A stretch of 64,000 nucleotides of DNA from Burkholderiales bacterium (GTDB taxonomy: Bacteria; Pseudomonadota; Gammaproteobacteria; Burkholderiales; Ga0077523): NCBI GenBank assembly GCA_019747905.1, contig JAIEQG010000031.1, positions 706 to 64,705 on the forward strand, given 5' to 3'. The position numbers were made by a program, and so were the translations under genes. Below, in pieces: positions 1 through 64,000 of this stretch. A model generated the notes under the pieces. The model was given only the letters and a program-made list of their open reading frames with translations, did no database searches and had not been told where the DNA came from. Position 1 is the stretch's first letter; the number at the start of each line of letters is the position of its first letter.

Positions 1-227
1 AGCCACGAACCCAGAGTCTTTTCTAAAACGTCGGGGTCTGTTCCGGCCGGCACCCAATCTTGCCGATAGTAGGCATTGATCTTCATGACCGCCTCGGGCC
101 TCTGTCGCCGCAAAGTCTTGCTTGGCCGGTCTAGGATATGTAAGAACCCGTCGCGATCGGTGAATCGTTCCAGATACCAGCGAGGGACAAAATGATGCTT
201 CTTAGGCCGAGAGCCAGTGCGCGTCAT
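1..227 (-). CDS. DUF4238-family protein, N-terminal part only (runs off the window edge)
   Basis: Not in the ORF track. Manual translation from ATG 227 gives MTRTGSRPKKHHFVPRWYLERFTDRDGFLHILD...NAYY..., open to position 1. HHxVPxxYLxxF is the characteristic DUF4238 N-terminal motif. Confidence 0.75.
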   Translation of the reverse strand, partial: MTRTGSRPKKHHFVPRWYLERFTDRDGFLHILDRPSKTLRRQRPEAVMKINAYYRQDWVPAGTDPDVLEKTLGSW

Positions 228-398
228 GGTTTGGCCGAATCTGTCTTAAGGACATTGGCGTGGGTCGCGCATCCGGGAAGCATACGCGTCCGGGTCGTCG
301 CCATTTCCGACGGCTACACAGTCAAGGTCCAGCCCCCATCCCTCTCCCGAGAACCGCGAGATCAAGGCACGCTTTGCCGGAAGTGATGCGCCGGATCG

Positions 399-1307
399 CT
401 ATGTGCGCCGTTGATATCGAATCGTTGTGCCGCCAGGATGGCCAGAAATGTCCTCGATCAGTACGCGCTCCCAGCCCTCCGGCGTGAAGATTCCTTTGGC
501 TGACAAATCTCGTAAGCGATAGCGACCCGCGTCCTCGCCAAGCCCCCCTTCAACTAGCTTCGATGGTACGGGGATTGCCATCATTGGCCACAACATAGTC
601 ACGTATGAAACGTGTTCTTCGCCTTCAGTGCTCGGCGGAAGGCTTCCGCACACAATCCCGCAGACTTGACTCCGGTCGTTAATCACGAGGCCTCCGCTCA
701 TGCCGTGCTCGAATCTCGCATCCACTTCGAAGCACGGGAAGTTGTAGAGGCCACGATCACGCCCGGCCCAGTAATGCGCCTTAACAGTTCCAACTGACTG
801 AGACCGATCCGCATTGCACGCAATGTGTTCAAACTTGCGAAGTGCATCGATTCGCGATCCGTCGAAACGGACATTGTGGATGCCGAATGCGCGAACTTGC
901 TCCCCCACCAATGGCGGATCGAAGGTCATGGGTGCCATCTTCCATTGGCGATGGTTCTTGTATTGCTCCGCCTTGTCATTCATGCCTCGGAGCCAAATGA
1001 TCGCAATGTCCGAATGAGGTGATGTCCCGATGGAATCGATGCTCCAGACAACGTAGTCATGCTCATCGCCGTCCCATACGACCTGAATCACCCAGTACTC
1101 GAACGTCGCGAATCCGCTGAGGGCGATTGCAGGGTCGTGCCGAACAAGCTCCTCAACTACGTGCTTCGCGGTGACCGCCATATGCGGCCATGCAATGAAG
1201 CACGACCCGTAGCACATCAAATTGCCAGCGGGACCGATGCCGATGAGTGTTGGCATTAGCTCATGTAGGTATCGGTCCGCGGGATTGGACGGACGGAACT
1301 CTGTCAT
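399..1307 (-). CDS. Trypsin-like serine protease (Trypsin_2 type), no signal peptide
   Basis: Catalytic triad motifs VTAKHVV (His), SDIAII (Asp) and GMSGG (Ser), followed by VCGIV. Confidence 0.8.
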   Translation of the reverse strand: MTEFRPSNPADRYLHELMPTLIGIGPAGNLMCYGSCFIAWPHMAVTAKHVVEELVRHDPAIALSGFATFEYWVIQVVWDGDEHDYVVWSIDSIGTSPHSDIAIIWLRGMNDKAEQYKNHRQWKMAPMTFDPPLVGEQVRAFGIHNVRFDGSRIDALRKFEHIACNADRSQSVGTVKAHYWAGRDRGLYNFPCFEVDARFEHGMSGGLVINDRSQVCGIVCGSLPPSTEGEEHVSYVTMLWPMMAIPVPSKLVEGGLGEDAGRYRLRDLSAKGIFTPEGWERVLIEDISGHPGGTTIRYQRRT

Positions 1308-1509
1308 TGGGCGGCCAGTGGCCTTCGAACTGGCACCGGAAGTTTACAATTGGGCAGACCACTTCGGATCAGAAGCTCTACGCGGCCACGGAGACCGAAG
1401 CGCGCGGCACAAAGGTGGGGATGTGAGTAGCTGCTGAACCAATCCTGCCGGGGGTGGAGGAAGCGATAGCAGAACCTTGGAAGGTAAACCACGCCTATTG
1501 CCCCTGAGG

Positions 1510-3294
1510 CTACGCTGCCGCAGGCGGTGGAGGATCAAGCTGAAGATACTCTTTGGGCGCTTCCGTGTTCAATCCCTTGTCATATGTAACGACAAGCCGG
1601 TTGTTGCTCTCGTCGAAAGTAAGGCGGCCAAACAAAACCGCGTCGGCAACGTCAGAATTGTCTTGTCTCAATTTCAAGTAGTTCTTGCGCGCCCAAATTC
1701 GCACGGCTTTGGCAAGTGCGTAGTGGCCCCGTTGCATCTGACCCGGTTTCCGCGAAGGAACATTCAAGCCGACAATATTCAGGCAGAGTCCGAGTAGTCT
1801 CGCGCCCTTGTAGTTTGGAAACTCTTCCATTCTTCGTATCTCCGTGTAAAGAAGCCTTCGCACCTTCATCCGAACGATGTCCCATGCCTTTTCGGCATCG
1901 TTGTGAAAGCTGCCGAACACGGAGGTCCACGCTATATTGTGATGAACCATCCAAGACGTAAAGGTCGGGTTGGTTACCTGGGAGGCGGAGAACAACAGCT
2001 CGAATGCGAACTTTGCGAGATAGTCGTAGCAGTTCTCGTGATGGATATCGGCGCGCCGGTTGAAGATGGGGGCCGGAAGTGGCTCTTGCTTCTGAATCAG
2101 CTCGACAAACCTCCTGAAGAAATCGGCTGAAACCTGGAAGCGCGACATGATCTCGTCACTGTTGGGGTTGTTCTCATCGTTGAGTAGATGTACACCGCGA
2201 GCCGGACCTTCGAAAGACTCAATTGCGCGGTAGATCGCAAAGGAGTGGTTACTGAATAGGCGCCTCTTCAGATAGTCACTCACGGTCATCAGGGTCGCTC
2301 GCGAAAGGGCGGCCCACTGCTTCGAATCCCATGCACGCAGTTCTGAGTAGTCTATGTCGAGTGGAGACTTGAAATGATTGCCCATGTTCTCGACTAGGAG
2401 GTAGTTTCCATACAGCGCAAGCGATACAGGCTTTAGATAGCCCAGCAATCCAGTGTCGAAACCTTCCTCTTCTTCATAGATGAACGAGTGCTTCTGCGCG
2501 ATCGCTTCACTCGATATGTTGCGGCAGAACTGTCCGGCAGGTACGTCATACCGATTGGCGGATGCAATCTCCTCGCAGAATGCTTGTGCAGTCACCGGCG
2601 AGGCCGCGACAATCTGACGGCAAAGTTTCCGATTGCCAAGCAGTAGAAGTACGTCAGCAGCAATGCGCCCCACCTTTGGCTGAGTGCGCTTCGGCTTGCG
2701 CTTCTCGACTGATTCTTTATGGTGATCTTCGCGCGGCTCAGGCTTCATGCAGAGCTGTACGATCGATCGAGCCGAGAGAGCCAGTTCATTTCCCACAACC
2801 TTAAGCTCGTCGTCATTTCCACGAAGTACGACTCGATAGAGCGCTCGCGCATATTTGAGAGCATTGCGCCGACCAAAGACAGGCGGGCGAATCAATGCAA
2901 AGTACATCCACGTCATGAATGTACCGAGAAACAATCCGCCGGAAATGGCTTCGCACGTAGTGGGTGTCAGGCCAACCGTGTGGGGGACCCACCATCCTTG
3001 AGCGATCCAAACACCACTTACAAGCGTATGCAGCCCAACGATGCCTATGACGATGAACGTGGACAGGTACAGTGGACCGGGGACACAAGCCAGTCGAAAC
3101 CTGTAGCGAATATCCGCAATGGTGTAGACAACCGTTAGCAGAGCCAGCGCCGCGATGAACTCTGAGAACCCGAATAGATGTTCCGCTGGAGGATTGGCGA
3201 TCGGGCCGAAGCAGAAATGCCAGTAGCAGGACTCTGGCAACGCTACCGGCGGGGGAATCGCTGCCACCTGTGACTCCCAGGCAATGCCGCTCAT
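1510..3294 (-). CDS. Hypothetical protein with about 3 N-terminal TM segments and a large helical cytoplasmic region
   Basis: Long ORF in the lower-GC island with hydrophobic stretches (FIAALALLTVVYTIA, LYLSTFIVIGIVGL, GGLFLGTFMTWMYFAL). Start uncertain: ATG 3294 chosen, ORF open to 3345. Confidence 0.7.
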   Translation of the reverse strand: MSGIAWESQVAAIPPPVALPESCYWHFCFGPIANPPAEHLFGFSEFIAALALLTVVYTIADIRYRFRLACVPGPLYLSTFIVIGIVGLHTLVSGVWIAQGWWVPHTVGLTPTTCEAISGGLFLGTFMTWMYFALIRPPVFGRRNALKYARALYRVVLRGNDDELKVVGNELALSARSIVQLCMKPEPREDHHKESVEKRKPKRTQPKVGRIAADVLLLLGNRKLCRQIVAASPVTAQAFCEEIASANRYDVPAGQFCRNISSEAIAQKHSFIYEEEEGFDTGLLGYLKPVSLALYGNYLLVENMGNHFKSPLDIDYSELRAWDSKQWAALSRATLMTVSDYLKRRLFSNHSFAIYRAIESFEGPARGVHLLNDENNPNSDEIMSRFQVSADFFRRFVELIQKQEPLPAPIFNRRADIHHENCYDYLAKFAFELLFSASQVTNPTFTSWMVHHNIAWTSVFGSFHNDAEKAWDIVRMKVRRLLYTEIRRMEEFPNYKGARLLGLCLNIVGLNVPSRKPGQMQRGHYALAKAVRIWARKNYLKLRQDNSDVADAVLFGRLTFDESNNRLVVTYDKGLNTEAPKEYLQLDPPPPAAA

Positions 3295-3353
3295 GAACTG
3301 TGCATCGCTTCCACCCACTCCCCCGATAGGTGCTCGCCCGTGCAAGTCAGGCG

Positions 3354-3397
3354 TGGTGCGCAGGGCGGGACTTGAACCCGCACGCCCGGTGAAGGGC
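3354..3397 (-). other. Orphan 3' fragment of a class II tRNA (Leu-like); probable att-site remnant
   Basis: Minus strand reads GCCCTTCACCGGGC-GT-GCGGGTTCAAGTCCCGC-CCTGCGC-ACCA: variable-arm hairpin, T-arm, acceptor 3' strand, discriminator A and CCA. No D or anticodon arm upstream. Confidence 0.75.
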
Positions 3398-3509
3398 TTC
3401 CCGCCTGAAGAATCCGGGAGATTCTACGACACGAGGTCAGCAGACCGCCGCGAGGAGCCCTTCGGCCCCTGAGTCAGCCGAAAATCGCAGGGCCACAGCG
3501 TCCACGAAG

Positions 3510-3529
3510 TGGTGGGAAAAATGGTGGGA
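3510..3529. repeat. Tandem direct repeat TGGTGGGA x2, possible integrase arm-type sites
   Basis: TGGTGGGA at 3510-3517 and 3522-3529, about 45 bp from the tRNA 3' end. Confidence 0.45.
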
Positions 3530-3571
3530 TAAACCACTGCACCACTCGGAATGCCCCGCCAATCCTAGAGA

Positions 3572-3663
<92 letters not shown>

Positions 3664-3739
3664 GGAAGGGGCGGAAGGATAGCCGAGGGGGTGTCGAAAG
3701 GGAAGGGCAGCCGACCCCGGACCGGCCGCCCTTATCGGT

Positions 3740-5707
3740 CTACTTAACCGCCTGTTTGAGTTGCGCCAGAATCGCTGGATTCTCCAGCGTCGACACGTCC
3801 TGGGTGATCTCTTCGCCCTTGGCCAGCGCCCGCAGCAGCCGCCGCATGATCTTCCCGGAGCGGGTCTTGGGCAGGTTGTCGCCGAAGCGGATCTCATCGG
3901 GCTTCGCGATCGGTCCGATCTCCTGGCCCACCCAGTTGCGCAGGGTGGTGGCGATCTCCTGGGCGGCCGCACCTTCCGGACGGGCCCCCTTCAGCACCAC
4001 GAAAGCGACTACCGCCTCACCCTTGATGTCGTGGGGCTTGCCGACCACGGCCGCTTCGGCCACCAGGGGATTGGCCACCAGCGCCGACTCGATCTCCATG
4101 GTGCCGAGCCGGTGGCCGGAGACGTTCAGCACGTCGTCGATCCGCCCCATGATCCAGAAGTAGCCGTCCATGTCGCGGTTGGCGCCGTCGCCCGCGAGGT
4201 AGTAGCGACCCTGGAAGTCTTCCGGGTAGTAGCTCTTCTTGAACCGCTCCGGGTCGCCCCAGATGGTGCGGATCATGGAAGGCCACGGCTTCTTGATGAC
4301 GAGGATGCCGCCCTTGCCCTTTTCCACGTCCTGGCCGGTCTCGTCGACGATGGCAGCCATGATTCCGGGCAGCGGCAGGGTGCACGAACCGGGCTTGAGC
4401 GGCGTCACGCCGGGCAGCGGCGTGATCATGTGGCCGCCGGTTTCGGTCTGCCACCAGGTGTCCATGATCGGGCAACGTCCGCCTCCGACGACGGTGTGGT
4501 ACCACATCCACGCTTCCGGATTGATCGGCTCGCCGACCGAGCCCAGCAGGCGCAGGCTCGAGAGGTCGTACTGCTTCGGCAGGTCTCCGCCGGCCTTGAT
4601 GAGCGAGCGGATCGCCGTCGGCGCGGTGTAGAAGATGCTGACCTTGTGGTTCTGGATCATCTTCCAGAAGCGCCCGGCGTCCGGATAGGTCGGCACGCCT
4701 TCGAACACGATCTCGGTGGCGCCCACCGCGAGCGGACCGTAGGCGATGTAGGTGTGGCCCGTGACCCAGCCGACGTCGGCCGTGCACCAGAAGACGTCGT
4801 TGGGCTTGATGTCGAAGGCCCACAGCATGGTGAGCATCGCGTGCAGCAGGTAGCCGCCGCTCGAGTGCTGAACGCCCTTCGGCTTGCCGGTGGAACCGGA
4901 GGTGTAGAGAATGAAGAGCGGATGCTCGGCCTCGACCCATTCGGGTTCGCAAACGTCGGGCATGCCGCGCACGAGGTCGTCCCACCATACGTCGCGCGGT
5001 GCGTGGAAGTGGACGTTCTCGCCGGTACGGCGATAGACCACGACGTGCTTGATGCCGTCGCAGCCGCCCATGGAAAAGGCTTCGTCCACGGCGGGCTTGA
5101 GCGGGATCGCCTTGCCGCCCCGGTACTGGCCGTCGGCGCAGATCACCGCGACCGCCCCGGCGTCGATGATCCGCTCCTGCAGGCTCTTGGCCGAGAAGCC
5201 GCCGAAGACCACCGAATGGGTGGCGCCGATGCGGGCGCAGGCCTGCATGGCGACCACCGCCTCGATCGACATGGGCATGTAGACGAGTACCCGGTCGCCC
5301 TTTTTGATGCCGAGCTTCTTCAGCCCGTTCGCGAACTGGCAGACGCGGTGGTAGAGCTGCTTGTAGGTGATCTTGGTGACCGAGCCGTCGTCGGCCTCGA
5401 AGATGATCGCGACCTTGTCGGGCTGGCTCTTCAGGTGCCGGTCGAGGCAGTTGTACGAGACGTTGAGGCGGCCGTCCTGGAACCACTTGAAGAACGGCGC
5501 GTTGGATTCGTCCAGCACCTGGGTGAACGGCTTGTTCCAGAGGACGTGCTCGCGTGCGAGCCGGCCCCAGAAACCGGTGTAGTCCGCCTCGGCCTCGGCA
5601 CAGAGCTTCCGGTAGGCGTCCATCCCCTTCACGTTGGCCTGGGCGACCATGTCCGAGGGCGGGTCGAACACCCGGGTCTCGTGCAGGACGGATTCGATGG
5701 TGGTCAT
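3740..5707 (-). CDS. acs: Acetyl-CoA synthetase
   Basis: [21 protein letters not shown] and [12 protein letters not shown] motifs; start [10 protein letters not shown] at 5707. Confidence 0.97.
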
Positions 5708-5947
5708 GTGAGTCTCCGCGTGGTCTTGTCGAGGTTTCTTCTCGAGGGCAACGGTCACGAGCGCCCGTGCCGCAGGCCCCGCTATCGATGGCAGCGGGGG
5801 AGAAGATGTTGCCTTGTATACCAGGGAGGGCGCAACCGGCTTGATCCGGCTCAAGGACCAGCCTTCGAGTGTGCCTTCGCGTATACTTGCCGACTCTTCT
5901 TCGGGGCCGTCCGCGACGGCCCTCGAGCTTCATTTCCGATCCCTCCG

Positions 5948-7462
5948 ATGACCACGATCGCCCAGCAGGACTTCATCGAGAGCATCGCCGACGCGTTGCA
6001 GTACATCTCGTACTTCCACCCGGTCGACTACATCCGCAACCTGAACCGCGCCTACGAACTGGAGCAGTCCGAGGCCGCGAAGGACGCGATGGCGCAGATC
6101 CTCATCAACTCGCGCCTCTGCGCGGAGGGTCACCGGCCCATCTGTCAGGACACCGGGATCGTCAACGTCTTCCTCAAGGTGGGGATGAACGTGCGCTGGG
6201 ACGCGACGATCGGCCTGGAGGAGATGGTCAACGAAGGTGTTCGCCGCGCCTACAACCACCCGGACAACAAGCTGCGTGCCTCGGTCCTCGCGGACCCGGC
6301 CGGCACCCGCAAGAACACCAGGGACAACACGCCCGCCGTCCTCCAGGTGAGCCTGGTGCCCGGCGACAAGGTCGAAGTGGAAGTGGCCGCCAAGGGCGGC
6401 GGCTCCGAGAACAAGTCGAAGTTCGTGATGCTCAACCCGTCCGACTCCATCGTCGACTGGGTGATGAAGACCGTGCCCACCATGGGCGCGGGCTGGTGTC
6501 CGCCGGGCATACTCGGCATCGGCATCGGCGGCACCGCCGAGAAGGCGATGCTGATGGCGAAAGAGTCGCTGATGGAGCCCATCGACATGCAGGAACTCAT
6601 CGCGCGCGGTCCGAAGTCGCGCATCGAGGAACTGCGGATCGAACTGTACGAAAAGGTCAACGCGCTCGGCATCGGGGCCCAGGGCCTCGGTGGCCTCACG
6701 ACGGTGCTCGACATCAAGATCAAGGACTACCCGACCCACGCCGCCAGCCTGCCGATCGCGATGATTCCCAACTGTGCGGCCACGCGGCACGTGCACTTCG
6801 AGCTGGACGGTTCCGGCCCGGCACGGCTCGACCCGCCCAGCCTGGACGACTGGCCGCGGCTTACCTACGACACCTCCAAAGGCAAGCGCGTGAATCTGGA
6901 CACCGTCACGCCAGCGGAAGTGCAGACGTGGCAACCGGGTGAAGTGCTGCTGCTCAACGGCAAGCTGCTCACCGGCCGCGATGCCGCCCACAAGCGCATG
7001 GTGGACATGCTCGCCAAGGGCGAGCCGCTGCCGGTGGATTTCACCAACCGCTTCATCTACTACGTGGGGCCGGTCGATCCGGTCCGCGACGAAGTGGTGG
7101 GGCCGGCCGGGCCGACCACCGCCACGCGCATGGACAAGTTCACGCGCACGATGCTCGAGAAGACCGGCCTCATCGGCATGGTGGGCAAGGCCGAGCGCGG
7201 CCCGGCGGCGATCGAGGCCATCCGCGACCACAAGGCGGTCTATCTCATGGCGGTGGGCGGCGCCGCCTACCTCGTGTCCAAGGCCATCAAGGGTGCGCGC
7301 ACCGTGGCCTTCGCCGACCTCGGCATGGAAGCCATCTACGAGTTCGACGTGAAGGACATGCCGGTGACGGTCGCGGTCGATGCCCGCGGCACGTCGGTGC
7401 ACCAGACCGGTCCGCGCGAGTGGCAGGCGCGCATCGGCAAGATTCCGGTGGCGGTGGCCTGA
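5948..7462 (+). CDS. fumA: Class I (Fe-S) fumarate hydratase
   Basis: ICQDTG, KGGGSENKS, GWCPP, TGRDAAH and GPTTATRMD motifs; start MTTIAQQDFIESIADALQ. Confidence 0.93.
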   Translation: MTTIAQQDFIESIADALQYISYFHPVDYIRNLNRAYELEQSEAAKDAMAQILINSRLCAEGHRPICQDTGIVNVFLKVGMNVRWDATIGLEEMVNEGVRRAYNHPDNKLRASVLADPAGTRKNTRDNTPAVLQVSLVPGDKVEVEVAAKGGGSENKSKFVMLNPSDSIVDWVMKTVPTMGAGWCPPGILGIGIGGTAEKAMLMAKESLMEPIDMQELIARGPKSRIEELRIELYEKVNALGIGAQGLGGLTTVLDIKIKDYPTHAASLPIAMIPNCAATRHVHFELDGSGPARLDPPSLDDWPRLTYDTSKGKRVNLDTVTPAEVQTWQPGEVLLLNGKLLTGRDAAHKRMVDMLAKGEPLPVDFTNRFIYYVGPVDPVRDEVVGPAGPTTATRMDKFTRTMLEKTGLIGMVGKAERGPAAIEAIRDHKAVYLMAVGGAAYLVSKAIKGARTVAFADLGMEAIYEFDVKDMPVTVAVDARGTSVHQTGPREWQARIGKIPVAVA

Positions 7463-7489
7463 CGCTCATCGCCGCGTTACAAGCTCAAT

Positions 7490-7585
7490 GGCGGGCCTCC
7501 CCGCATTGCATGGTGGTGAACCTGGTCAGGTCCGGAAGGAAGCAGCCACAGCCATTCTCTGCAAGTGCCGGGGGTAGGGCTCGCC
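7490..7585 (+). ncRNA. ffs: SRP 4.5S RNA
   Basis: Conserved core GGTCAGGTCCGGAAGGAAGCAGCC, complementary ends GGCGGGCC/GGGCTCGCC, and the usual position upstream of dnaX. Confidence 0.95.
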
Positions 7586-7660
7586 ACCCTACGCGACGCC
7601 GTTGCTTTTCGGACCTCTCGGTCCGAACGCAACGACGCGCTCGGGTGATGTCATGTGACT

Positions 7661-7745
7661 CCCCCTCATCCCCCAGCCCCTTCTCCGCCAGGGAGAAGGG
7701 GAGCTTCAAGCCCCGCTCCCTTCGGGAGAGGGGTGGGGGTGAGGG
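7661..7745. repeat. REP-like composite palindrome (CCCTCANCCC...GGGAGAGGG...GGGGTGAGGG type)
   Basis: Nested inverted repeats CCCCTTCTCC/GGAGAAGGGG and CTCCC-TTCG-GGAG, closed by CCCTCA/TGAGGG. Confidence 0.7.
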
Positions 7746-7832
7746 AGGCTTTGAAAGCCGCGATACGTTCGCATCGGGTCGCGTCAGCAATGGTGCCTTC
7801 TACCACGCTGCCCTTTTGATTTACCCTTCCGT

Positions 7833-9419
7833 ATGACCCTCGCTCTTGCCCGCAAGTACCGGCCGCGTACCTTCACGGAGGTGGTGGGGCAGGAGCACGT
7901 GGTGCGCGCGCTGACCAACGCGCTCACACAGAACCGGCTGCACCACGCTTACCTCCTCACCGGGACTCGGGGGGTGGGCAAGACGACGCTGGCACGCATC
8001 ATCGCCAAGGCGCTCAACTGCGAGACCGGCATCACAGCCACGCCGTGCGGCGTGTGCGGGGCGTGCAAGGAGATCGACGGGGGCCGTTTCATCGACCTGA
8101 TCGAGCTGGACGCCGCCTCCAATACGCAGGTGGACAGCATGCGCGAGCTGCTCGAGAACGCGCTCTACGCGCCCACCAGCGGCCGCTTCAAGGTCTACAT
8201 CATCGACGAAGTGCACATGCTCTCGCGCAACGCGTTCAACGCGATGCTGAAGACGCTCGAGGAGCCGCCGGAACACGTCAAATTCATTCTCGCCACGACC
8301 GACCCGCAGAAGATTCCGGTCACGGTGCTGTCGCGCTGCCTGCAGTTCATGCTGAAGCAGATTCCGCCGCCGGTGATCCGTGCGCAGCTCGAGAAGGTGC
8401 TCGGGCTCGAGGGCGTGCCGGCCGAGCCCGGCGCGCTCAACCTGATCGCGCGATCGGCGCAGGGCAGCATGCGCGACGCCTTGAGCCTGCTCGACCAGGC
8501 CATCGCGCACGGTGCCGGCAAGGTGGAAGAGGCCGCCGTGCGCGACATGCTCGGTGCCGTGGACGCGGGCTACCTCTATACGCTGCTCGAGGCGCTCGCC
8601 GCTCGCGACGGCCCGGCCTTGCTGGCCCAGGCCGATGCGCTGGAGGCACGCGGCCTCTCCTTCGAATCAGCCCTGCAGGAACTCGCGAGCCTGCTGCATC
8701 GGGTCGCCGTTGCCCAGACCTTGCCCGAGACCGTGGCGGACGACGATCCGGAACGCGAGCGGGTGCTGAAGCTCGCACGGGCGCTCAGCCCGGAGGATGT
8801 CCAGCTTTTCTACCAGATCGCACTGCGGGGGCGTGGCGACCTGCCGCTGGCGCCGGACGAGTACGCGGGCTTCACGATGACGCTGATGCGCATGCTCGCC
8901 TTCCTGCCCGCGAGCGGTGAGGGTGGAGGAGCCCGACCGCAAAGCCGTCCCGCGATGGCTGCGGCTCCCACGCGGTCGACGCCGCTGCGGGCCGCCGAGC
9001 CGACGCCGGCCGCGACACCGGGTAGCCCCCGCAAGCTAGCCCCCGAAGCCTGGCCCGACACCGTTGCCCAGTTGAAGCTGGGGGGCATGGCCCGCATGCT
9101 GGCGCAGCACTGCGCGCTGCAATCCTTCACCGACGGCCGCATGCAGCTGATCGTGCCGGAGGCGCACAAGCACCTGCTCGACGCCGCCTACCGCGAGAAG
9201 CTGAAGGCAGCGCTCGAAGAGCGCTTCGGCCCGTTGCGCCTCGACGTGTCCGTGGGGCAGGCCGCCGATGGCGGCACCCTGGCCGAACGCGAGGACCGCG
9301 AGCGCGTCGAACGCCAGACGCGCGCCACCGAGTCGATCGAACGCGACCCGTTCGTGCGCGATCTCGTGGAGAATTTCGATGCGCGCGTGATCGACGGCTC
9401 GATCCGCCCGCTGCAGTGA
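7833..9419 (+). CDS. dnaX: DNA polymerase III subunit gamma/tau
   Basis: [16 protein letters not shown], Zn-binding Cys cluster, DEVHML and SRC motifs. Confidence 0.97.
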
Positions 9420-9453
9420 CGATTCCGAGGCAACGACAGGAGGGCACAAGCCC

Positions 9454-9780
9454 ATGATGAAGGGACAGCTCGCGGGCCTGATGAAGCAGGCCCAGCAGAT
9501 GCAGGAGAACATGAAGAAGATGCAGGAGCAGCTCGCCACCCTCGAAGTCGAGGGCCAGTCGGGTGCCGGCATGGTAAAGGTCGTGATGACCTGCAAGCAC
9601 GACGTCAAACGCGTCACCATCGACCCGAGCCTGCTCGCGGACGACAAGGACATGCTCGAAGACCTCGTGGCCGCGGCCATGAACGATGCGGTGCGCAAGG
9701 TCGAGGCGACCACGCAGGAGAAGATGGGCGCGCTCACCGGCGGCATGAACCTGCCGGCGGGATTCAAGCTTCCCTTCTGA
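9454..9780 (+). CDS. ybaB: YbaB/EbfC nucleoid-associated protein
   Basis: MKQAQQMQ...GQSGAGMV...[11 protein letters not shown]; lies between dnaX and recR. Confidence 0.95.
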
Positions 9781-9855
9781 GCGCCGTCATAGAAGCTCGA
9801 CGGCGCGTGCCCAGCAGCGCGCGGCGGCGACCCGAGGACCATCAGTCCATCGCAC

Positions 9856-10455
9856 TTGAAGACTCCCACCGCCCTCCAGACCCTGATCGAAGCCCTGCGC
9901 GTACTGCCGGGTGTCGGCCCGAAATCGGCGCAGCGCATGGCCTATCACCTGTTGCAGCGCGATCGCGATGGCGCAGGACGGCTGTCGTCCGCGTTGAGCG
10001 GGGCGCTGCAGCGCATCCAGCATTGCGAGCGGTGCAACAACTTCAGCGAGGAACCGGTCTGCGAGCTGTGCCGATCGGCGCGCCGTGATGCGTCGCTGCT
10101 GTGCGTGGTCGAAACACCCGCCGACCTCCTCATGATGGAACAGGCCCAGGCCTACCACGGGTTGTACTTCGTGCTGCTCGGGCGCCTCTCGCCATTGGAC
10201 GGCGTCGGCCCGCGCGAACTCAACCTCGATCGGTTGGTGAAGCGTGCCACCGACGGCGTGGTGCGCGAGACCATCCTTGCGACCAACTTCACGGTCGAAG
10301 GCGAAGCCACGGCGCACTACATCGGCGAGATGCTCCAGCCGCGCGGCATCAAGGTGTCGCGCATCGCCCGCGGCCTGCCGGTGGGCGGTGAACTCGAATA
10401 CGTCGATGCTGGAACGCTCGCACAGGCCGTGATCGAACGCCGGGCGGTCGCCTGA
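9856..10455 (+). CDS. recR: Recombination mediator RecR
   Basis: [11 protein letters not shown] HhH, C4 Zn finger, Toprim [12 protein letters not shown]; TTG start. Confidence 0.96.
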
Positions 10456-10457
10456 CC

Positions 10458-11627
10458 ATGCCGCGATCGTCCAATCGGCCGCGCAGTGCGGCGGGCAGCG
10501 AAACCAAGCGCCCGACCGGCAAACCGCGTGGCAAGCCGGCCCAGCCGCACCCTGCACCGCGCCCGAGCACCCGCAGCGAACCCGCGCGCCAGAACCGCGA
10601 CGGCGCGCCTGCGCGGACCACCCGACGCCGCCCGGACGAACCCGTCCCCGCGGGCCGGGCGCGCCCCGAACGCCCGGTCGTTCCGACCGCGCGCCGCAGC
10701 GCCGCTGCACCTCGCACCGAAACGGCGCCGCAGACACCCAGCGCTTCCCAGAAGCTGCAGAAGGTGCTGGCGCAGGCCGGCCTCGGCTCGCGCCGCGAGA
10801 TGGAGGAGCTGATCCAGGGCGGCAAGGTGCTGGTGAACGGACAACCGGCGACGCTCGGCATGCGCGTCGAGCCCGACGACGAGGTGAAGGTCGGCAGGCG
10901 GCAGATCCGCTTCAAGCTATCCGCACGCTTGCCGCGCGTGATCATTTACCACAAGCCGGAAGGTGAGATCGTCACCCGCAGCGATCCGCAAGGACGCACG
11001 AGCGTGTTCGAGAAGCTGCCCGTCATTCGCAGCGGCAAGTGGCTCGCCATCGGCCGCCTCGACTACAACACGTGCGGACTGCTCGTCTTCACGACTTCGG
11101 GCGAGCTCGCGAACCGCCTCACCCACCCACGCTTCGAAGTGGAGCGCGAGTACGCGGTCCGCATCATGGGCGAAGTGAACGACGAGCAGGGGCGGGCCAT
11201 GCTGCGCGGTGTGCAGCTGGACGATGGCGAAGCCCGGTTCGATCTGCTCGCCGCCCAGGGCGGTACCGGCAGCAATCACTGGTACCGCGTCGTCGTCCGC
11301 GAAGGCCGCAACCGGCTGGTGCGGCGCATGTTCGAGCACTTCGGCCTGCAGGTGAGCCGGCTCATGCGCGTGCGCTTCGGCATCATCAACCTGCCGCCGC
11401 GCCTCAAACGCGGGCAGCACCTCGAACTCACCGAAGCGCAGACCCGCAGCGTGCTGGAATGGCTCGCGCGCGGCGGCGAGCAGTTCGGCGACATCCCGCT
11501 GGCTCCACCGCCCGCCAAGCCGGCCAAACCCCCGGCCCGCGCGGCGCGGCCGGCCAAGAAGCCGTCACGCGCGCCGGCCCGGCCCGGCGGCACTACTTCC
11601 GGAAGACCTCGACGAAGGTCGCGTTGA
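10458..11627 (+). CDS. rluB: 23S rRNA pseudouridine synthase RluB family
   Basis: S4 domain KLQKVLAQAGLGSRRE, GRLDYNTCGL and EGRNR motifs; low-complexity Arg/Pro-rich termini. Confidence 0.88.
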   Translation: MPRSSNRPRSAAGSETKRPTGKPRGKPAQPHPAPRPSTRSEPARQNRDGAPARTTRRRPDEPVPAGRARPERPVVPTARRSAAAPRTETAPQTPSASQKLQKVLAQAGLGSRREMEELIQGGKVLVNGQPATLGMRVEPDDEVKVGRRQIRFKLSARLPRVIIYHKPEGEIVTRSDPQGRTSVFEKLPVIRSGKWLAIGRLDYNTCGLLVFTTSGELANRLTHPRFEVEREYAVRIMGEVNDEQGRAMLRGVQLDDGEARFDLLAAQGGTGSNHWYRVVVREGRNRLVRRMFEHFGLQVSRLMRVRFGIINLPPRLKRGQHLELTEAQTRSVLEWLARGGEQFGDIPLAPPPAKPAKPPARAARPAKKPSRAPARPGGTTSGRPRRRSR

Positions 11628-13197
11628 AGCCGTTGGCGATGTCGCCGATGCAGCCCGCGGCCACGGCAGTACCGTAACCGTCGGTACCGGCAAGCCCGAC
11701 GCTGACACCGCCCGTGTACGTCCCGCCCGTGCAGCCCACGCAGTTCACGGTCGAATAGTTGCCGAAGTAGTCGCCCAGACCGCCGCCGGCGTTGGGTCCG
11801 AGCATCGCGGTCACGTCGAACTTCTTGCCCAGCGCAGAGAGGAAGTCGATGGTCGCGCCGAAAGTCGCCTGCTGCGCACCGAAGTCGATGGTGAGCGATG
11901 CGTTGGTGACCGACCCGGTGTAGGCCTGGCCGCCGGAGTACGCCACGGCTCCCGGCCCGCCCGCGGGCGTGTAGGACACGATCCCGCTGGTCGGGAGGGC
12001 CTGCTGCACACCGGTGTTCACGTTGTTGGCGGTCGCGAACAACAGCGGAAAGCCGGTGAGAGTCTGGCCGTCGGACCCGGTGACCGTACCGCCCGCCCAG
12101 CGTCCCCACGTGACCACCGTGGACCCGTCCGTCAGGGTTCCTCGGTTGGTAATGGTGCCGCCGGCGATCGAACCGCTCACGCCCTGCGTGGACGTGAAGG
12201 CGATCAGGTTGCCGGCGCCGTCGTAGGTGCCTTCGGCCTCGCCGCCGAAATAGAAGTCGGTACCACCCGTGGGAAAGGGAAACGCCACGACGAACCCATC
12301 GCGCGGGGGCAGCACGTCCGGTGCGCCGGCAGCATTCTTGTCTTCGGTCGCCGAGGTCTGGACGGCCCCGGCCGGAATGGGATTGGGCACGGTAGGCGGG
12401 CCGATGCGGATTGGTATCGGGCTCAATATCGGATCCGCAGTGACGACGGTGAGCGGCGGATCCGTCCTCGCCTCCGATGCCGCAGTGATCGATCCCTCAT
12501 CGGTTTTCGCTGTCTCCGTCTTCGCGCTCTGCGATTGATTCGGCCCCCGCTTCTGACCTTCCAGACGATCGGCCAGGAACGCCGGAGGCACCAGGAGCTT
12601 CTCCACGCCGACATCGGGGCGCGGCGCAAAGAACGCCTCGCCCGCGATGAACTCGAACGCGCCCTTGTTGTTGCTTGCCGCCACCTTGCCCTCGGTGACC
12701 GCGCCATACAGACCATCCTTGGCCGCGGTGCCGTTGGCGTTGATGCACGAACCCGCCTCGCACAGTGCGAGCGAATAGGCCGTGCCACGGATGCCGATGG
12801 TCGCGACCGACGTGCGCACTTCGTAGTTCGCCCGGTTGGTCTTGCCGATCAATCCGCTGATGGTGCGGAAGCCGCCCTTCAGCAGCCGGTAGAAGGCCCG
12901 TTCGCTGCCGTCCTGCTGGCCGCTGAAGCGATACTGGTCGATGGCGAGGGTGGTGCGTTCCTTCAGCGCGACCACGCTTTCGTCGGTCATGCGGACCTGG
13001 AGGTTGCTGCCGGTGCCGGTGCGCAGCACGTCGCGATCGTTGATCGGCGCCCCTGCCGCGAGCTTCACTTCCTTGCCGTCGCGAACCGCGACTGCGTCGC
13101 CCGCAGCCATGAGCACCCGACCTGCCGCTGCCTGAGCCATGGCCGGCACCAGCAGCACGAGGGCGATCGGGAGCCCAAAGCGAGAACTGAACTTCAT
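11593..13197 (-). CDS. Secreted FecR-domain protein with a C-terminal TbpB-like beta-rich domain
   Basis: Signal peptide ending AQA-A, FecR-like motifs (LRTG, LLKGGFRTISG, TSVATIGIRGT), Pro-rich linker, and a Gly/Thr-rich beta C-terminus (LPTSG..Y..LTIDFG). Confidence 0.8.
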   Translation of the reverse strand: MKFSSRFGLPIALVLLVPAMAQAAAGRVLMAAGDAVAVRDGKEVKLAAGAPINDRDVLRTGTGSNLQVRMTDESVVALKERTTLAIDQYRFSGQQDGSERAFYRLLKGGFRTISGLIGKTNRANYEVRTSVATIGIRGTAYSLALCEAGSCINANGTAAKDGLYGAVTEGKVAASNNKGAFEFIAGEAFFAPRPDVGVEKLLVPPAFLADRLEGQKRGPNQSQSAKTETAKTDEGSITAASEARTDPPLTVVTADPILSPIPIRIGPPTVPNPIPAGAVQTSATEDKNAAGAPDVLPPRDGFVVAFPFPTGGTDFYFGGEAEGTYDGAGNLIAFTSTQGVSGSIAGGTITNRGTLTDGSTVVTWGRWAGGTVTGSDGQTLTGFPLLFATANNVNTGVQQALPTSGIVSYTPAGGPGAVAYSGGQAYTGSVTNASLTIDFGAQQATFGATIDFLSALGKKFDVTAMLGPNAGGGLGDYFGNYSTVNCVGCTGGTYTGGVSVGLAGTDGYGTAVAAGCIGDIANGFNATFVEVFRK

Positions 13198-13208
13198 GAC
13201 AACCTCCA

Positions 13209-14555
13209 TCAGCGGTGGTCGTACCGCAGTTTGAGCAGTGCGACGTTGCGGGCGTATTGGTACAGCTCGAGATTGGAATCGTTGCGTGCGGCGATGAGAT
13301 CCAGGCGCAGGCTCAGCGCATCGGTGAAGCTGTAGCTGCCACCCAGCTCGAGCGCCTGGTACAGGTCGCGGCGGCGGGTGGCGAGGAACGCGTCGGGTTC
13401 CAGGTATTCGCTGCGCTGAACGCTGAGCGCCCCGTACAGGCCGGTCTTCGCAGTCGGTGTGAGCACCAGGCCCAGGCGGCCGCCGTACAGATCGCGCCCG
13501 AGGTCGTCGCGATTGCGGATGTTGGCCTCGCGCCCCAGGTTCGCGGTGGCGTTGAGAGTGGGTTTCCAGGCACCGGAAAACACCTTGCGGACCCCAGCGC
13601 CGGCGCTGTAGAAGTCGGCATCGCGCACCGCGTTCGTTCCCATGTAGGCAATGCGTGCGTACTGGCCGAAGACGTTGGTAGTCCAGCTCTCGCTCAACTG
13701 GTGATACCACTCGCCCGTGGCACCGAAGATGTCGCGGAAGCGCTCCTGATCGAGCCGCAGTTCGGTGGCCGACAGCGATGCACGGATCAGATCGCGGTCC
13801 TTCTGCCAGACGCCGCCGCCGAAGCCGGTGACGTTCAACTGGTCGAAGACGTCCAGACGATGGTAGAAGCGCGAATCCACCGATCCGCCCACGAACGCGC
13901 TCCAGCGCTGCGACAGGGGAACGTTGATCTGGCCGCCTGCGCCGACCAGCGCGAAGCCATCGTCGGTCTTGACCCCGGCGGGTGCCACCACCACGGGCCC
14001 GAACAGCGGCAAGGTGATGTTGCCGCTCGACACGCCGCCGTTGACGTTGGAGTCGTAGCCATAGCCCGCTTCCGCGTAGCCCGTGAAGCGGGTGCGATAG
14101 CGGTTCTCCCGCGCCTTGATGGCCTCCTCGAAGCGCGCGATGTTGGCGCGCACGGAAGCCGGCGGGTTCGCCTTCAACACGCCATCGAACTCTTCGCGCG
14201 CCCGGGCGTCCTCACCCATCATGAAGTAGCCACGAGCGAGTTCGAGCCGCGCGTTGAGATTGTTCGGGTAGGTGATGACGTAGCGTTCCAGCGCCAGCGT
14301 GCCTTCGCCCGGATGGCCCGCGTCGATCGCGGCGACGCCGTAGTAGAAATCGAAGGCCGGGTTGCCGAGCTGATCCGGATAGCGGCGTCCGCGCGCATAG
14401 GCTTCCTTGGCCTGGCCCCGTTCCACCAGCTGGCGCAGCTCTTCGGCCGGGGTCGCAGCCAGCGCCGGGGCGACACCCTGGGTCAGCAGGAAGAAGAGCG
14501 CCAATACAAAGAGATAGGCACTGCTCCCGGAAAACACCAGGAAAGGCCTCGACAA
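13209..14555 (-). CDS. TPR plus outer-membrane beta-barrel protein (Slam/DUF560-like)
   Basis: Signal peptide (APALA), TPR (ALERYVITYPNNLNARLELARGYF), GYGYDSNVN barrel start and amphipathic strands ending LRYDHR. Start uncertain (TTG 14555). Confidence 0.75.
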   Translation of the reverse strand: MSRPFLVFSGSSAYLFVLALFFLLTQGVAPALAATPAEELRQLVERGQAKEAYARGRRYPDQLGNPAFDFYYGVAAIDAGHPGEGTLALERYVITYPNNLNARLELARGYFMMGEDARAREEFDGVLKANPPASVRANIARFEEAIKARENRYRTRFTGYAEAGYGYDSNVNGGVSSGNITLPLFGPVVVAPAGVKTDDGFALVGAGGQINVPLSQRWSAFVGGSVDSRFYHRLDVFDQLNVTGFGGGVWQKDRDLIRASLSATELRLDQERFRDIFGATGEWYHQLSESWTTNVFGQYARIAYMGTNAVRDADFYSAGAGVRKVFSGAWKPTLNATANLGREANIRNRDDLGRDLYGGRLGLVLTPTAKTGLYGALSVQRSEYLEPDAFLATRRRDLYQALELGGSYSFTDALSLRLDLIAARNDSNLELYQYARNVALLKLRYDHR

Positions 14556-14598
14556 CGCGTCGATGGCACCCCGGGTGACGGGTGGCGACAGGCCTGCC

Positions 14599-15513
14599 TC
14601 AGGCGGGCAGTTCTTCCCGGCGCAAAAGGAAGACGAACTCGTCCCCGGCGTGGGTTTCCAGCCAGGTGAAAGGGACGGTGGGGTACGCCGTTTCGAGGGC
14701 GCCCCGGTTGTGCCCGATCTCGACGACAAGCAATCCTCCGGATGCCAGGTGCATTGGAGCCTGTTTCAGCAGCTTGCGTACCAGATCGAGCCCATCGGTA
14801 CCGCCGGCCAGCGCCAGGGCAGGCTCATGGCGGTACTCCCGCGGCAGCGCCGCCATGGCGGCGGCGTCCACGTAGGGCGGATTGGACACGATGAGGTCGT
14901 ACTGCCGGTCGGCGAGGCCGCTCATCAGGTCGGACTGCAGCAGCTCGATGCGGTCCCCGAGCCCGTAGTCCCCGACGTTGACGCGGGCGACTTCGAGGGC
15001 ATCCACGGAAATGTCGCTACCGTGCACCCGCGCGTTCGGAAAGGCCTCGGCGAGCAGGATCGCGAGGCAGCCTGACCCCGTGCACACGTCGATCGCCGAG
15101 GCGACGGTCTCCGGGTCTGTCACCCACGGTGCGAGACCGTCACGCAGCAGATCGGCGATGAACGACCGGGGAATCAGCACGCGCTCGTCCACATGGAATC
15201 GATAGTCCCCGAGCCACGCTTCCTGCGTGAGGTAAGGGGAGGGGATGCGTTCCTCCGCGCGACGGCGCAGGATCTCCACGATCGCCGCGATCTCTTCGCG
15301 CGTCAGGCGTGCGTCGAGGTACTGCTCGAAATCGGCGTGCGGCAGATCGAGCGCCCAGCCGAGCAGGTAGGCAGCCTCGGCGCGGGCATCGGGAAAACCG
15401 TGACCGAAGGCGAGATCGTTTGCCCGGAACCGCGTAACGGCAAAGCGCAGCAGATCGCGGATCGTGCCGAGCTGCGCGGCCGCGTCGACATAGGGGTCGG
15501 GCGGTTGCCCCAT
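14599..15513 (-). CDS. prmB: 50S ribosomal protein L3 glutamine methyltransferase
   Basis: FGHG, VDERVLIPRSFI, DVCTGSGC and SNPPY motifs. Confidence 0.95.
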   Translation of the reverse strand: MGQPPDPYVDAAAQLGTIRDLLRFAVTRFRANDLAFGHGFPDARAEAAYLLGWALDLPHADFEQYLDARLTREEIAAIVEILRRRAEERIPSPYLTQEAWLGDYRFHVDERVLIPRSFIADLLRDGLAPWVTDPETVASAIDVCTGSGCLAILLAEAFPNARVHGSDISVDALEVARVNVGDYGLGDRIELLQSDLMSGLADRQYDLIVSNPPYVDAAAMAALPREYRHEPALALAGGTDGLDLVRKLLKQAPMHLASGGLLVVEIGHNRGALETAYPTVPFTWLETHAGDEFVFLLRREELPA

Positions 15514-15514
15514 G

Positions 15515-17831
<2,317 letters not shown>

Positions 17832-17953
17832 GGAACTTCTCCCGGTGCGGTACTTGGTTTCAACAGCGCGGCGGATCGCCTGCTGCCAGCACCTGGAGGG
17901 CAGTGCGCCCCAGCTTCGCTGGCCGCTGCTCCTGCACGGTTGCCGACATCGTC

Positions 17954-18775
17954 CTAATCCCCGCGCAAGAGTTCGTTGATGCTGGTCTTCGCGCGCGTCT
18001 TCGCGTCCACCTGTTTCACGATGACCGCGCAGTACAGGCTCACCTTGCCGTCGGCCGAGGGCAGGTTGCCCGAGACCACCACCGATCCCGGCGGGATGCG
18101 GCCGTAGCTCACTTCGCCCGTCGCGCGGTTGTAGATCTTCGTGCTCTGCCCGATGTAGACGCCCATCGAGATCACCGACCCGGCGCCCACGATCACGCCC
18201 TCCACCACCTCCGAGCGAGCGCCGATGAAACAGTCGTCCTCGATGATGGTCGGATTGGCCTGGATCGGTTCGAGCACGCCGCCGATGCCGACTCCGCCGG
18301 ACAGGTGCACGTTCTTGCCGATCTGCGCGCAGGAACCCACGGTTGCCCAGGTGTCCACCATCGTGGATTCGTCCACGTACGCCCCGATGTTCACGAACGA
18401 CGGCATCAGCACCACGTTCTTTGCGATGAAGGAACCCTTGCGGACCACCGCGTTGGGTACCACCCGGAAGCCGCCGGCCCGGAAATCTCCATCGCCGTAA
18501 TCGGCAAATTTCGGGGCGACTTTATCGAAGTAGTTGGTGTAGCCGTCGCGGATGACGGCGTTGTCCGCGAGGCGGAACGACAGCAGCACCGCCTTCTTGA
18601 TCCACTGGTGGGTCACCCAGTCGCCGCCCTGTTTCTCGGCCACCCGGAGCCGGCCGGCATCCAGGCCGGCGATGACCTCGCCCACCGCCTGCTTGAGTGG
18701 GGCGGGGGCGGAACCGGGATTGATGGCGGCGCGGTTCTCCCACGCTTCTTCGATGATTTTCTGCAGGTCGGACAT
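17954..18775 (-). CDS. dapD: Tetrahydrodipicolinate N-succinyltransferase
   Basis: [23 protein letters not shown] and KTSINELLR motifs; start [13 protein letters not shown]. Confidence 0.97.
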
Positions 18776-18791
18776 GGGAGGCGGGCTCGCT

Positions 18792-19988
18792 CTAGCGGGG
18801 TTGGGAAAGGAATCGGCCGAGGCGCTGGGCGGCCTCGGTGCATTCTTCGGGCGGGGCGACCAGCGCGATGCGGACGAAACGCGCCCCGGGGTTGACGCCA
18901 TGGGCCTCGCGCGCGAGGTAACTCCCTGGCAGGACAGTGACATTATATTGTTCGAGCAGTGCCCGGGCGAAGCGGGTGTCGTCGTCGGGCGTCGGCATCC
19001 ACAGGTAGAAGGCCGCATCGGGCATGCGCGCACCGGCACCGGGGGGCAGCAGGGCGGTGACCGTTTCGAACTTTTCGCGGTAGAGGCGGCGGTTCTCCAC
19101 GACGTGCGCTTCGTCGTTCCAGGCGGCCTCGCTCGCCGCCTGCACGGCCAGGCTCATGGCGCTGCCGTGGTACGTACGGTACAGGAGGAAGGATTTCAGT
19201 ACCGCACGATCGCCCGCGACATAGCCCGATCGCATCCCCGGCACGTTCGAACGCTTGGACAGGCTCCCGAAGACCACCAGTCGCGGGAAGCCGCTGCGGC
19301 CCAGCCGGGTCGCGGCTGCCAACGCGCCGAGCGGCGCCGCGCCCTCCTCGAAGTAGATCTCCGAATAGCACTCGTCGGACGCGATCACGAATCCGTACCG
19401 GTCCGACAGCTCGAACAGCGTCCGCCACTCGTCGAGCGACATCACGCGGCCCGTGGGATTTCCCGGGGAACAGACGTAGATGAGCTGCGTGCTCTTCCAG
19501 ACCGCCTCCGGTACCGAACCGTAGCCGCACGCGAACCCGTCCTCCGGCACCTGGTTCAGGAAGTACGGCCGGGCGCCGGCCAGCAGCGCCGCCCCCTCGT
19601 AGATCTGGTAGAAGGGATTGGGAATCACGACCACTGGGTCGGACTGTGTCCGATCGACGACAGTCTGTGCGAAAGCGAACAGCGCTTCGCGGCTGCCGTT
19701 GACCGGGAGAACCTCGGTGGTCGGGTCGATTGCCGGCAGTTCGTACCGGCGCTGGAGCCAGGCGGCGATGGCCTCGCGCAGCGTCGGCCGCCCTGCCGTC
19801 GCCGGATAGGCGGCAAGCCCGCTCAAGCCCCGGGTCAGGGCCTCGAGAATGAACGGCGGTGTCGCGTGCTTGGGCTCGCCGATGGAAAGGTTGATCGGGC
19901 GCAGCGCCGGATTCGGAACCACACCTTCGAACAGCGTGGCGAGCTTCTGGAACGGGTAGGGCTGGAGCCGCTTGAGATCGGGATTCAT
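18792..19988 (-). CDS. dapC: Succinyldiaminopimelate transaminase
   Basis: [23 protein letters not shown] and SLSKRSN (PLP lysine); upstream of dapD. Confidence 0.93.
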
Positions 19989-20202
19989 GGTCCGCCGTGG
20001 AACCGCAGCGCGAGGCGCTTCACGCGCGCGAAAAGTCCGGGATTATAGGAGGCGATGCGCGGCCGCGCTGTGTTTTCGGCGGAGGCAATTCGGTTACAAT
20101 CCGGTGCGCAACTCGCATCAACGCCTGGCCCGGCAACGGCGCCGGGCGCTTGATTTTTTGGCCGCTCATTTTTTCGTATCCCGCTCCCGAACGGGCTCGT
20201 CC

Positions 20203-23200
20203 GTGCGCCTCACCCACATCAAGCTCGCTGGTTTCAAGTCCTTCGTAGATCCCACGCACGTCGCTCTGCCGGGACAGCTGATTGGGGTGGTCGGCCCCAA
20301 TGGCTGCGGCAAGTCGAACGTCATCGATGCGGTGCGCTGGGTCCTCGGTGAATCGTCCGCCAAGCACCTGCGCGGCGAGAGCATGGACGACGTGATCTTC
20401 AACGGCTCCGGCGAGCGCAAGCCGGTGGGCCGCGCGAGCGTCGAACTGGTGTTCGACAACAGCCTGGGCAAGGCCGCCGGCGCCTGGTCCCAGTACGCGG
20501 AGATCTCGATCAAGCGCGTGCTGGAACGTGACAGCGGCTCGACCTACTTCATCAACAACACGTCGGTGCGGCGGCGCGACGTCGCCGACATCTTCCTCGG
20601 CACCGGGCTCGGCGCGCGCGCCTACGCCATCATCGAACAGGGCATGATCTCGCGCATCGTCGAGGCCAAACCCGAGGAGCTGCGCATCTTCCTGGAAGAA
20701 GCTGCCGGGGTGTCCAAGTACCGCGAGCGGCGCAAGGAAACCGAGGCACGGCTCGACGACACCAAGGAGAACCTGCTGCGCGTGGACGACATCCGACGCG
20801 AACTGCAGGGGCAGATCACGCACCTGGAAGCCCAGGCCGAGGCCGCCGAGAAGTATCGTTCCCTCGAGGCGGAGCTGCGCCGGACGCAGCAGCTCCTGTG
20901 GTTGATCCGCAAGCAGGACGCCGCGACGCAGCGGACCAGGCTGGCGCGCGAAGTCGAGCAGTTGACCGTGGACATCGAACAGGCCGGTGCGGCGCTGCGC
21001 GACGCGGAAAAGCGCCTCGAAACCCTGCGCGAAGGTCACTTCGCCGCGTCGGATGCCGTCCACGCCGCCCAAGGCCAGCTCTACGAAAGCAATGCCGAGC
21101 TGGCGCGCATCGAGCAGGAACTCGCCTTCCTGCGCACCAACCGCCAGCGTGCCGAGGCACGCGCCGGCGAGTTGCGCACCCAGATCGCCGACGAGGACCA
21201 GCGTCATGCCGATCTCGAGCGCACGCTGACGGACACCCGGGCTCAGTTGGCGTCCGTCACCGACGAGGTGGTCCGGCGCCGCGAGGCCCTGGCCGAAATC
21301 CAGCAGCAGTTGCCCGCTGCCGAGCAGGCCTATCGCGATGCGCGCACGGAATCCGAGCGCCTGCAGCAGGCGCTGGCGGAAACGCGGCGCAGCCTCGAAG
21401 TCGCCTCGACCCGGCGCGAGCATGCCGAAAAGCTGGTGGCCCAGCTCGAGGCCCGCAACCAGCGCCTCGCGGAGGAACGCGAAGCACTCGTGATGCCGGA
21501 CACCGACGCCCTCGAACAACTGCAGACCGACGCGCTCGCACTGGATGACGAAATCGCGGCCCTGCGCCAGCGTCAGACCGACGCCGAACAGGCTCTGCCG
21601 GGCCTCGAGCAGCGCTTCCGCGACGCCACCCAGGGCGTGGAAGTGCTGCGCCAGAAACTGGCTTCGGTCGAAGCACGCCGCCATGCCCTGGTCGGATTGC
21701 AGCAACAGGTGGGGTCGAGCGAGCAGATGGCCGCGTGGCTCGGCCAGCACGGCCTGTCGGAGCGCCCGCGCCTGTGGCAGCACATCCACGTGGACAACGG
21801 CTGGGAGGACGCGCTCGAAGCGGTGTTGCGCGAGCGTCTCAACGCGATCGCGGTGCAGGATCCGGGCACTCTCACCGACTGGTTCGGTGCCTCACCGCCC
21901 GGCAAGCTCGCGATCTATCGGACCGGGCAGACCGAGGCCGCCGAGCCTGCAGCCCCCCCGGCGGGTACCGTGCGGCTGCTGGACCGCGTGTCCTCGGCCG
22001 ACGCGGTCGTCAAGGCGGTGCTGCGTGAATGGCTCGATCGGGTCTACGCGGTCGACTCGGCTGCCACGGCCCTCGGTATCGCCGAGCGCCTCGGCCCCGG
22101 CGAGATGGTCGTCACCCGCGACGGGCACATGTTCACGGCGCACAGCGTCGGCTTTCACGCCGCGGATTCCGAAATCCACGGTCTGCTCGAGCGCAAGGAG
22201 GAGATCGAACAGCTCGAGGCCGAGGTTCCCCACCTCGAAGCGGAATTGGCCGAACAGCGCAGCCGGTTGTCCGATGCCGAGGTCGAATTGTCCGAACAGC
22301 GCAGCGCACTCGATCGCCTGCGCGGCGAGATTACCGACCTGTCCGAACGCCGGCACGAGATCGAACTCGAGGAGGTGCGCGCGTCCCAGGCAGTCGAGCG
22401 CGCGCGCGAACGGCATGATCAGATCGATCGCGAGCTGGCCGAGATCGCCGGCGAGCGCGAGCAGGAGCACGAAGCCCTGCAAACGGCGCTCGAATCGCTC
22501 GGCACGCTCGACGCCGCGATCGCGGACCTGCAAGCCCAGGTGGCCGATGCCACCGAGCGCGACCGCGCTGCGGAGATCGAACTCGGTTCGGTGCGCGAGC
22601 GGGTGCTGCGCGCCGAACGCGATCATCAGGAGGCACAGTTCGGCGAGCGTACGGCGCAACACCGCATCGGCGAGCTCGAACGCACGCTGGCCGGCATCGC
22701 CGAGCAACTCAACCGCGCGCGTACCGGACTCGCCCAGGCGGAGACGGAAGTGGCGGGCTTCGACGAAGCGCCCATCACCGAGCGGCTGCAAGGCGTGCTC
22801 GCGCTCAAGGTGGAGCGCGAAGCCGCGCTGGCGGGTGCCCGCGACAGCCTCGCCGAAGCCGAGACGGTATTGCGCAGCACCGAGCAGGAACGACTGTCCG
22901 CGGAACAGCGCCTCGAGCCGATGCGCAACCGCATCGGCGACCTCAAGTTGAAGGAGCAGGAAGCACGGCTCAACGAGGAGAGCTACGCCCAGCAGCTGGC
23001 GGAGGCCAAGGCCGACGAGGCCGAGCTTCTGGGGTCGGTGGAGAAGGCACCACGTCCGAATGCTTTGCAGGGCGACATCAACCGCCTGAACGAAGAGATC
23101 GCAGCGCTGGGCGCCGTCAACCTGGCCGCCCTGGATGAACTGGCCACGGCGCGCGAGCGCAACGGCTATCTCGAGACGCAGTCGGCCGACCTCAACGAAG

Positions 23201-23727
23201 CCATGAACACGCTGCTCGACGCGATCCGCCGCATCGACCGCGAAACGCGCGAACGGCTGCGCGCCACCTTCGACGAGGTGAACAAGAACCTCGGCGAGAT
23301 GTTCCCGGCGCTGTTCGGCGGTGGCGAGGCGAAGCTCGTGATGACCGGCGAGGAAATCCTCGACAGCGGCGTGCAGATCGTGGCCCGCCCGCCCGGCAAG
23401 AAGAATTCGTCGATTCACCTGCTGTCCGGCGGCGAGAAGGCGCTGACCGCGGTGTCGCTGGTATTCTCGCTGTTCCGCCTGAACCCGGCGCCGTTCTGCC
23501 TGCTGGACGAGGTCGACGCGCCGCTCGACGACAGCAATACCGGACGTTTCTGCGAGCTCGTGAAGAAAATGGCCGATCAGACCCAGTTCATCTTCATCAG
23601 CCACAACAAGATCACCATGGAAATGGCCGATCAGCTGATCGGGGTGACGATGCCGGAGCTCGGGGTGTCGCGGGTGGTGGCCGTGGACATCGAGGAAGCG
23701 CTCAAGTTGCGGGAGGAGGCTGCTTGA
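20203..23727 (+). CDS. smc: Chromosome segregation protein SMC
   Basis: GFKSF, GPNGCGKSN, long coiled coils with hinge, LSGGEK and LDEVDAPLD; GTG start. Confidence 0.97.
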   Translation: MRLTHIKLAGFKSFVDPTHVALPGQLIGVVGPNGCGKSNVIDAVRWVLGESSAKHLRGESMDDVIFNGSGERKPVGRASVELVFDNSLGKAAGAWSQYAEISIKRVLERDSGSTYFINNTSVRRRDVADIFLGTGLGARAYAIIEQGMISRIVEAKPEELRIFLEEAAGVSKYRERRKETEARLDDTKENLLRVDDIRRELQGQITHLEAQAEAAEKYRSLEAELRRTQQLLWLIRKQDAATQRTRLAREVEQLTVDIEQAGAALRDAEKRLETLREGHFAASDAVHAAQGQLYESNAELARIEQELAFLRTNRQRAEARAGELRTQIADEDQRHADLERTLTDTRAQLASVTDEVVRRREALAEIQQQLPAAEQAYRDARTESERLQQALAETRRSLEVASTRREHAEKLVAQLEARNQRLAEEREALVMPDTDALEQLQTDALALDDEIAALRQRQTDAEQALPGLEQRFRDATQGVEVLRQKLASVEARRHALVGLQQQVGSSEQMAAWLGQHGLSERPRLWQHIHVDNGWEDALEAVLRERLNAIAVQDPGTLTDWFGASPPGKLAIYRTGQTEAAEPAAPPAGTVRLLDRVSSADAVVKAVLREWLDRVYAVDSAATALGIAERLGPGEMVVTRDGHMFTAHSVGFHAADSEIHGLLERKEEIEQLEAEVPHLEAELAEQRSRLSDAEVELSEQRSALDRLRGEITDLSERRHEIELEEVRASQAVERARERHDQIDRELAEIAGEREQEHEALQTALESLGTLDAAIADLQAQVADATERDRAAEIELGSVRERVLRAERDHQEAQFGERTAQHRIGELERTLAGIAEQLNRARTGLAQAETEVAGFDEAPITERLQGVLALKVEREAALAGARDSLAEAETVLRSTEQERLSAEQRLEPMRNRIGDLKLKEQEARLNEESYAQQLAEAKADEAELLGSVEKAPRPNALQGDINRLNEEIAALGAVNLAALDELATARERNGYLETQSADLNEAMNTLLDAIRRIDRETRERLRATFDEVNKNLGEMFPALFGGGEAKLVMTGEEILDSGVQIVARPPGKKNSSIHLLSGGEKALTAVSLVFSLFRLNPAPFCLLDEVDAPLDDSNTGRFCELVKKMADQTQFIFISHNKITMEMADQLIGVTMPELGVSRVVAVDIEEALKLREEAA

Positions 23728-23815
23728 AGCAACGCTGCCCCCTCCTGCGGAGCGCGCGCCGGCCTGCATGGCGGCGCCGTTCGGCCGGCTCGCTGCATGC
23801 AGCTCGAAACCCCTG

Positions 23816-23903
23816 CCTCACCCCTAACCCTCCCCCAGCACAGCTGGGTGAGGGGATGTACACCCCTTCCCCCAGCTGTGCTGGGGGAAGGCTGGGATGG
23901 GGG
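23816..23903. repeat. REP-like composite palindrome, similar architecture to 7661-7745
   Basis: CCTCACCCC...CCCCCAGCACAGCTGGG...CCCAGCTGTGCTGGGGG...GGATGGGGG nested inverted repeats in the smc-zipA gap. Confidence 0.7.
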
Positions 23904-23980
23904 CCCGCCGTACCGAAATCCCGTCCCGACCCGCACCCTCTCGGAGACAGCACCGCCTGACCGGCGGGGGCCGCCGCACG

Positions 23981-27114
<3,134 letters not shown>

Positions 27115-27144
27115 AAGTTGCCCTTCTCCCGGATCCAGAAGCCC

Positions 27145-28026
27145 GTGCGCAAAGTCACCACCGCAGTATTTCCCGTCGCCGGCCTCGGCACCCGATTTCT
27201 CCCGGCCACCAAGGCAAGCCCGAAAGAAATGCTGCCGATCGTGGACAAGCCGCTCATCCAGTACGCGGTGGAAGAGGCGGTGACCGCCGGCATCACGCAG
27301 ATGGTGTTCATCACCGGCAAGTCGAAGCGCGCCATCGAGGATCATTTCGACAAGGCCTACGAGCTCGAACAGGAACTCGAGGCCCGCGGCCGCACCGCCT
27401 TGCTGGAAACGGTGCGCAACATCGTGCCGAAGAACGTGAGCTGCATCTACGTGCGCCAGCCCGAAGCGCTCGGCCTGGGCCACGCGGTGCTGTGCGCAAA
27501 ACCGGTCGTGGGGGATGCCCCGTTCGCGGTCATCCTGGCCGATGACCTGATAGACGGCGAGCCCTCGGCGCTCCGGCAGATGGTCGACATCTTCCAGGAG
27601 CGCCAGGCTTCCGTCATCGCCGTGCAACAGATCCCGCGCGAGGAATCGAACAAGTACGGTGTGATCCGCAACGAACCGCTGGAAGGCAGGCTGCACCGCA
27701 TCGCGGCCATCGTGGAAAAGCCGCAGCCGAAGGATGCGCCGTCCAATCTCGCGGTGGTCGGGCGCTACATCCTCACGCCCTACATATTCCACTTCCTCGA
27801 GCGCATCGGCAAAGGCACGGGCGGCGAGATCCAGCTGACCGACGGCATTGCCCAGCTGCTCTACCACGAACCCGCACTTGCCTGGGAATTCCACGGCACG
27901 CGCTACGACTGCGGATCCAAGCTGGGCTACATGATGGCGAACTACGTGTACGGCCTGCGGCACCCGGAAGTGGGCGCGCCCTTCGCCGAGTTCGCCGCAT
28001 CAGTCGCAAACGGGAAAACAACCTAG
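27145..28026 (+). CDS. galU: UTP-glucose-1-phosphate uridylyltransferase
   Basis: PVAGLGTRFLPATKASPKEMLP, VEKP and GEIQLTD motifs. Confidence 0.96.
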   Translation: MRKVTTAVFPVAGLGTRFLPATKASPKEMLPIVDKPLIQYAVEEAVTAGITQMVFITGKSKRAIEDHFDKAYELEQELEARGRTALLETVRNIVPKNVSCIYVRQPEALGLGHAVLCAKPVVGDAPFAVILADDLIDGEPSALRQMVDIFQERQASVIAVQQIPREESNKYGVIRNEPLEGRLHRIAAIVEKPQPKDAPSNLAVVGRYILTPYIFHFLERIGKGTGGEIQLTDGIAQLLYHEPALAWEFHGTRYDCGSKLGYMMANYVYGLRHPEVGAPFAEFAASVANGKTT

Positions 28027-28034
28027 TTGCCTGC

Positions 28035-28589
28035 ATGCTCACCGCCGCGCGCGCCTGGGAGATCTTCGAATCCGCAGAAGTCGTATGCACGGCGGAGGCG
28101 GCCACCGCAGCGGTGAACCGGGTTGCGGACGAGGTTTCGAAGGCCTTGCGAAGCCGCTACCCGGTGGTGCTGTCGGTGATGGGCGGGGGCGTCGTGTTCA
28201 CCGGCCAGCTGCTGCCGTTGCTGCGCTTTCCGCTCGACTTCGACTACATTCATGCCACGCGCTACCGGGGTGACACCACGGGCAAGGCGATCGACTGGAA
28301 GGTGCGCCCGCGCGAAGACGTGCGCGATCGCGTAGTGCTGGTGGTCGACGACATCCTCGACGAAGGCTGGACCCTGGCCGCCATCCGCGACACGCTGCTC
28401 GAAGGCGGCGCGGCGGAGGTGCGCACCGCCGTGTTCTGCGAGAAACGCATCGGCCGTGCGCGACCGATCGAGGCCGACCACGTGGGGGTATCGGTGCCTG
28501 ACCGCTACGTGTTCGGCTTCGGCATGGACGTCTATGGGGCCTGGCGCAATCTGCCGGCCGTGTATGCCCTCAAGGAGGAAGTGCGATGA
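28035..28589 (+). CDS. hpt: Hypoxanthine-guanine phosphoribosyltransferase
   Basis: PRPP motif VLVVDDILDEGWTL and YVFGFGMD...WRNLP. Confidence 0.88.
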   Translation: MLTAARAWEIFESAEVVCTAEAATAAVNRVADEVSKALRSRYPVVLSVMGGGVVFTGQLLPLLRFPLDFDYIHATRYRGDTTGKAIDWKVRPREDVRDRVVLVVDDILDEGWTLAAIRDTLLEGGAAEVRTAVFCEKRIGRARPIEADHVGVSVPDRYVFGFGMDVYGAWRNLPAVYALKEEVR

Positions 28590-29344
28590 GCGTGCCGCTA
28601 GGCATCATCGGCGGCAGCGGCCTGACCCAGCTGTCCACCCTGGAAACGACCCGGCAGCAGGTGATCCGCACCCCGTTCGGCGAACCTTCCGGGGCACTCA
28701 CCTTCGGCACGCTGAGCGGCCGCGACGTGGTGTTTCTCGCACGGCACGGTTACGGGCACACGATCCCGCCACACCAGGTGAACTACCGTGCCAACATCTG
28801 GGCCCTGCACGCCGCCGGGGTGCAACGCATCGTCTCGGTTGCGTCGGTCGGCGGCATCCGTGCGGACATGGGGCCCGGTGTCATCGCCATTCCGCACCAG
28901 ATCCTCGACTACACCTGGGGGCGCAAGCAGACCTTCTTCGAAGGGCCGGATCAGCCCGTGACCCACGTGGATTTCACCCATCCGTACACCGAATCCGTGC
29001 GGCAGGTGCTGCTCGCAGCAGCGCAGCACGCGGGCGAAACGGTCGTCGCGGACGGCGTCTACGCCGCTACGCAGGGGCCCCGGCTGGAATCGGCAGCGGA
29101 GATCGACCGACTGGAGCGCGACGGTGCCACCGTGGTCGGCATGACCGGCATGCCCGAAGCGGTGCTGGCTCGGGAACTCGAGGTGGCCTACGGTGCCATC
29201 GCCGTGGTGGTGAATCACGCCGCCGGACGCGGCGAAAGCCGCGACGGCATTCATCTGGAAGACATCAACAGGACACTCGCCGGTGCCATCGCGCGCGTGC
29301 GGCGCATTCTCGAATCCCTGGTGCAGATCGATGGCCGTCCGTGA
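28586..29344 (+). CDS. mtnP: S-methyl-5'-thioinosine/thioadenosine phosphorylase
   Basis: [24 protein letters not shown] and VGMT motifs; the VVNHAAG variant suggests the thioinosine type. Confidence 0.88.
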
Positions 29345-29864
29345 AGTCATTCGCATGGGGGATCCCCGCCTGCTGCACAAGTCGCAACCGGTGGAGCGCT
29401 TCGACACGCCTGAACTGCACGCGCTCGTCCGGGACCTCGAAGACACCATGCGCGCCATGAACGGTGCCGGCATCGCCGCGCCGCAGATCGCCGTCAACCA
29501 GCGCGTGGTGATCTTCGGCGGCTTCAAGTCGCCGCGCTATCCCGACGCTGACGAAGTGCCGTACACCGTGCTGGTGAACCCGGTGCTGGAGCCCCAGTCC
29601 GAGGCCATGGAAGACGGCTGGGAAGGGTGCCTGTCGGTGCCCGGCATGCGCGGCGTGGTGCCGCGCTACACCCGGCTGCGCTATCGCGGCTTCGATCAGT
29701 ACGGCAAACCCATCGATCGCACCGTGGACGGTTTCCACGCGCGCGTGGTCCAACACGAGTGCGATCACCTGGATGGCATTCTGTATCCCATGCGCATCCG
29801 CGATCTGCGCGACTTCGGTTTCGCGGACGTGCTCTTCCCCGGGCAACAGCTCGAGGATGACTGA
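29331..29864 (+). CDS. def: Peptide deformylase
   Basis: [17 protein letters not shown] and QHECDHLDG motifs. Confidence 0.95.
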
Positions 29865-30608
29865 CGCATAGATGCCGGTCGAGGGAGTCGGCTCGGCCCG
29901 CTGACGAACGAGCGGCCCAAGTGCCTGGTGGTGCTCGCCGGCCGCAGCTTCCTGCAGTGGCAGCTCGACGCGCTTGCCGCTGCGTCAGTCTTGCCGGTCA
30001 CGGTCGTCACGGGCTACCAGGCCGCTGCTATCGAGGCGCTCGGCGTCACGACCCGGCACTACCCGGACTGGTCACGCACGAACATGGTCGGTACGCTGCT
30101 GTCGGCTGCGCCCCTGTTCCGCCGGACCCCGCAGCTCGTGTCGTATTCGGACATCGTCTACCACCCGGACCACGTACGGGCGCTCGCCGCGGCGCGCGCG
30201 CAGATAGCGATAACCTACGATCGTGCCTGGCTCGAGCTATGGAGCCTGCGTTTCGAGAATCCGCTGTCCGACGCCGAGACTTTCGCCGTCGCAGGCGATC
30301 GCCTGACGGCGATCGGCGCGAAAGCCGTGTCGATGGATGAAGTTCGAGGTCAGTACATGGGCTTGTTGCGGTTCACACCCGAAGGCTTCCGCATCGTCGA
30401 GGAGGCCGTGCGCGCACTCCCTGCCGAGGCAGCCGCGCGCCTCGACATGACGGCGATGCTGCGTCTGCTGCTGGAGCAGGGCGTCGAGATCGGCGCAGTG
30501 GCGGTGGACGGACGCTGGGTCGAGGTCGACAGTCCTGCCGACATCGAGCGCTACGAACGTGTCCTCGCCAGGAATAGCGGGCGATGGGTCCACGACTGGC
30601 GGTGGTGA
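29865..30608 (+). CDS. LicC-like phosphocholine/phosphonate cytidylyltransferase-family nucleotidyltransferase; start anomalous
   Basis: AGRGSRLGPLTNERPKCL lies upstream of the first canonical start (GTG 29928). Also has TNMVGTL, YSDIVY, GQYMGL and WVEVDS. Confidence 0.75.
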   Translation, partial: RIDAGRGSRLGPLTNERPKCLVVLAGRSFLQWQLDALAAASVLPVTVVTGYQAAAIEALGVTTRHYPDWSRTNMVGTLLSAAPLFRRTPQLVSYSDIVYHPDHVRALAAARAQIAITYDRAWLELWSLRFENPLSDAETFAVAGDRLTAIGAKAVSMDEVRGQYMGLLRFTPEGFRIVEEAVRALPAEAAARLDMTAMLRLLLEQGVEIGAVAVDGRWVEVDSPADIERYERVLARNSGRWVHDWRW

Positions 30609-30666
30609 CGTCGATGATGCAGTGGCAAGCGTCGTGCTAAGCACATCGGCGACCCGCTCCGAAACC

Positions 30667-32688
30667 ATGCAACCCGCCCCCATCCAGCTCCCGGCGCCGG
30701 CAAGCCCTGCCGCACCAGCCGCAGGCGCGGCAGCCATTGCCGGCACGGAGGCGATCGCACGTCTGATCGAGATCGCGGAAGGCTTGCGCGCGGAGGGGCG
30801 GGACGCCGATGCCGTCGCCCTCTACACCCGCATCCTGGAAGCAGCCCCGGCGATGCCGGCGGCCTGGAACAATCTCGCTCTTGCCCTGGTGCGTCTCGGC
30901 CACGTGGATGCCGCCATCGAGGCACTCCGGACCGGTTGCGAGACGGCACCGCACATCCCCGAACTCTGGGCCAATCTGGCCGAGCAGCTTCACCGGCGCG
31001 GCGCGCGGTCCGATGCCATCGCCGCCTATCGGCGAGCGCTCGACCTGCGGGGCGACTGGCCCGAAGCGTGGAACAACCTCGGCATCCTCCTCCGCGAATG
31101 CGAACGGCACGAAGATGCCATCTCCTGCTTCGCCCGTGCCATCGAAGTGCTTCCCGGCTTCGCGGCGGCCCACTACAACCTGGGCAACGCGTTACGCTCG
31201 CTCGGCCGGATCGATGACGCCCGCGCAAGCTTCGACCGCACACTGGCGCTCGACCCGGCGAACGCCGACGCAGTCCTCAACCGTGCCGGCGTCGAAACCG
31301 ATCACGACGCGGCGGCACAGCTGTACGCGCTGGCGGAAGCCCTCGACGGACCTCGTGCCGACGCGCTCGCCGCGCGCGCTTGCGAGCAGCTCATGGGCTG
31401 CGACTGGGATGGCCACGACGCGATGGTGGCGGTGTTGCGTGAACGCGTTCTGGGAGGTGTCGGCCCACCCGCATCACCGTTTCAATGTATCCAACTGATC
31501 GATGATGCAGGTCTGCAACAGGCGTGCGCACGACGCTGGACCCGACTCAAGGTGGCAGCCGTTGCGGAACGTCGTGCCGACATCGTGACCGGTGCCGCGG
31601 GCCCCCTGCGGATCGGTTATCTCTCCGGGGACTTCCGGGATCACGCGGTCGGACGGCTGATCGCTCCGCTCATCGCGGCCCACGACCGCGAGCGGGTGGA
31701 AGTGTACTGCTATGCGACGACCCGATCCGACGGCAGCGCTGTGCGCGGGTCGGTCGAACACGCCGCTACCGTGTTCCGCGAGGTGCCGGGGAGGGATGCT
31801 GCTGCTCTGGCCGACGTCCTTCGTACCGACCGGCTGCACGTCCTTGTGGACCTGTCCGGCTACACGGAACACGGAGCGTCGAACGCACTGAGCCACCGAC
31901 CAGCACCGGTGCAGGCGACCTACCTCGGGTTTCCCGGCACCCTGGGCAACCCCGCCGTCGACGCGCTGATCGCGGACCGGATCGTGATCCCCCCCGCGAA
32001 CGAACGACACTTCGACGAGGAGGTCGTGCGCCTGGGACCAGGCTTCCAACCCTGGCCGGATACGCCGGATCCAGTCGCCGACACCTCGCCCGGCGACTGG
32101 GGGTTGCCACCGAACACATTCGTGTTCTGTTCGTTCAACGCCGCGTACAAGCTCAAAGCCGGGTGCTTTTCGACGTGGATGGAGATCCTTAAGCGCTGCG
32201 ACGCCGGCGTGCTGTGGCTGCTGGACCCCGGAGCGAGGGGCCGGGAGCGCCTGGCAGTTCAAGCCCGGCGACAAGGTGTGGATCCCCGGCGCTTGGTATT
32301 CGCGCCGCGCGTGACCTACGAACAGCACGCTGGCCGCCTGGCCCATGCTCACCTGTTCCTCGACACCTTCGGTTACTCCGCCGGCGCCACCGCCGCCCAG
32401 ACTCTCCTGGCCGGAGTGCCGATGGTCACGCTGCCCGGCGAGAGCTATGCTGCGCGGATGGGTGCTTCGGTCCTGACCGGCGTCGGCGGCGACAGCCTGG
32501 TCGCCGGCTCGGTGGACGGCTACGTCGATATCGCGCTGGCGCAGAGCGGATCGGTGGATGCATGCCGGCACACGGGTCGCCGGTTGCGGGAAGCGGCGGA
32601 AGACCAGCGCGACGCCCGTCTCCATGCGCGCGCCCTGGAGGACGCGTACCTACTTCTGGTCGCGCGCGCCGGCGAGCGCCTTTCATGA
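30667..32688 (+). CDS. TPR plus GT41 (OGT/SPINDLY-like) glycosyltransferase
   Basis: Several TPRs (AWNNLG, AHYNLG), RIGYLSGDFRDHAVG, APVQATYLGFPGT, FCSFNAAYK and LFLDTF. Confidence 0.88.
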   Translation: MQPAPIQLPAPASPAAPAAGAAAIAGTEAIARLIEIAEGLRAEGRDADAVALYTRILEAAPAMPAAWNNLALALVRLGHVDAAIEALRTGCETAPHIPELWANLAEQLHRRGARSDAIAAYRRALDLRGDWPEAWNNLGILLRECERHEDAISCFARAIEVLPGFAAAHYNLGNALRSLGRIDDARASFDRTLALDPANADAVLNRAGVETDHDAAAQLYALAEALDGPRADALAARACEQLMGCDWDGHDAMVAVLRERVLGGVGPPASPFQCIQLIDDAGLQQACARRWTRLKVAAVAERRADIVTGAAGPLRIGYLSGDFRDHAVGRLIAPLIAAHDRERVEVYCYATTRSDGSAVRGSVEHAATVFREVPGRDAAALADVLRTDRLHVLVDLSGYTEHGASNALSHRPAPVQATYLGFPGTLGNPAVDALIADRIVIPPANERHFDEEVVRLGPGFQPWPDTPDPVADTSPGDWGLPPNTFVFCSFNAAYKLKAGCFSTWMEILKRCDAGVLWLLDPGARGRERLAVQARRQGVDPRRLVFAPRVTYEQHAGRLAHAHLFLDTFGYSAGATAAQTLLAGVPMVTLPGESYAARMGASVLTGVGGDSLVAGSVDGYVDIALAQSGSVDACRHTGRRLREAAEDQRDARLHARALEDAYLLLVARAGERLS

Positions 32689-35600
32689 AACCTCAACGTG
32701 CACGCCCCGGTTCCACGGGAGACGTCGATGGCCGGCTACGCCAGGCTGCGGCTGCCCATGGCGCCGGGCAACTCGACGAAGCCCTGGCGGTGTACGACAC
32801 ATTGATCCAGCGTCACCCCGGCGACTGGCGAGCGCACTATCTCTCGGGGCTGCTCATGCAGTCGCGCCACGATCTGCCCGGGGCGGCACAGCGGTTGCGC
32901 CGTGCCTCGACTCTCAACCCGGCACACGTGGACGGCTGGGTGGCATTGGCCGACGCCGAGTCGGCCTCCGGAAACGCACGGGGCGCCCACGATGCCGCCG
33001 AGGAGGCCGTTCGGCGCAGACCCGAAGACGCACGCGTCCTGTTCCGGCGCGCCTTGGCGCGTGAGGCGCTGGGAGAGTGGGAAGGGGCCATCGCGGACTA
33101 TGAACGGATCGTCACCCTCGATCCGGCGTTCGCGGAAGCATGGAACAACCTCGGCAACGTCAGGCGTGCCGTCCGTCGCATCGACGACGCCCGCCGAGCC
33201 TACGAACGGGCGATCGAACTACGACCCGAGTTCGCGCAGGCCCACCATAACCTGGCGGTACTGCTCGAACTAGAACTCGGCGCGGTGCAGGATGCGTTGC
33301 CGCACTATCGGCGGGCAGTGGAGCTCGCGCCCGACTACGCGGAGGCCCACTGTCACCTCGGTGCCGCGCTGTGGCAACTCGGTCACGCACTGCAGGCGGT
33401 GGAATGCTACGAGCGTGCCCTCGCGCTGCGGCCGGACTATCCCGAGGTCTGGAACAACCTCGGTCTGGTCTATGCACGGGAGCGCCAATATCCCGAGGCC
33501 GAGGCGTGCTATCGCCGCGCGCTGGAGATCAACCCGGCGTTCTTCCAGGTGCACAACAATCTGGGCTTCCTGCAGCTGCGGCGCGAACGTCCCGATCTCG
33601 CGGTGGCCGAGTTCGAAGCCGCCGCCGCCCTCGTTCCCGATGCCCCCGAGAGCCTGAACGGCCTCGGCATGGCGCTCAAGGAACTGGGACGCCCCGACGA
33701 CGCGGTCGCTCACCTCGAACGGGCCGTCGCATTGCGCCCGACGCTGGCGCCAGCCTGGGCCAATCTGGGTGAAGCACTGGCCGCCCTGGGTGAAACCGAG
33801 CGCGCGGAAGCGGCGCTCATGGAGGCGGACCGGCTCGAACCCAACGCGGGTCTCCGCTTGCGTGCAGCACTCGTGCTGCCGCCGGTGATGACCGGCCGCG
33901 ACGGAATAGACGATTCGCGCGCGCGCATGGCTGCCAAGCTCGATGCGTTGCTGGCAAGCGACCTGGTGACCAACGACGCCGGGTTGCTCGCGCACGCGGA
34001 CACCCCGTTCTTCCTCGCGTATCACGGCCGTTCCGATCGGGAACTCCTCACGGAACTGGCTGCCGCTGCTGCACAGATGGCGCCGCAACTGCTGGCGACG
34101 GCACCGCATTGCCTGCGTTACGTGGGCCCTGGCGAGCGCATCCGCGTCGCCGTCGTGTCGCGATTCTGCTACAACCATTCCGTCGGCAACTTCTTCAATC
34201 CCATCCTGGCGCGCCTCGCGGCCGAGCCGGATTTCGAAGTGACGCTGTTCACCGTCGGCATGAAGACCGACGCCGTGCTGGAACGGTTCGCCGCGGCGTG
34301 CCACGAGCACGTGCAGCTCGATGACTCCCTGGAGCACGCTCGTTCGACGCTGACGGCCGGCAAGTTCGATCTGCTGATCTATCCGGAGATCGGCATGGAC
34401 GCATTCACCTACTTCCTGGCGTTCGCGCGACTCGCGCCGGTGCAGTGCGTCCTGCACGGACACTCCAACACCACGGGTCTGCCGGCCATGGACTACTTCG
34501 TGTCCAGCCGGCTCCTCGAACCCGACGGCGGCCAGGACCACTACAGCGAGCAGTTGGTACTGCTCGATACGCTGATGATGCACCTCGAGCCGGTGCAGGT
34601 TCCGACGCTGCGCCTGCGCCGGGAGGAACTCGGGCTGGAAACCGGCGTGCGTCTGTACGTCTGCCCGATGAAGCTGCAGAAGCTCCACCCGGACATGGAC
34701 GGAGCCTTCCTCGGCATCCTCGAGCGCGATCCCGATGCGCGCATCGTGCTGTTCGACGACGACCGGCACACAGTTTGGCGGGAGCAGGTCCTCGGACGTC
34801 TGCGGCGATCGCTGGGCGAGCGCATGGATCGGATCGTCGTGCGACCCTGGGCACCCCTGGCGGAGTTCGTGTCGGTGCTCGCAGCGGCCGACGCCGTGCT
34901 GGATTCGTTCCATCACGGCGGCGCCACCACGGCCAACATCTGCCTTTCTTGCGGCATTCCCATGATCACCTGGCCGGGACCCACGGGCCGCGGCCGAGGC
35001 CTGCTCGCGTACTACCGGTTGCTCGGCGTGGAGGATTGCATCGCACCCACCCAGGACGCTTTCGTGAACCTCGCGACCCGCTGCGCGCGCAATCCCGAGT
35101 GGCGTCGCGGCGTCGCCGATCGCATCGTTGGCGCATTGCCGCTGCTGCACGACAACGACGGCGTGTTTCGTGCATACGCGGACGCGTTTCGCACGATGGT
35201 CGGCAGCGCGACCGGACTCCGGGAGTGCCCCGGTTACGGCGGGCGCCGCTATTTCGGCACCTATCCGCTCGCACGACTCGAGGACCTCGAAGCGGGGGGA
35301 CAGGTCCGGACGCGGGCGCTCGATCTCGCCCGAGTAGCGACGCGGGTCCGGCCGCGCTACGTCGGCGAGGAAGCATCGCCGCCCGAGATCGAGGAAGCGC
35401 CGGCAGCAGGCATGGTCGCGTTGACCGGCGCCGCCGTCCATGGAGAGACGGCCGTGATCACGTGCGGCGACCGAGCCCTGGTGGAGATGACGGAACATCC
35501 CGGGTTCGCCCGGTTCAACTACGTCTCACCGGCCGCCCCGATGCTGGACCGCGACCGTTTCGTGCTGCATGCGCTGCGCGTGCACCCGCAGGAGATCGAG

Positions 35601-36383
35601 CGCGGCTTCTGGATGGGCGGACTGGGCAGCAGCAACTACTTCCACTGGATGATCGAGTTCCTGCCGCGACTCATCGGATACGCCGAGCACGTCCCGCGGG
35701 ACACGCCGCTGATCCTGGACGAACGGGTCGCGGCCGTTCCGCAGCTCATGGAGGCCCTCGACACCTGTCTGGGCGGAGCCGTCGACGTCATCCGCCTGCC
35801 TCGCAATGCGCGTTGCTCAGTGCGCGAGCTGTGGCTCGGCACTCTGACGTCCTGGTTGCCGTTCGACTATCGCGAGGGACAGGTCATCCGCGCGGACGAC
35901 CAGCGGCTCAACGATGCCGCCCTGCGCTGGGTACGAGAGCGCATGCGCACCGCCGCGAGTGCAACGACGCGCAAGGGCCGGAAGCTCTATCTCCCCCGGG
36001 CCGGCTCCACCATCCGGCGGCTCGTCAACGCCGCGGAGGTCAGAGGGTTGCTGGAACGCAATGGCTTCGAACCCGTATTCCCAGAAAAACTCAGCCTGCA
36101 TGCGCAAATACAGGCGTTCGCGGAGGCCGACATCGTCGTCGCGCCTTCCGGTGCCGGGATGACGAACGTCCTGTTCGCGTCGCCGGGCGCCCGCGTGATC
36201 TGCTTTCTGCCGGAGGAATGGCGGGCGTTCTCCGCCTATTCCACGCTGGCCCACGCCGCCGGCGCCGAGTGCCGCTGCGTGGGTGGCGAGGTGGTCGCCG
36301 ATTCGTTCCGCATTCCGCACCAGCGCGACTACTGGGTCGACATGGAACAGCTCCAGGCCGCGCTTTCCTGGGCATCTCGATAG
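32685..36383 (+). CDS. TPR plus GT41-type glycosyltransferase fused to a C-terminal GT61 (DUF563) domain
   Basis: About 10 TPRs, then NHSVG, YPEIGMD, RLAPVQCVLHGHSNTTG and QKLHP, then NYFHWMIEFLPRL, RRLVN and QIQAFAEADIVVAPSGAGMTN. ATGA overlap with the previous gene. Confidence 0.85.
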   Translation: MKPQRARPGSTGDVDGRLRQAAAAHGAGQLDEALAVYDTLIQRHPGDWRAHYLSGLLMQSRHDLPGAAQRLRRASTLNPAHVDGWVALADAESASGNARGAHDAAEEAVRRRPEDARVLFRRALAREALGEWEGAIADYERIVTLDPAFAEAWNNLGNVRRAVRRIDDARRAYERAIELRPEFAQAHHNLAVLLELELGAVQDALPHYRRAVELAPDYAEAHCHLGAALWQLGHALQAVECYERALALRPDYPEVWNNLGLVYARERQYPEAEACYRRALEINPAFFQVHNNLGFLQLRRERPDLAVAEFEAAAALVPDAPESLNGLGMALKELGRPDDAVAHLERAVALRPTLAPAWANLGEALAALGETERAEAALMEADRLEPNAGLRLRAALVLPPVMTGRDGIDDSRARMAAKLDALLASDLVTNDAGLLAHADTPFFLAYHGRSDRELLTELAAAAAQMAPQLLATAPHCLRYVGPGERIRVAVVSRFCYNHSVGNFFNPILARLAAEPDFEVTLFTVGMKTDAVLERFAAACHEHVQLDDSLEHARSTLTAGKFDLLIYPEIGMDAFTYFLAFARLAPVQCVLHGHSNTTGLPAMDYFVSSRLLEPDGGQDHYSEQLVLLDTLMMHLEPVQVPTLRLRREELGLETGVRLYVCPMKLQKLHPDMDGAFLGILERDPDARIVLFDDDRHTVWREQVLGRLRRSLGERMDRIVVRPWAPLAEFVSVLAAADAVLDSFHHGGATTANICLSCGIPMITWPGPTGRGRGLLAYYRLLGVEDCIAPTQDAFVNLATRCARNPEWRRGVADRIVGALPLLHDNDGVFRAYADAFRTMVGSATGLRECPGYGGRRYFGTYPLARLEDLEAGGQVRTRALDLARVATRVRPRYVGEEASPPEIEEAPAAGMVALTGAAVHGETAVITCGDRALVEMTEHPGFARFNYVSPAAPMLDRDRFVLHALRVHPQEIERGFWMGGLGSSNYFHWMIEFLPRLIGYAEHVPRDTPLILDERVAAVPQLMEALDTCLGGAVDVIRLPRNARCSVRELWLGTLTSWLPFDYREGQVIRADDQRLNDAALRWVRERMRTAASATTRKGRKLYLPRAGSTIRRLVNAAEVRGLLERNGFEPVFPEKLSLHAQIQAFAEADIVVAPSGAGMTNVLFASPGARVICFLPEEWRAFSAYSTLAHAAGAECRCVGGEVVADSFRIPHQRDYWVDMEQLQAALSWASR

Positions 36384-36396
36384 GGAGGCAGCACGC

Positions 36397-37131
36397 GTGA
36401 AGCATCCGTTGGCACTGGTGGAAACGGACGACGTGGGTGCGGACACGGTAGTGCACGCCTTCGCCGTGATCCGGGCTGGAGCAAGCATCGGACGGGGCTG
36501 CATCGTCCATCCCCATGCGGTGATCGAGAGCGGTGTCGTGCTGGGCGACGGCGTGGAGGTCTTCCCGGGCGCGTGCATCGGCCGCACTCCGAAAGGCGCG
36601 GGTGCGACGGCGCGCACGCCCGATTTCGCTCCCCGCGTCGTGATCGGGGACGGTTGCTCGATCGGTCCGCATGCCGTCGTCTACTATGACGTCGAGATCG
36701 GAGCCCACAGCCTGATCGGCGACGGCGCGTCGATCCGCGAGAAGGTGAGGATCGGCACGCGATGCCTCGTGAGCCGTGGCGTCACCATCAACTATCGTTG
36801 CACCATCGGCGACCGCACGAAAATCATGGATCTCACCCACATCACCGGCAACACGACGATCGGCGCCGACGTGTTCGTCAGCACCCTCGTGGCGACCACC
36901 AACGATTCCTCTCTCGGCCGGCTCGCCTACAGCGACGGCGACATGCGCGGCCCGGTGCTCGAGGACGGCGCCGCCGTGGGCGCGGGAGCCAACATCCTTC
37001 CCGGCGTGCGCGTCGGTGCTGGTGCCGTGGTAGGTGCCGGTTCAATCGTGACCCGGGACGTCCCGGCCGGAAAGCTGGCCTTCGGTGCGCCGGCCCGCGT
37101 CGTTCGCGATGTCGTCCCGCAGGAGAAGTAG
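36397..37131 (+). CDS. Hexapeptide-repeat (left-handed beta-helix) N-acyltransferase
   Basis: Repeated [LIV]G hexapeptides, [15 protein letters not shown] and GAPARV; RBS GGAGG before GTG. Confidence 0.85.
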
Positions 37132-37137
37132 ACCGCC

Positions 37138-37563
37138 ATGGGCCTGGAACTTTGCCGTTTCATCGAACTGCCGATCGTTCACGACCCGCGCGGCAACCTC
37201 ACCTTCGTCGAAGGCGGCCGCCATGCACCGTTCGACATCAAGCGCGTCTACTACCTCTACGACGTTCCGGGCGGAGCGACCCGAGCCGGCCATGGCCACA
37301 AGGCGTTGCACCAGCTGGTCATCGCCATGTCCGGCAGCTTCGACGTCGTGCTCGACGACGGTTCGCGCACCCGGCGCTATCACCTGAATCGCTCCTACTA
37401 CGGCCTCTACATCGCTCCGATGATGTGGCGCGAGATCGACAATTTCTCATCCGGGTCGGTGTGCATGGTGCTGGCGTCCGAGTTCTACGACGAGGCCGAC
37501 TACTTCCGCGAATACGCGGACTTCAAGGCGGCCACCGAGGCAGCGGCGGCCAAGCGCCCGTGA
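37138..37563 (+). CDS. fdtA: dTDP-4-keto-6-deoxyhexose 3,4-ketoisomerase (FdtA/QdtA family)
   Basis: [26 protein letters not shown] and [12 protein letters not shown] motifs. Confidence 0.88.
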
Positions 37564-38693
37564 GTGCACGTCCGACACCGTTGCCGCACGTGAGCGTTCC
37601 CTTCCTGGACATCGAGGGAATGCACTCGAGCATCCGGTCGGAACTCGACACCGCCTGGCAACGCGTGCTGGCGCGCGGACAATTCGTCATGGGCGACGAA
37701 CTCGCGGCGTTCGAAGAGGAGTTCGCGCGCTATTGCGAAGCCCCGCACTGCATCGGCGTGGGCAACGGCCTGGATGCGCTGACGCTCATCCTGCGCGCGC
37801 TCGATATCGGGCCCGGCGACGAAGTGATCGTCCCGTCGATGACTTTCATCGCCACCTGGCTGGCGGTATCGGAAGCCGGAGCAGTGCCGGTGCCGGTGGA
37901 CCCGACCGAGGGCGGTTTCAACATCGACCCGCGTGGCGTCGAAGCGCGCATTACACCGCGCACCCGCGCCATCATGCCGGTACACCTGTACGGGCAGCCC
38001 GCGGACATGACGGCACTCGCCGAGATCGCACGACGCCACGGGCTCGCGCTGATCGAGGACGCCGCACAAGCCCACGGGGCGCGCCATGCCGGCCGTCGCG
38101 TCGGCAGTCTGGGCACCGCCGCGGGGTTCAGCTTCTATCCCGGCAAGAACCTGGGGGCGCTCGGCGATGGCGGGGCCGTGGTCACCACCGACCGGGCCCT
38201 CGCGGAGCGGGTCCGGCGCCTGCGCAACTACGGATCGTCGCGCAAGTACGTGCACGAGGAGCAGGGCGTCAACAGTCGCCTCGACGAACTGCAGGCGGCA
38301 CTGCTGCGCGTGAAGCTGCGCCATCTTGATGAGTGGAATGCCGCGCGCCGCCGTGCGGTGGCAGGCTATCGCGCTGCGCTGTCGGGTTCCAGCGTCATCT
38401 TGCCGGCGGATGCCGCAGCGGCGGAATCGGCCTGGCACCTGTTCGTGATCCGCTCGAGCCAGCGCGATGCCCTCCAGACCCATCTGGCCGGCCACGGCGT
38501 CCAGAGCGTGATCCACTACCCGGTGCCGCCGCACCTGCAAGGCGCTTACCGCCAAGGCGGGTGGCCGAAGGGCAGTCTGCCCCGCAGCGAGCGCCTGGCG
38601 GCGGAAGTATTGAGCCTGCCCATGGGGCCGACCCTTGCAGCGGCGCAGATCGAGGCAGTCGCCGAGGTTGTTCTGTCGTTCGGTCACGACTAG
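37560..38693 (+). CDS. fdtB: DegT/DnrJ aminotransferase (FdtB/QdtB-like)
   Basis: [41 protein letters not shown] and IHYPVPPH. Alternative start at 37590. Confidence 0.87.
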
Positions 38694-38740
38694 GGCAAGT
38701 ACCGGCCGGCGAGGCAACGGATCGCGGCGGTTCCCAGGGC

Positions 38741-38767
38741 TAAAGTTTTCTCGAGAACCGCCGTACT
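38741..38767 (+). promoter_or_regulatory. Sigma-28 (FliA) promoter candidate 1 for fliC
   Basis: TAAAGTTT-N11-GCCGTACT versus consensus TAAAGTTT-N11-GCCGATAA. Confidence 0.6.
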
Positions 38768-38852
38768 GTGTTCGCTACGCCCCGCGTGCAACGCGCGGAT
38801 CGCAGGTCCTTTCGCGTAGCGCTTTTCCCCCTTCAGAGACCCGCCACCCGAC

Positions 38853-38879
38853 TCAAGATTTCGGGGTTCGTGCCGTAAA
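38853..38879 (+). promoter_or_regulatory. Sigma-28 promoter candidate 2 for fliC
   Basis: TCAAGATT-N11-GCCGTAAA, about 100 bp before the fliC start. Confidence 0.6.
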
Positions 38880-38980
38880 TCGCGGTGACAGAGGTTTGAA
38901 AGGCCTTAAGTGGCGAGGGTAACCAAAGTCAAGCAATGTTCTTCTTCTCCGAACTTTGACTTCTCTCGAAAGGGCTGCAA

Positions 38981-40465
38981 ATGGCACTGACCATCAACAC
39001 CAACATCCCGTCGCTGAATGCTCAGCGCAACCTGACGACCTCGCAAGGCGCACTTGCTACCGCCCTGCAGCGTCTGTCCTCCGGTCTTCGCATCAACTCC
39101 GCCCGCGACGACGCGGCCGGTCTCGCGATCTCCGAGCGACTCACCACCCAGATCCGCGGCCTCGACCAGGCCCGCCGCAACGCCAACGACGGCGTCTCGC
39201 TCGCGCAGACGGCCGAAGGTGCGCTCACCCAGACCGGCGAAATCCTGCAGCGTATCCGTGAACTGTCGATCCAGTCGGCCAACGCGACGAACTCGGCGAC
39301 GGACCGCAAGGCGCTGAACGACGAAGTGAACCAGCTGATCCAGGAAGTGAACCGCGTGGCCAACACCACCACGTTCAACGGCCTCAAGATCCTCGACGGG
39401 ACCTACCAGGGCCAGCAGTTCCAGGTGGGCGCGAACGCGAACGAGACCATCGGTGTCTCGGTCCAGGGCGCCACCGCGAACGACCTCAAGAACAACACCA
39501 TCGCGCTGCAGTCCGCCGCCGACAACGACGGTCTGGGCACGGTGACCACCGCCGCCAACACGGCCGCCGCGGGTAACGGCGTCAACGCGCAAACATTGAC
39601 CATCGCGGGCGCCTCAGGTTCCTCGGCGGTCTCGGTCGCTGCCAACGATCAGGCTTCCACCATCGCCGCCTCGATCAACGCGATCGTGGGCAGCACGGGT
39701 GTGGCGGCCAAGGCCACGACCACGGCCACGATCAATACCCTTTCGGCCTCCGGCACGCTGAGCTTCACCATCAACGGCGGCGGTACGGCGACGTCGATCT
39801 CGGCCCAGGTCACTACCACCGACATGACGGCGCTCGCTGCGGCGATCAACGACGTGAGCGGCAAGACCGGTGTGACAGCCACGCTGTCCGCGGACAAGAC
39901 CTCGGTGGTCGTGAAACAGTCGGAAGGCAAGGACATCACGATCGAAGGCTTCACCAACTCTGCCGGCGGCACCATCCAGGTGGACGGTTCGGCCACGGCG
40001 GCGACCAACGAGGCGCTGACCAGCGGCGCCGCAGATAGCGCCCGTATCGCGGGCGAGGTCACGCTGAATGCCGACCAGGGCTTCACGGCAGTGTCGAACG
40101 GGGGTACCGACGTCATCATCAACGGTGCGACGACGACGGCGTCGAGCGCCTCGCTGCTGTCTTCCGTGGACATCTCGACAGTGGCGGGTGCCAACAGCGC
40201 GATCGACATCATCGACGCGTCGCTGGCTCAGGTCAGCCGCATGCGCGCCAGCCTGGGTGCCATCCAGAACCGCTTCATCAACACCATCGCCAACCTCCAG
40301 ACCACATCGGAGAACCTCAGCGCCTCGCGCAGCCGGGTCCGTGACGCGGACTTCGCAGCCGAGACCGCAGCACTCACGCGGGCGCAGATCCTGCAGCAGG
40401 CCGGCACCGCCGTCCTGGCGCAGGCGAACGCGATCCCGAACAACGTGTTGTCGCTGCTTCGTTAA
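38981..40465 (+). CDS. fliC: Flagellin
   Basis: [44 protein letters not shown] and VLSLLR. Confidence 0.98.
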
Positions 40466-40475
40466 CAGGGTCTCA

Positions 40476-40505
40476 CCCGGCCGGGCTGGTCCCGGCCGGG
40501 GTTTC
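40476..40505 (+). terminator. GC-rich hairpin after fliC (terminator or mRNA stabiliser)
   Basis: CCCGGCCGGG-CTGGT-CCCGGCCGGG followed by GTTTC; the U tract is short. Confidence 0.55.
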
Positions 40506-40530
40506 CTGACCGCGAACTGAGGATACGAAC

Positions 40531-40905
40531 ATGTTGCTCTCAGCACTGCAACGTGTGGCCACGACGGGGAACGCACCGGCGCAAACCGGTACGCCTGTCG
40601 TCCGCCAGGCACCACCGCCGGATACCGCCGCTTCGCCACGCGCGGGACCCGAGGGTCCGACGTCCCAGGTCTCCGAACCGAAACGCGCAGATGTCGAAGC
40701 GGCCGTAGCCGCGGCGCGTGAGCAGGTGCGATCGACCAATTCCAATCTGCAATTCAGCATCGACGAGGAATCCGGCAAGACCGTGGTCCGCGTTCTCGAT
40801 GGTGTCACCAGCGAGGTGATCCGCCAGTTCCCCTCGGAAGAGATGCTCGCCATCGCCCGCAACCTGGGCCGGCTGGAAGGCATGCTCCTCGACAGGAAGG
40901 CATAG
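40531..40905 (+). CDS. flaG: Flagellar protein FlaG
   Basis: LQFSIDEESGKTVVRVLD...EVIRQFPSEE; lies between fliC and fliD. Confidence 0.92.
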   Translation: MLLSALQRVATTGNAPAQTGTPVVRQAPPPDTAASPRAGPEGPTSQVSEPKRADVEAAVAAAREQVRSTNSNLQFSIDEESGKTVVRVLDGVTSEVIRQFPSEEMLAIARNLGRLEGMLLDRKA

Positions 40906-40948
40906 TTTTCAGGAGTTTGCAGGGTAGGGACACGGGCTGCGAAGTTCC

Positions 40949-40976
40949 TCAAGGAGCGCTTCGAGCCTGCCGATAA
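40949..40976 (+). promoter_or_regulatory. Sigma-28 promoter candidate for fliD
   Basis: TCAAG upstream of a perfect GCCGATAA, 34 bp before the fliD ATG. Confidence 0.65.
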
Positions 40977-41010
40977 CGTCGGGAGAATCAGCTCCATCCA
41001 GACGTAAGCC

Positions 41011-43011
41011 ATGGCTATTTCATCCCCCGGTATCGGCTCCAACCTCGACGTCAACTCGATCGTCACGCAGTTGATGTCCATCGAGCGTCAGCCGCTGCTG
41101 GCCCTCGACACCAAGGAAGCGAGCTTCCAGGCGCAGTTGTCGGCTTACGGCAACCTGAAGGGCACCCTGTCGGCGTTCCAGACGTCGGTGGCAGCCCTCA
41201 ACAGCGTTTCGCGCTTCCAGGCGCGCACGGTGACCAGTTCGGATCTGGGTGTCGCCACCGCGACGGCCACGTCCATCGCCAGTGTCGGCAGCTTCTCCCT
41301 CAATGTGACGCAGCTCGCGCAGAGCCACGCCGTGGTGGCTGCAGGCCAGGCGAGCGTGTCTGCTGCCATCGGGGCGGGCGCCAGCACCACGATCAGCTTC
41401 CAATTCGGGACCATCACCGGCGGCACGCTGACCAACGGCGTATACACAGGCGCGACCTTCACCCAGGACGGCACCCAGTCGAGCGGCTCGGTAACCATCA
41501 GCGCCGAGAACAATTCGCTCGCCGGTATCAAGGACGCGATCAACAACGCGAATGTCGGCGTGACGGCGAGCATCGTCGGCGACGGCAGCGCCACGCCGTA
41601 CCGCCTGGTGCTCCAGTCGACCTCGACCGGCGCCAACGTGAGCATGAAAGTCTCGGTGACGGGCGAAGCTGCCATTGCGAACCTGCTGTCATACGACCCG
41701 GCAGGCACCCAGAATCTGACCCAGACGCTGGCCGCCCAGGACGCCGCCTTCACCGTGAACGGTCTCGCTCTCACGAGCCGGACGAACACCGTGTCCACGG
41801 CGCTGCAAGGGGTCAACCTGACGCTTGCCAAGGTAGGCAGCAGCACGCTGACCGTTGCCCGCGACACGGCCTCGATACAGACCGCCGTAACCGCCATGGT
41901 GAAGGCCTACAACGACGTCGATACCACGCTCGACCAGCTCGCGAGCTTCAACGCAGAAACGCGACAGGCGGGACCGCTCAATGGCGATTTCGCCGTACGC
42001 AGCATCCAGGCGCAGTTGCGCAGCGTCCTGGGCGACAGCCTCGGCTCCGGCCTCTCGATCTCGAACCTCTCGCAGCTGGGCATCAGCTTCCAGCGCGACG
42101 GCAGCCTCGCTCTCGACACGGCCAAGCTCCAGGCAGCAATGGCCGGCACCGCGGCGGACGACCTCGCGGGCGCCTTCACGGCAACCGGCAAGACGACCGA
42201 CAGCCTGGTCAACTTCCTGGGCGCGACGGCGAACAGCACCCCGGGCCGCTACGCACTCAACGTGAGCACTCTCGCCACCCAGGGCAACGTGGTCGGATCG
42301 GCCGCCGCGAACCTGACGATCACCCAGGGCAGCAATGACTCCCTAGCTGTGAACGTGAACGGTGTGGTCACGACCGTCACGATCGCCGCTGGAACCTATA
42401 CGGCTGCCACGCTCGCGACTGCGGTGCAGTCGGCCATCAACGGCTCGACGGATATCCAGGCGGCCGGCGCAACCGTGGCGGTGACCGAATCGGCTGGCGT
42501 CCTGACGATCACGTCGAACCGCTACGGCAGCGCTTCCCAGGTCTCGGCGTCGGGCAACGCGGCTGCCGGCCTGCTGGGCGGTGCCCCGGTCGCCACGACC
42601 GGCGTGGACGTCGCCGGCACCATCAACGGAACCGCCGCCACGGGCAACGGCCAGATCCTGAGCGGGCCGACCGGCAGCAGTCTCGACGGCATCCGGCTCG
42701 AAGTGATTGGCGGAGCCACCGGCGACCGAGGTACAGTGACCGTCGTGCGCGGGTTCGCCTCGCGCCTCGATGCGCTGCTCACGAACATTCTGTCCACGAC
42801 CGGCGTCATCACCAGCCGCACCGATGGCATCACCCGATCCATCGATGACCTGGGAGATCGACGCACCGCGCTCAACCGCCGGTTGACCGACGTCGAGGCC
42901 CGCTACCGGGCCCAGTTCACCGCGCTCGACACCATGATGAGCAGCATGCTCGCGACCAGCAACTTCCTCACGCAACAGCTGAGCGCACTCAACAACACCC
43001 GGGATTCATGA
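41011..43011 (+). CDS. fliD: Flagellar filament cap protein
   Basis: GIGSNLDVNSIVTQLM, AQDAAFTVNG and RYRAQFTALD motifs. Confidence 0.95.
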   Translation: MAISSPGIGSNLDVNSIVTQLMSIERQPLLALDTKEASFQAQLSAYGNLKGTLSAFQTSVAALNSVSRFQARTVTSSDLGVATATATSIASVGSFSLNVTQLAQSHAVVAAGQASVSAAIGAGASTTISFQFGTITGGTLTNGVYTGATFTQDGTQSSGSVTISAENNSLAGIKDAINNANVGVTASIVGDGSATPYRLVLQSTSTGANVSMKVSVTGEAAIANLLSYDPAGTQNLTQTLAAQDAAFTVNGLALTSRTNTVSTALQGVNLTLAKVGSSTLTVARDTASIQTAVTAMVKAYNDVDTTLDQLASFNAETRQAGPLNGDFAVRSIQAQLRSVLGDSLGSGLSISNLSQLGISFQRDGSLALDTAKLQAAMAGTAADDLAGAFTATGKTTDSLVNFLGATANSTPGRYALNVSTLATQGNVVGSAAANLTITQGSNDSLAVNVNGVVTTVTIAAGTYTAATLATAVQSAINGSTDIQAAGATVAVTESAGVLTITSNRYGSASQVSASGNAAAGLLGGAPVATTGVDVAGTINGTAATGNGQILSGPTGSSLDGIRLEVIGGATGDRGTVTVVRGFASRLDALLTNILSTTGVITSRTDGITRSIDDLGDRRTALNRRLTDVEARYRAQFTALDTMMSSMLATSNFLTQQLSALNNTRDS

Positions 43012-43058
43012 AGGGACGGGACAGCGCAGCCAGCGCCGACCGAACGAGGAGAACTGCA

Positions 43059-43541
43059 ATGAACGCAACCATAGATCGCGCCGCCAACTCGTACGCCGAA
43101 GTGGACGTCGAGGTCGGGGTCCTGGGTGCCAGCCCGGAAGCGCTGGTCGTGATGCTCTACGACGGCGCGATCAAGGCGATCGGGATCGCCCGCAGCGACA
43201 TGCTGCGCAAGGACCACGCCGCCAAGGGCGCCCAGTTGTCGAAGGCCATCGGCATCATCGAGGAAGGGCTGCTCGCGTCGCTCGACCCCGTGGCCGGCGG
43301 CGAGATCGCAGCGAATCTGCAGGCGCTGTACGAGTACATGACGCGGCAACTGATGCTCGCGAACCTGCACAACAGCGTGGAGATCCTGGACGAAGTGACG
43401 CGCCTGCTGCGCGAGTTGAAGGGTGCCTGGGAATCGCTGATCACCATGCAGGCGAGCCGCTCGGCGGTCGCCGACGCCCCGGCAGTGCAAGCGAGCCAAG
43501 CGCCGGCGCCGCGTTCCTCGGCGAGCTACGGCAAGGCCTGA
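43059..43541 (+). CDS. fliS: Flagellin chaperone FliS
   Basis: ASPEALVVMLYDGAI, GGEIAANLQALYEY and LKGAW motifs. Confidence 0.95.
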   Translation: MNATIDRAANSYAEVDVEVGVLGASPEALVVMLYDGAIKAIGIARSDMLRKDHAAKGAQLSKAIGIIEEGLLASLDPVAGGEIAANLQALYEYMTRQLMLANLHNSVEILDEVTRLLRELKGAWESLITMQASRSAVADAPAVQASQAPAPRSSASYGKA

Positions 43542-43547
43542 TTCCCG

Positions 43548-43874
43548 GTGGAAGCCGCCGAGGTGGTCTCTGTCTGGATCGAGGTGCTCGCACTCACCGA
43601 GCGCATGCTCGATTGCGCTCGCAAGAGCGACTGGGACGACCTGGTGCGCCTCGAGCAGGAGCGGGCCCGCCTAATCGAGGTGGCCCGTCAGGAGGAATCC
43701 GATCCGGTGAAGGCGCGGCAGCACCGCGACCGCAAGCGCGAACTGATCCAGGCGATCATGACCCGCGACGACGAGATTCGCCTCCTCACTCAGGACTGGA
43801 TGCGCGAGCTGCGCGAGATCCTCGCCAGCGTCAATACCGAACAGCGCCTCAACAAGACCTACTCCCAGCCCTAG
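43548..43874 (+). CDS. fliT: Flagellar chaperone FliT
   Basis: MLDCARKSDWDDLVRLEQER...DDEIR; follows fliS. Confidence 0.85.
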   Translation: MEAAEVVSVWIEVLALTERMLDCARKSDWDDLVRLEQERARLIEVARQEESDPVKARQHRDRKRELIQAIMTRDDEIRLLTQDWMRELREILASVNTEQRLNKTYSQP

Positions 43875-43891
43875 TCCGGGCTGAATTGAAC

Positions 43892-43933
43892 GCCCCCCAC
43901 GCTCCCTGCGGTCGCTGCCCCCTGAGGGGGGGC
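43892..43933. repeat. Short GC-rich palindromic interspersed element
   Basis: GCCCCCCACGCTCCCTGCGGTCGCTGCCCCCTGAGGGGGGGC with complementary ends; resembles betaproteobacterial REP-like units. Confidence 0.5.
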
Positions 43934-44006
43934 GTCAGTGCCTTGCGATTGACGCAGCTTGCGCCCGCCAGCACACTTTCCGCCGCTGCGAATCCCGTGG
44001 AGCGGC

Positions 44007-44393
44007 ATGGAACCCTTCGTCATTTCCTGGCGCGAGCTGTTGATCGGCTTGATCGCCGTGCTCGGCATTTACGTGGCCGAACTGCTCCTGCTGCTGCGAC
44101 TGGGCAACCGCAAGGGCTTGAGGCTATGGCGCCGCGGGGCCGATGCCCACGTGGAGCACTACGCCGTGGCCGCCTTGAAATCCGAGTTGTCGGCGCTGCG
44201 TCAGCAGGTGGGGGCGCTGCGGGCGGAGGTGGACCGCCTGGCGACCGCAGCGAATCCTCCCCAGGCACCCACCCCCTACGGCAAGGCCATCGATCTCGCC
44301 CGCCATGGACGGCCGGCGGCCGATGTGGCCTCGAACACCGGGATCTCGCGCGGCGAGGCCGATCTGATCGTCGCCCTGTACCGACAGCGCTGA
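44007..44393 (+). CDS. DUF2802-like membrane-anchored protein
   Basis: N-terminal TM, coiled coil, and C-terminal PYGKAIDLARHG...GISRGEADLIVAL. Confidence 0.75.
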   Translation: MEPFVISWRELLIGLIAVLGIYVAELLLLLRLGNRKGLRLWRRGADAHVEHYAVAALKSELSALRQQVGALRAEVDRLATAANPPQAPTPYGKAIDLARHGRPAADVASNTGISRGEADLIVALYRQR

Positions 44394-44424
44394 TGGCAGC
44401 GCCGGCAGCTCCGGCGGCTTGGTA

Positions 44425-45543
44425 ATGGTCGACATCGCGCTCCAGTCACGGATCCTGTCGCTGCTGCGCGACGGCCGTGCAGCGCTGATCGAGGCCGCAC
44501 CCGACCGCCCGAGCAGTGCAGCACCGCAATGGCGAGCCGGACAGACGCTCGAAGCCAGGGTCGAAACCAAGCTCGCCGACGGGCGGTCCCTGATCGACTT
44601 GGAGGGAACGCTCTTCCAGGTGCGCCTCCCGGAGCGCCAGGAGACCCAGGTCGGGCAACGCCTGCAACTCACGGTGATCCGGCCAGGGCCTGAGCCTACG
44701 CTGATGCTGCGGGCGCCGGACGCGGAGGCGCCGGCGGAGAGCGCTTCCAGCCGGGTGAGCCTCAGCACCCTGGCGAGCCGGGTAGCGACGATGCTGAGCG
44801 AGGGCAATACCGGCACAGGCAACACCCCTGCGCGTAGCGCAGCCCCGGCACCTCTGCCGCCGATCCTGCCAGCCCCGCCTGCCACCGGCGCCGCACTGGC
44901 AGCGCCCCTGCGGCAGGCCCTCGAAACGAGCGGCCTGTTCTATGAATCGCATCAAGCCGAGTGGGTCGGCGGCAAGCGCGACCTGGAGGCCTTGCGCCAG
45001 GAACCGCAGGCCCGGATTGCACGGGACGAACAGACCAAGGCCGCCCTGGACCGGACGGACGGAGCGCGGTCGACCGCCCGCCTAGAGGACGAAGCGGTGA
45101 CCGCCACCCGCTCGACGACTACCGTGACTACGCGCTCGGACCCCGCGATCGCTGCACCGCCGGCCACGCCGCTCCCGCCCGCCGTGGCCGGTATCGTCGA
45201 CCGACAACTGGACGCGATCGCGAACCAGCAGATCGTGTGGCAGGGCCAGGTGTGGCCCGGGCAGACCATGGACTGGCGCGTCGAGGAGCAAGAGGCGCGC
45301 TCCGGCGAAGAGGAGAGTGGTGCCCGCTGGCGGACCGAGCTGCGGCTGCAGCTTCCGGTGCTGGGGGCCATGACAGCCCGGCTGGATCTCAACGGGGAGC
45401 ACCTCGCCATTGCGATCGACGCGGGCGGTGGTCCGGTCAGTGTCGCTTCGATGCGTGCCGGTGAAAGCGACCTGCGCGCCATGCTCGAGGCGCGCGGTCT
45501 TGCGCTCGATGCCTTCCGCGTAGCGGACGATGCCGGCACCTGA
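44425..45543 (+). CDS. FliK-family (hook-length control-like) protein
   Basis: SGLFYESH, WQGQVWPGQ and WRTELRLQLPVLG motifs; paired with a FlhB-like gene. Confidence 0.8.
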   Translation: MVDIALQSRILSLLRDGRAALIEAAPDRPSSAAPQWRAGQTLEARVETKLADGRSLIDLEGTLFQVRLPERQETQVGQRLQLTVIRPGPEPTLMLRAPDAEAPAESASSRVSLSTLASRVATMLSEGNTGTGNTPARSAAPAPLPPILPAPPATGAALAAPLRQALETSGLFYESHQAEWVGGKRDLEALRQEPQARIARDEQTKAALDRTDGARSTARLEDEAVTATRSTTTVTTRSDPAIAAPPATPLPPAVAGIVDRQLDAIANQQIVWQGQVWPGQTMDWRVEEQEARSGEEESGARWRTELRLQLPVLGAMTARLDLNGEHLAIAIDAGGGPVSVASMRAGESDLRAMLEARGLALDAFRVADDAGT

Positions 45544-45826
45544 TCCGCAGTCCGTCGCCGTCGCGCTCGCCTATGAATCGGCCGACGGTGCACCGCGCGT
45601 CGTCGCCAAGGGGCGGGGCCTGCTCGCCCAGGCCATCATGGACAAGGCCCGCGAAGCCGGCGTGTTCGTCCACGAATCCCCCGAACTGGTGGCGCTGCTG
45701 ATGCAGGTGGACCTCGATTCGCGTATTCCACCGCAACTCTATGTCGCGGTGGCCGAGCTGCTGGCGTGGATCTATCGCCTCGAGCGTGGCGAACCCGTGG
45801 GGCTCACGCCTCCAACTCGTGAATGA
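45530..45826 (+). CDS. FlhB C-terminal-like (EscU/YscU family) small protein
   Basis: AVALAY, APRVVAKG and IPPQLYVAVAELLAWIY motifs. Confidence 0.88.
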   Translation: MPAPDPQSVAVALAYESADGAPRVVAKGRGLLAQAIMDKAREAGVFVHESPELVALLMQVDLDSRIPPQLYVAVAELLAWIYRLERGEPVGLTPPTRE

Positions 45827-48392
45827 GGTCCGCCTCGAGCTTCACCACCTTGCGCTGATCCTGCAGTGCCTCGCCGCTCAGGAGGAACGTGTCCTCGGCG
45901 CGGGCCCCCAGCGTGTTGATCTTCGCGTTCTGCACGCTGATGCCGTACTGGGCGAGTATCCGGGCCACCCGGAACAGCAAGCCGGGACGATCGCCCGCGA
46001 TCAGCGACAGGTAGTGGAAGCGGCCGCGTTCGTCGGGCCGGATGACCACTTCGGGTGTGATCGGGAACGCCTTCAATTGCCGCGACACTCGTCCGCGTGC
46101 GGGCGCGTCGAGGGGCGCGTTTGCCGTCAGCTTCTCGGCGAGTTCGTGCTCGATGTAGCTGATGAGATCGCGATAGTGGGAGCGCGTGTCGCTCGGGTCC
46201 ATCACCTGGAAGCTGTCGAGCGCCCATCCATGGCGTGTGGTGTGCACCTTCGCCTCGACGATGCTGAAGCTGATCTTCTCGAAGAAGCTGCAGATCTGCG
46301 CGAACAGGTTGTTGCGATCGGGGCAGTAGATCATCACCTGCAGCCCTTCGCCGATGGGTGACAGGCGCGCCTTCACCACCGGCACCTTGGTGTCCACGCG
46401 ATAGTTGAGCAGGCGCGTGTGCCACGCGACCTCCTGCGCATCGTGCTGCAGGAAATAGCTGTCGCTCAACTGGCTCCAGAGCGACATCTCGACACCTTCG
46501 GGCAACGCGTACGCGCGGAGCTTCGCCAGTACCTCGTTCTTGGTGTGCTGCACCGAGCCCTCGATCGGTGCCGGCGAGCCACCCAGGCAGCGCTGCGTCG
46601 CGCGGAAGAGGTCCTCGAGCAGTTTCGCCTTCCACGCGTTCCAGACCTTCGGGCTGGTGCCGCGGATATCCGCAACCGTCAGCAGGTAGAGCGCTACCAG
46701 GCGCCGGTCGTCGCCGACGAGCCGGGCGAAGTCGCGGATCACCTCGGGATCGGCGAGGTCGCGCTTCTGCGCGGTGGAGGACATGGTGAGGTGGTATTGC
46801 ACCAGCCAGCCCACCAGTTCGGTGTCCTCGGCCGACAGGCCGTGCGCCTTGCAGAAGCGGATCGCGTCGTGCTTGCCCAGCTCCGAATGGTCACCGCCAC
46901 GGCCCTTGGCGATGTCGTGGAAGAGGGCGGCGAGGTAGAGCACTTCGCGCCGGTCGAAACCGCTCATCAACCGCGAGCACAGCGGATACTCGTGCGCCAT
47001 TTCGGGGATGGCGAACCGGCGCATGTTGCGCACGACCATCAGGATGTGCTCGTCCACGGTGTAGACGTGGAAGAGGTCGTGCTGCATGCGCCCGACGATG
47101 CGTCCGAACGCCGGCACGTAGAGGCCGAGCAAGCCGTGCTTGTTCAGGCGTCGCAGCGTGTGCGTGAGCCCCGCAGGTTCACGCAGGATCTCCATGAACA
47201 AGGCGCGATTGCGCGGATCGTGGCGGAACGCCGCGTTGATCTGGCGCCGCGCATGCCATAGCGCGCGCAGGGTCTTGGCGCCAAGCCCCTTAACTTCCGG
47301 ATGGCGCTGCCACAGCAGGAACGTCTCCAGGATCGCATGCGGCTGGCGCTCGTACAGATCGGCGCGGCGTGCTTCGAGGAGCTGGTTGCGAACCTCGAAG
47401 CGCGACGTGAGCTCGAAGGTTCCAGTCTCGGGCGGGGGCAGGATGCGGGTGCGCAGGTTGGCGAGCACGATAGAGCTCAACTGCAACACCGCCTTCGCGG
47501 TTCGGTAGAAGCGCTGCATGAGCTGCTCGCTCGCGCGCCGGGCGGGCGTGTCGACGAACCCCAAATCGCGCGCCAATCGGCTCTGGTGATCGAACAGCAG
47601 GCGGTCTTCGCGGCGGTTGGCCATGAAGTGCAGCCGTACGCGCAGCGCCTGGAGCGTGCCCTCATGGCGCGCCAGTCGTGCCGCTTCCTGCTCGGTGATG
47701 ATCCCGTGCTGGGTGAGATCGCGCCACGACTCGCCCAGGCCGCAGGCTCGCGTGATCCACAGGATCACCTGCAAGTCGCGCAGGCCCCCCGGGTTCTCCT
47801 TGATGTTCGGCTCGAGGCTGTACGCGACGTCATTGAACCGTTGGTGGCGCTGCTGCTGCTCGAGCAGCTTGGCTTCGCAGAAAGCCTTGTCGTCCATCGC
47901 GTTCGCACACGCCTCGCGAAACCGCTCGAACAGCTCGGTGTCACCTCGGAGCAGGCGCGCTTCCAGGAGGTTGGTCTGCACCGAAACATCCTGCTTGAGC
48001 TGGTCAACGCATTCTTCGATGGTGCGCGTGCTGTGGCCGACCTCCATGCCGATATCCCACAGCGTGCCGACGAACTCCTCGATCTGGCGGTTACCCTCGC
48101 CAGCCTGTGCGGCCGGCAGCAACACCAGGATGTCGACGTCGGAGTAGGGAAACATCAGGCCACGGCCGTAACCCCCGACCGCGATCAGCGCCAGACCGTC
48201 GGGCATCGCGAGCGTGTTCCAAACGTCTGCGAGTACCCGATCGGTCAGCTCGCGCTGGTGCACGAGCACTGCATGGGGATGCCCGCGCTCGAGAAACTGC
48301 TGCTGGAGCCGGGCGCGCCCGTCCTTGAGCTCCTGCTTCCAGCGCGCCCGCGCCTCGGCGGGGCGGCGGACCGGCGCGTCCGCGACGTCCAT
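45804..48392 (-). CDS. glnD: [Protein-PII] uridylyltransferase
   Basis: AVGGYGRG..PYSDVD, GGLRD, HVYTVDEH, HDIAKGRGGDHS and two ACT domains. Confidence 0.97.
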   Translation of the reverse strand: MDVADAPVRRPAEARARWKQELKDGRARLQQQFLERGHPHAVLVHQRELTDRVLADVWNTLAMPDGLALIAVGGYGRGLMFPYSDVDILVLLPAAQAGEGNRQIEEFVGTLWDIGMEVGHSTRTIEECVDQLKQDVSVQTNLLEARLLRGDTELFERFREACANAMDDKAFCEAKLLEQQQRHQRFNDVAYSLEPNIKENPGGLRDLQVILWITRACGLGESWRDLTQHGIITEQEAARLARHEGTLQALRVRLHFMANRREDRLLFDHQSRLARDLGFVDTPARRASEQLMQRFYRTAKAVLQLSSIVLANLRTRILPPPETGTFELTSRFEVRNQLLEARRADLYERQPHAILETFLLWQRHPEVKGLGAKTLRALWHARRQINAAFRHDPRNRALFMEILREPAGLTHTLRRLNKHGLLGLYVPAFGRIVGRMQHDLFHVYTVDEHILMVVRNMRRFAIPEMAHEYPLCSRLMSGFDRREVLYLAALFHDIAKGRGGDHSELGKHDAIRFCKAHGLSAEDTELVGWLVQYHLTMSSTAQKRDLADPEVIRDFARLVGDDRRLVALYLLTVADIRGTSPKVWNAWKAKLLEDLFRATQRCLGGSPAPIEGSVQHTKNEVLAKLRAYALPEGVEMSLWSQLSDSYFLQHDAQEVAWHTRLLNYRVDTKVPVVKARLSPIGEGLQVMIYCPDRNNLFAQICSFFEKISFSIVEAKVHTTRHGWALDSFQVMDPSDTRSHYRDLISYIEHELAEKLTANAPLDAPARGRVSRQLKAFPITPEVVIRPDERGRFHYLSLIAGDRPGLLFRVARILAQYGISVQNAKINTLGARAEDTFLLSGEALQDQRKVVKLEADLIHELEA

Positions 48393-48405
48393 GGACTAAG
48401 GCGCC

Positions 48406-49200
48406 CTAGGGCTGCGGCGGCTGGGGCGCGCCGGCAGAGAGCGTCAGGACTTCGAAGCCTTCGGGGGTCACGAGCACCGTGTGCTCCCATTGCGCCGACA
48501 GGCTGTGGTCCTTGGTCACCACGGTCCAGCCATCGGCGAGTTGGCGGATGCCGGGTCGGCCGGCATTGATCATCGGTTCGATGGTGAACGTCATGCCGGC
48601 CTGCAACTTGAGGCCGGTGCCGCTGCGCCCGTAGTGCAGCACCTGCGGTTCCTCGTGGAACTTGCGCCCGATGCCGTGCCCGCAGAATTCGCGCACGACC
48701 GAATAGCCGGAGCCTTCCGCGTGGACCTGGATCACGTGACCGATGTCGCCCAGGTGCGCCCCGGGACGCACGGACCGGATACCGCGCCACATGCAGTCGA
48801 ACGTCACGTCGCACAGGCGGCGCGCCTGGATCGACGGTTCCCCGACGTAGAACATGCGACTCGTGTCGCCGTGATAGCCGTCCTTGATGATGGTCACGTC
48901 GACGTTGACGACGTCACCGGCCTTCAGGCGCTTGTCGCTCGGAATGCCGTGGCAGACCACGTGATTGACGGATGTGCAGATGCTCTTCGGAAACGGCTGG
49001 TAGCCCGGCGGCGCATAGTTGAGCGGGGCCGGCACCGCACCTTGCTCCTGCACGATGTAGTCATGACACAGGCGATCCAGCTCGTCGGTGGTCACTCCCG
49101 GCTTCACGTGCGGCTCGATGAAGTCGAGCACCTCCGCCGCGAGGCGACCGGCCACGCGCATCTTCTCGATGTCTTCGGGGGACTTGATGGTTACCGACAT
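48406..49200 (-). CDS. map: Methionine aminopeptidase type I
   Basis: VCHGIP, GYHGDTS, GHGIG, EPMIN and SAQWEHT motifs. Confidence 0.97.
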   Translation of the reverse strand: MSVTIKSPEDIEKMRVAGRLAAEVLDFIEPHVKPGVTTDELDRLCHDYIVQEQGAVPAPLNYAPPGYQPFPKSICTSVNHVVCHGIPSDKRLKAGDVVNVDVTIIKDGYHGDTSRMFYVGEPSIQARRLCDVTFDCMWRGIRSVRPGAHLGDIGHVIQVHAEGSGYSVVREFCGHGIGRKFHEEPQVLHYGRSGTGLKLQAGMTFTIEPMINAGRPGIRQLADGWTVVTKDHSLSAQWEHTVLVTPEGFEVLTLSAGAPQPPQP

Positions 49201-49389
49201 AATGTTTCAAACGCGATGCCCGCAAGGTTCTGCGGCAAACAAGACCGCGCCGGCGCTACGGACGCCGAGCAGCGCAGGGCGAAGCCCCGATCGGCACGCG
49301 CGGTCGATACGATACCTTGAACAGTGCGTGCAAGCTGGCTGACCGAGCTTCACCTTGACGGGTCGGCAGCCTTGAAAGTCTAGCGCATT

Positions 49390-49582
49390 TTCAGGCCCCT
49401 CCCCAAGAGCGCATCCGGCAAACCACCCGAGACCCGGATTCCCTACTGAAGTCCGGGCGACCCGTACGGACGATCCGCTGTTCACTTGCCGGAAATTTGG
49501 CAGCGTACCAGGCGAGGGGATCGAGATTCTCGACGGGCACTGGACTCCGCCCTCCTGCATGGAGGGCCGGCGACTCCCCCCA
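49390..49582 (+). ncRNA. Candidate structured non-coding RNA, family not recognised (strand tentative)
   Basis: Several nested stems, 3' end ...CGACTCCCCCCA, TTGACG upstream, no credible ORF, and position at the island boundary. Confidence 0.4.
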
Positions 49583-49637
49583 ATTAATGAATGCGCCTCA
49601 TAGGTCCATGCAGATTGTCCGGACTAATTGATCCGAG

Positions 49638-49880
49638 TTGACGTCTGTGAACCAGGCCGAAACTGATCGCCTGTGGAATGCGATCGTGCAGAACGGCGGA
49701 CAGGAAAGCGCTTGCGGATGGTGCAAGGACAAATGGGGCCTCAACTCGCAGATCACGCCGCGTGCTCTCAGCGACGCGATATCCGACCCCGACCGCGCGG
49801 CAGCCGAGCGAGCGTTCGAGGCGATGATGACGATGGGCAAGATCGACATCGCCGTGATCGAGGCGTCAAGACGAGGCTGA
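49638..49880 (+). pseudogene. C-terminal fragment of a VOC/PhnB-like (3-dmu-9_3-mt family) protein
   Basis: ETDRLWNAI..GGQESACGWCKDKWG...AFEAMMTMGKIDIA; N-terminal half missing. Confidence 0.75.
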
Positions 49881-50170
49881 CGACCGCCGGTAAGGCGTGA
49901 TTTCGTGAATGGCGGAACCTCGACCGTATTGACGCCTGCCATCAAATTGCCAATCCACGAAGGTTCTGTGATGCAGCGTCTGCCGCCATTCGGGAGGCAA
50001 CATACTTTGGCAAGCTTCCTCCGGGTGGTATACCGTCGGCTCTATCGACTACAGCCGTGGCGCATCCAAGCTCCTAACACGCGTCAGTGGCGCGGGGCTA
50101 TCGCGGGGATCTCTTGAGGACCAATCAAGTACGTCGAACCACCACGAGGAATACCAGGAGAACTAGACCG

Positions 50171-50518
50171 ATGAAGCTAACCACCGTACTCGCCGCTGCC
50201 CAGTTGGTGAACGACACGCTCCGCAAGGAGACTGGTGCGCGAGAACTCTCCACGACAGCAGTCGGCGCATTCCTCTGCGTAGCAATGGATGAAGGGACCT
50301 CCATGCAGGGAATCGAGAAGTCACTCGGAATCACGCAGTCAGCCGTGAGCCGCAACGTACAGTCGCTCGGTGGAGGGCGCCCCGATAGCCCCGGGGCCGG
50401 TCTTCTGACCATCGAAGTGAACCCCTACGACCAGCGACAGAAGATCGTGAAACTATCCTCCCATGGTCGCAAAGTCCTGGGGACCATCCAGCGAATCATC
50501 GACGGGTGGCGTGCATGA
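50171..50518 (+). CDS. MarR-like winged-helix regulator
   Basis: RBS AGGAG, HTH motif LGITQSAVSRNV and wing DQRQKIVKLSSHGR. Confidence 0.8.
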   Translation: MKLTTVLAAAQLVNDTLRKETGARELSTTAVGAFLCVAMDEGTSMQGIEKSLGITQSAVSRNVQSLGGGRPDSPGAGLLTIEVNPYDQRQKIVKLSSHGRKVLGTIQRIIDGWRA

Positions 50519-50946
50519 GCCGACTATACGAATGCAAGGGCATCTGGTGATGCAAGGACCGGGACCTCGAGGGAGCCTTAGATCTTCGCGCACGCGTACC
50601 AAGTCGGTCGCCCACAAATTTACAAGGCCCGTGAACTCGCGCTGATGTGAGTGGCCCTTGTGACAGCACCAGAAGGCCTACGACTCTCGACGAGGCCGTT
50701 AGACTAGAATGCTCTCCGCAGGAGAGGACAATCGCCACGAGCCCGAGATTGGCCCCTGGATAGCACCAACGCAGAACACCCGTCAGCCTCGTCTTGCACC
50801 AGCAACCATACACGCCGGCCCAACTCTCGGGCCGCTGCAGCCATCTCCAAGTCGACAAGTTCCCCTCAATTCATCTTGAGGGAAGGCGAAGGCTGAGCAA
50901 CTGCCGCCGTGGCACAGATGACACACAGGAATGCAGGTTCGCATAA

Positions 50947-51327
50947 GTGTGCCTTAGGTGTGTCGCGAATGAGGCGGGTGAAATGGGCACAACGCGTTGC
51001 AACCCATTAAGCAGTTGGCTCGCCGGAGTCGGCGAAGATGCGAACTACGAATACTCGATTCCGCTACTCCACGCTACGCCAGGGACGCCTAAAATCCGTA
51101 AGCGCGACCGGGATCGCGCTGAGGCAATATGCCTAGCCGGAGGTCCCAAGCCGTCTCTCCGGGAGCGGGCCGTGGCGCTAGCACTCGAACGCGGTGTGGT
51201 TCGGACGCGCGACTTGACCGATATCGGTGTACCTCGCTGCTATTTAGCTCGGATGTGTGACGAGGGCCTGCTCGTGAAGGTCAGTTACGGCCTTTATCGC
51301 GCGGGCGAACAACGGCACGCGGCGTGA
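50947..51327 (+). CDS. Stand-alone AbiEi antitoxin N-terminal wHTH-like protein; start uncertain
   Basis: GVVRTRDLTDIGVPRCYLARMCDEGLLVKVSYGLYR; no C-terminal domain and no toxin gene. Confidence 0.6.
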   Translation: MCLRCVANEAGEMGTTRCNPLSSWLAGVGEDANYEYSIPLLHATPGTPKIRKRDRDRAEAICLAGGPKPSLRERAVALALERGVVRTRDLTDIGVPRCYLARMCDEGLLVKVSYGLYRAGEQRHAA

Positions 51328-51447
51328 ATACAGGATGTGAAGGCTAGACGTCATACGAGATCGGTAGGCCCGCCCTTGGAGGATCAGTGGTCGGCAGCCC
51401 CAACGCAAGATCGCTGCTTCACACTGGAGCGGTAATCGCGGTTGCCA

Positions 51448-52413
51448 TCAAGCCGCTGGTTTGGCGGACAGCCGTGGAATCCAGCGCACATAGACGAGCT
51501 CGCTCGCCAGCTCGATCACCGTCTGGGTGACGACTACGGCGGGAACAAGCGGTACCCCGCCCGGAACGGCAAAGGCGAGCGGGAGGATCACAAGCGAGTT
51601 ACGCGTGGCGGCGCTGAACGCCACAGCCCGCGTGCCGCCAGCGTCGAGGCCGCTGGCGCGCGCGACCATCCAGCCGAGCATCGGCGCCACGACGGCATAG
51701 GCCAGGTAGATCGGCGCCGCGGTCAACGCCGCACCCGCGGCCCCTCCGATCTGCGGCGTGACGGCTGCAAGGACGAGGAAGAGCACGAGGGCCGTTGCCG
51801 GCACCGGCAGCAGGCGAGCGCCATCGAGGCGCGCTTGCCGGTCGCCGTCCGGGCCGCCCATAGCTGCAAGGCTGCGGCAAGCAGCAGCGGCGCGGCGATC
51901 AGCCACAAGAACGCATGGATGAAAGGCTCTGGATTGACGAGACCGGAGGCGTCGCCGCCGAGCAGCACGCGCAGATAGATCGGCAGCAGCGCCATTTGCA
52001 ACAAGAGGAGCACCGGGTTTCTGCCAGCGGGCGTGGCGTCCCCGCGCCCGAGATGCGTGAACGTCACCAGATAGTCGACGCACGGGGTCAGCAGCACGAA
52101 CAGGACTGCCAACCGCAGCATCGGCTCGTCGGGCAGGAACTGCCCCAGGATTGCCGTCAGCAGCGGCATGACCAGGAAGTTGGTCGCAAGCAGCGTGCTG
52201 AGGAAGCGCGTGTTCCGCAGCGCTGATCCGAGTTCCGCCAAAGGCACCTGGAGGAAAGTGACGAACAGCATGAACGCCAGAGCTGGATTGGTCGCAGCTT
52301 CGAGCGCCTCCGCGTTCGTCATGCCGAAGCCGGCGAACGCCCCAACGGCGATGGCCGCCAGGTAGAGTGCGATCTGCCGCTCCTCGAGCGCCGCTCGAAC
52401 CCGCTCCACTCAT
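51448..52413 (-). pseudogene. Frameshifted ACR3/bile acid:sodium symporter-family transporter
   Basis: The N-terminal part (FVTFLQVP, NFLVMP, LLTPCVDY) is in the 52409 frame; the C-terminal part (LPVP, TRNSLVILPLA, TQTVIEL) is in another frame. The shift is near 51815. Confidence 0.8.
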
Positions 52414-52536
52414 GTCTCCTTCCTTGCCGCCTCGGTTGCCCCGCCACTTGATGTCACGCCCCTTCTACCATGTCGGTCAAAAAGCGCGCGTGCGGCCTGG
52501 TTTCTTCCGCGTCCGATTGGCGGTGGCCTCCGCTCG

Positions 52537-52749
52537 GTGGGACTGATTGGCCAGCGCACCCGCCACATGCGAGTTCTGTTCAGAAGCGTGATTCAGAACA
52601 TCGATGGACACTTGAATACCGAATCCAATGCTCGTGGAGTTCTGCCGGAGCTTAGGCGTAGCGCCGGGTTCAAAAGCGTGGAGGAGACGTCTTTCGTTCC
52701 AACGCCGAGCGGCTCGATCTCTCTCTCTCGCGGAATTTGTTTGTCGTGA
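52537..52749 (+). pseudogene. Probable C-terminal remnant of a class I SAM methyltransferase
   Basis: QRTRHMRVLFR..IQNIDG..NT..NARGVLPEL...AGF..VEE....PTPSGSISL resembles methyltransferase C-termini; no SAM-binding motif remains. Confidence 0.45.
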
Positions 52750-52803
52750 TGCGAGAGGTCCCAAGTGACGTCGAGTGACGGGGTTTTGTCACAGACGTTC
52801 ATT

Positions 52804-53220
52804 TCACGGCCCGTCCGGATGACCGGGAGAGTCGGCGAGCACTTCGATGATCCGGCAAGTCGCGACTTGCCCGTTGTCGCACTCCTTAATCATCCTGGTG
52901 AGCTCGGCCCTAAGCCCGAGTAGCCGGCGAATCCGGCTCTCCACGGCTGCGAGTTGATCGGTCGCGATCCGGCTCACCTGCTCGCAGGATGCTTCTGGCA
53001 CGTCCTGTAGACCAAGCATCATCTTGATAGCCCCGATGTCGAAACCGAGATCCCGGGCATGGCGGATGAACGCCAGTCGCCGAACGTCCTCCGCTCCGTA
53101 GAGACGTCGTCCACTGTCGGTCCGGGGCGGCGGAGGTACGAGCCTGATCCGCTCGTAATAGCGAATCGTCTCGATATTAACGCCCGTGCGTTTGGACAAA
53201 GCTCCAATGGTGATCATCAT
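52804..53220 (-). CDS. MerR-family metal-responsive regulator (CadR/PbrR/ZntR-like)
   Basis: TIGALSKRTGVNIETIRYYE, FIRHARDLGF, and three Cys (ASC, KEC, TCRII); divergent from an overlapping operator. Confidence 0.92.
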   Translation of the reverse strand: MMITIGALSKRTGVNIETIRYYERIRLVPPPPRTDSGRRLYGAEDVRRLAFIRHARDLGFDIGAIKMMLGLQDVPEASCEQVSRIATDQLAAVESRIRRLLGLRAELTRMIKECDNGQVATCRIIEVLADSPGHPDGP

Positions 53221-53223
53221 TAG

Positions 53224-53254
53224 TTGATTCTGTAGTGGCTACAGGATGTATAGC
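53224..53254 (+). promoter_or_regulatory. MerR-type promoter/operator 1
   Basis: TTGATT-19 bp-TATAGC with dyad CTGTAG-TGG-CTACAG in the spacer. Confidence 0.85.
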
Positions 53255-53388
53255 AACCGACCGGAGGTGTGTAAACTCTGCCGACAAGTAAGGCGTTGGA
53301 TAGGCCACCTCGATGCTTGATGCGTCGATCGAGGAAACAAACCTGGAACAGGCGAGGCGAGGCCCGGGATAACGAAAGGAGAAGGCTC

Positions 53389-54732
53389 ATGAGCCAGCAT
53401 CCCCTGTGGGAATCCGCTTCTCGGGAGCCGGAGATGGTGAAGGAGCGGCTTGCCGATATCGTGGCTTTTGCGCGAGCCAACTCTCCTTACTATCGCGATT
53501 TGTACAAGGACCTGCCCGCGAGGGTCGAGGACCCCAGCCTGTTGCCCGTCACCGACAAGAAGACGCTTATGGCAAACTTCGATAGCTGGGTGACGGATCG
53601 CGAGGTCACGATTGAGCCCGTCCGCAAGTTTATCGAAGATCCGAGCCTCGTCGGCGAAAAGTTCCTCGGAAGATATACGGTCGCCACGACCGCTGGCACC
53701 ACAGGCAACCCCGGCATCTTCGTATTGGATGACAATCACACACGAGGCGGGACAACAAGCCTTCGAGAAGCGTTTAGAACCTGGCTTTCGCTCGGGGATT
53801 TTGTAAGGATTGTTCTCCGCGGGGCGCGAATTGCTGCGCTGCACGCCACCGGGGGTCATTTCGTCTCGGTCACAAGTTTTACCCGGTGGCGACGCTCCAT
53901 CCGCCTTTTGGCGAAACTCGCTCGGGATTTTTCGGTGCACACGCCGATGAAGGAACTCGTCGATCGCCTCAACGAGTTCCGGCCAGCCGTTGTCCTTGGC
54001 TACGCCTCTACCGTCTCTCTGCTCGCTCGCGAGCAGGAGCTTGGACGCTTGCATATAAAACCGGTGTTGCTGGTGCTGACGGCGGAAGGACTTGCGCCGG
54101 ACGAGTACGGGCAGATCGCCAAGGCGTTCGACGCCAATGTCGGAAACGTGTGGGGTTCCACCGAAATCGCCGGCACGGCCTTCAGCTGCGCCGAGGGATG
54201 GCTTCACGTCGTCGGCGAATGGATCATGGTCGAGCCGGTCGACGCCGAATACCGCCCGGTGCCGCCCGGCGAGCAGTCGCACACCGTGCTCGTTACCAAT
54301 CTCGCCAACCGGGTACAGCCGATCTTGCGTTACGATCTCGGTGACCGTGTCCTGCAAAGGCCCGATCCTTGTCCTTGCGGCAATCCTCTGCCTGCTATCC
54401 GCATCCAGGGCCGCTCCGCCGAGGTCCTCCGTTTTCGGACCAAAGCCGGCGAGGAGGTCTCGATTCCGCCGCTGGCGTTCGAGATCGATCACGTGCCGGG
54501 AGTCGATCTGGCCCAAGTCGTGCAAACCACGTCGACGAATCTGCGCGTGCGCCTGCGCTTTGAGTCCGGCGCTGACGCCAACCAGGCTTGGCAAAAGGTG
54601 CACGGCGAATTGAAGCATTTGCTCGCCAGCCACGGACTTGACCAAGTGACGATCGAGCGTGCCGAGGAGCCGCCGGAACAGGGCCGCGGCGGGAAATTCC
54701 GCCAGGTCATGCCGTTGGCTCAGTCAGGATAG
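53389..54732 (+). CDS. Phenylacetate-CoA ligase/F390 synthetase-like adenylate-forming enzyme
   Basis: SPYYR, LPVTDK, TTAGTTGNP P-loop, WGSTE, PILRYDLGD, IQGR and GKFR; RBS AAGGAG. Confidence 0.85.
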   Translation: MSQHPLWESASREPEMVKERLADIVAFARANSPYYRDLYKDLPARVEDPSLLPVTDKKTLMANFDSWVTDREVTIEPVRKFIEDPSLVGEKFLGRYTVATTAGTTGNPGIFVLDDNHTRGGTTSLREAFRTWLSLGDFVRIVLRGARIAALHATGGHFVSVTSFTRWRRSIRLLAKLARDFSVHTPMKELVDRLNEFRPAVVLGYASTVSLLAREQELGRLHIKPVLLVLTAEGLAPDEYGQIAKAFDANVGNVWGSTEIAGTAFSCAEGWLHVVGEWIMVEPVDAEYRPVPPGEQSHTVLVTNLANRVQPILRYDLGDRVLQRPDPCPCGNPLPAIRIQGRSAEVLRFRTKAGEEVSIPPLAFEIDHVPGVDLAQVVQTTSTNLRVRLRFESGADANQAWQKVHGELKHLLASHGLDQVTIERAEEPPEQGRGGKFRQVMPLAQSG

Positions 54733-54770
54733 CCGGCCGATCCAGGCAAGAAATCTGAAGGAGAGCCGTC

Positions 54771-54962
54771 ATGAAAGAAGTCGCCAAATTCCTTGCCGGA
54801 TTTGCAGCCAACCAGGTGCTCACGCATGGAGCCTTAGCCACTGCCGGCATTCAGTTCAGTCTGTTTGGGATCACCTACGACCAGCGGTTTAACACGATCG
54901 CTGTTGTCGTTTGGGCGATCATTCTTCTTCTGCTCATCTACTACGCCTGGGCCAGGAGATGA
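54771..54962 (+). CDS. Small two-TM membrane protein
   Basis: RBS AAGGAG; 63 aa with two hydrophobic segments and an intramembrane His (VLTHG). Confidence 0.7.
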   Translation: MKEVAKFLAGFAANQVLTHGALATAGIQFSLFGITYDQRFNTIAVVVWAIILLLLIYYAWARR

Positions 54963-55010
54963 CGAGCACGGCTCAATACGGCGTGCCTTTAAGAGAGCCG
55001 GACGTGAACC

Positions 55011-55637
55011 ATGCCAGGTGACGAAGAGACAGAGATCCGCCTTGATGCCCGCAATGTCGACGAACGACGCACGCTGCGCTGGGTACTCGGGATTAACTTC
55101 ACACAGGTTCTGGTTGCCGGTGCCGTCGGCATTCTGGCGGACTCCACAGGCCTCCTAGGTGCTGCTCTCGACAATCTGGGGGACGCCGCGGTTTATGCGG
55201 TCAGCCTCTACGCGGTCGGCCATACGGCAATTGCCAAGGCTCGTGCGGCGAACCTTTCCGGCATTCTTCTGATCGTACTTGCTTTCGGATTGCTTATAGA
55301 AGTCTTACGTCGGTTTTTCGCGGGAGCGGAGCCAATCGGGCTCGCCATGATTGTCACGGCGCTCGCGAACGCGGCGACCAACGTGGTCTGCCTTCGACTC
55401 TTGCGAGCTCATCGAACGCATGGTGTGCACTTCAAAGCGTCGTGGATTTTTACGACCAACGACATGGTGGCCAACGCGGGCATCGTCCTATCTGGTCTGT
55501 TCGTCATGCTTCTGAAGTCTCCCGTCCCCGATCTCGTGATCGGGGTTGTGGTCGTCGGAATCGTCCTCAAAGGCGGGTGGGAGATTCTCAAGGAGGCGCG
55601 CGAAGCCCGCGATTCCGCACAGGGAGATAGAGGATGA
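55011..55637 (+). CDS. Cation diffusion facilitator family transporter lacking the C-terminal domain
   Basis: Six TMs, ADSTGLL..ALDNLGDA and WIFTTNDMVAN motifs. Confidence 0.82.
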   Translation: MPGDEETEIRLDARNVDERRTLRWVLGINFTQVLVAGAVGILADSTGLLGAALDNLGDAAVYAVSLYAVGHTAIAKARAANLSGILLIVLAFGLLIEVLRRFFAGAEPIGLAMIVTALANAATNVVCLRLLRAHRTHGVHFKASWIFTTNDMVANAGIVLSGLFVMLLKSPVPDLVIGVVVVGIVLKGGWEILKEAREARDSAQGDRG

Positions 55638-55721
55638 CCAAAGGTCTCCTGTGGGCCCGTAACCAGGCGTTTGTCTCTACGAGGCCGGAGGATCTCGCCG
55701 AACGTGATTTGGAGAGCCGCA

Positions 55722-56966
55722 ATGCACCGGATTCCGCGTGACAGAACCCTAGATTCGACGATCGCCCTAATGGGTGATCCCTATAGATTTATCTCAAATC
55801 GGTGTCGACGCTACCGATCGGACCTGTTCGAAACGCGGCTTCTCCTGCGGAAGACCATCTGTATGACGGGTCCGGAAGCGGCCCGGCTTTTCTACGATCC
55901 GAGCCGCTTCGTGCGCCGCGGTGCGATGCCTAAAGCCGTCCAGAAGACCTTGCTGGGAGTGGGCGGCGTGCAGGGCCTCGACGACGAAGCGCACCGGCAG
56001 CGCAAGCAGATGTTCATGTCGCTGATGACGCCTGAGCGGATCGAGCAGCTGGTGCAGTTGACGGCGGCCGAGTGGGAGATCCGCGCGCACGGCTGGACAG
56101 CCATGGGCGAGGTGTCGCTCTATCCGGAACTTCACTCGCTTCTAACACGCGCGGCCTGCGCCTGGGCGGGGGTGCCACTGGCGGATTCGGAGGTCGACGC
56201 GCGGACCCGGGAGATTGCTGCGTTGTTCGACCATGCCGGTTCGGTCGGATTGAGGCATTTCTGGTCGCGGTGGGCGCGAAAGCGGGCCGACGGCTGGGCG
56301 GCGGACATCGTCGAACAGATTCGTGGCGGCCGTATCCATCCACCGGAGCAGTCGGCCGCCCACGTCATCGCGTGGCATCGGGATCTGAACGGTGAGCTGC
56401 TGACGCCCCAAATCGCCGCTGTCGAGTTGATCAATGTGATCAGGCCGACAGTTGCCGTCTCGGTCTACATGGTCTTTGTCGCACATGCATTGCACGCGCA
56501 TCCCAAGGTTCGAGAGATGCTTCAAGCCGGAGATGACGGCTACGTCGGCCGCTTCGTCCAAGAGGTTCGCCGGTACTACCCCTTCTTCCCGGCAGTCGCT
56601 GCACGGACGCGCCAAGCCTTCGAATGGAACGGATACCACTTCTTGGCAGGACGACGTGTTCTCCTAGATCTATACGGCACCAACCAGGACCCGCGAACCT
56701 GGGAGAGACCGGAGGACTTCGAGCCCGAGCGATTCCGTCGATCGGATGAGAGTCCATTCGATTTCATCCCACAGGGCGGTGGGGATCACCACGTTGATCA
56801 TCGCTGTCCCGGCGAATGGATCGCAATCGAACTCATGAAGCAGGCAGCGGATTTCCTTACGCGGCGAATGAGCTACGATGTGCCGGAGCAAGACCTGCGC
56901 ATCGAATGGTCGCGGCTACCCGCATTGCCACATAGCCGGTTCGTGATTAGCAATGTGAGAATGTGA
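55722..56966 (+). CDS. Cytochrome P450, CYP152 fatty-acid peroxygenase family
   Basis: I-helix ELINVIRPTVA (Arg-Pro), QEVRRYYPFFP, LDLYGTN and HRCPGEW heme ligand. Confidence 0.9.
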   Translation: MHRIPRDRTLDSTIALMGDPYRFISNRCRRYRSDLFETRLLLRKTICMTGPEAARLFYDPSRFVRRGAMPKAVQKTLLGVGGVQGLDDEAHRQRKQMFMSLMTPERIEQLVQLTAAEWEIRAHGWTAMGEVSLYPELHSLLTRAACAWAGVPLADSEVDARTREIAALFDHAGSVGLRHFWSRWARKRADGWAADIVEQIRGGRIHPPEQSAAHVIAWHRDLNGELLTPQIAAVELINVIRPTVAVSVYMVFVAHALHAHPKVREMLQAGDDGYVGRFVQEVRRYYPFFPAVAARTRQAFEWNGYHFLAGRRVLLDLYGTNQDPRTWERPEDFEPERFRRSDESPFDFIPQGGGDHHVDHRCPGEWIAIELMKQAADFLTRRMSYDVPEQDLRIEWSRLPALPHSRFVISNVRM

Positions 56967-57040
56967 AAGAGAATGGAAGCCGGGAATTGCCTCCATAGCA
57001 TGCATCCAACCTCACGGCCGATTCCACACTTCGCCGCCGC

Positions 57041-57589
57041 CTAGCGGTTCCCCGCCAGCATCAGGACCGCGGCGAGCACATAGGTGAAGACCAGCGGCGC
57101 GGCGGTCAGGGCCATTCCGAAGGCACGGGCGATTGGGCTCGCCGCATAGCCGATTGCGAACGCCGCCCGGCCGACGAGGTAAACCACGACCAGTAAGGGG
57201 ATCAGGACGAGCTCTGAATCTCGCACGACGACGGCCAGAATGAGATGCGCTCCCAGCGTTAGCATGGTCTGCTCAAGCGAATTCTGAAGAATGGCCGCGC
57301 GTAAGGCGATCGCCGGTCTGGGAGGCCCGAATGCCGAGCCCTTGCGGTCCGCTGGAGTCCAGAAGCGGGCCTGCGACACCGCACCGACGCAGCCGGCCAG
57401 CCACAGGAAGATCAACAAATCCCATTTGAGAGCAAATGCGAGGCGATCACCCACCGCCGTCGTGCCGACGACGCCGACGACCTCGGGCGGCAACCACAGG
57501 TACCCGGCGCCCAGCACCGCCACAGCGAAAAGCACTGCAAGGGCGCTTTGCCAGACAATGCTCCATTGCTCGCGGTCAAAGGACATCAT
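57041..57589 (-). CDS. MAPEG-family membrane protein
   Basis: Four TMs, LQNSLEQ and GRAAFAIGY motifs; overlaps the upstream gene's stop. Confidence 0.75.
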   Translation of the reverse strand: MMSFDREQWSIVWQSALAVLFAVAVLGAGYLWLPPEVVGVVGTTAVGDRLAFALKWDLLIFLWLAGCVGAVSQARFWTPADRKGSAFGPPRPAIALRAAILQNSLEQTMLTLGAHLILAVVVRDSELVLIPLLVVVYLVGRAAFAIGYAASPIARAFGMALTAAPLVFTYVLAAVLMLAGNR

Positions 57590-58872
57590 GATTCCTTCTC
57601 GTGGAGCCAGTCTGAATCTCTCGCCTCAGATGCACGTTTCTCGGCTGCAGCCTCTAAGATCTGGTGCGGCCGAAGGGTGGTCAGGACGATCTGCGCCAGC
57701 CCGTTCACATTCGCTGCGACAACGACCACGGTGAGCGCGAGATAGACCCAGCCGAGCCAGGTGAGCGTCCGGATCGTCAACGCGTCATCTTCGCGGAAGC
57801 TGAACGCGAGTCCTACCTGAGCGCTGAACAGCACAGCGAGCGTGAGCGCCCCAATAAGACCGAGCCGCAGGCGCAGCAGCAGTGCCAGCCCGAATAACGA
57901 CTGGGCGGCTGTGAGGAAAAACTCCTCGTGTTGACGGGCATCAAGCGGGAGCGCCATGAGGTTGCCGGCGCCGACGCTCATCGCCAGCGGCAGCATCGCC
58001 ACTAGCAAGGTCCACTGGTTGATCTTATCGCTGATCATCGTCGTGAGGCCGGCAACAGCTCGGTTCGACAGGACGAACAGGATCGCGACTGTGACGGCGG
58101 GCGCTTCACTCGCGAGCGGCGCAAGCCACTGGATGAGCAGGAACTCGTCGATCCCGAGCACACGCCCGGAGTCAACCATCGCTTCGGCGAACGGTTCGGC
58201 AGAGAGGAAGATGACGGCGCCCGCTACCACGGCTAGCCCGATCATCAACGCCCATTGCTGCCCCGGGGGCAGCTGTTCGATTTCAGCGGCAAGCCCGGGC
58301 TCCTCCTGCTCGTCCCTAGCTTTCGGCAACTTTGTCACTCGCCACAGGTAAAGCGCGAATATTCCGACCAGCACCGCCGCATCGAGCGGTGCGATGCTGT
58401 CCTTGAGCAGAATCGTGAAGGCATAGAGGCTTGGCAGCAGCAGAAAGACGATCTCGACGCTGTTGACCGGCGCGAGTGAGATCGCCCTGTTCCGCGAGCG
58501 CCACCAGTGGAGGAGCACCAGCAGCGGCCAGGCCATTCCAACGAGCAGCCGGTTTGCGCCCGTCATGTTGGCTGCGGCATAGTGGACGTAGTTAGACTGC
58601 GGCGCCTGCCCAGCGCGCCAGGCGTAATAGATATCTACCGCATATTCGGGCAGCACGGTGATGATCGCGACCACCGCAAGGATCAGACCGGCTGAAATCT
58701 GCCCCTCCGCAGTCTCCGCCCCCCAGGAGAGCATGAAACCCGCCGCGAGGATCGCTATACCGAAGACCGCCGCGTCCAGGATCGGATCGGGCCGCCAGCC
58801 GACCGCCCGAAAATAGATCGCCGGAACGACGGCGAGGATTGCAATCGCGATCGATATCCGGAGATTTCGCAC
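57586..58872 (-). CDS. CaCA-family (Na+/Ca2+ exchanger-like) antiporter
   Basis: Alpha-repeat motifs TVLPEYAVD...ANMTGAN and PLASEAP...ISDKINQWTLL; about 11 TMs. Confidence 0.82.
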   Translation of the reverse strand: MRNLRISIAIAILAVVPAIYFRAVGWRPDPILDAAVFGIAILAAGFMLSWGAETAEGQISAGLILAVVAIITVLPEYAVDIYYAWRAGQAPQSNYVHYAAANMTGANRLLVGMAWPLLVLLHWWRSRNRAISLAPVNSVEIVFLLLPSLYAFTILLKDSIAPLDAAVLVGIFALYLWRVTKLPKARDEQEEPGLAAEIEQLPPGQQWALMIGLAVVAGAVIFLSAEPFAEAMVDSGRVLGIDEFLLIQWLAPLASEAPAVTVAILFVLSNRAVAGLTTMISDKINQWTLLVAMLPLAMSVGAGNLMALPLDARQHEEFFLTAAQSLFGLALLLRLRLGLIGALTLAVLFSAQVGLAFSFREDDALTIRTLTWLGWVYLALTVVVVAANVNGLAQIVLTTLRPHQILEAAAEKRASEARDSDWLHEKES

Positions 58873-59009
58873 GTTGGCTTCTCCTCAGCGTCTGCCCGGT
58901 CGGTTTGGTTCCAAACCCGCAATGTATTTCGCGATTTCCCGAGGACTCAACATGCTTTCCCATCGCTGTGTGGCAGCTCGCGCCACGTGCCTCCGCGATC
59001 TGATTCGCT

Positions 59010-59040
59010 CGATTACATCCTGTAGCCACTACAGGATCAA
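59010..59040 (-). promoter_or_regulatory. MerR-type promoter/operator 2
   Basis: Minus strand TTGATC followed by perfect dyad TCCTGTAG-TGG-CTACAGGA; the -10 element is weaker (TAATCG at 19 bp). Confidence 0.8.
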
Positions 59041-59213
59041 CCATCATGGCCCCGACCGAAAAAGCTTTCTGAACGTACGGCCTTGCGAGAGGCCTCTCTG
59101 GGGACAGGTGACGACTTGGCCAAGATAATGCGCCGTGAAGGATGCTGGCCGGGACCTGCGACTGACGCGCGGGCGTCATGGCCGAAAGGCCAGAGTTCAA
59201 TTTCGCAGAACCC

Positions 59214-59244
59214 TTGATTCTGTAGTGGCTACAGGAGATATGGT
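59214..59244 (+). promoter_or_regulatory. MerR-type promoter/operator 3
   Basis: TTGATT-19 bp-TATGGT; TTGATTCTGTAGTGGCTACAGGA is identical to operator 1. Confidence 0.87.
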
Positions 59245-59292
59245 CCCTGCGGAGACCAGGCACCGAAGTTCAGATCGCGACCGTAGGAGAGA

Positions 59293-62200
59293 ATGATGAA
59301 AGTTGGTTCTGCGACGCTCAGCCCTGCGAGCTCGCTGCGCTTCAAAGTCGACGGCCTGGATTGCCAGAACGAGGTTCGCGCACTTCGCGCCGCGGTGGGG
59401 CCGTTTGTCGGCGGCGACGATAAGCTGTCATTCAATACTCAAGCCGGTGTCATGGAGGTGATGTCCGACAGTGCTCTGACGGTTGACGCCATCCAGCGGG
59501 CGGTGGCGACGACTGGCATGCAAGCGCATCTCCTGGGGGAGCCGGCGCAGCCTGGACCGGCGCTGCTGTTCCGCGTCGAAGGACTCGATTGCGAGAATGA
59601 GGTCGCGGCGCTCAAGCGTGAGATAGGTCCGCTGGTCGGTGGCGACGCTTGGCTGATGTTTGACACCGCGAACGGGCTCATGACCGTGGCCTCGCAGCGA
59701 CAGGCGTCCGTCGACGATATCATCAGCCGCGTCGTCTCGACCGGCATGCGTGCTTTCCTTGTTGAGGATGGCGCCGCGGAAGCATTGATCTTCCGAGTCC
59801 ATGGTCTCGACTGCAAGAACGAGGTGGCGGCCCTCACGCGGGAACTGGGTCCGCTCGTCGGCGCGGACAAACTGGCCTTCGACACCACGCAAGGCGCGAT
59901 GACCGTGGCCCCTCAGAACCGGACGGCGCCCGACGTGATCGAACAAGCCGTGGCGCGAACGGGCATGCGCGCCGAGCCGTGGATGCCGCCGGCGGTCTCG
60001 TCCCCTGTGTCCGAGCCCTCCAGTAGGCCTGAAGATATGACGTGCGGCTGTGCCGCAGAGGTGCAGGAGGCACTCAGTCCGCCGATCCCGACCCGCTTGC
60101 CGGGCCAGATTGTGTTCCGCATTCACGGCATGGACTGTGCCGACGAGATCGCGGCGTTGAAGCGCGAGGTTGGTCCGCTTGTTGGGGAAGACAAGCTCGC
60201 CTTCGATCTTCTCAACGGCCGCATGTCGATCGACGTGGTGCCGAATGCCGCGCTCGAAGCCCGAGTTGAGAAGGCCGTCGCTCGTGCTGGTCTGCGCGCC
60301 GAGCCCTGGAGTGAAGGCAATACCAGCGAGGCCGCGCTGGCCGAAGAGCGTCGCAAGCAGGTGCAGTCGTGGCTGACAACCGCAAGCGGCGTTCTCACGG
60401 CGCTCGGCTTTGCGGTCCACGCCTGGCTTGGGGGCGGTGTCATCGCGGCCTTCGAAGCAGGCGAACACGCGTTGGGCTCGACACCGTTGCCGAGCATGGT
60501 TCTTTATGCGGTCGCGGTACTCTGCGCGGCGCGCTACGTCGCGCCCAAGGCTTGGCTCGCGGCCAAGCGGCTTCGCCCCGACATGAATCTGTTGATGATG
60601 GTTGCGGTCGCGGGCGCGATTGGCATCGGCGCCTGGTTCGAGGCTGCTACTGTTTCGTTCTTTTTTGCGTTAGCGCTGGCGCTTGAGGCTTGGAGTCTTG
60701 GTCGCGCGCGCCGGGCGGTTGCCGCCCTCATGGAACTCGCGCCGCCGACTGCACGTGTCAAGCTTGAAGACGGCTCCGAGCGCGAGGTCTCGGCGGCCGA
60801 GGTTCGGGTCGGCGCGCGCATCATCGTCCGGCCAGGAGACAAGGTGCCGCTTGACGGCCGGGTCGCCGCTGGCGAGAGCGAGGTCAATCAAGCACCGATC
60901 ACCGGTGAAAGCGTCCCCGTGTTTAAGGTAGAAGGCGACGACGTCTTTGCCGGCACCATCAACGGCGAGGGCGCAATTGAGGTCGTGACCACCAAGGCGG
61001 CGAACGACACGACCCTCGCCCAGATCATCCGCATGGTCGGTTCCGCACAGAGCCGGCGCGCGCCCAGCGAGCAATGGGTGGAGAAGTTCGCGCGCGTCTA
61101 CACGCCTGCGGTGATGGTGCTCGCCGTTGCAATCTTTCTTGCTCCGCCACTGCTCTTGGGCGGTGCCTGGGACGTTTGGTTCTACCGCGCTCTCGTGCTC
61201 CTCGTGATCGCTTGCCCCTGCGCCCTCGTGATCTCGACGCCCGTGACGATCGTGGCGGCACTTGCCGGCGCAGCGAAACAGGGTGTCCTGGTGAAGGGCG
61301 GCGCCCATCTCGAAACGCCTGCGCACCTCAAAGCCATTGCCATGGACAAGACGGGCACGCTCACCGAAGGGCGGCCGCAGGTCGTTGAGATAGTGCCACT
61401 TGTTGGCCGCAGCGAAAGGGAGCTCCTCGGCTTGGCCGCGGCTCTGGAGGCGCGCAGCGCACATCCGATCGCTCGCGCCATCCTGGCGAAAGCCGCCGAA
61501 CTGAACATCGCCGCCGAGCCTGCCGAGGCTGTCCAAGCCATCACTGGCCGAGGCGTCACCGGTCGAGTGGCCGGCCGCGAGATGTGGCTCGGCTCGCGCC
61601 GCTACATTGAGGAGCGGGGCATCGACTCAGCTGAAGTACTACAGCGCGCCGATGCGCTTTCGAGCGCCGGGCGCACTATCGTCGCGGTCGGCGTTGGTCA
61701 GGACGTCTGGGGGCTCGTCGCCGTTGCAGATGCTGTCAGGCCGGAAGCGAAAGACATTGTCACGGCGCTTCACCGCGCCGGGATCGAACACGTGGTGATG
61801 CTCACGGGGGACAACCGCGCAACGGCGGAGGCGATTGCGAAGCAGACGGGCATTGACGAGGTTCGGGCGGAACTTCTGCCCGGCGACAAGGTGGCCGCGG
61901 TCGAGGATTTGGTGCGGCGCTACGGATCGGTGGCGATGGTCGGCGACGGAGTCAACGATGCTCCCGCGATGGGCCGGGCCAATCTCGGTATCGCGATGGG
62001 CGCCATGGGCAGCGACGCCGCAATCGAAACGGCCGATGTCGCACTGATGTCAGACGACCTGTCGAAGCTCTCTTGGCTAGTGCGCCACTCGCGCGCGACG
62101 CTCGCAGTGATCCGGCAGAACGTTGCGTTTTCAATCTTCGTGAAGCTCGTGTTCACGGCGCTGACCGTGGTTGGTCTCGCATCGCTGTGGGGCGCCATCG

Positions 62201-62361
62201 CGGCCGACGTCGGCGCATCGCTGCTGGTCGTTCTCAACGGCCTACGCCTCCTCAATCGTGGTCAGACGACGCTTGAGCGGGGTGGTCCTTCAGCCGGATC
62301 TGGTGTTCCGGCCCGTGTGCATCATGAGTCCACAGTCGCTGCGGTACGCCCGGCGCGCTGA
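59293..62361 (+). CDS. cadA: P1B-2-type heavy-metal ATPase (Cd/Zn/Pb) with four N-terminal HMA-like repeats
   Basis: TGES, CPC, DKTGT, HP and GDGVNDAP motifs, with TM Lys (VKLVF) and Asp (ADVG) typical of P1B-2. Confidence 0.92.
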   Translation: MMKVGSATLSPASSLRFKVDGLDCQNEVRALRAAVGPFVGGDDKLSFNTQAGVMEVMSDSALTVDAIQRAVATTGMQAHLLGEPAQPGPALLFRVEGLDCENEVAALKREIGPLVGGDAWLMFDTANGLMTVASQRQASVDDIISRVVSTGMRAFLVEDGAAEALIFRVHGLDCKNEVAALTRELGPLVGADKLAFDTTQGAMTVAPQNRTAPDVIEQAVARTGMRAEPWMPPAVSSPVSEPSSRPEDMTCGCAAEVQEALSPPIPTRLPGQIVFRIHGMDCADEIAALKREVGPLVGEDKLAFDLLNGRMSIDVVPNAALEARVEKAVARAGLRAEPWSEGNTSEAALAEERRKQVQSWLTTASGVLTALGFAVHAWLGGGVIAAFEAGEHALGSTPLPSMVLYAVAVLCAARYVAPKAWLAAKRLRPDMNLLMMVAVAGAIGIGAWFEAATVSFFFALALALEAWSLGRARRAVAALMELAPPTARVKLEDGSEREVSAAEVRVGARIIVRPGDKVPLDGRVAAGESEVNQAPITGESVPVFKVEGDDVFAGTINGEGAIEVVTTKAANDTTLAQIIRMVGSAQSRRAPSEQWVEKFARVYTPAVMVLAVAIFLAPPLLLGGAWDVWFYRALVLLVIACPCALVISTPVTIVAALAGAAKQGVLVKGGAHLETPAHLKAIAMDKTGTLTEGRPQVVEIVPLVGRSERELLGLAAALEARSAHPIARAILAKAAELNIAAEPAEAVQAITGRGVTGRVAGREMWLGSRRYIEERGIDSAEVLQRADALSSAGRTIVAVGVGQDVWGLVAVADAVRPEAKDIVTALHRAGIEHVVMLTGDNRATAEAIAKQTGIDEVRAELLPGDKVAAVEDLVRRYGSVAMVGDGVNDAPAMGRANLGIAMGAMGSDAAIETADVALMSDDLSKLSWLVRHSRATLAVIRQNVAFSIFVKLVFTALTVVGLASLWGAIAADVGASLLVVLNGLRLLNRGQTTLERGGPSAGSGVPARVHHESTVAAVRPAR

Positions 62362-62400
62362 TCATGGCGTCCGGAAGCTAGATTATGAGGACGTATTGAC

Positions 62401-62985
62401 GTGCAATCTGGAACCTTGCTTGGACGAGCTGCGCTGGCTGGCGCCGCCCTTGCCATCGCTCTCACTATCGACTTCGTCACGAAATGGCTCATCGTCAACG
62501 TTGTGATGGTCCCGCCGCACACGATCGAGATCGCACCATTTTTCAATCTCATGGTTGGTTTCAACACGGGTGTCAGCTTCGGGATGTTCCAAGAGCTCTT
62601 CGTCGATCGCCCACTGTTGCTCGCCGCGCTCATGGCGACGATTGCGGCGGGACTGTTCGTCTGGGCCCTGCGAACGACAAGGCGCATCGAGACATTCGCC
62701 CTAGGTCTGATTGCTGGCGGCGCTGCCGGCAATGTGGTGGACCGGGTGCGTCACGGTGCGGTGATCGATTTCCTCGACCTCCACGTTGGCGATTGGCACT
62801 GGCCCGCCTTCAACATGGCGGACGTCATGATTACAGTAGGCGTCGTCCTGCTGATCACGGGCTCCCTTTGGCCGGCGCGATCGACGGTCTCGATTGACGA
62901 GAGGCCAGCAGATCGAGATTCAAGCGTTCGACCTCACAGCAAAAATGAACAGGAAAGGACCATTCCATGTCAGACACACCGATGA
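62401..62985 (+). CDS. lspA: Lipoprotein signal peptidase II (accessory copy)
   Basis: DFVTK, NTGVSFG, GNVVDR, VIDF and WPAFNMAD motifs. Confidence 0.9.
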   Translation: MQSGTLLGRAALAGAALAIALTIDFVTKWLIVNVVMVPPHTIEIAPFFNLMVGFNTGVSFGMFQELFVDRPLLLAALMATIAAGLFVWALRTTRRIETFALGLIAGGAAGNVVDRVRHGAVIDFLDLHVGDWHWPAFNMADVMITVGVVLLITGSLWPARSTVSIDERPADRDSSVRPHSKNEQERTIPCQTHR

Positions 62986-63305
62986 CCGCCCCTCAATCGA
63001 GAGCCTCAGGTATGTTGTGCCCTCACTGCAAGATCGATCTCGTCATGGCGGATCGCCAGGGTATCGAGATCGACTATTGCCCCACTTGCCGGGGTGTCTG
63101 GCTCGATCGGGGCGAACTCGATAAAATCATCGAGCGTAGCGCCGCACATGACGCGCCTGCACCCGCACCACAAGGGATGCGCCCGCAGGACAACTACCCG
63201 AACCAAGGCGGCCGCTATGACCAAGGCGGCTACGGTCGTCGCGATGATTGCGATGACCGCGGGCACCGGGGCCGCCGAGGGTTCCTTGGACAGCTATTCG
63301 ACTGA
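62967..63305 (+). CDS. zf-TFIIB zinc-ribbon protein with a Gly/Tyr/Arg-rich tail
   Basis: CPHC...GIEIDYCPTCRGVWLDRGELDKII...FLGQLFD. Confidence 0.85.
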   Translation: MSDTPMTAPQSRASGMLCPHCKIDLVMADRQGIEIDYCPTCRGVWLDRGELDKIIERSAAHDAPAPAPQGMRPQDNYPNQGGRYDQGGYGRRDDCDDRGHRGRRGFLGQLFD

Positions 63306-63481
63306 TCTGGAGCAGGCGAGCGATCGTCCGAACGCATCAGCGTGCGGTTCCATTCGTGGACTTCACGTCGGCGATTGGCAGTCTTCGCCTGGTATCGAGC
63401 CACGACGCTCAGCAGGATCAATTGTTTCTCGACTGCTTTCGTCACGCGCGACAAGGCGATTAGGCGGATTTCCGGTACATC

Positions 63482-64000
63482 ATGGATAATCAATCAACCG
63501 GGAGGCGCGCCCTTCTGTTCTTGAACCCGCGAAGCCGCAGCGGTGGTGACCGCGAGCCAGATGCCGCCGTCCGGCAGCTCGAGGATGGCGGATTTACCTT
63601 GACGCGTGTGCTTTGCGCCCAGGCAGGAGACATAGCCCAAGAGGTCAAGCGGCATGCGCAGCAGGTTGATCTTGTGATTGTCGGCGGCGGCGACGGGACT
63701 GTCAATGCCGTGCTCAAGGGCGTGCTGGAGACCGGGTTGCCGCTGGGCATCTTACCGTTTGGCACGGCAAACGACCTTGCCCGGACACTTGGCATTCCGA
63801 GCGACCCGGCAGCGGCGGCCTCGGTCATCGTCGCGGGCCGGACACGTCGGATAGATATCGGCCAAGTCAACGACCAGTTCTTCGTCAACGTAGCGAGCAT
63901 GGGTCTAAGCGTTGAGCTCGCGCGTCGGATGACCGGCAACCTGAAGCGGCATTTGGGGCGGCTCAGCTATCCACTGGCTGCGCTAAAGACAGTGCTTTAC
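63482..64000 (+). CDS. Diacylglycerol kinase/YegS-family lipid kinase, partial (runs off the window edge)
   Basis: Not in the ORF track. Manual translation gives MDNQSTGRRALLFLNPRS...VIVGGGDGTVN...LGILPFGTANDLARTLGIP...FFVNVASMG. Confidence 0.88.
   Translation, partial: MDNQSTGRRALLFLNPRSRSGGDREPDAAVRQLEDGGFTLTRVLCAQAGDIAQEVKRHAQQVDLVIVGGGDGTVNAVLKGVLETGLPLGILPFGTANDLARTLGIPSDPAAAASVIVAGRTRRIDIGQVNDQFFVNVASMGLSVELARRMTGNLKRHLGRLSYPLAALKTVLY

Follow-up and report, generated by a model that had tools for sequence, protein, structure and literature searches.

The final part of the window (the whole 64,000-nucleotide stretch that was analysed) contains one MerR-family regulator gene adjoining three near-identical operator/promoters, each at the head of a gene unit, as the earlier note had described. 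Pfam and NCBIfam searches recovered the same gene content for the three units as that note had listed. The promoter 1 unit consists of a PaaK-like ligase, a 63-aa membrane protein, a short cation diffusion facilitator (CDF) and CYP152; the promoter 2 unit of a CaCA antiporter and a MAPEG protein; and the promoter 3 unit of a P1B-2 ATPase, LspA, a Zn-ribbon protein and a lipid kinase. The features are as follows.

52804..53220, minus strand: predicted MerR-family metal-sensing regulator, 138 aa, three Cys (EASC, KEC, ATC)
53224..53254, plus strand: operator/promoter 1, -35 TTGATT at 53224-53229, -10 TATAGC at 53249-53254
53389..54732, plus strand: PaaK-like adenylate-forming ligase, 447 aa, conserved MSQ start, frame open from 53296
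54771..54962, plus strand: sTM63, hydrophobic protein, 63 aa, no family
55011..55637, plus strand: short CDF, 208 aa, membrane domain only
55671..56966, plus strand: CYP152-type H2O2-dependent fatty-acid alpha-hydroxylase-like P450, NF053744 579.2 bits against a cut-off of 600
57041..57589, minus strand: MAPEG-family membrane protein, 182 aa, Pfam MAPEG 45.6 bits
57586..58872, minus strand: CaCA-family cation antiporter, 428 aa, Pfam Na_Ca_ex 44.3 bits
58885..58953, minus strand: sTM63-like gene remnant, 22 codons, in the CaCA leader
59010..59040, minus strand: operator/promoter 2, -35 TTGATC at 59040-59035, dyad in 19-bp spacer, -10 TAATCG at 59015-59010
59214..59244, plus strand: operator/promoter 3, -35 TTGATT, dyad in 19-bp spacer, -10 TATGGT at 59239-59244
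59293..62361, plus strand: P1B-2 type heavy-metal ATPase, 1022 aa, four N-terminal HMA-like repeats, CPC membrane motif
62401..62985, plus strand: lipoprotein signal peptidase II (LspA), second copy, Pfam Peptidase_A8 116.5 bits
62967..63305, plus strand: Zn-ribbon protein, 112 aa, D/R/G/H-rich tail, Pfam Zn_ribbon_TFIIB 69 bits
63482..64000, plus strand: YegS/BmrU-type lipid kinase, 302 aa, continuing beyond the window end

Genes inside the units overlap or lie at most 50 nt apart, the exception being a 176-nt gap before the kinase. A 4-nt overlap joins the CaCA stop to the MAPEG start, and the Zn-ribbon gene overlaps the lspA end by 19 nt, at the same position as in two related islands (L231 and L177). 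Past the window end, the contig carries MgtC, an IS transposase, UppP, LysR and TrbI/TrbG (Pfam); UppP lacks a separate operator and is divided from the ATPase unit by the IS. Terminator-like sites were no more frequent than chance (14 found versus 8.4 ± 2.8), and a generic promoter scan, which does not cover 19-bp spacers, returned nothing at the three sites, so operon ends were placed from gene spacing only.

By sequence, the three transporters are assigned to Zn/Cd/Pb-type families. The HMA-like repeats of the ATPase follow the pattern G-L/M-D-C-x-x-E, and the protein scored 509.5 bits with TIGR01512 (cut-off 313.5) and 596.6 with TIGR01525, whereas its score with the Cu subfamily model (387.9) fell below the cut-off of 397. 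The short CDF matched Pfam Cation_efflux (55 bits, residues 26-196) and reached 51.6 bits with TIGR01297, under the cut-off of 82.35. Plasmid relatives of the CaCA antiporter are annotated as sodium:proton exchanger and adjoin czcCBA.

The ligase had no Pfam match at E<=0.001 and stayed under the cut-offs of TIGR02304 (98.4 bits versus 251.9) and a haloarchaeal PaaK model (45.7 versus 700); it carries the adenylate-forming motifs TTAGTTG, GSTE, RYDLGD and GKFRQV, and its best PDB match was PaaK 9s3l (E 9e-16). CYP152 aligned with PDB 3awm, 'Fatty acid alpha-hydroxylase' (540 bits, E 3.9e-161), with both the Arg-Pro (viRPtva) and the haem Cys (HRCPGEW) matching. LspA (TIGR00077, 115.4 bits, cut-off 73.95), the full-length lipid kinase (NF009604, 359.9 bits, cut-off 274) and UppP beyond the window (TIGR00753, 222.2 bits, cut-off 217.5) all passed their models. 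Housekeeping copies of LspA and UppP lie elsewhere in the genome, on contigs C158 and C143, which makes those of the island second copies. No Pfam or NCBIfam match was obtained for sTM63. Its homologs in related islands (75-89% identity) precede CDF, CaCA or ATPase genes, and the remnant peptide in the CaCA leader starts like the intact sTM63 paralog found between operator and CaCA in L231.

Three operators and the adjoining regulator

Exactly three matches to TTGATYCTGTAGTGGCTACAGGA were found in the window, even at up to three mismatches: 53224-53246 (+), 59018-59040 (-) and 59214-59236 (+). The expectation for this 23-nt motif was a mean of 0.00 in 100 dinucleotide-preserving shuffles. Sites 1 and 2 are 96% alike across 28 nt, and every copy forms a -35 box plus dyad within a 19-bp-spacer promoter (TTGATT-19-TATAGC, TTGATC-19-TAATCG and TTGATT-19-TATGGT for operators 1, 2 and 3). 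The earlier reading of three near-identical operators of this build was borne out; the 19-bp spacers it had seen clearly in two copies are present in all three. The -10 boxes are weak, most of all TAATCG. Operator 1, with the dyad CTGTAG-TGG-CTACAG in its spacer, begins 3 bp from the regulator start codon. A distance of 40-135 nt separates each operator from the first gene of the tightly packed unit downstream, and the ATPase starts about 48 nt downstream of operator 3, whose -10 TATGGT is identical at the ATPase promoters of L228, L232, L177 and L165. A search for more copies across the assembly (4,915,534 bases, 164 contigs, 91.5% complete) found the relaxed core CTGTAG-N3-CTACAG only at these three sites. 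Two extra sites at up to two mismatches were counted as chance, because a reversed-pattern control gave more (17 and 28).

The regulator matched Pfam MerR_1, MerR-DNA-bind and MerR. Its NCBIfam scores were about equal for CadR-PbrR (105.9 bits, cut-off 151.45), MerR (103.1) and CueR (101.6), each under its own cut-off, and the CadR/PbrR-like identity proposed earlier was thus overstated. CadR carries a His-rich tail, whereas the regulator ends in ...ADSPGHPDGP and has none. The dyad had likewise been taken as a CadR/PbrR signature, and binding signals are similar between CadR and PbrR (PMC1526738, as far as its available text goes). However, if any base is allowed at the two central positions, the same pattern heads merT/merF/merB in 80 of 120 operators among the matches listed; MerT or MerF was confirmed by Pfam in 18 of the 32 first ORFs checked behind operators.

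These data raise the alternative that the regulator is a mercury or broad thiophilic-metal sensor rather than one for Cd/Zn/Pb, so that the regulon would be mer-derived with swapped cargo and Hg(II) would be its inducer or one of several. The near-equal MerR score fits this alternative, as do the three Cys, kept with the same C-x7-C spacing in the regulator and in neighbouring Hg-type MerRs. In a Reyranella island (L229), which has five operators, one beside a second MerR heads an adjoining mer operon, and its core sequence is the same. Nevertheless, one well-supported clade (7 rows, SH-aLRT 99) unites the regulators that have Zn/Cd-type cargo behind their operators; it is separate from the others and has Arg after the last Cys in place of the Hg-type Pro. 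Clade members 87-91% identical to the regulator of the window come from four families. In a quick tree this clade was nested among Hg-type regulators, which may reflect sequence sampling, because CadR, PbrR and ZntR references were left out. The best PDB match was CadR (6jgv, 86.5 bits, versus 81.6 bits for Bacillus MerR 4ua1), all three transporters are of Zn/Cd/Pb-type families, and tblastn, limited to MerT, MerF and MerB queries, gave no match in the genome. We therefore regard a mercury sensor as unlikely, and the metals of the island are most likely Zn, Cd and Pb, judging from its sequence.

Related islands and the recurrent ligase

The island has a GC content of 62% versus 66% for the genome and is adjoined by the conjugation genes TrbI/TrbG and an IS. 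A search of 40 relatives did not recover it: only conserved ATPase stretches and one 92-nt stretch of the Zn-ribbon gene matched. Close relatives of the island reside in Alphaproteobacteria, with two to five operators each. One of them, in an Erythrobacteraceae genome (L231), has the same three-promoter layout as the window: SAM-MT, a MerR (91% identical) and an operator heading ANL and CYP152 on the promoter 1 side; an operator heading sTM63, CaCA and MAPEG in the opposite orientation; and an operator heading ATPase, LspA, Zn-ribbon, lipid kinase and UppP. Exact operators number five in L232, three each in L164 and L170, and two each in L228 and L230, while L177 has three exact ones and two with one mismatch. 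Module content varies between islands, in which MBL, SAM-MT, CcdA, MAPEG, CYP152 and kinase come and go.

Members of the regulator clade usually have the ligase gene as their divergent neighbour (L044, L066, L102, L113, L115, L059, L081, L152, L153, L155, L165, L170, L176, L177 and L178), an arrangement that is new as far as our searches reach. At least 1918 ligase homologs were found at E<=1e-10 among 8000 scored candidates. Among the best 80 of 167 similarity-ranked metagenome loci, 47 had at least 8 kb of flank; in these, tblastn with a chosen panel, to which the counts are confined, detected a P1B ATPase in 38 and LspA in 29. As a rough background, about 2% of the genome analysed here is located no more than 10 kb from a P-type ATPase match (an estimate from about 5 loci). 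Because many ligase loci are redundant, they reduce to 55 clusters at 90% identity and to 20 at 70%. Of the 12 informative clusters at the 70% level, seven have the ATPase, six have LspA and two have no panel gene. All four plasmid contexts examined (Rubrobacter, Arthrobacter, Cytobacillus and Haloarcula) showed metal-homeostasis surroundings, three of them under ArsR-type regulators. The ligase family thus adjoins P1B ATPases and lspA under MerR or ArsR across phyla, which is also new within our searches. The earlier note would have taken its proposal as refuted if other genomes did not link the enzyme genes to this operator; such linkage is found there.

This recurrence bears on a second alternative, namely that tolerance depends on the transporters alone, with the enzyme genes riding along as passengers or as spare, metal-insensitive housekeeping copies and forming no pathway. 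LspA and UppP are indeed plain second copies of housekeeping genes, modules are shuffled among islands, the third unit is already split here by an IS, and the ligase family has no known function. Yet on plasmids from Actinomycetota, Bacillota, Halobacteria and Pseudomonadota, genes for the ligase, LspA and methyltransferase are found repeatedly next to P1B ATPases, under regulators of two unrelated families; the regulator usually has the ligase, not a pump, as its divergent neighbour; and related islands place separate operators before ligase, MBL or SAM-MT genes alone. In addition, the available part of PMC3668242 reports that cadA, lspA, ccdA, a PAP2 fragment and a short CDF of Mesorhizobium are up with Zn, mostly also with Cd. 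This second alternative is accordingly unlikely.

Proposed function and comparison with known systems

We consider it likely that the locus is the cargo of a heavy-metal island that was acquired horizontally and is carried by a conjugative element, and in which one MerR switch controls a transport arm and an envelope/lipid arm. The regulator would act as an activator with a three-cysteine metal site bound to CTGTAG-N3-CTACAG in three sigma-70-type promoters, whose 19-bp spacers would exceed the length that RNA polymerase can use. If the regulator works like MerR and PbrR, bound metal would cause underwinding of the operator and bring the -35 and -10 boxes into register, and all three units would fire together. 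Cytoplasmic metal would then leave by three routes suggested by protein family: the ATP-driven P1B-2 pump, the short CDF and the CaCA antiporter. The extra LspA and the C55-PP phosphatase UppP, now behind the IS, would stand at the places of PbrC and PbrB in pbr. The YegS-type lipid kinase, the H2O2-using CYP152 alpha-hydroxylase, the MAPEG membrane transferase and the PaaK-like ligase may extend this arm, which would repair or remodel membrane lipids and lipoproteins damaged by thiophilic metals and the peroxides they provoke, and possibly also immobilise exported metal. For the ligase, CYP152, MAPEG, kinase, MgtC, Zn-ribbon and sTM63, any role is putative and follows from family names. One regulator thus appears to switch on three kinds of exporter plus membrane-lipid and lipoprotein enzymes, and the ligase among them is a repeated neighbour of metal pumps in widely differing microbes.

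The system had been called apparently undescribed. This fails for the ATPase, LspA and C55-PP phosphatase, a known pbr/cadA theme (PMC3431237 and PMC3668242, in their available portions), and stands for the ligase, CYP152, MAPEG and lipid-kinase parts, which were not found in the literature searched. The pbr operon of Cupriavidus metallidurans pMOL30 (PbrR, PbrA, PbrB/C, PbrD, PbrT) shares with the island a MerR-family activator, a 19-bp-spacer promoter with a dyad, and a P1B ATPase (PbrA) followed by a prolipoprotein signal peptidase (PbrC) coupled to an undecaprenyl-pyrophosphate (C55-PP) phosphatase (PbrB), according to the accessible text of PMC3431237; phosphate-based precipitation of exported metal is its proposed role, as cited in the part of PMC3668242 available. 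However, PbrB is PAP2-type, whereas the island phosphatase is BacA/UppP-type and unfused to LspA. PbrT and PbrD were not seen in the island, which has three promoters instead of one divergent pair, adds the CDF and CaCA transporter classes, and has, unlike pbr, a ligase, CYP152, MAPEG, lipid kinase, Zn-ribbon and MgtC.

The CadR-CadA (Pseudomonas) and ZntR-ZntA divergons likewise pair a three-Cys MerR-family regulator with a Zn/Cd/Pb P1B-2 ATPase; the island differs in its tailless regulator below the CadR-PbrR cut-off, its ligase in the divergent position of the pump, and its three operators. Alphaproteobacterial mer operons (MerR-operator-MerT/MerF/MerB) have the same -35 box, dyad arms and 19-bp spacer, the central two bases being free, and regulators 38-50% identical to that of the island with the same three Cys and spacing, whereas the island regulator belongs to a separate clade and its cargo is of Zn/Cd/Pb type, MerT, MerF and MerB being absent by tblastn. 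The cadA island of Mesorhizobium metallidurans STM 2683 and Mesorhizobium sp. STM 4661 resembles that of the window in cadA, lspA and the short CDF, and its ccdA has a counterpart in CcdA at the same place in L229, L232 and L164. In the available text of PMC3668242, P450, MAPEG, F390 synthetase and kinase are not mentioned, GlnE is the sole ligase, and a multi-operator regulon such as the one at this locus is not described.

Operators, promoters and genes of the island

The motif TTGATYCTGTAGTGGCTACAGGA was found in three copies in the window, at 53224 (+), 59040 (-) and 59214 (+), with no extra match in the window when three mismatches were allowed and none in 100 dinucleotide-preserving shuffles. 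Throughout the source assembly (4.9 Mb in 164 contigs, 91.5% complete), the relaxed core CTGTAG-N3-CTACAG was confined to these three sites, and sites 1 and 2 matched at 96% across 28 nt. The proposal of the earlier note that three near-identical operators head three units was thus borne out. At all three sites the dyad lies inside a 19-bp spacer between a -35 hexamer and a -10-like hexamer, so that the long spacers previously credited to two sites stand and the count rises to three. A dyad within a 19-20 bp spacer between -35 and -10 served as the criterion for a MerR-type promoter (PMC3431237), and the same source describes activation of 19-bp-spacer promoters by MerR and PbrR through underwinding of the dyad operator. 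The regulator, promoters and genes of the island are as follows.

52804-53220, - strand: MerR-family regulator, 138 aa, start codon 3 bp from operator 1
53224, + strand: promoter 1, TTGATT-19-TATAGC, read toward the ligase unit
53389-54732, + strand: PaaK-like adenylate-forming ligase, opening unit 1; then a 63-aa hydrophobic protein (small TM), CDF and CYP152
59040, - strand: promoter 2, TTGATC-19-TAATCG, read toward the CaCA unit
Unit 2, - strand: CaCA antiporter and MAPEG protein, with a 4-nt overlap
59214, + strand: promoter 3, TTGATT-19-TATGGT, read toward the ATPase unit
59293-62361, + strand: P1B-2 ATPase, 1022 aa, opening unit 3 (TIGR01512 509.5 bits, cut-off 313.5)
62401-62985, + strand: lspA (signal peptidase II), directly after the ATPase gene; then a Zn-ribbon gene overlapping the end of lspA and a YegS-type lipid kinase gene
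L006 13745-14617, outside the window: UppP/BacA (TIGR00753 222.2 bits, cut-off 217.5; Pfam BacA 249.7 bits). L006 is the same contig beyond the window end; adding 52294 gives the window coordinate.

Profile searches against Pfam and NCBIfam confirmed the gene content that had been claimed for the three units. The ligase start was set by the conserved N-terminus, and the CDF protein of unit 1 (208 aa) has no cytoplasmic domain. CYP152 scored 579.2 bits with NF053744, just below the cut-off of 600; its best solved relative was the PDB entry 3awm, 'Fatty acid alpha-hydroxylase' (540 bits over residues 20-430), with which both the distal Arg-Pro pair and the haem-ligand Cys (HRCPGEW) align. In the ATPase, the CPC motif IACPCALVISTP is present in the membrane domain. 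The protein was not classed as ZntA itself, because it reached 492.8 bits with the ZntA exception model NF033775 against a cut-off of 1240. The lipid kinase exceeded the cut-offs of both YegS/BmrU models (NF009604, 359.9 vs 274 bits; TIGR00147, 186.3 vs 118.65 bits). Further copies of lspA and uppP are located elsewhere in the genome, on contigs C158 and C143, which makes those of the island extras. The -10 hexamer TATGGT of promoter 3 is common to the ATPase promoters of five islands. Scans for terminators and for generic promoters gave no informative result.

Several smaller features were observed in and around these units. The ATPase N-terminus (59293-60500) carries four tandem HMA-like domains at intervals of about 222-228 nt or 324 nt. 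In place of the usual CxxC, each of them has G-L/M-D-C-x-x-E with only one Cys, which may bear on which metal binds. The leader of about 130 nt between promoter 1 and the ligase start (53255-53388, +) contains a conserved stretch, CCGGAGGTGT, 10-20 nt past the -10, which also occurs in the matching leaders of the compared loci L231, L228, L165 and L170, with no obvious start codon after it; it might be part of the divergent promoter of the regulator gene or a leader element. Within the 145-nt CaCA leader, a 22-codon ORF (58885-58953, -) begins with residues resembling the 63-aa membrane protein. Since L231 has an intact small-TM paralog at that place, the ORF looks like a deletion remnant. On a Novosphingobium plasmid (L016, 6822-14169), a homolog of CaCA that bears the annotation sodium:proton exchanger directly follows RND genes of the czcCBA type and a DUF190 gene, a second, independent tie of this CaCA type to metal efflux.

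The contig continues for 7 kb past the window end. After the kinase gene, the order (L006 12106-18613) is MgtC, an oppositely oriented IS transposase, BacA/UppP, LysR, TrbI and TrbG. The DDE transposase past MgtC probably belongs to a two-frame IS5-type element, and this IS cuts UppP off from the regulated unit that the ATPase opens. In three compared loci (L177, L231 and L232) the kinase and UppP genes are immediate neighbours, so the MgtC-IS stretch of the window contig looks like a later insertion. With TrbI/TrbG and the transposase nearby, the island appears to lie within or adjoin an integrative conjugative element. Its GC content is 62%, against 66% for the genome, and in 40 relatives, 24 of the same genus, matches at the DNA level were confined to conserved parts of the ATPase gene and a single segment of 92 nt in the Zn-ribbon gene. 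The GC content, this gap in conservation and the extra lspA and uppP copies point to horizontal acquisition. Upstream of the island are the core genes fliD, fliS, glnD and map together with a few orphan ORFs. The map gene occupies 48406-49200, and the orphan ORFs between it and the regulator (49207-52764) comprise two of about 115 aa and one of 321 aa without a Pfam match, a weak MarR-like one, and one (50947-51327) with an AbiEi_4 antitoxin-type domain. Neither tRNA genes nor attachment sites were found in window positions 44000-64000.

Regulator family and metal specificity

The regulator has the winged helix and dimerisation helix of the MerR family (Pfam MerR_1 73.8, MerR-DNA-bind 63.4 and MerR 58.3 bits), and its three Cys residues (EASC, KEC and ATC) align with those of CadR, Bacillus MerR and Hg-type regulators. 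Among PDB entries it scored 86.5 bits with CadR, 81.6 with Bacillus MerR, 70.4 with the PbrR-like 5gpe and 65.5 with the Tn501-type MerR 5crl. All NCBIfam scores fell under the respective cut-offs, including CadR-PbrR (TIGR02047, 105.9 vs 151.45 bits), MerR (103.1), CueR (101.6) and ZntR (97.0 with NF007069, 87.6 with TIGR02043). Relatives of the regulator in three compared loci (L066, L133 and L091) were likewise under the CadR-PbrR cut-off, and mer-linked alphaproteobacterial regulators, at 105-129 bits, were also below the MerR cut-off of 150.85.

The earlier note had read the dyad as the CadR/PbrR signature, and CadR and PbrR are described as having similar binding signals (PMC1526738). 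This reading did not survive an operator scan with the pattern TTGAYNCTGTAGTNNCTACAGGA in one genome per species, which returned at least 118 loci, nearly all in Alphaproteobacteria. For 120 operators among the matches listed, the first gene within 400 nt downstream was classified by tblastn. It was merT, merF or merB at 80 of these operators and Zn/Cd-type cargo at 16 (ligase 4, MBL hydrolase 4, MAPEG 3, ATPase 3, small TM 1, CDF 1); the remaining 24 had a first gene without assignment or stood at a block edge. A Pfam search on 32 first ORFs identified MerT or MerF in 18. Neither the dyad, which is common to mer operons, nor the TIGR02047 score, which is below its cut-off, supports assignment to the CadR/PbrR subfamily.

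The mer-linked regulators share 38-50% identity with that of the window and have the same three Cys with the same C-x7-C spacing. They carry Pro after the last Cys, where the clade of the window regulator carries Arg. In a quick maximum-likelihood search on 88 operator-adjacent regulators among the matches listed, with CadR, PbrR and ZntR references left out, the seven with Zn/Cd-type cargo formed one clade (SH-aLRT 99). The nearest relatives among the matches listed, at 87-91% identity, came from Reyranellaceae, Phyllobacteriaceae, Erythrobacteraceae and Xanthobacteraceae. Taken together, the regulator is, on its sequence, a putative metal-sensing MerR protein of its own clade that uses the alphaproteobacterial mer operator. 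Because the operator is shared with mer and the window and mer-linked regulators alike are under the model cut-offs, metal specificity is unreadable from either, and the sharing is a caution against calling the metal from operator sequence. A tblastn search with MerT, MerF and MerB from the sampled loci detected no homolog in the genome at E<=1e-10, and this result together with the cargo type argues for Zn/Cd/Pb as the putative metal of the island.

The shared operator also predicts cross-talk in genomes with both systems. In Reyranella (L229, genome G042), a mer operon consisting of MerR, operator, MerT and MerB (16943-19594) directly adjoins a Zn/Cd-type island. This operon comes with a separate regulator (37% identical) and shares the operator core of the island, and the two regulators could cross-talk.

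The architecture and the ligase family in other genomes

Genes and relaxed operators (OP; > and < give direction) were mapped in long metagenome loci and in stretches of about 20 kb surrounding the operators of five genomes with close regulators. The Erythrobacteraceae locus L231 reads SAM-MT, MerR (91% identical), OP>ligase-CYP152, MAPEG-CaCA-small TM<OP, OP>ATPase-LspA-ZnRib-kinase-UppP, and repeats the three-promoter arrangement of the window. The Xanthobacter locus L232 has five operators, four of which head SAM-MT, ligase, MBL hydrolase and ATPase-LspA-CcdA-kinase-UppP-CDF, the fifth lying past the CDF gene with no recognised gene behind it. Three operators were mapped in each of L164 and L170, three exact and two with one mismatch in L177, and two in each of L228 and L230. 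L228 comes from Chelativorans intermedius LMG 28482, L230 from Ancylobacter sp. VNQ12 and L232 from Xanthobacter sp. VTT E-85239; plasmid pSF1 of Sphingobium fuliginis ATCC 27551 (L015) also carries a close island. Outside L231 the modules are shuffled among loci on the same multi-operator principle. The enzyme genes are thus tied to the same operator type in other genomes, as the L231 and L232 maps illustrate.

The ligase, which gave no Pfam match, is PaaK-like yet belongs to a separate family, since it falls far under the PaaK/F390-synthetase cut-offs (NF041878, 45.7 vs 700 bits; TIGR03335, 30.4 vs 458.7; TIGR02304, 98.4 vs 251.9) and its adenylation motifs and C-x-C-G motif align with PaaK structures. 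The invariant C-P-C-G was considered as a metal-sensing site and discarded, because C-x-C-G and the upstream Cys align with 9s3l, 4r1l and AjiA1. Among the 8000 candidates scored, at least 1918 proteins were homologs at E<=1e-10; those at 55-60% identity were labelled Chloroflexota, Planctomycetota, Acidobacteriota and Methanosarcina. Fourteen members from several phyla showed 64% mean column identity. No function is on record for the family, and ESM Atlas clusters gave no lead beyond 'phenylacetate-CoA ligase / F390 synthetase family'.

Plasmids searched by tblastn with the ligase gave 28 records, four contexts of which were examined.

Rubrobacter plasmid: ArsR, P1B ATPase, SAM-MT, ICMT, ligase, lspA, ZIP
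Arthrobacter FB24 plasmid: P450 (45% identical to the window CYP152), ArsR, ATPase, lspA, CcdA, CadD, ligase
Cytobacillus plasmid: ArsR, SAM-MT, ligase
Haloarcula plasmid: VIT1, ligase, ATPase fragments

In metagenomes, the best 80 of 167 ligase loci were kept, and neighbours were called by tblastn with a chosen panel, so that only panel genes are visible.

Neighbours of the ligase in metagenome loci (number of loci with each panel gene)
Best 80 of 167 loci: P1B ATPase 39, LspA 30, SAM-MT 27, ArsR 22, MerR 19, CDF 21
The 47 of these 80 with at least 8 kb of flank: P1B ATPase 38, LspA 29, SAM-MT 24, ArsR 18, MerR 18, CDF 17
The 34 of these 80 with at least 15 kb of flank: P1B ATPase 29, LspA 24, SAM-MT 21, ArsR 14, MerR 14, CDF 14

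For scale, about 2% of the genome is estimated by us to lie within 10 kb of a P-type ATPase locus (about five loci in 4.9 Mb). At 90% identity the 80 loci collapsed to 55 clusters, and at 70% to 20; in the 12 clusters (70%) with a long locus, the ATPase occurred in seven and LspA in six, and two had no panel gene. In MerR-type islands the ligase is the usual divergent neighbour of the regulator. ArsR-type loci repeatedly show the order ArsR-LspA-methyltransferase(s)-ligase (L185, L189, L192-L194 and L197), which suggests a putative conserved operon; the methyltransferases comprise UbiE/COQ5-like class I enzymes and a membrane enzyme of the ICMT/PEMT type. Beside P1B ATPases, L136 and L138 as well as these six loci have the succession ArsR-LspA-SAM methyltransferase-(ICMT or second methyltransferase)-ligase.

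Interpretation and comparison with known systems

The island is probably a regulon. MerR-controlled metal efflux is textbook knowledge; one sensor acting on three to five promoters, with three transporter classes and recurring lipid and lipoprotein enzymes, lies outside that picture. Going by family membership, the enzyme cargo would most likely serve the repair or remodelling of membrane lipids and lipoproteins and, as a second part, the trapping of exported metal by phosphate. A wider reading, which we regard as tentative and rather doubtful, is that the ligase forms the core of a metal-induced pathway modifying membrane lipids or lipoproteins, a general second arm of Zn/Cd/Pb resistance beside efflux. 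Such a pathway would have been recruited repeatedly under MerR-type and ArsR-type sensors, with LspA and SAM/ICMT methyltransferases, in Proteobacteria, Actinomycetota, Bacillota and haloarchaea. The H2O2-driven CYP152 might make 2-hydroxy fatty acids, which the ligase would activate for incorporation or disposal, and the YegS-type kinase and UppP might cycle polyprenyl or lipid phosphate, so that periplasmic phosphate would trap exported metal. The comparative data offer a concrete target in this highly conserved ligase family, usually found beside P1B ATPases and lspA, whose substrate could reveal how the envelope is shielded or rebuilt in cells stressed by Cd, Zn or Pb.

The island differs from mer operons in that its genome gave no merT, merF or merB by tblastn, merA and merP lying outside that search. 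It resembles pbr in the succession of a P1B ATPase gene and a signal peptidase II gene in unit 3. In the pbr operon, the ATPase PbrA is accompanied by PbrB/PbrC, in which a C55-PP phosphatase and a signal peptidase are fused (PMC3431237). No PAP2-type C55-PP phosphatase (PbrB) was present among the ORFs scanned; instead the island has a BacA/UppP-type C55-PP phosphatase of the same chemistry, downstream behind the IS. Nor did any of the scanned ORFs carry a PbrT/PbrD-like annotation, in a comparison by annotation. In two Mesorhizobium strains, cadA, ccdA, lspA, a PAP2 fragment and a short CDF gene were Zn-induced and mostly also Cd-induced, and the authors compared the peptidase to PbrC (PMC3668242). 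The searched text of that paper, its supplements outside the search, mentions no P450, MAPEG, F390 or kinase, and its sole ligase is GlnE. For a cyanobacterial MAPEG2-type transferase, a role in withstanding heat, cold and lipid peroxidation has been reported (PMC6798054). We found no literature tying the ligase family, CYP152, MAPEG or the YegS-type kinase to metal islands in a search that covered subscription journals thinly and did not extend to supplements. The description of the response as undescribed accordingly had to be given up for the ATPase-LspA-phosphatase arm and was retained for the ligase/CYP152/MAPEG/kinase cargo. By analogy, the ATPase-LspA-UppP arm is best taken as a pbr/cadA-like module in which a non-homologous phosphatase would replace PbrB. 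What goes beyond the described systems is the presence of three to five promoters per island together with the recurrent ligase, CYP152, MAPEG, methyltransferase and kinase cargo.
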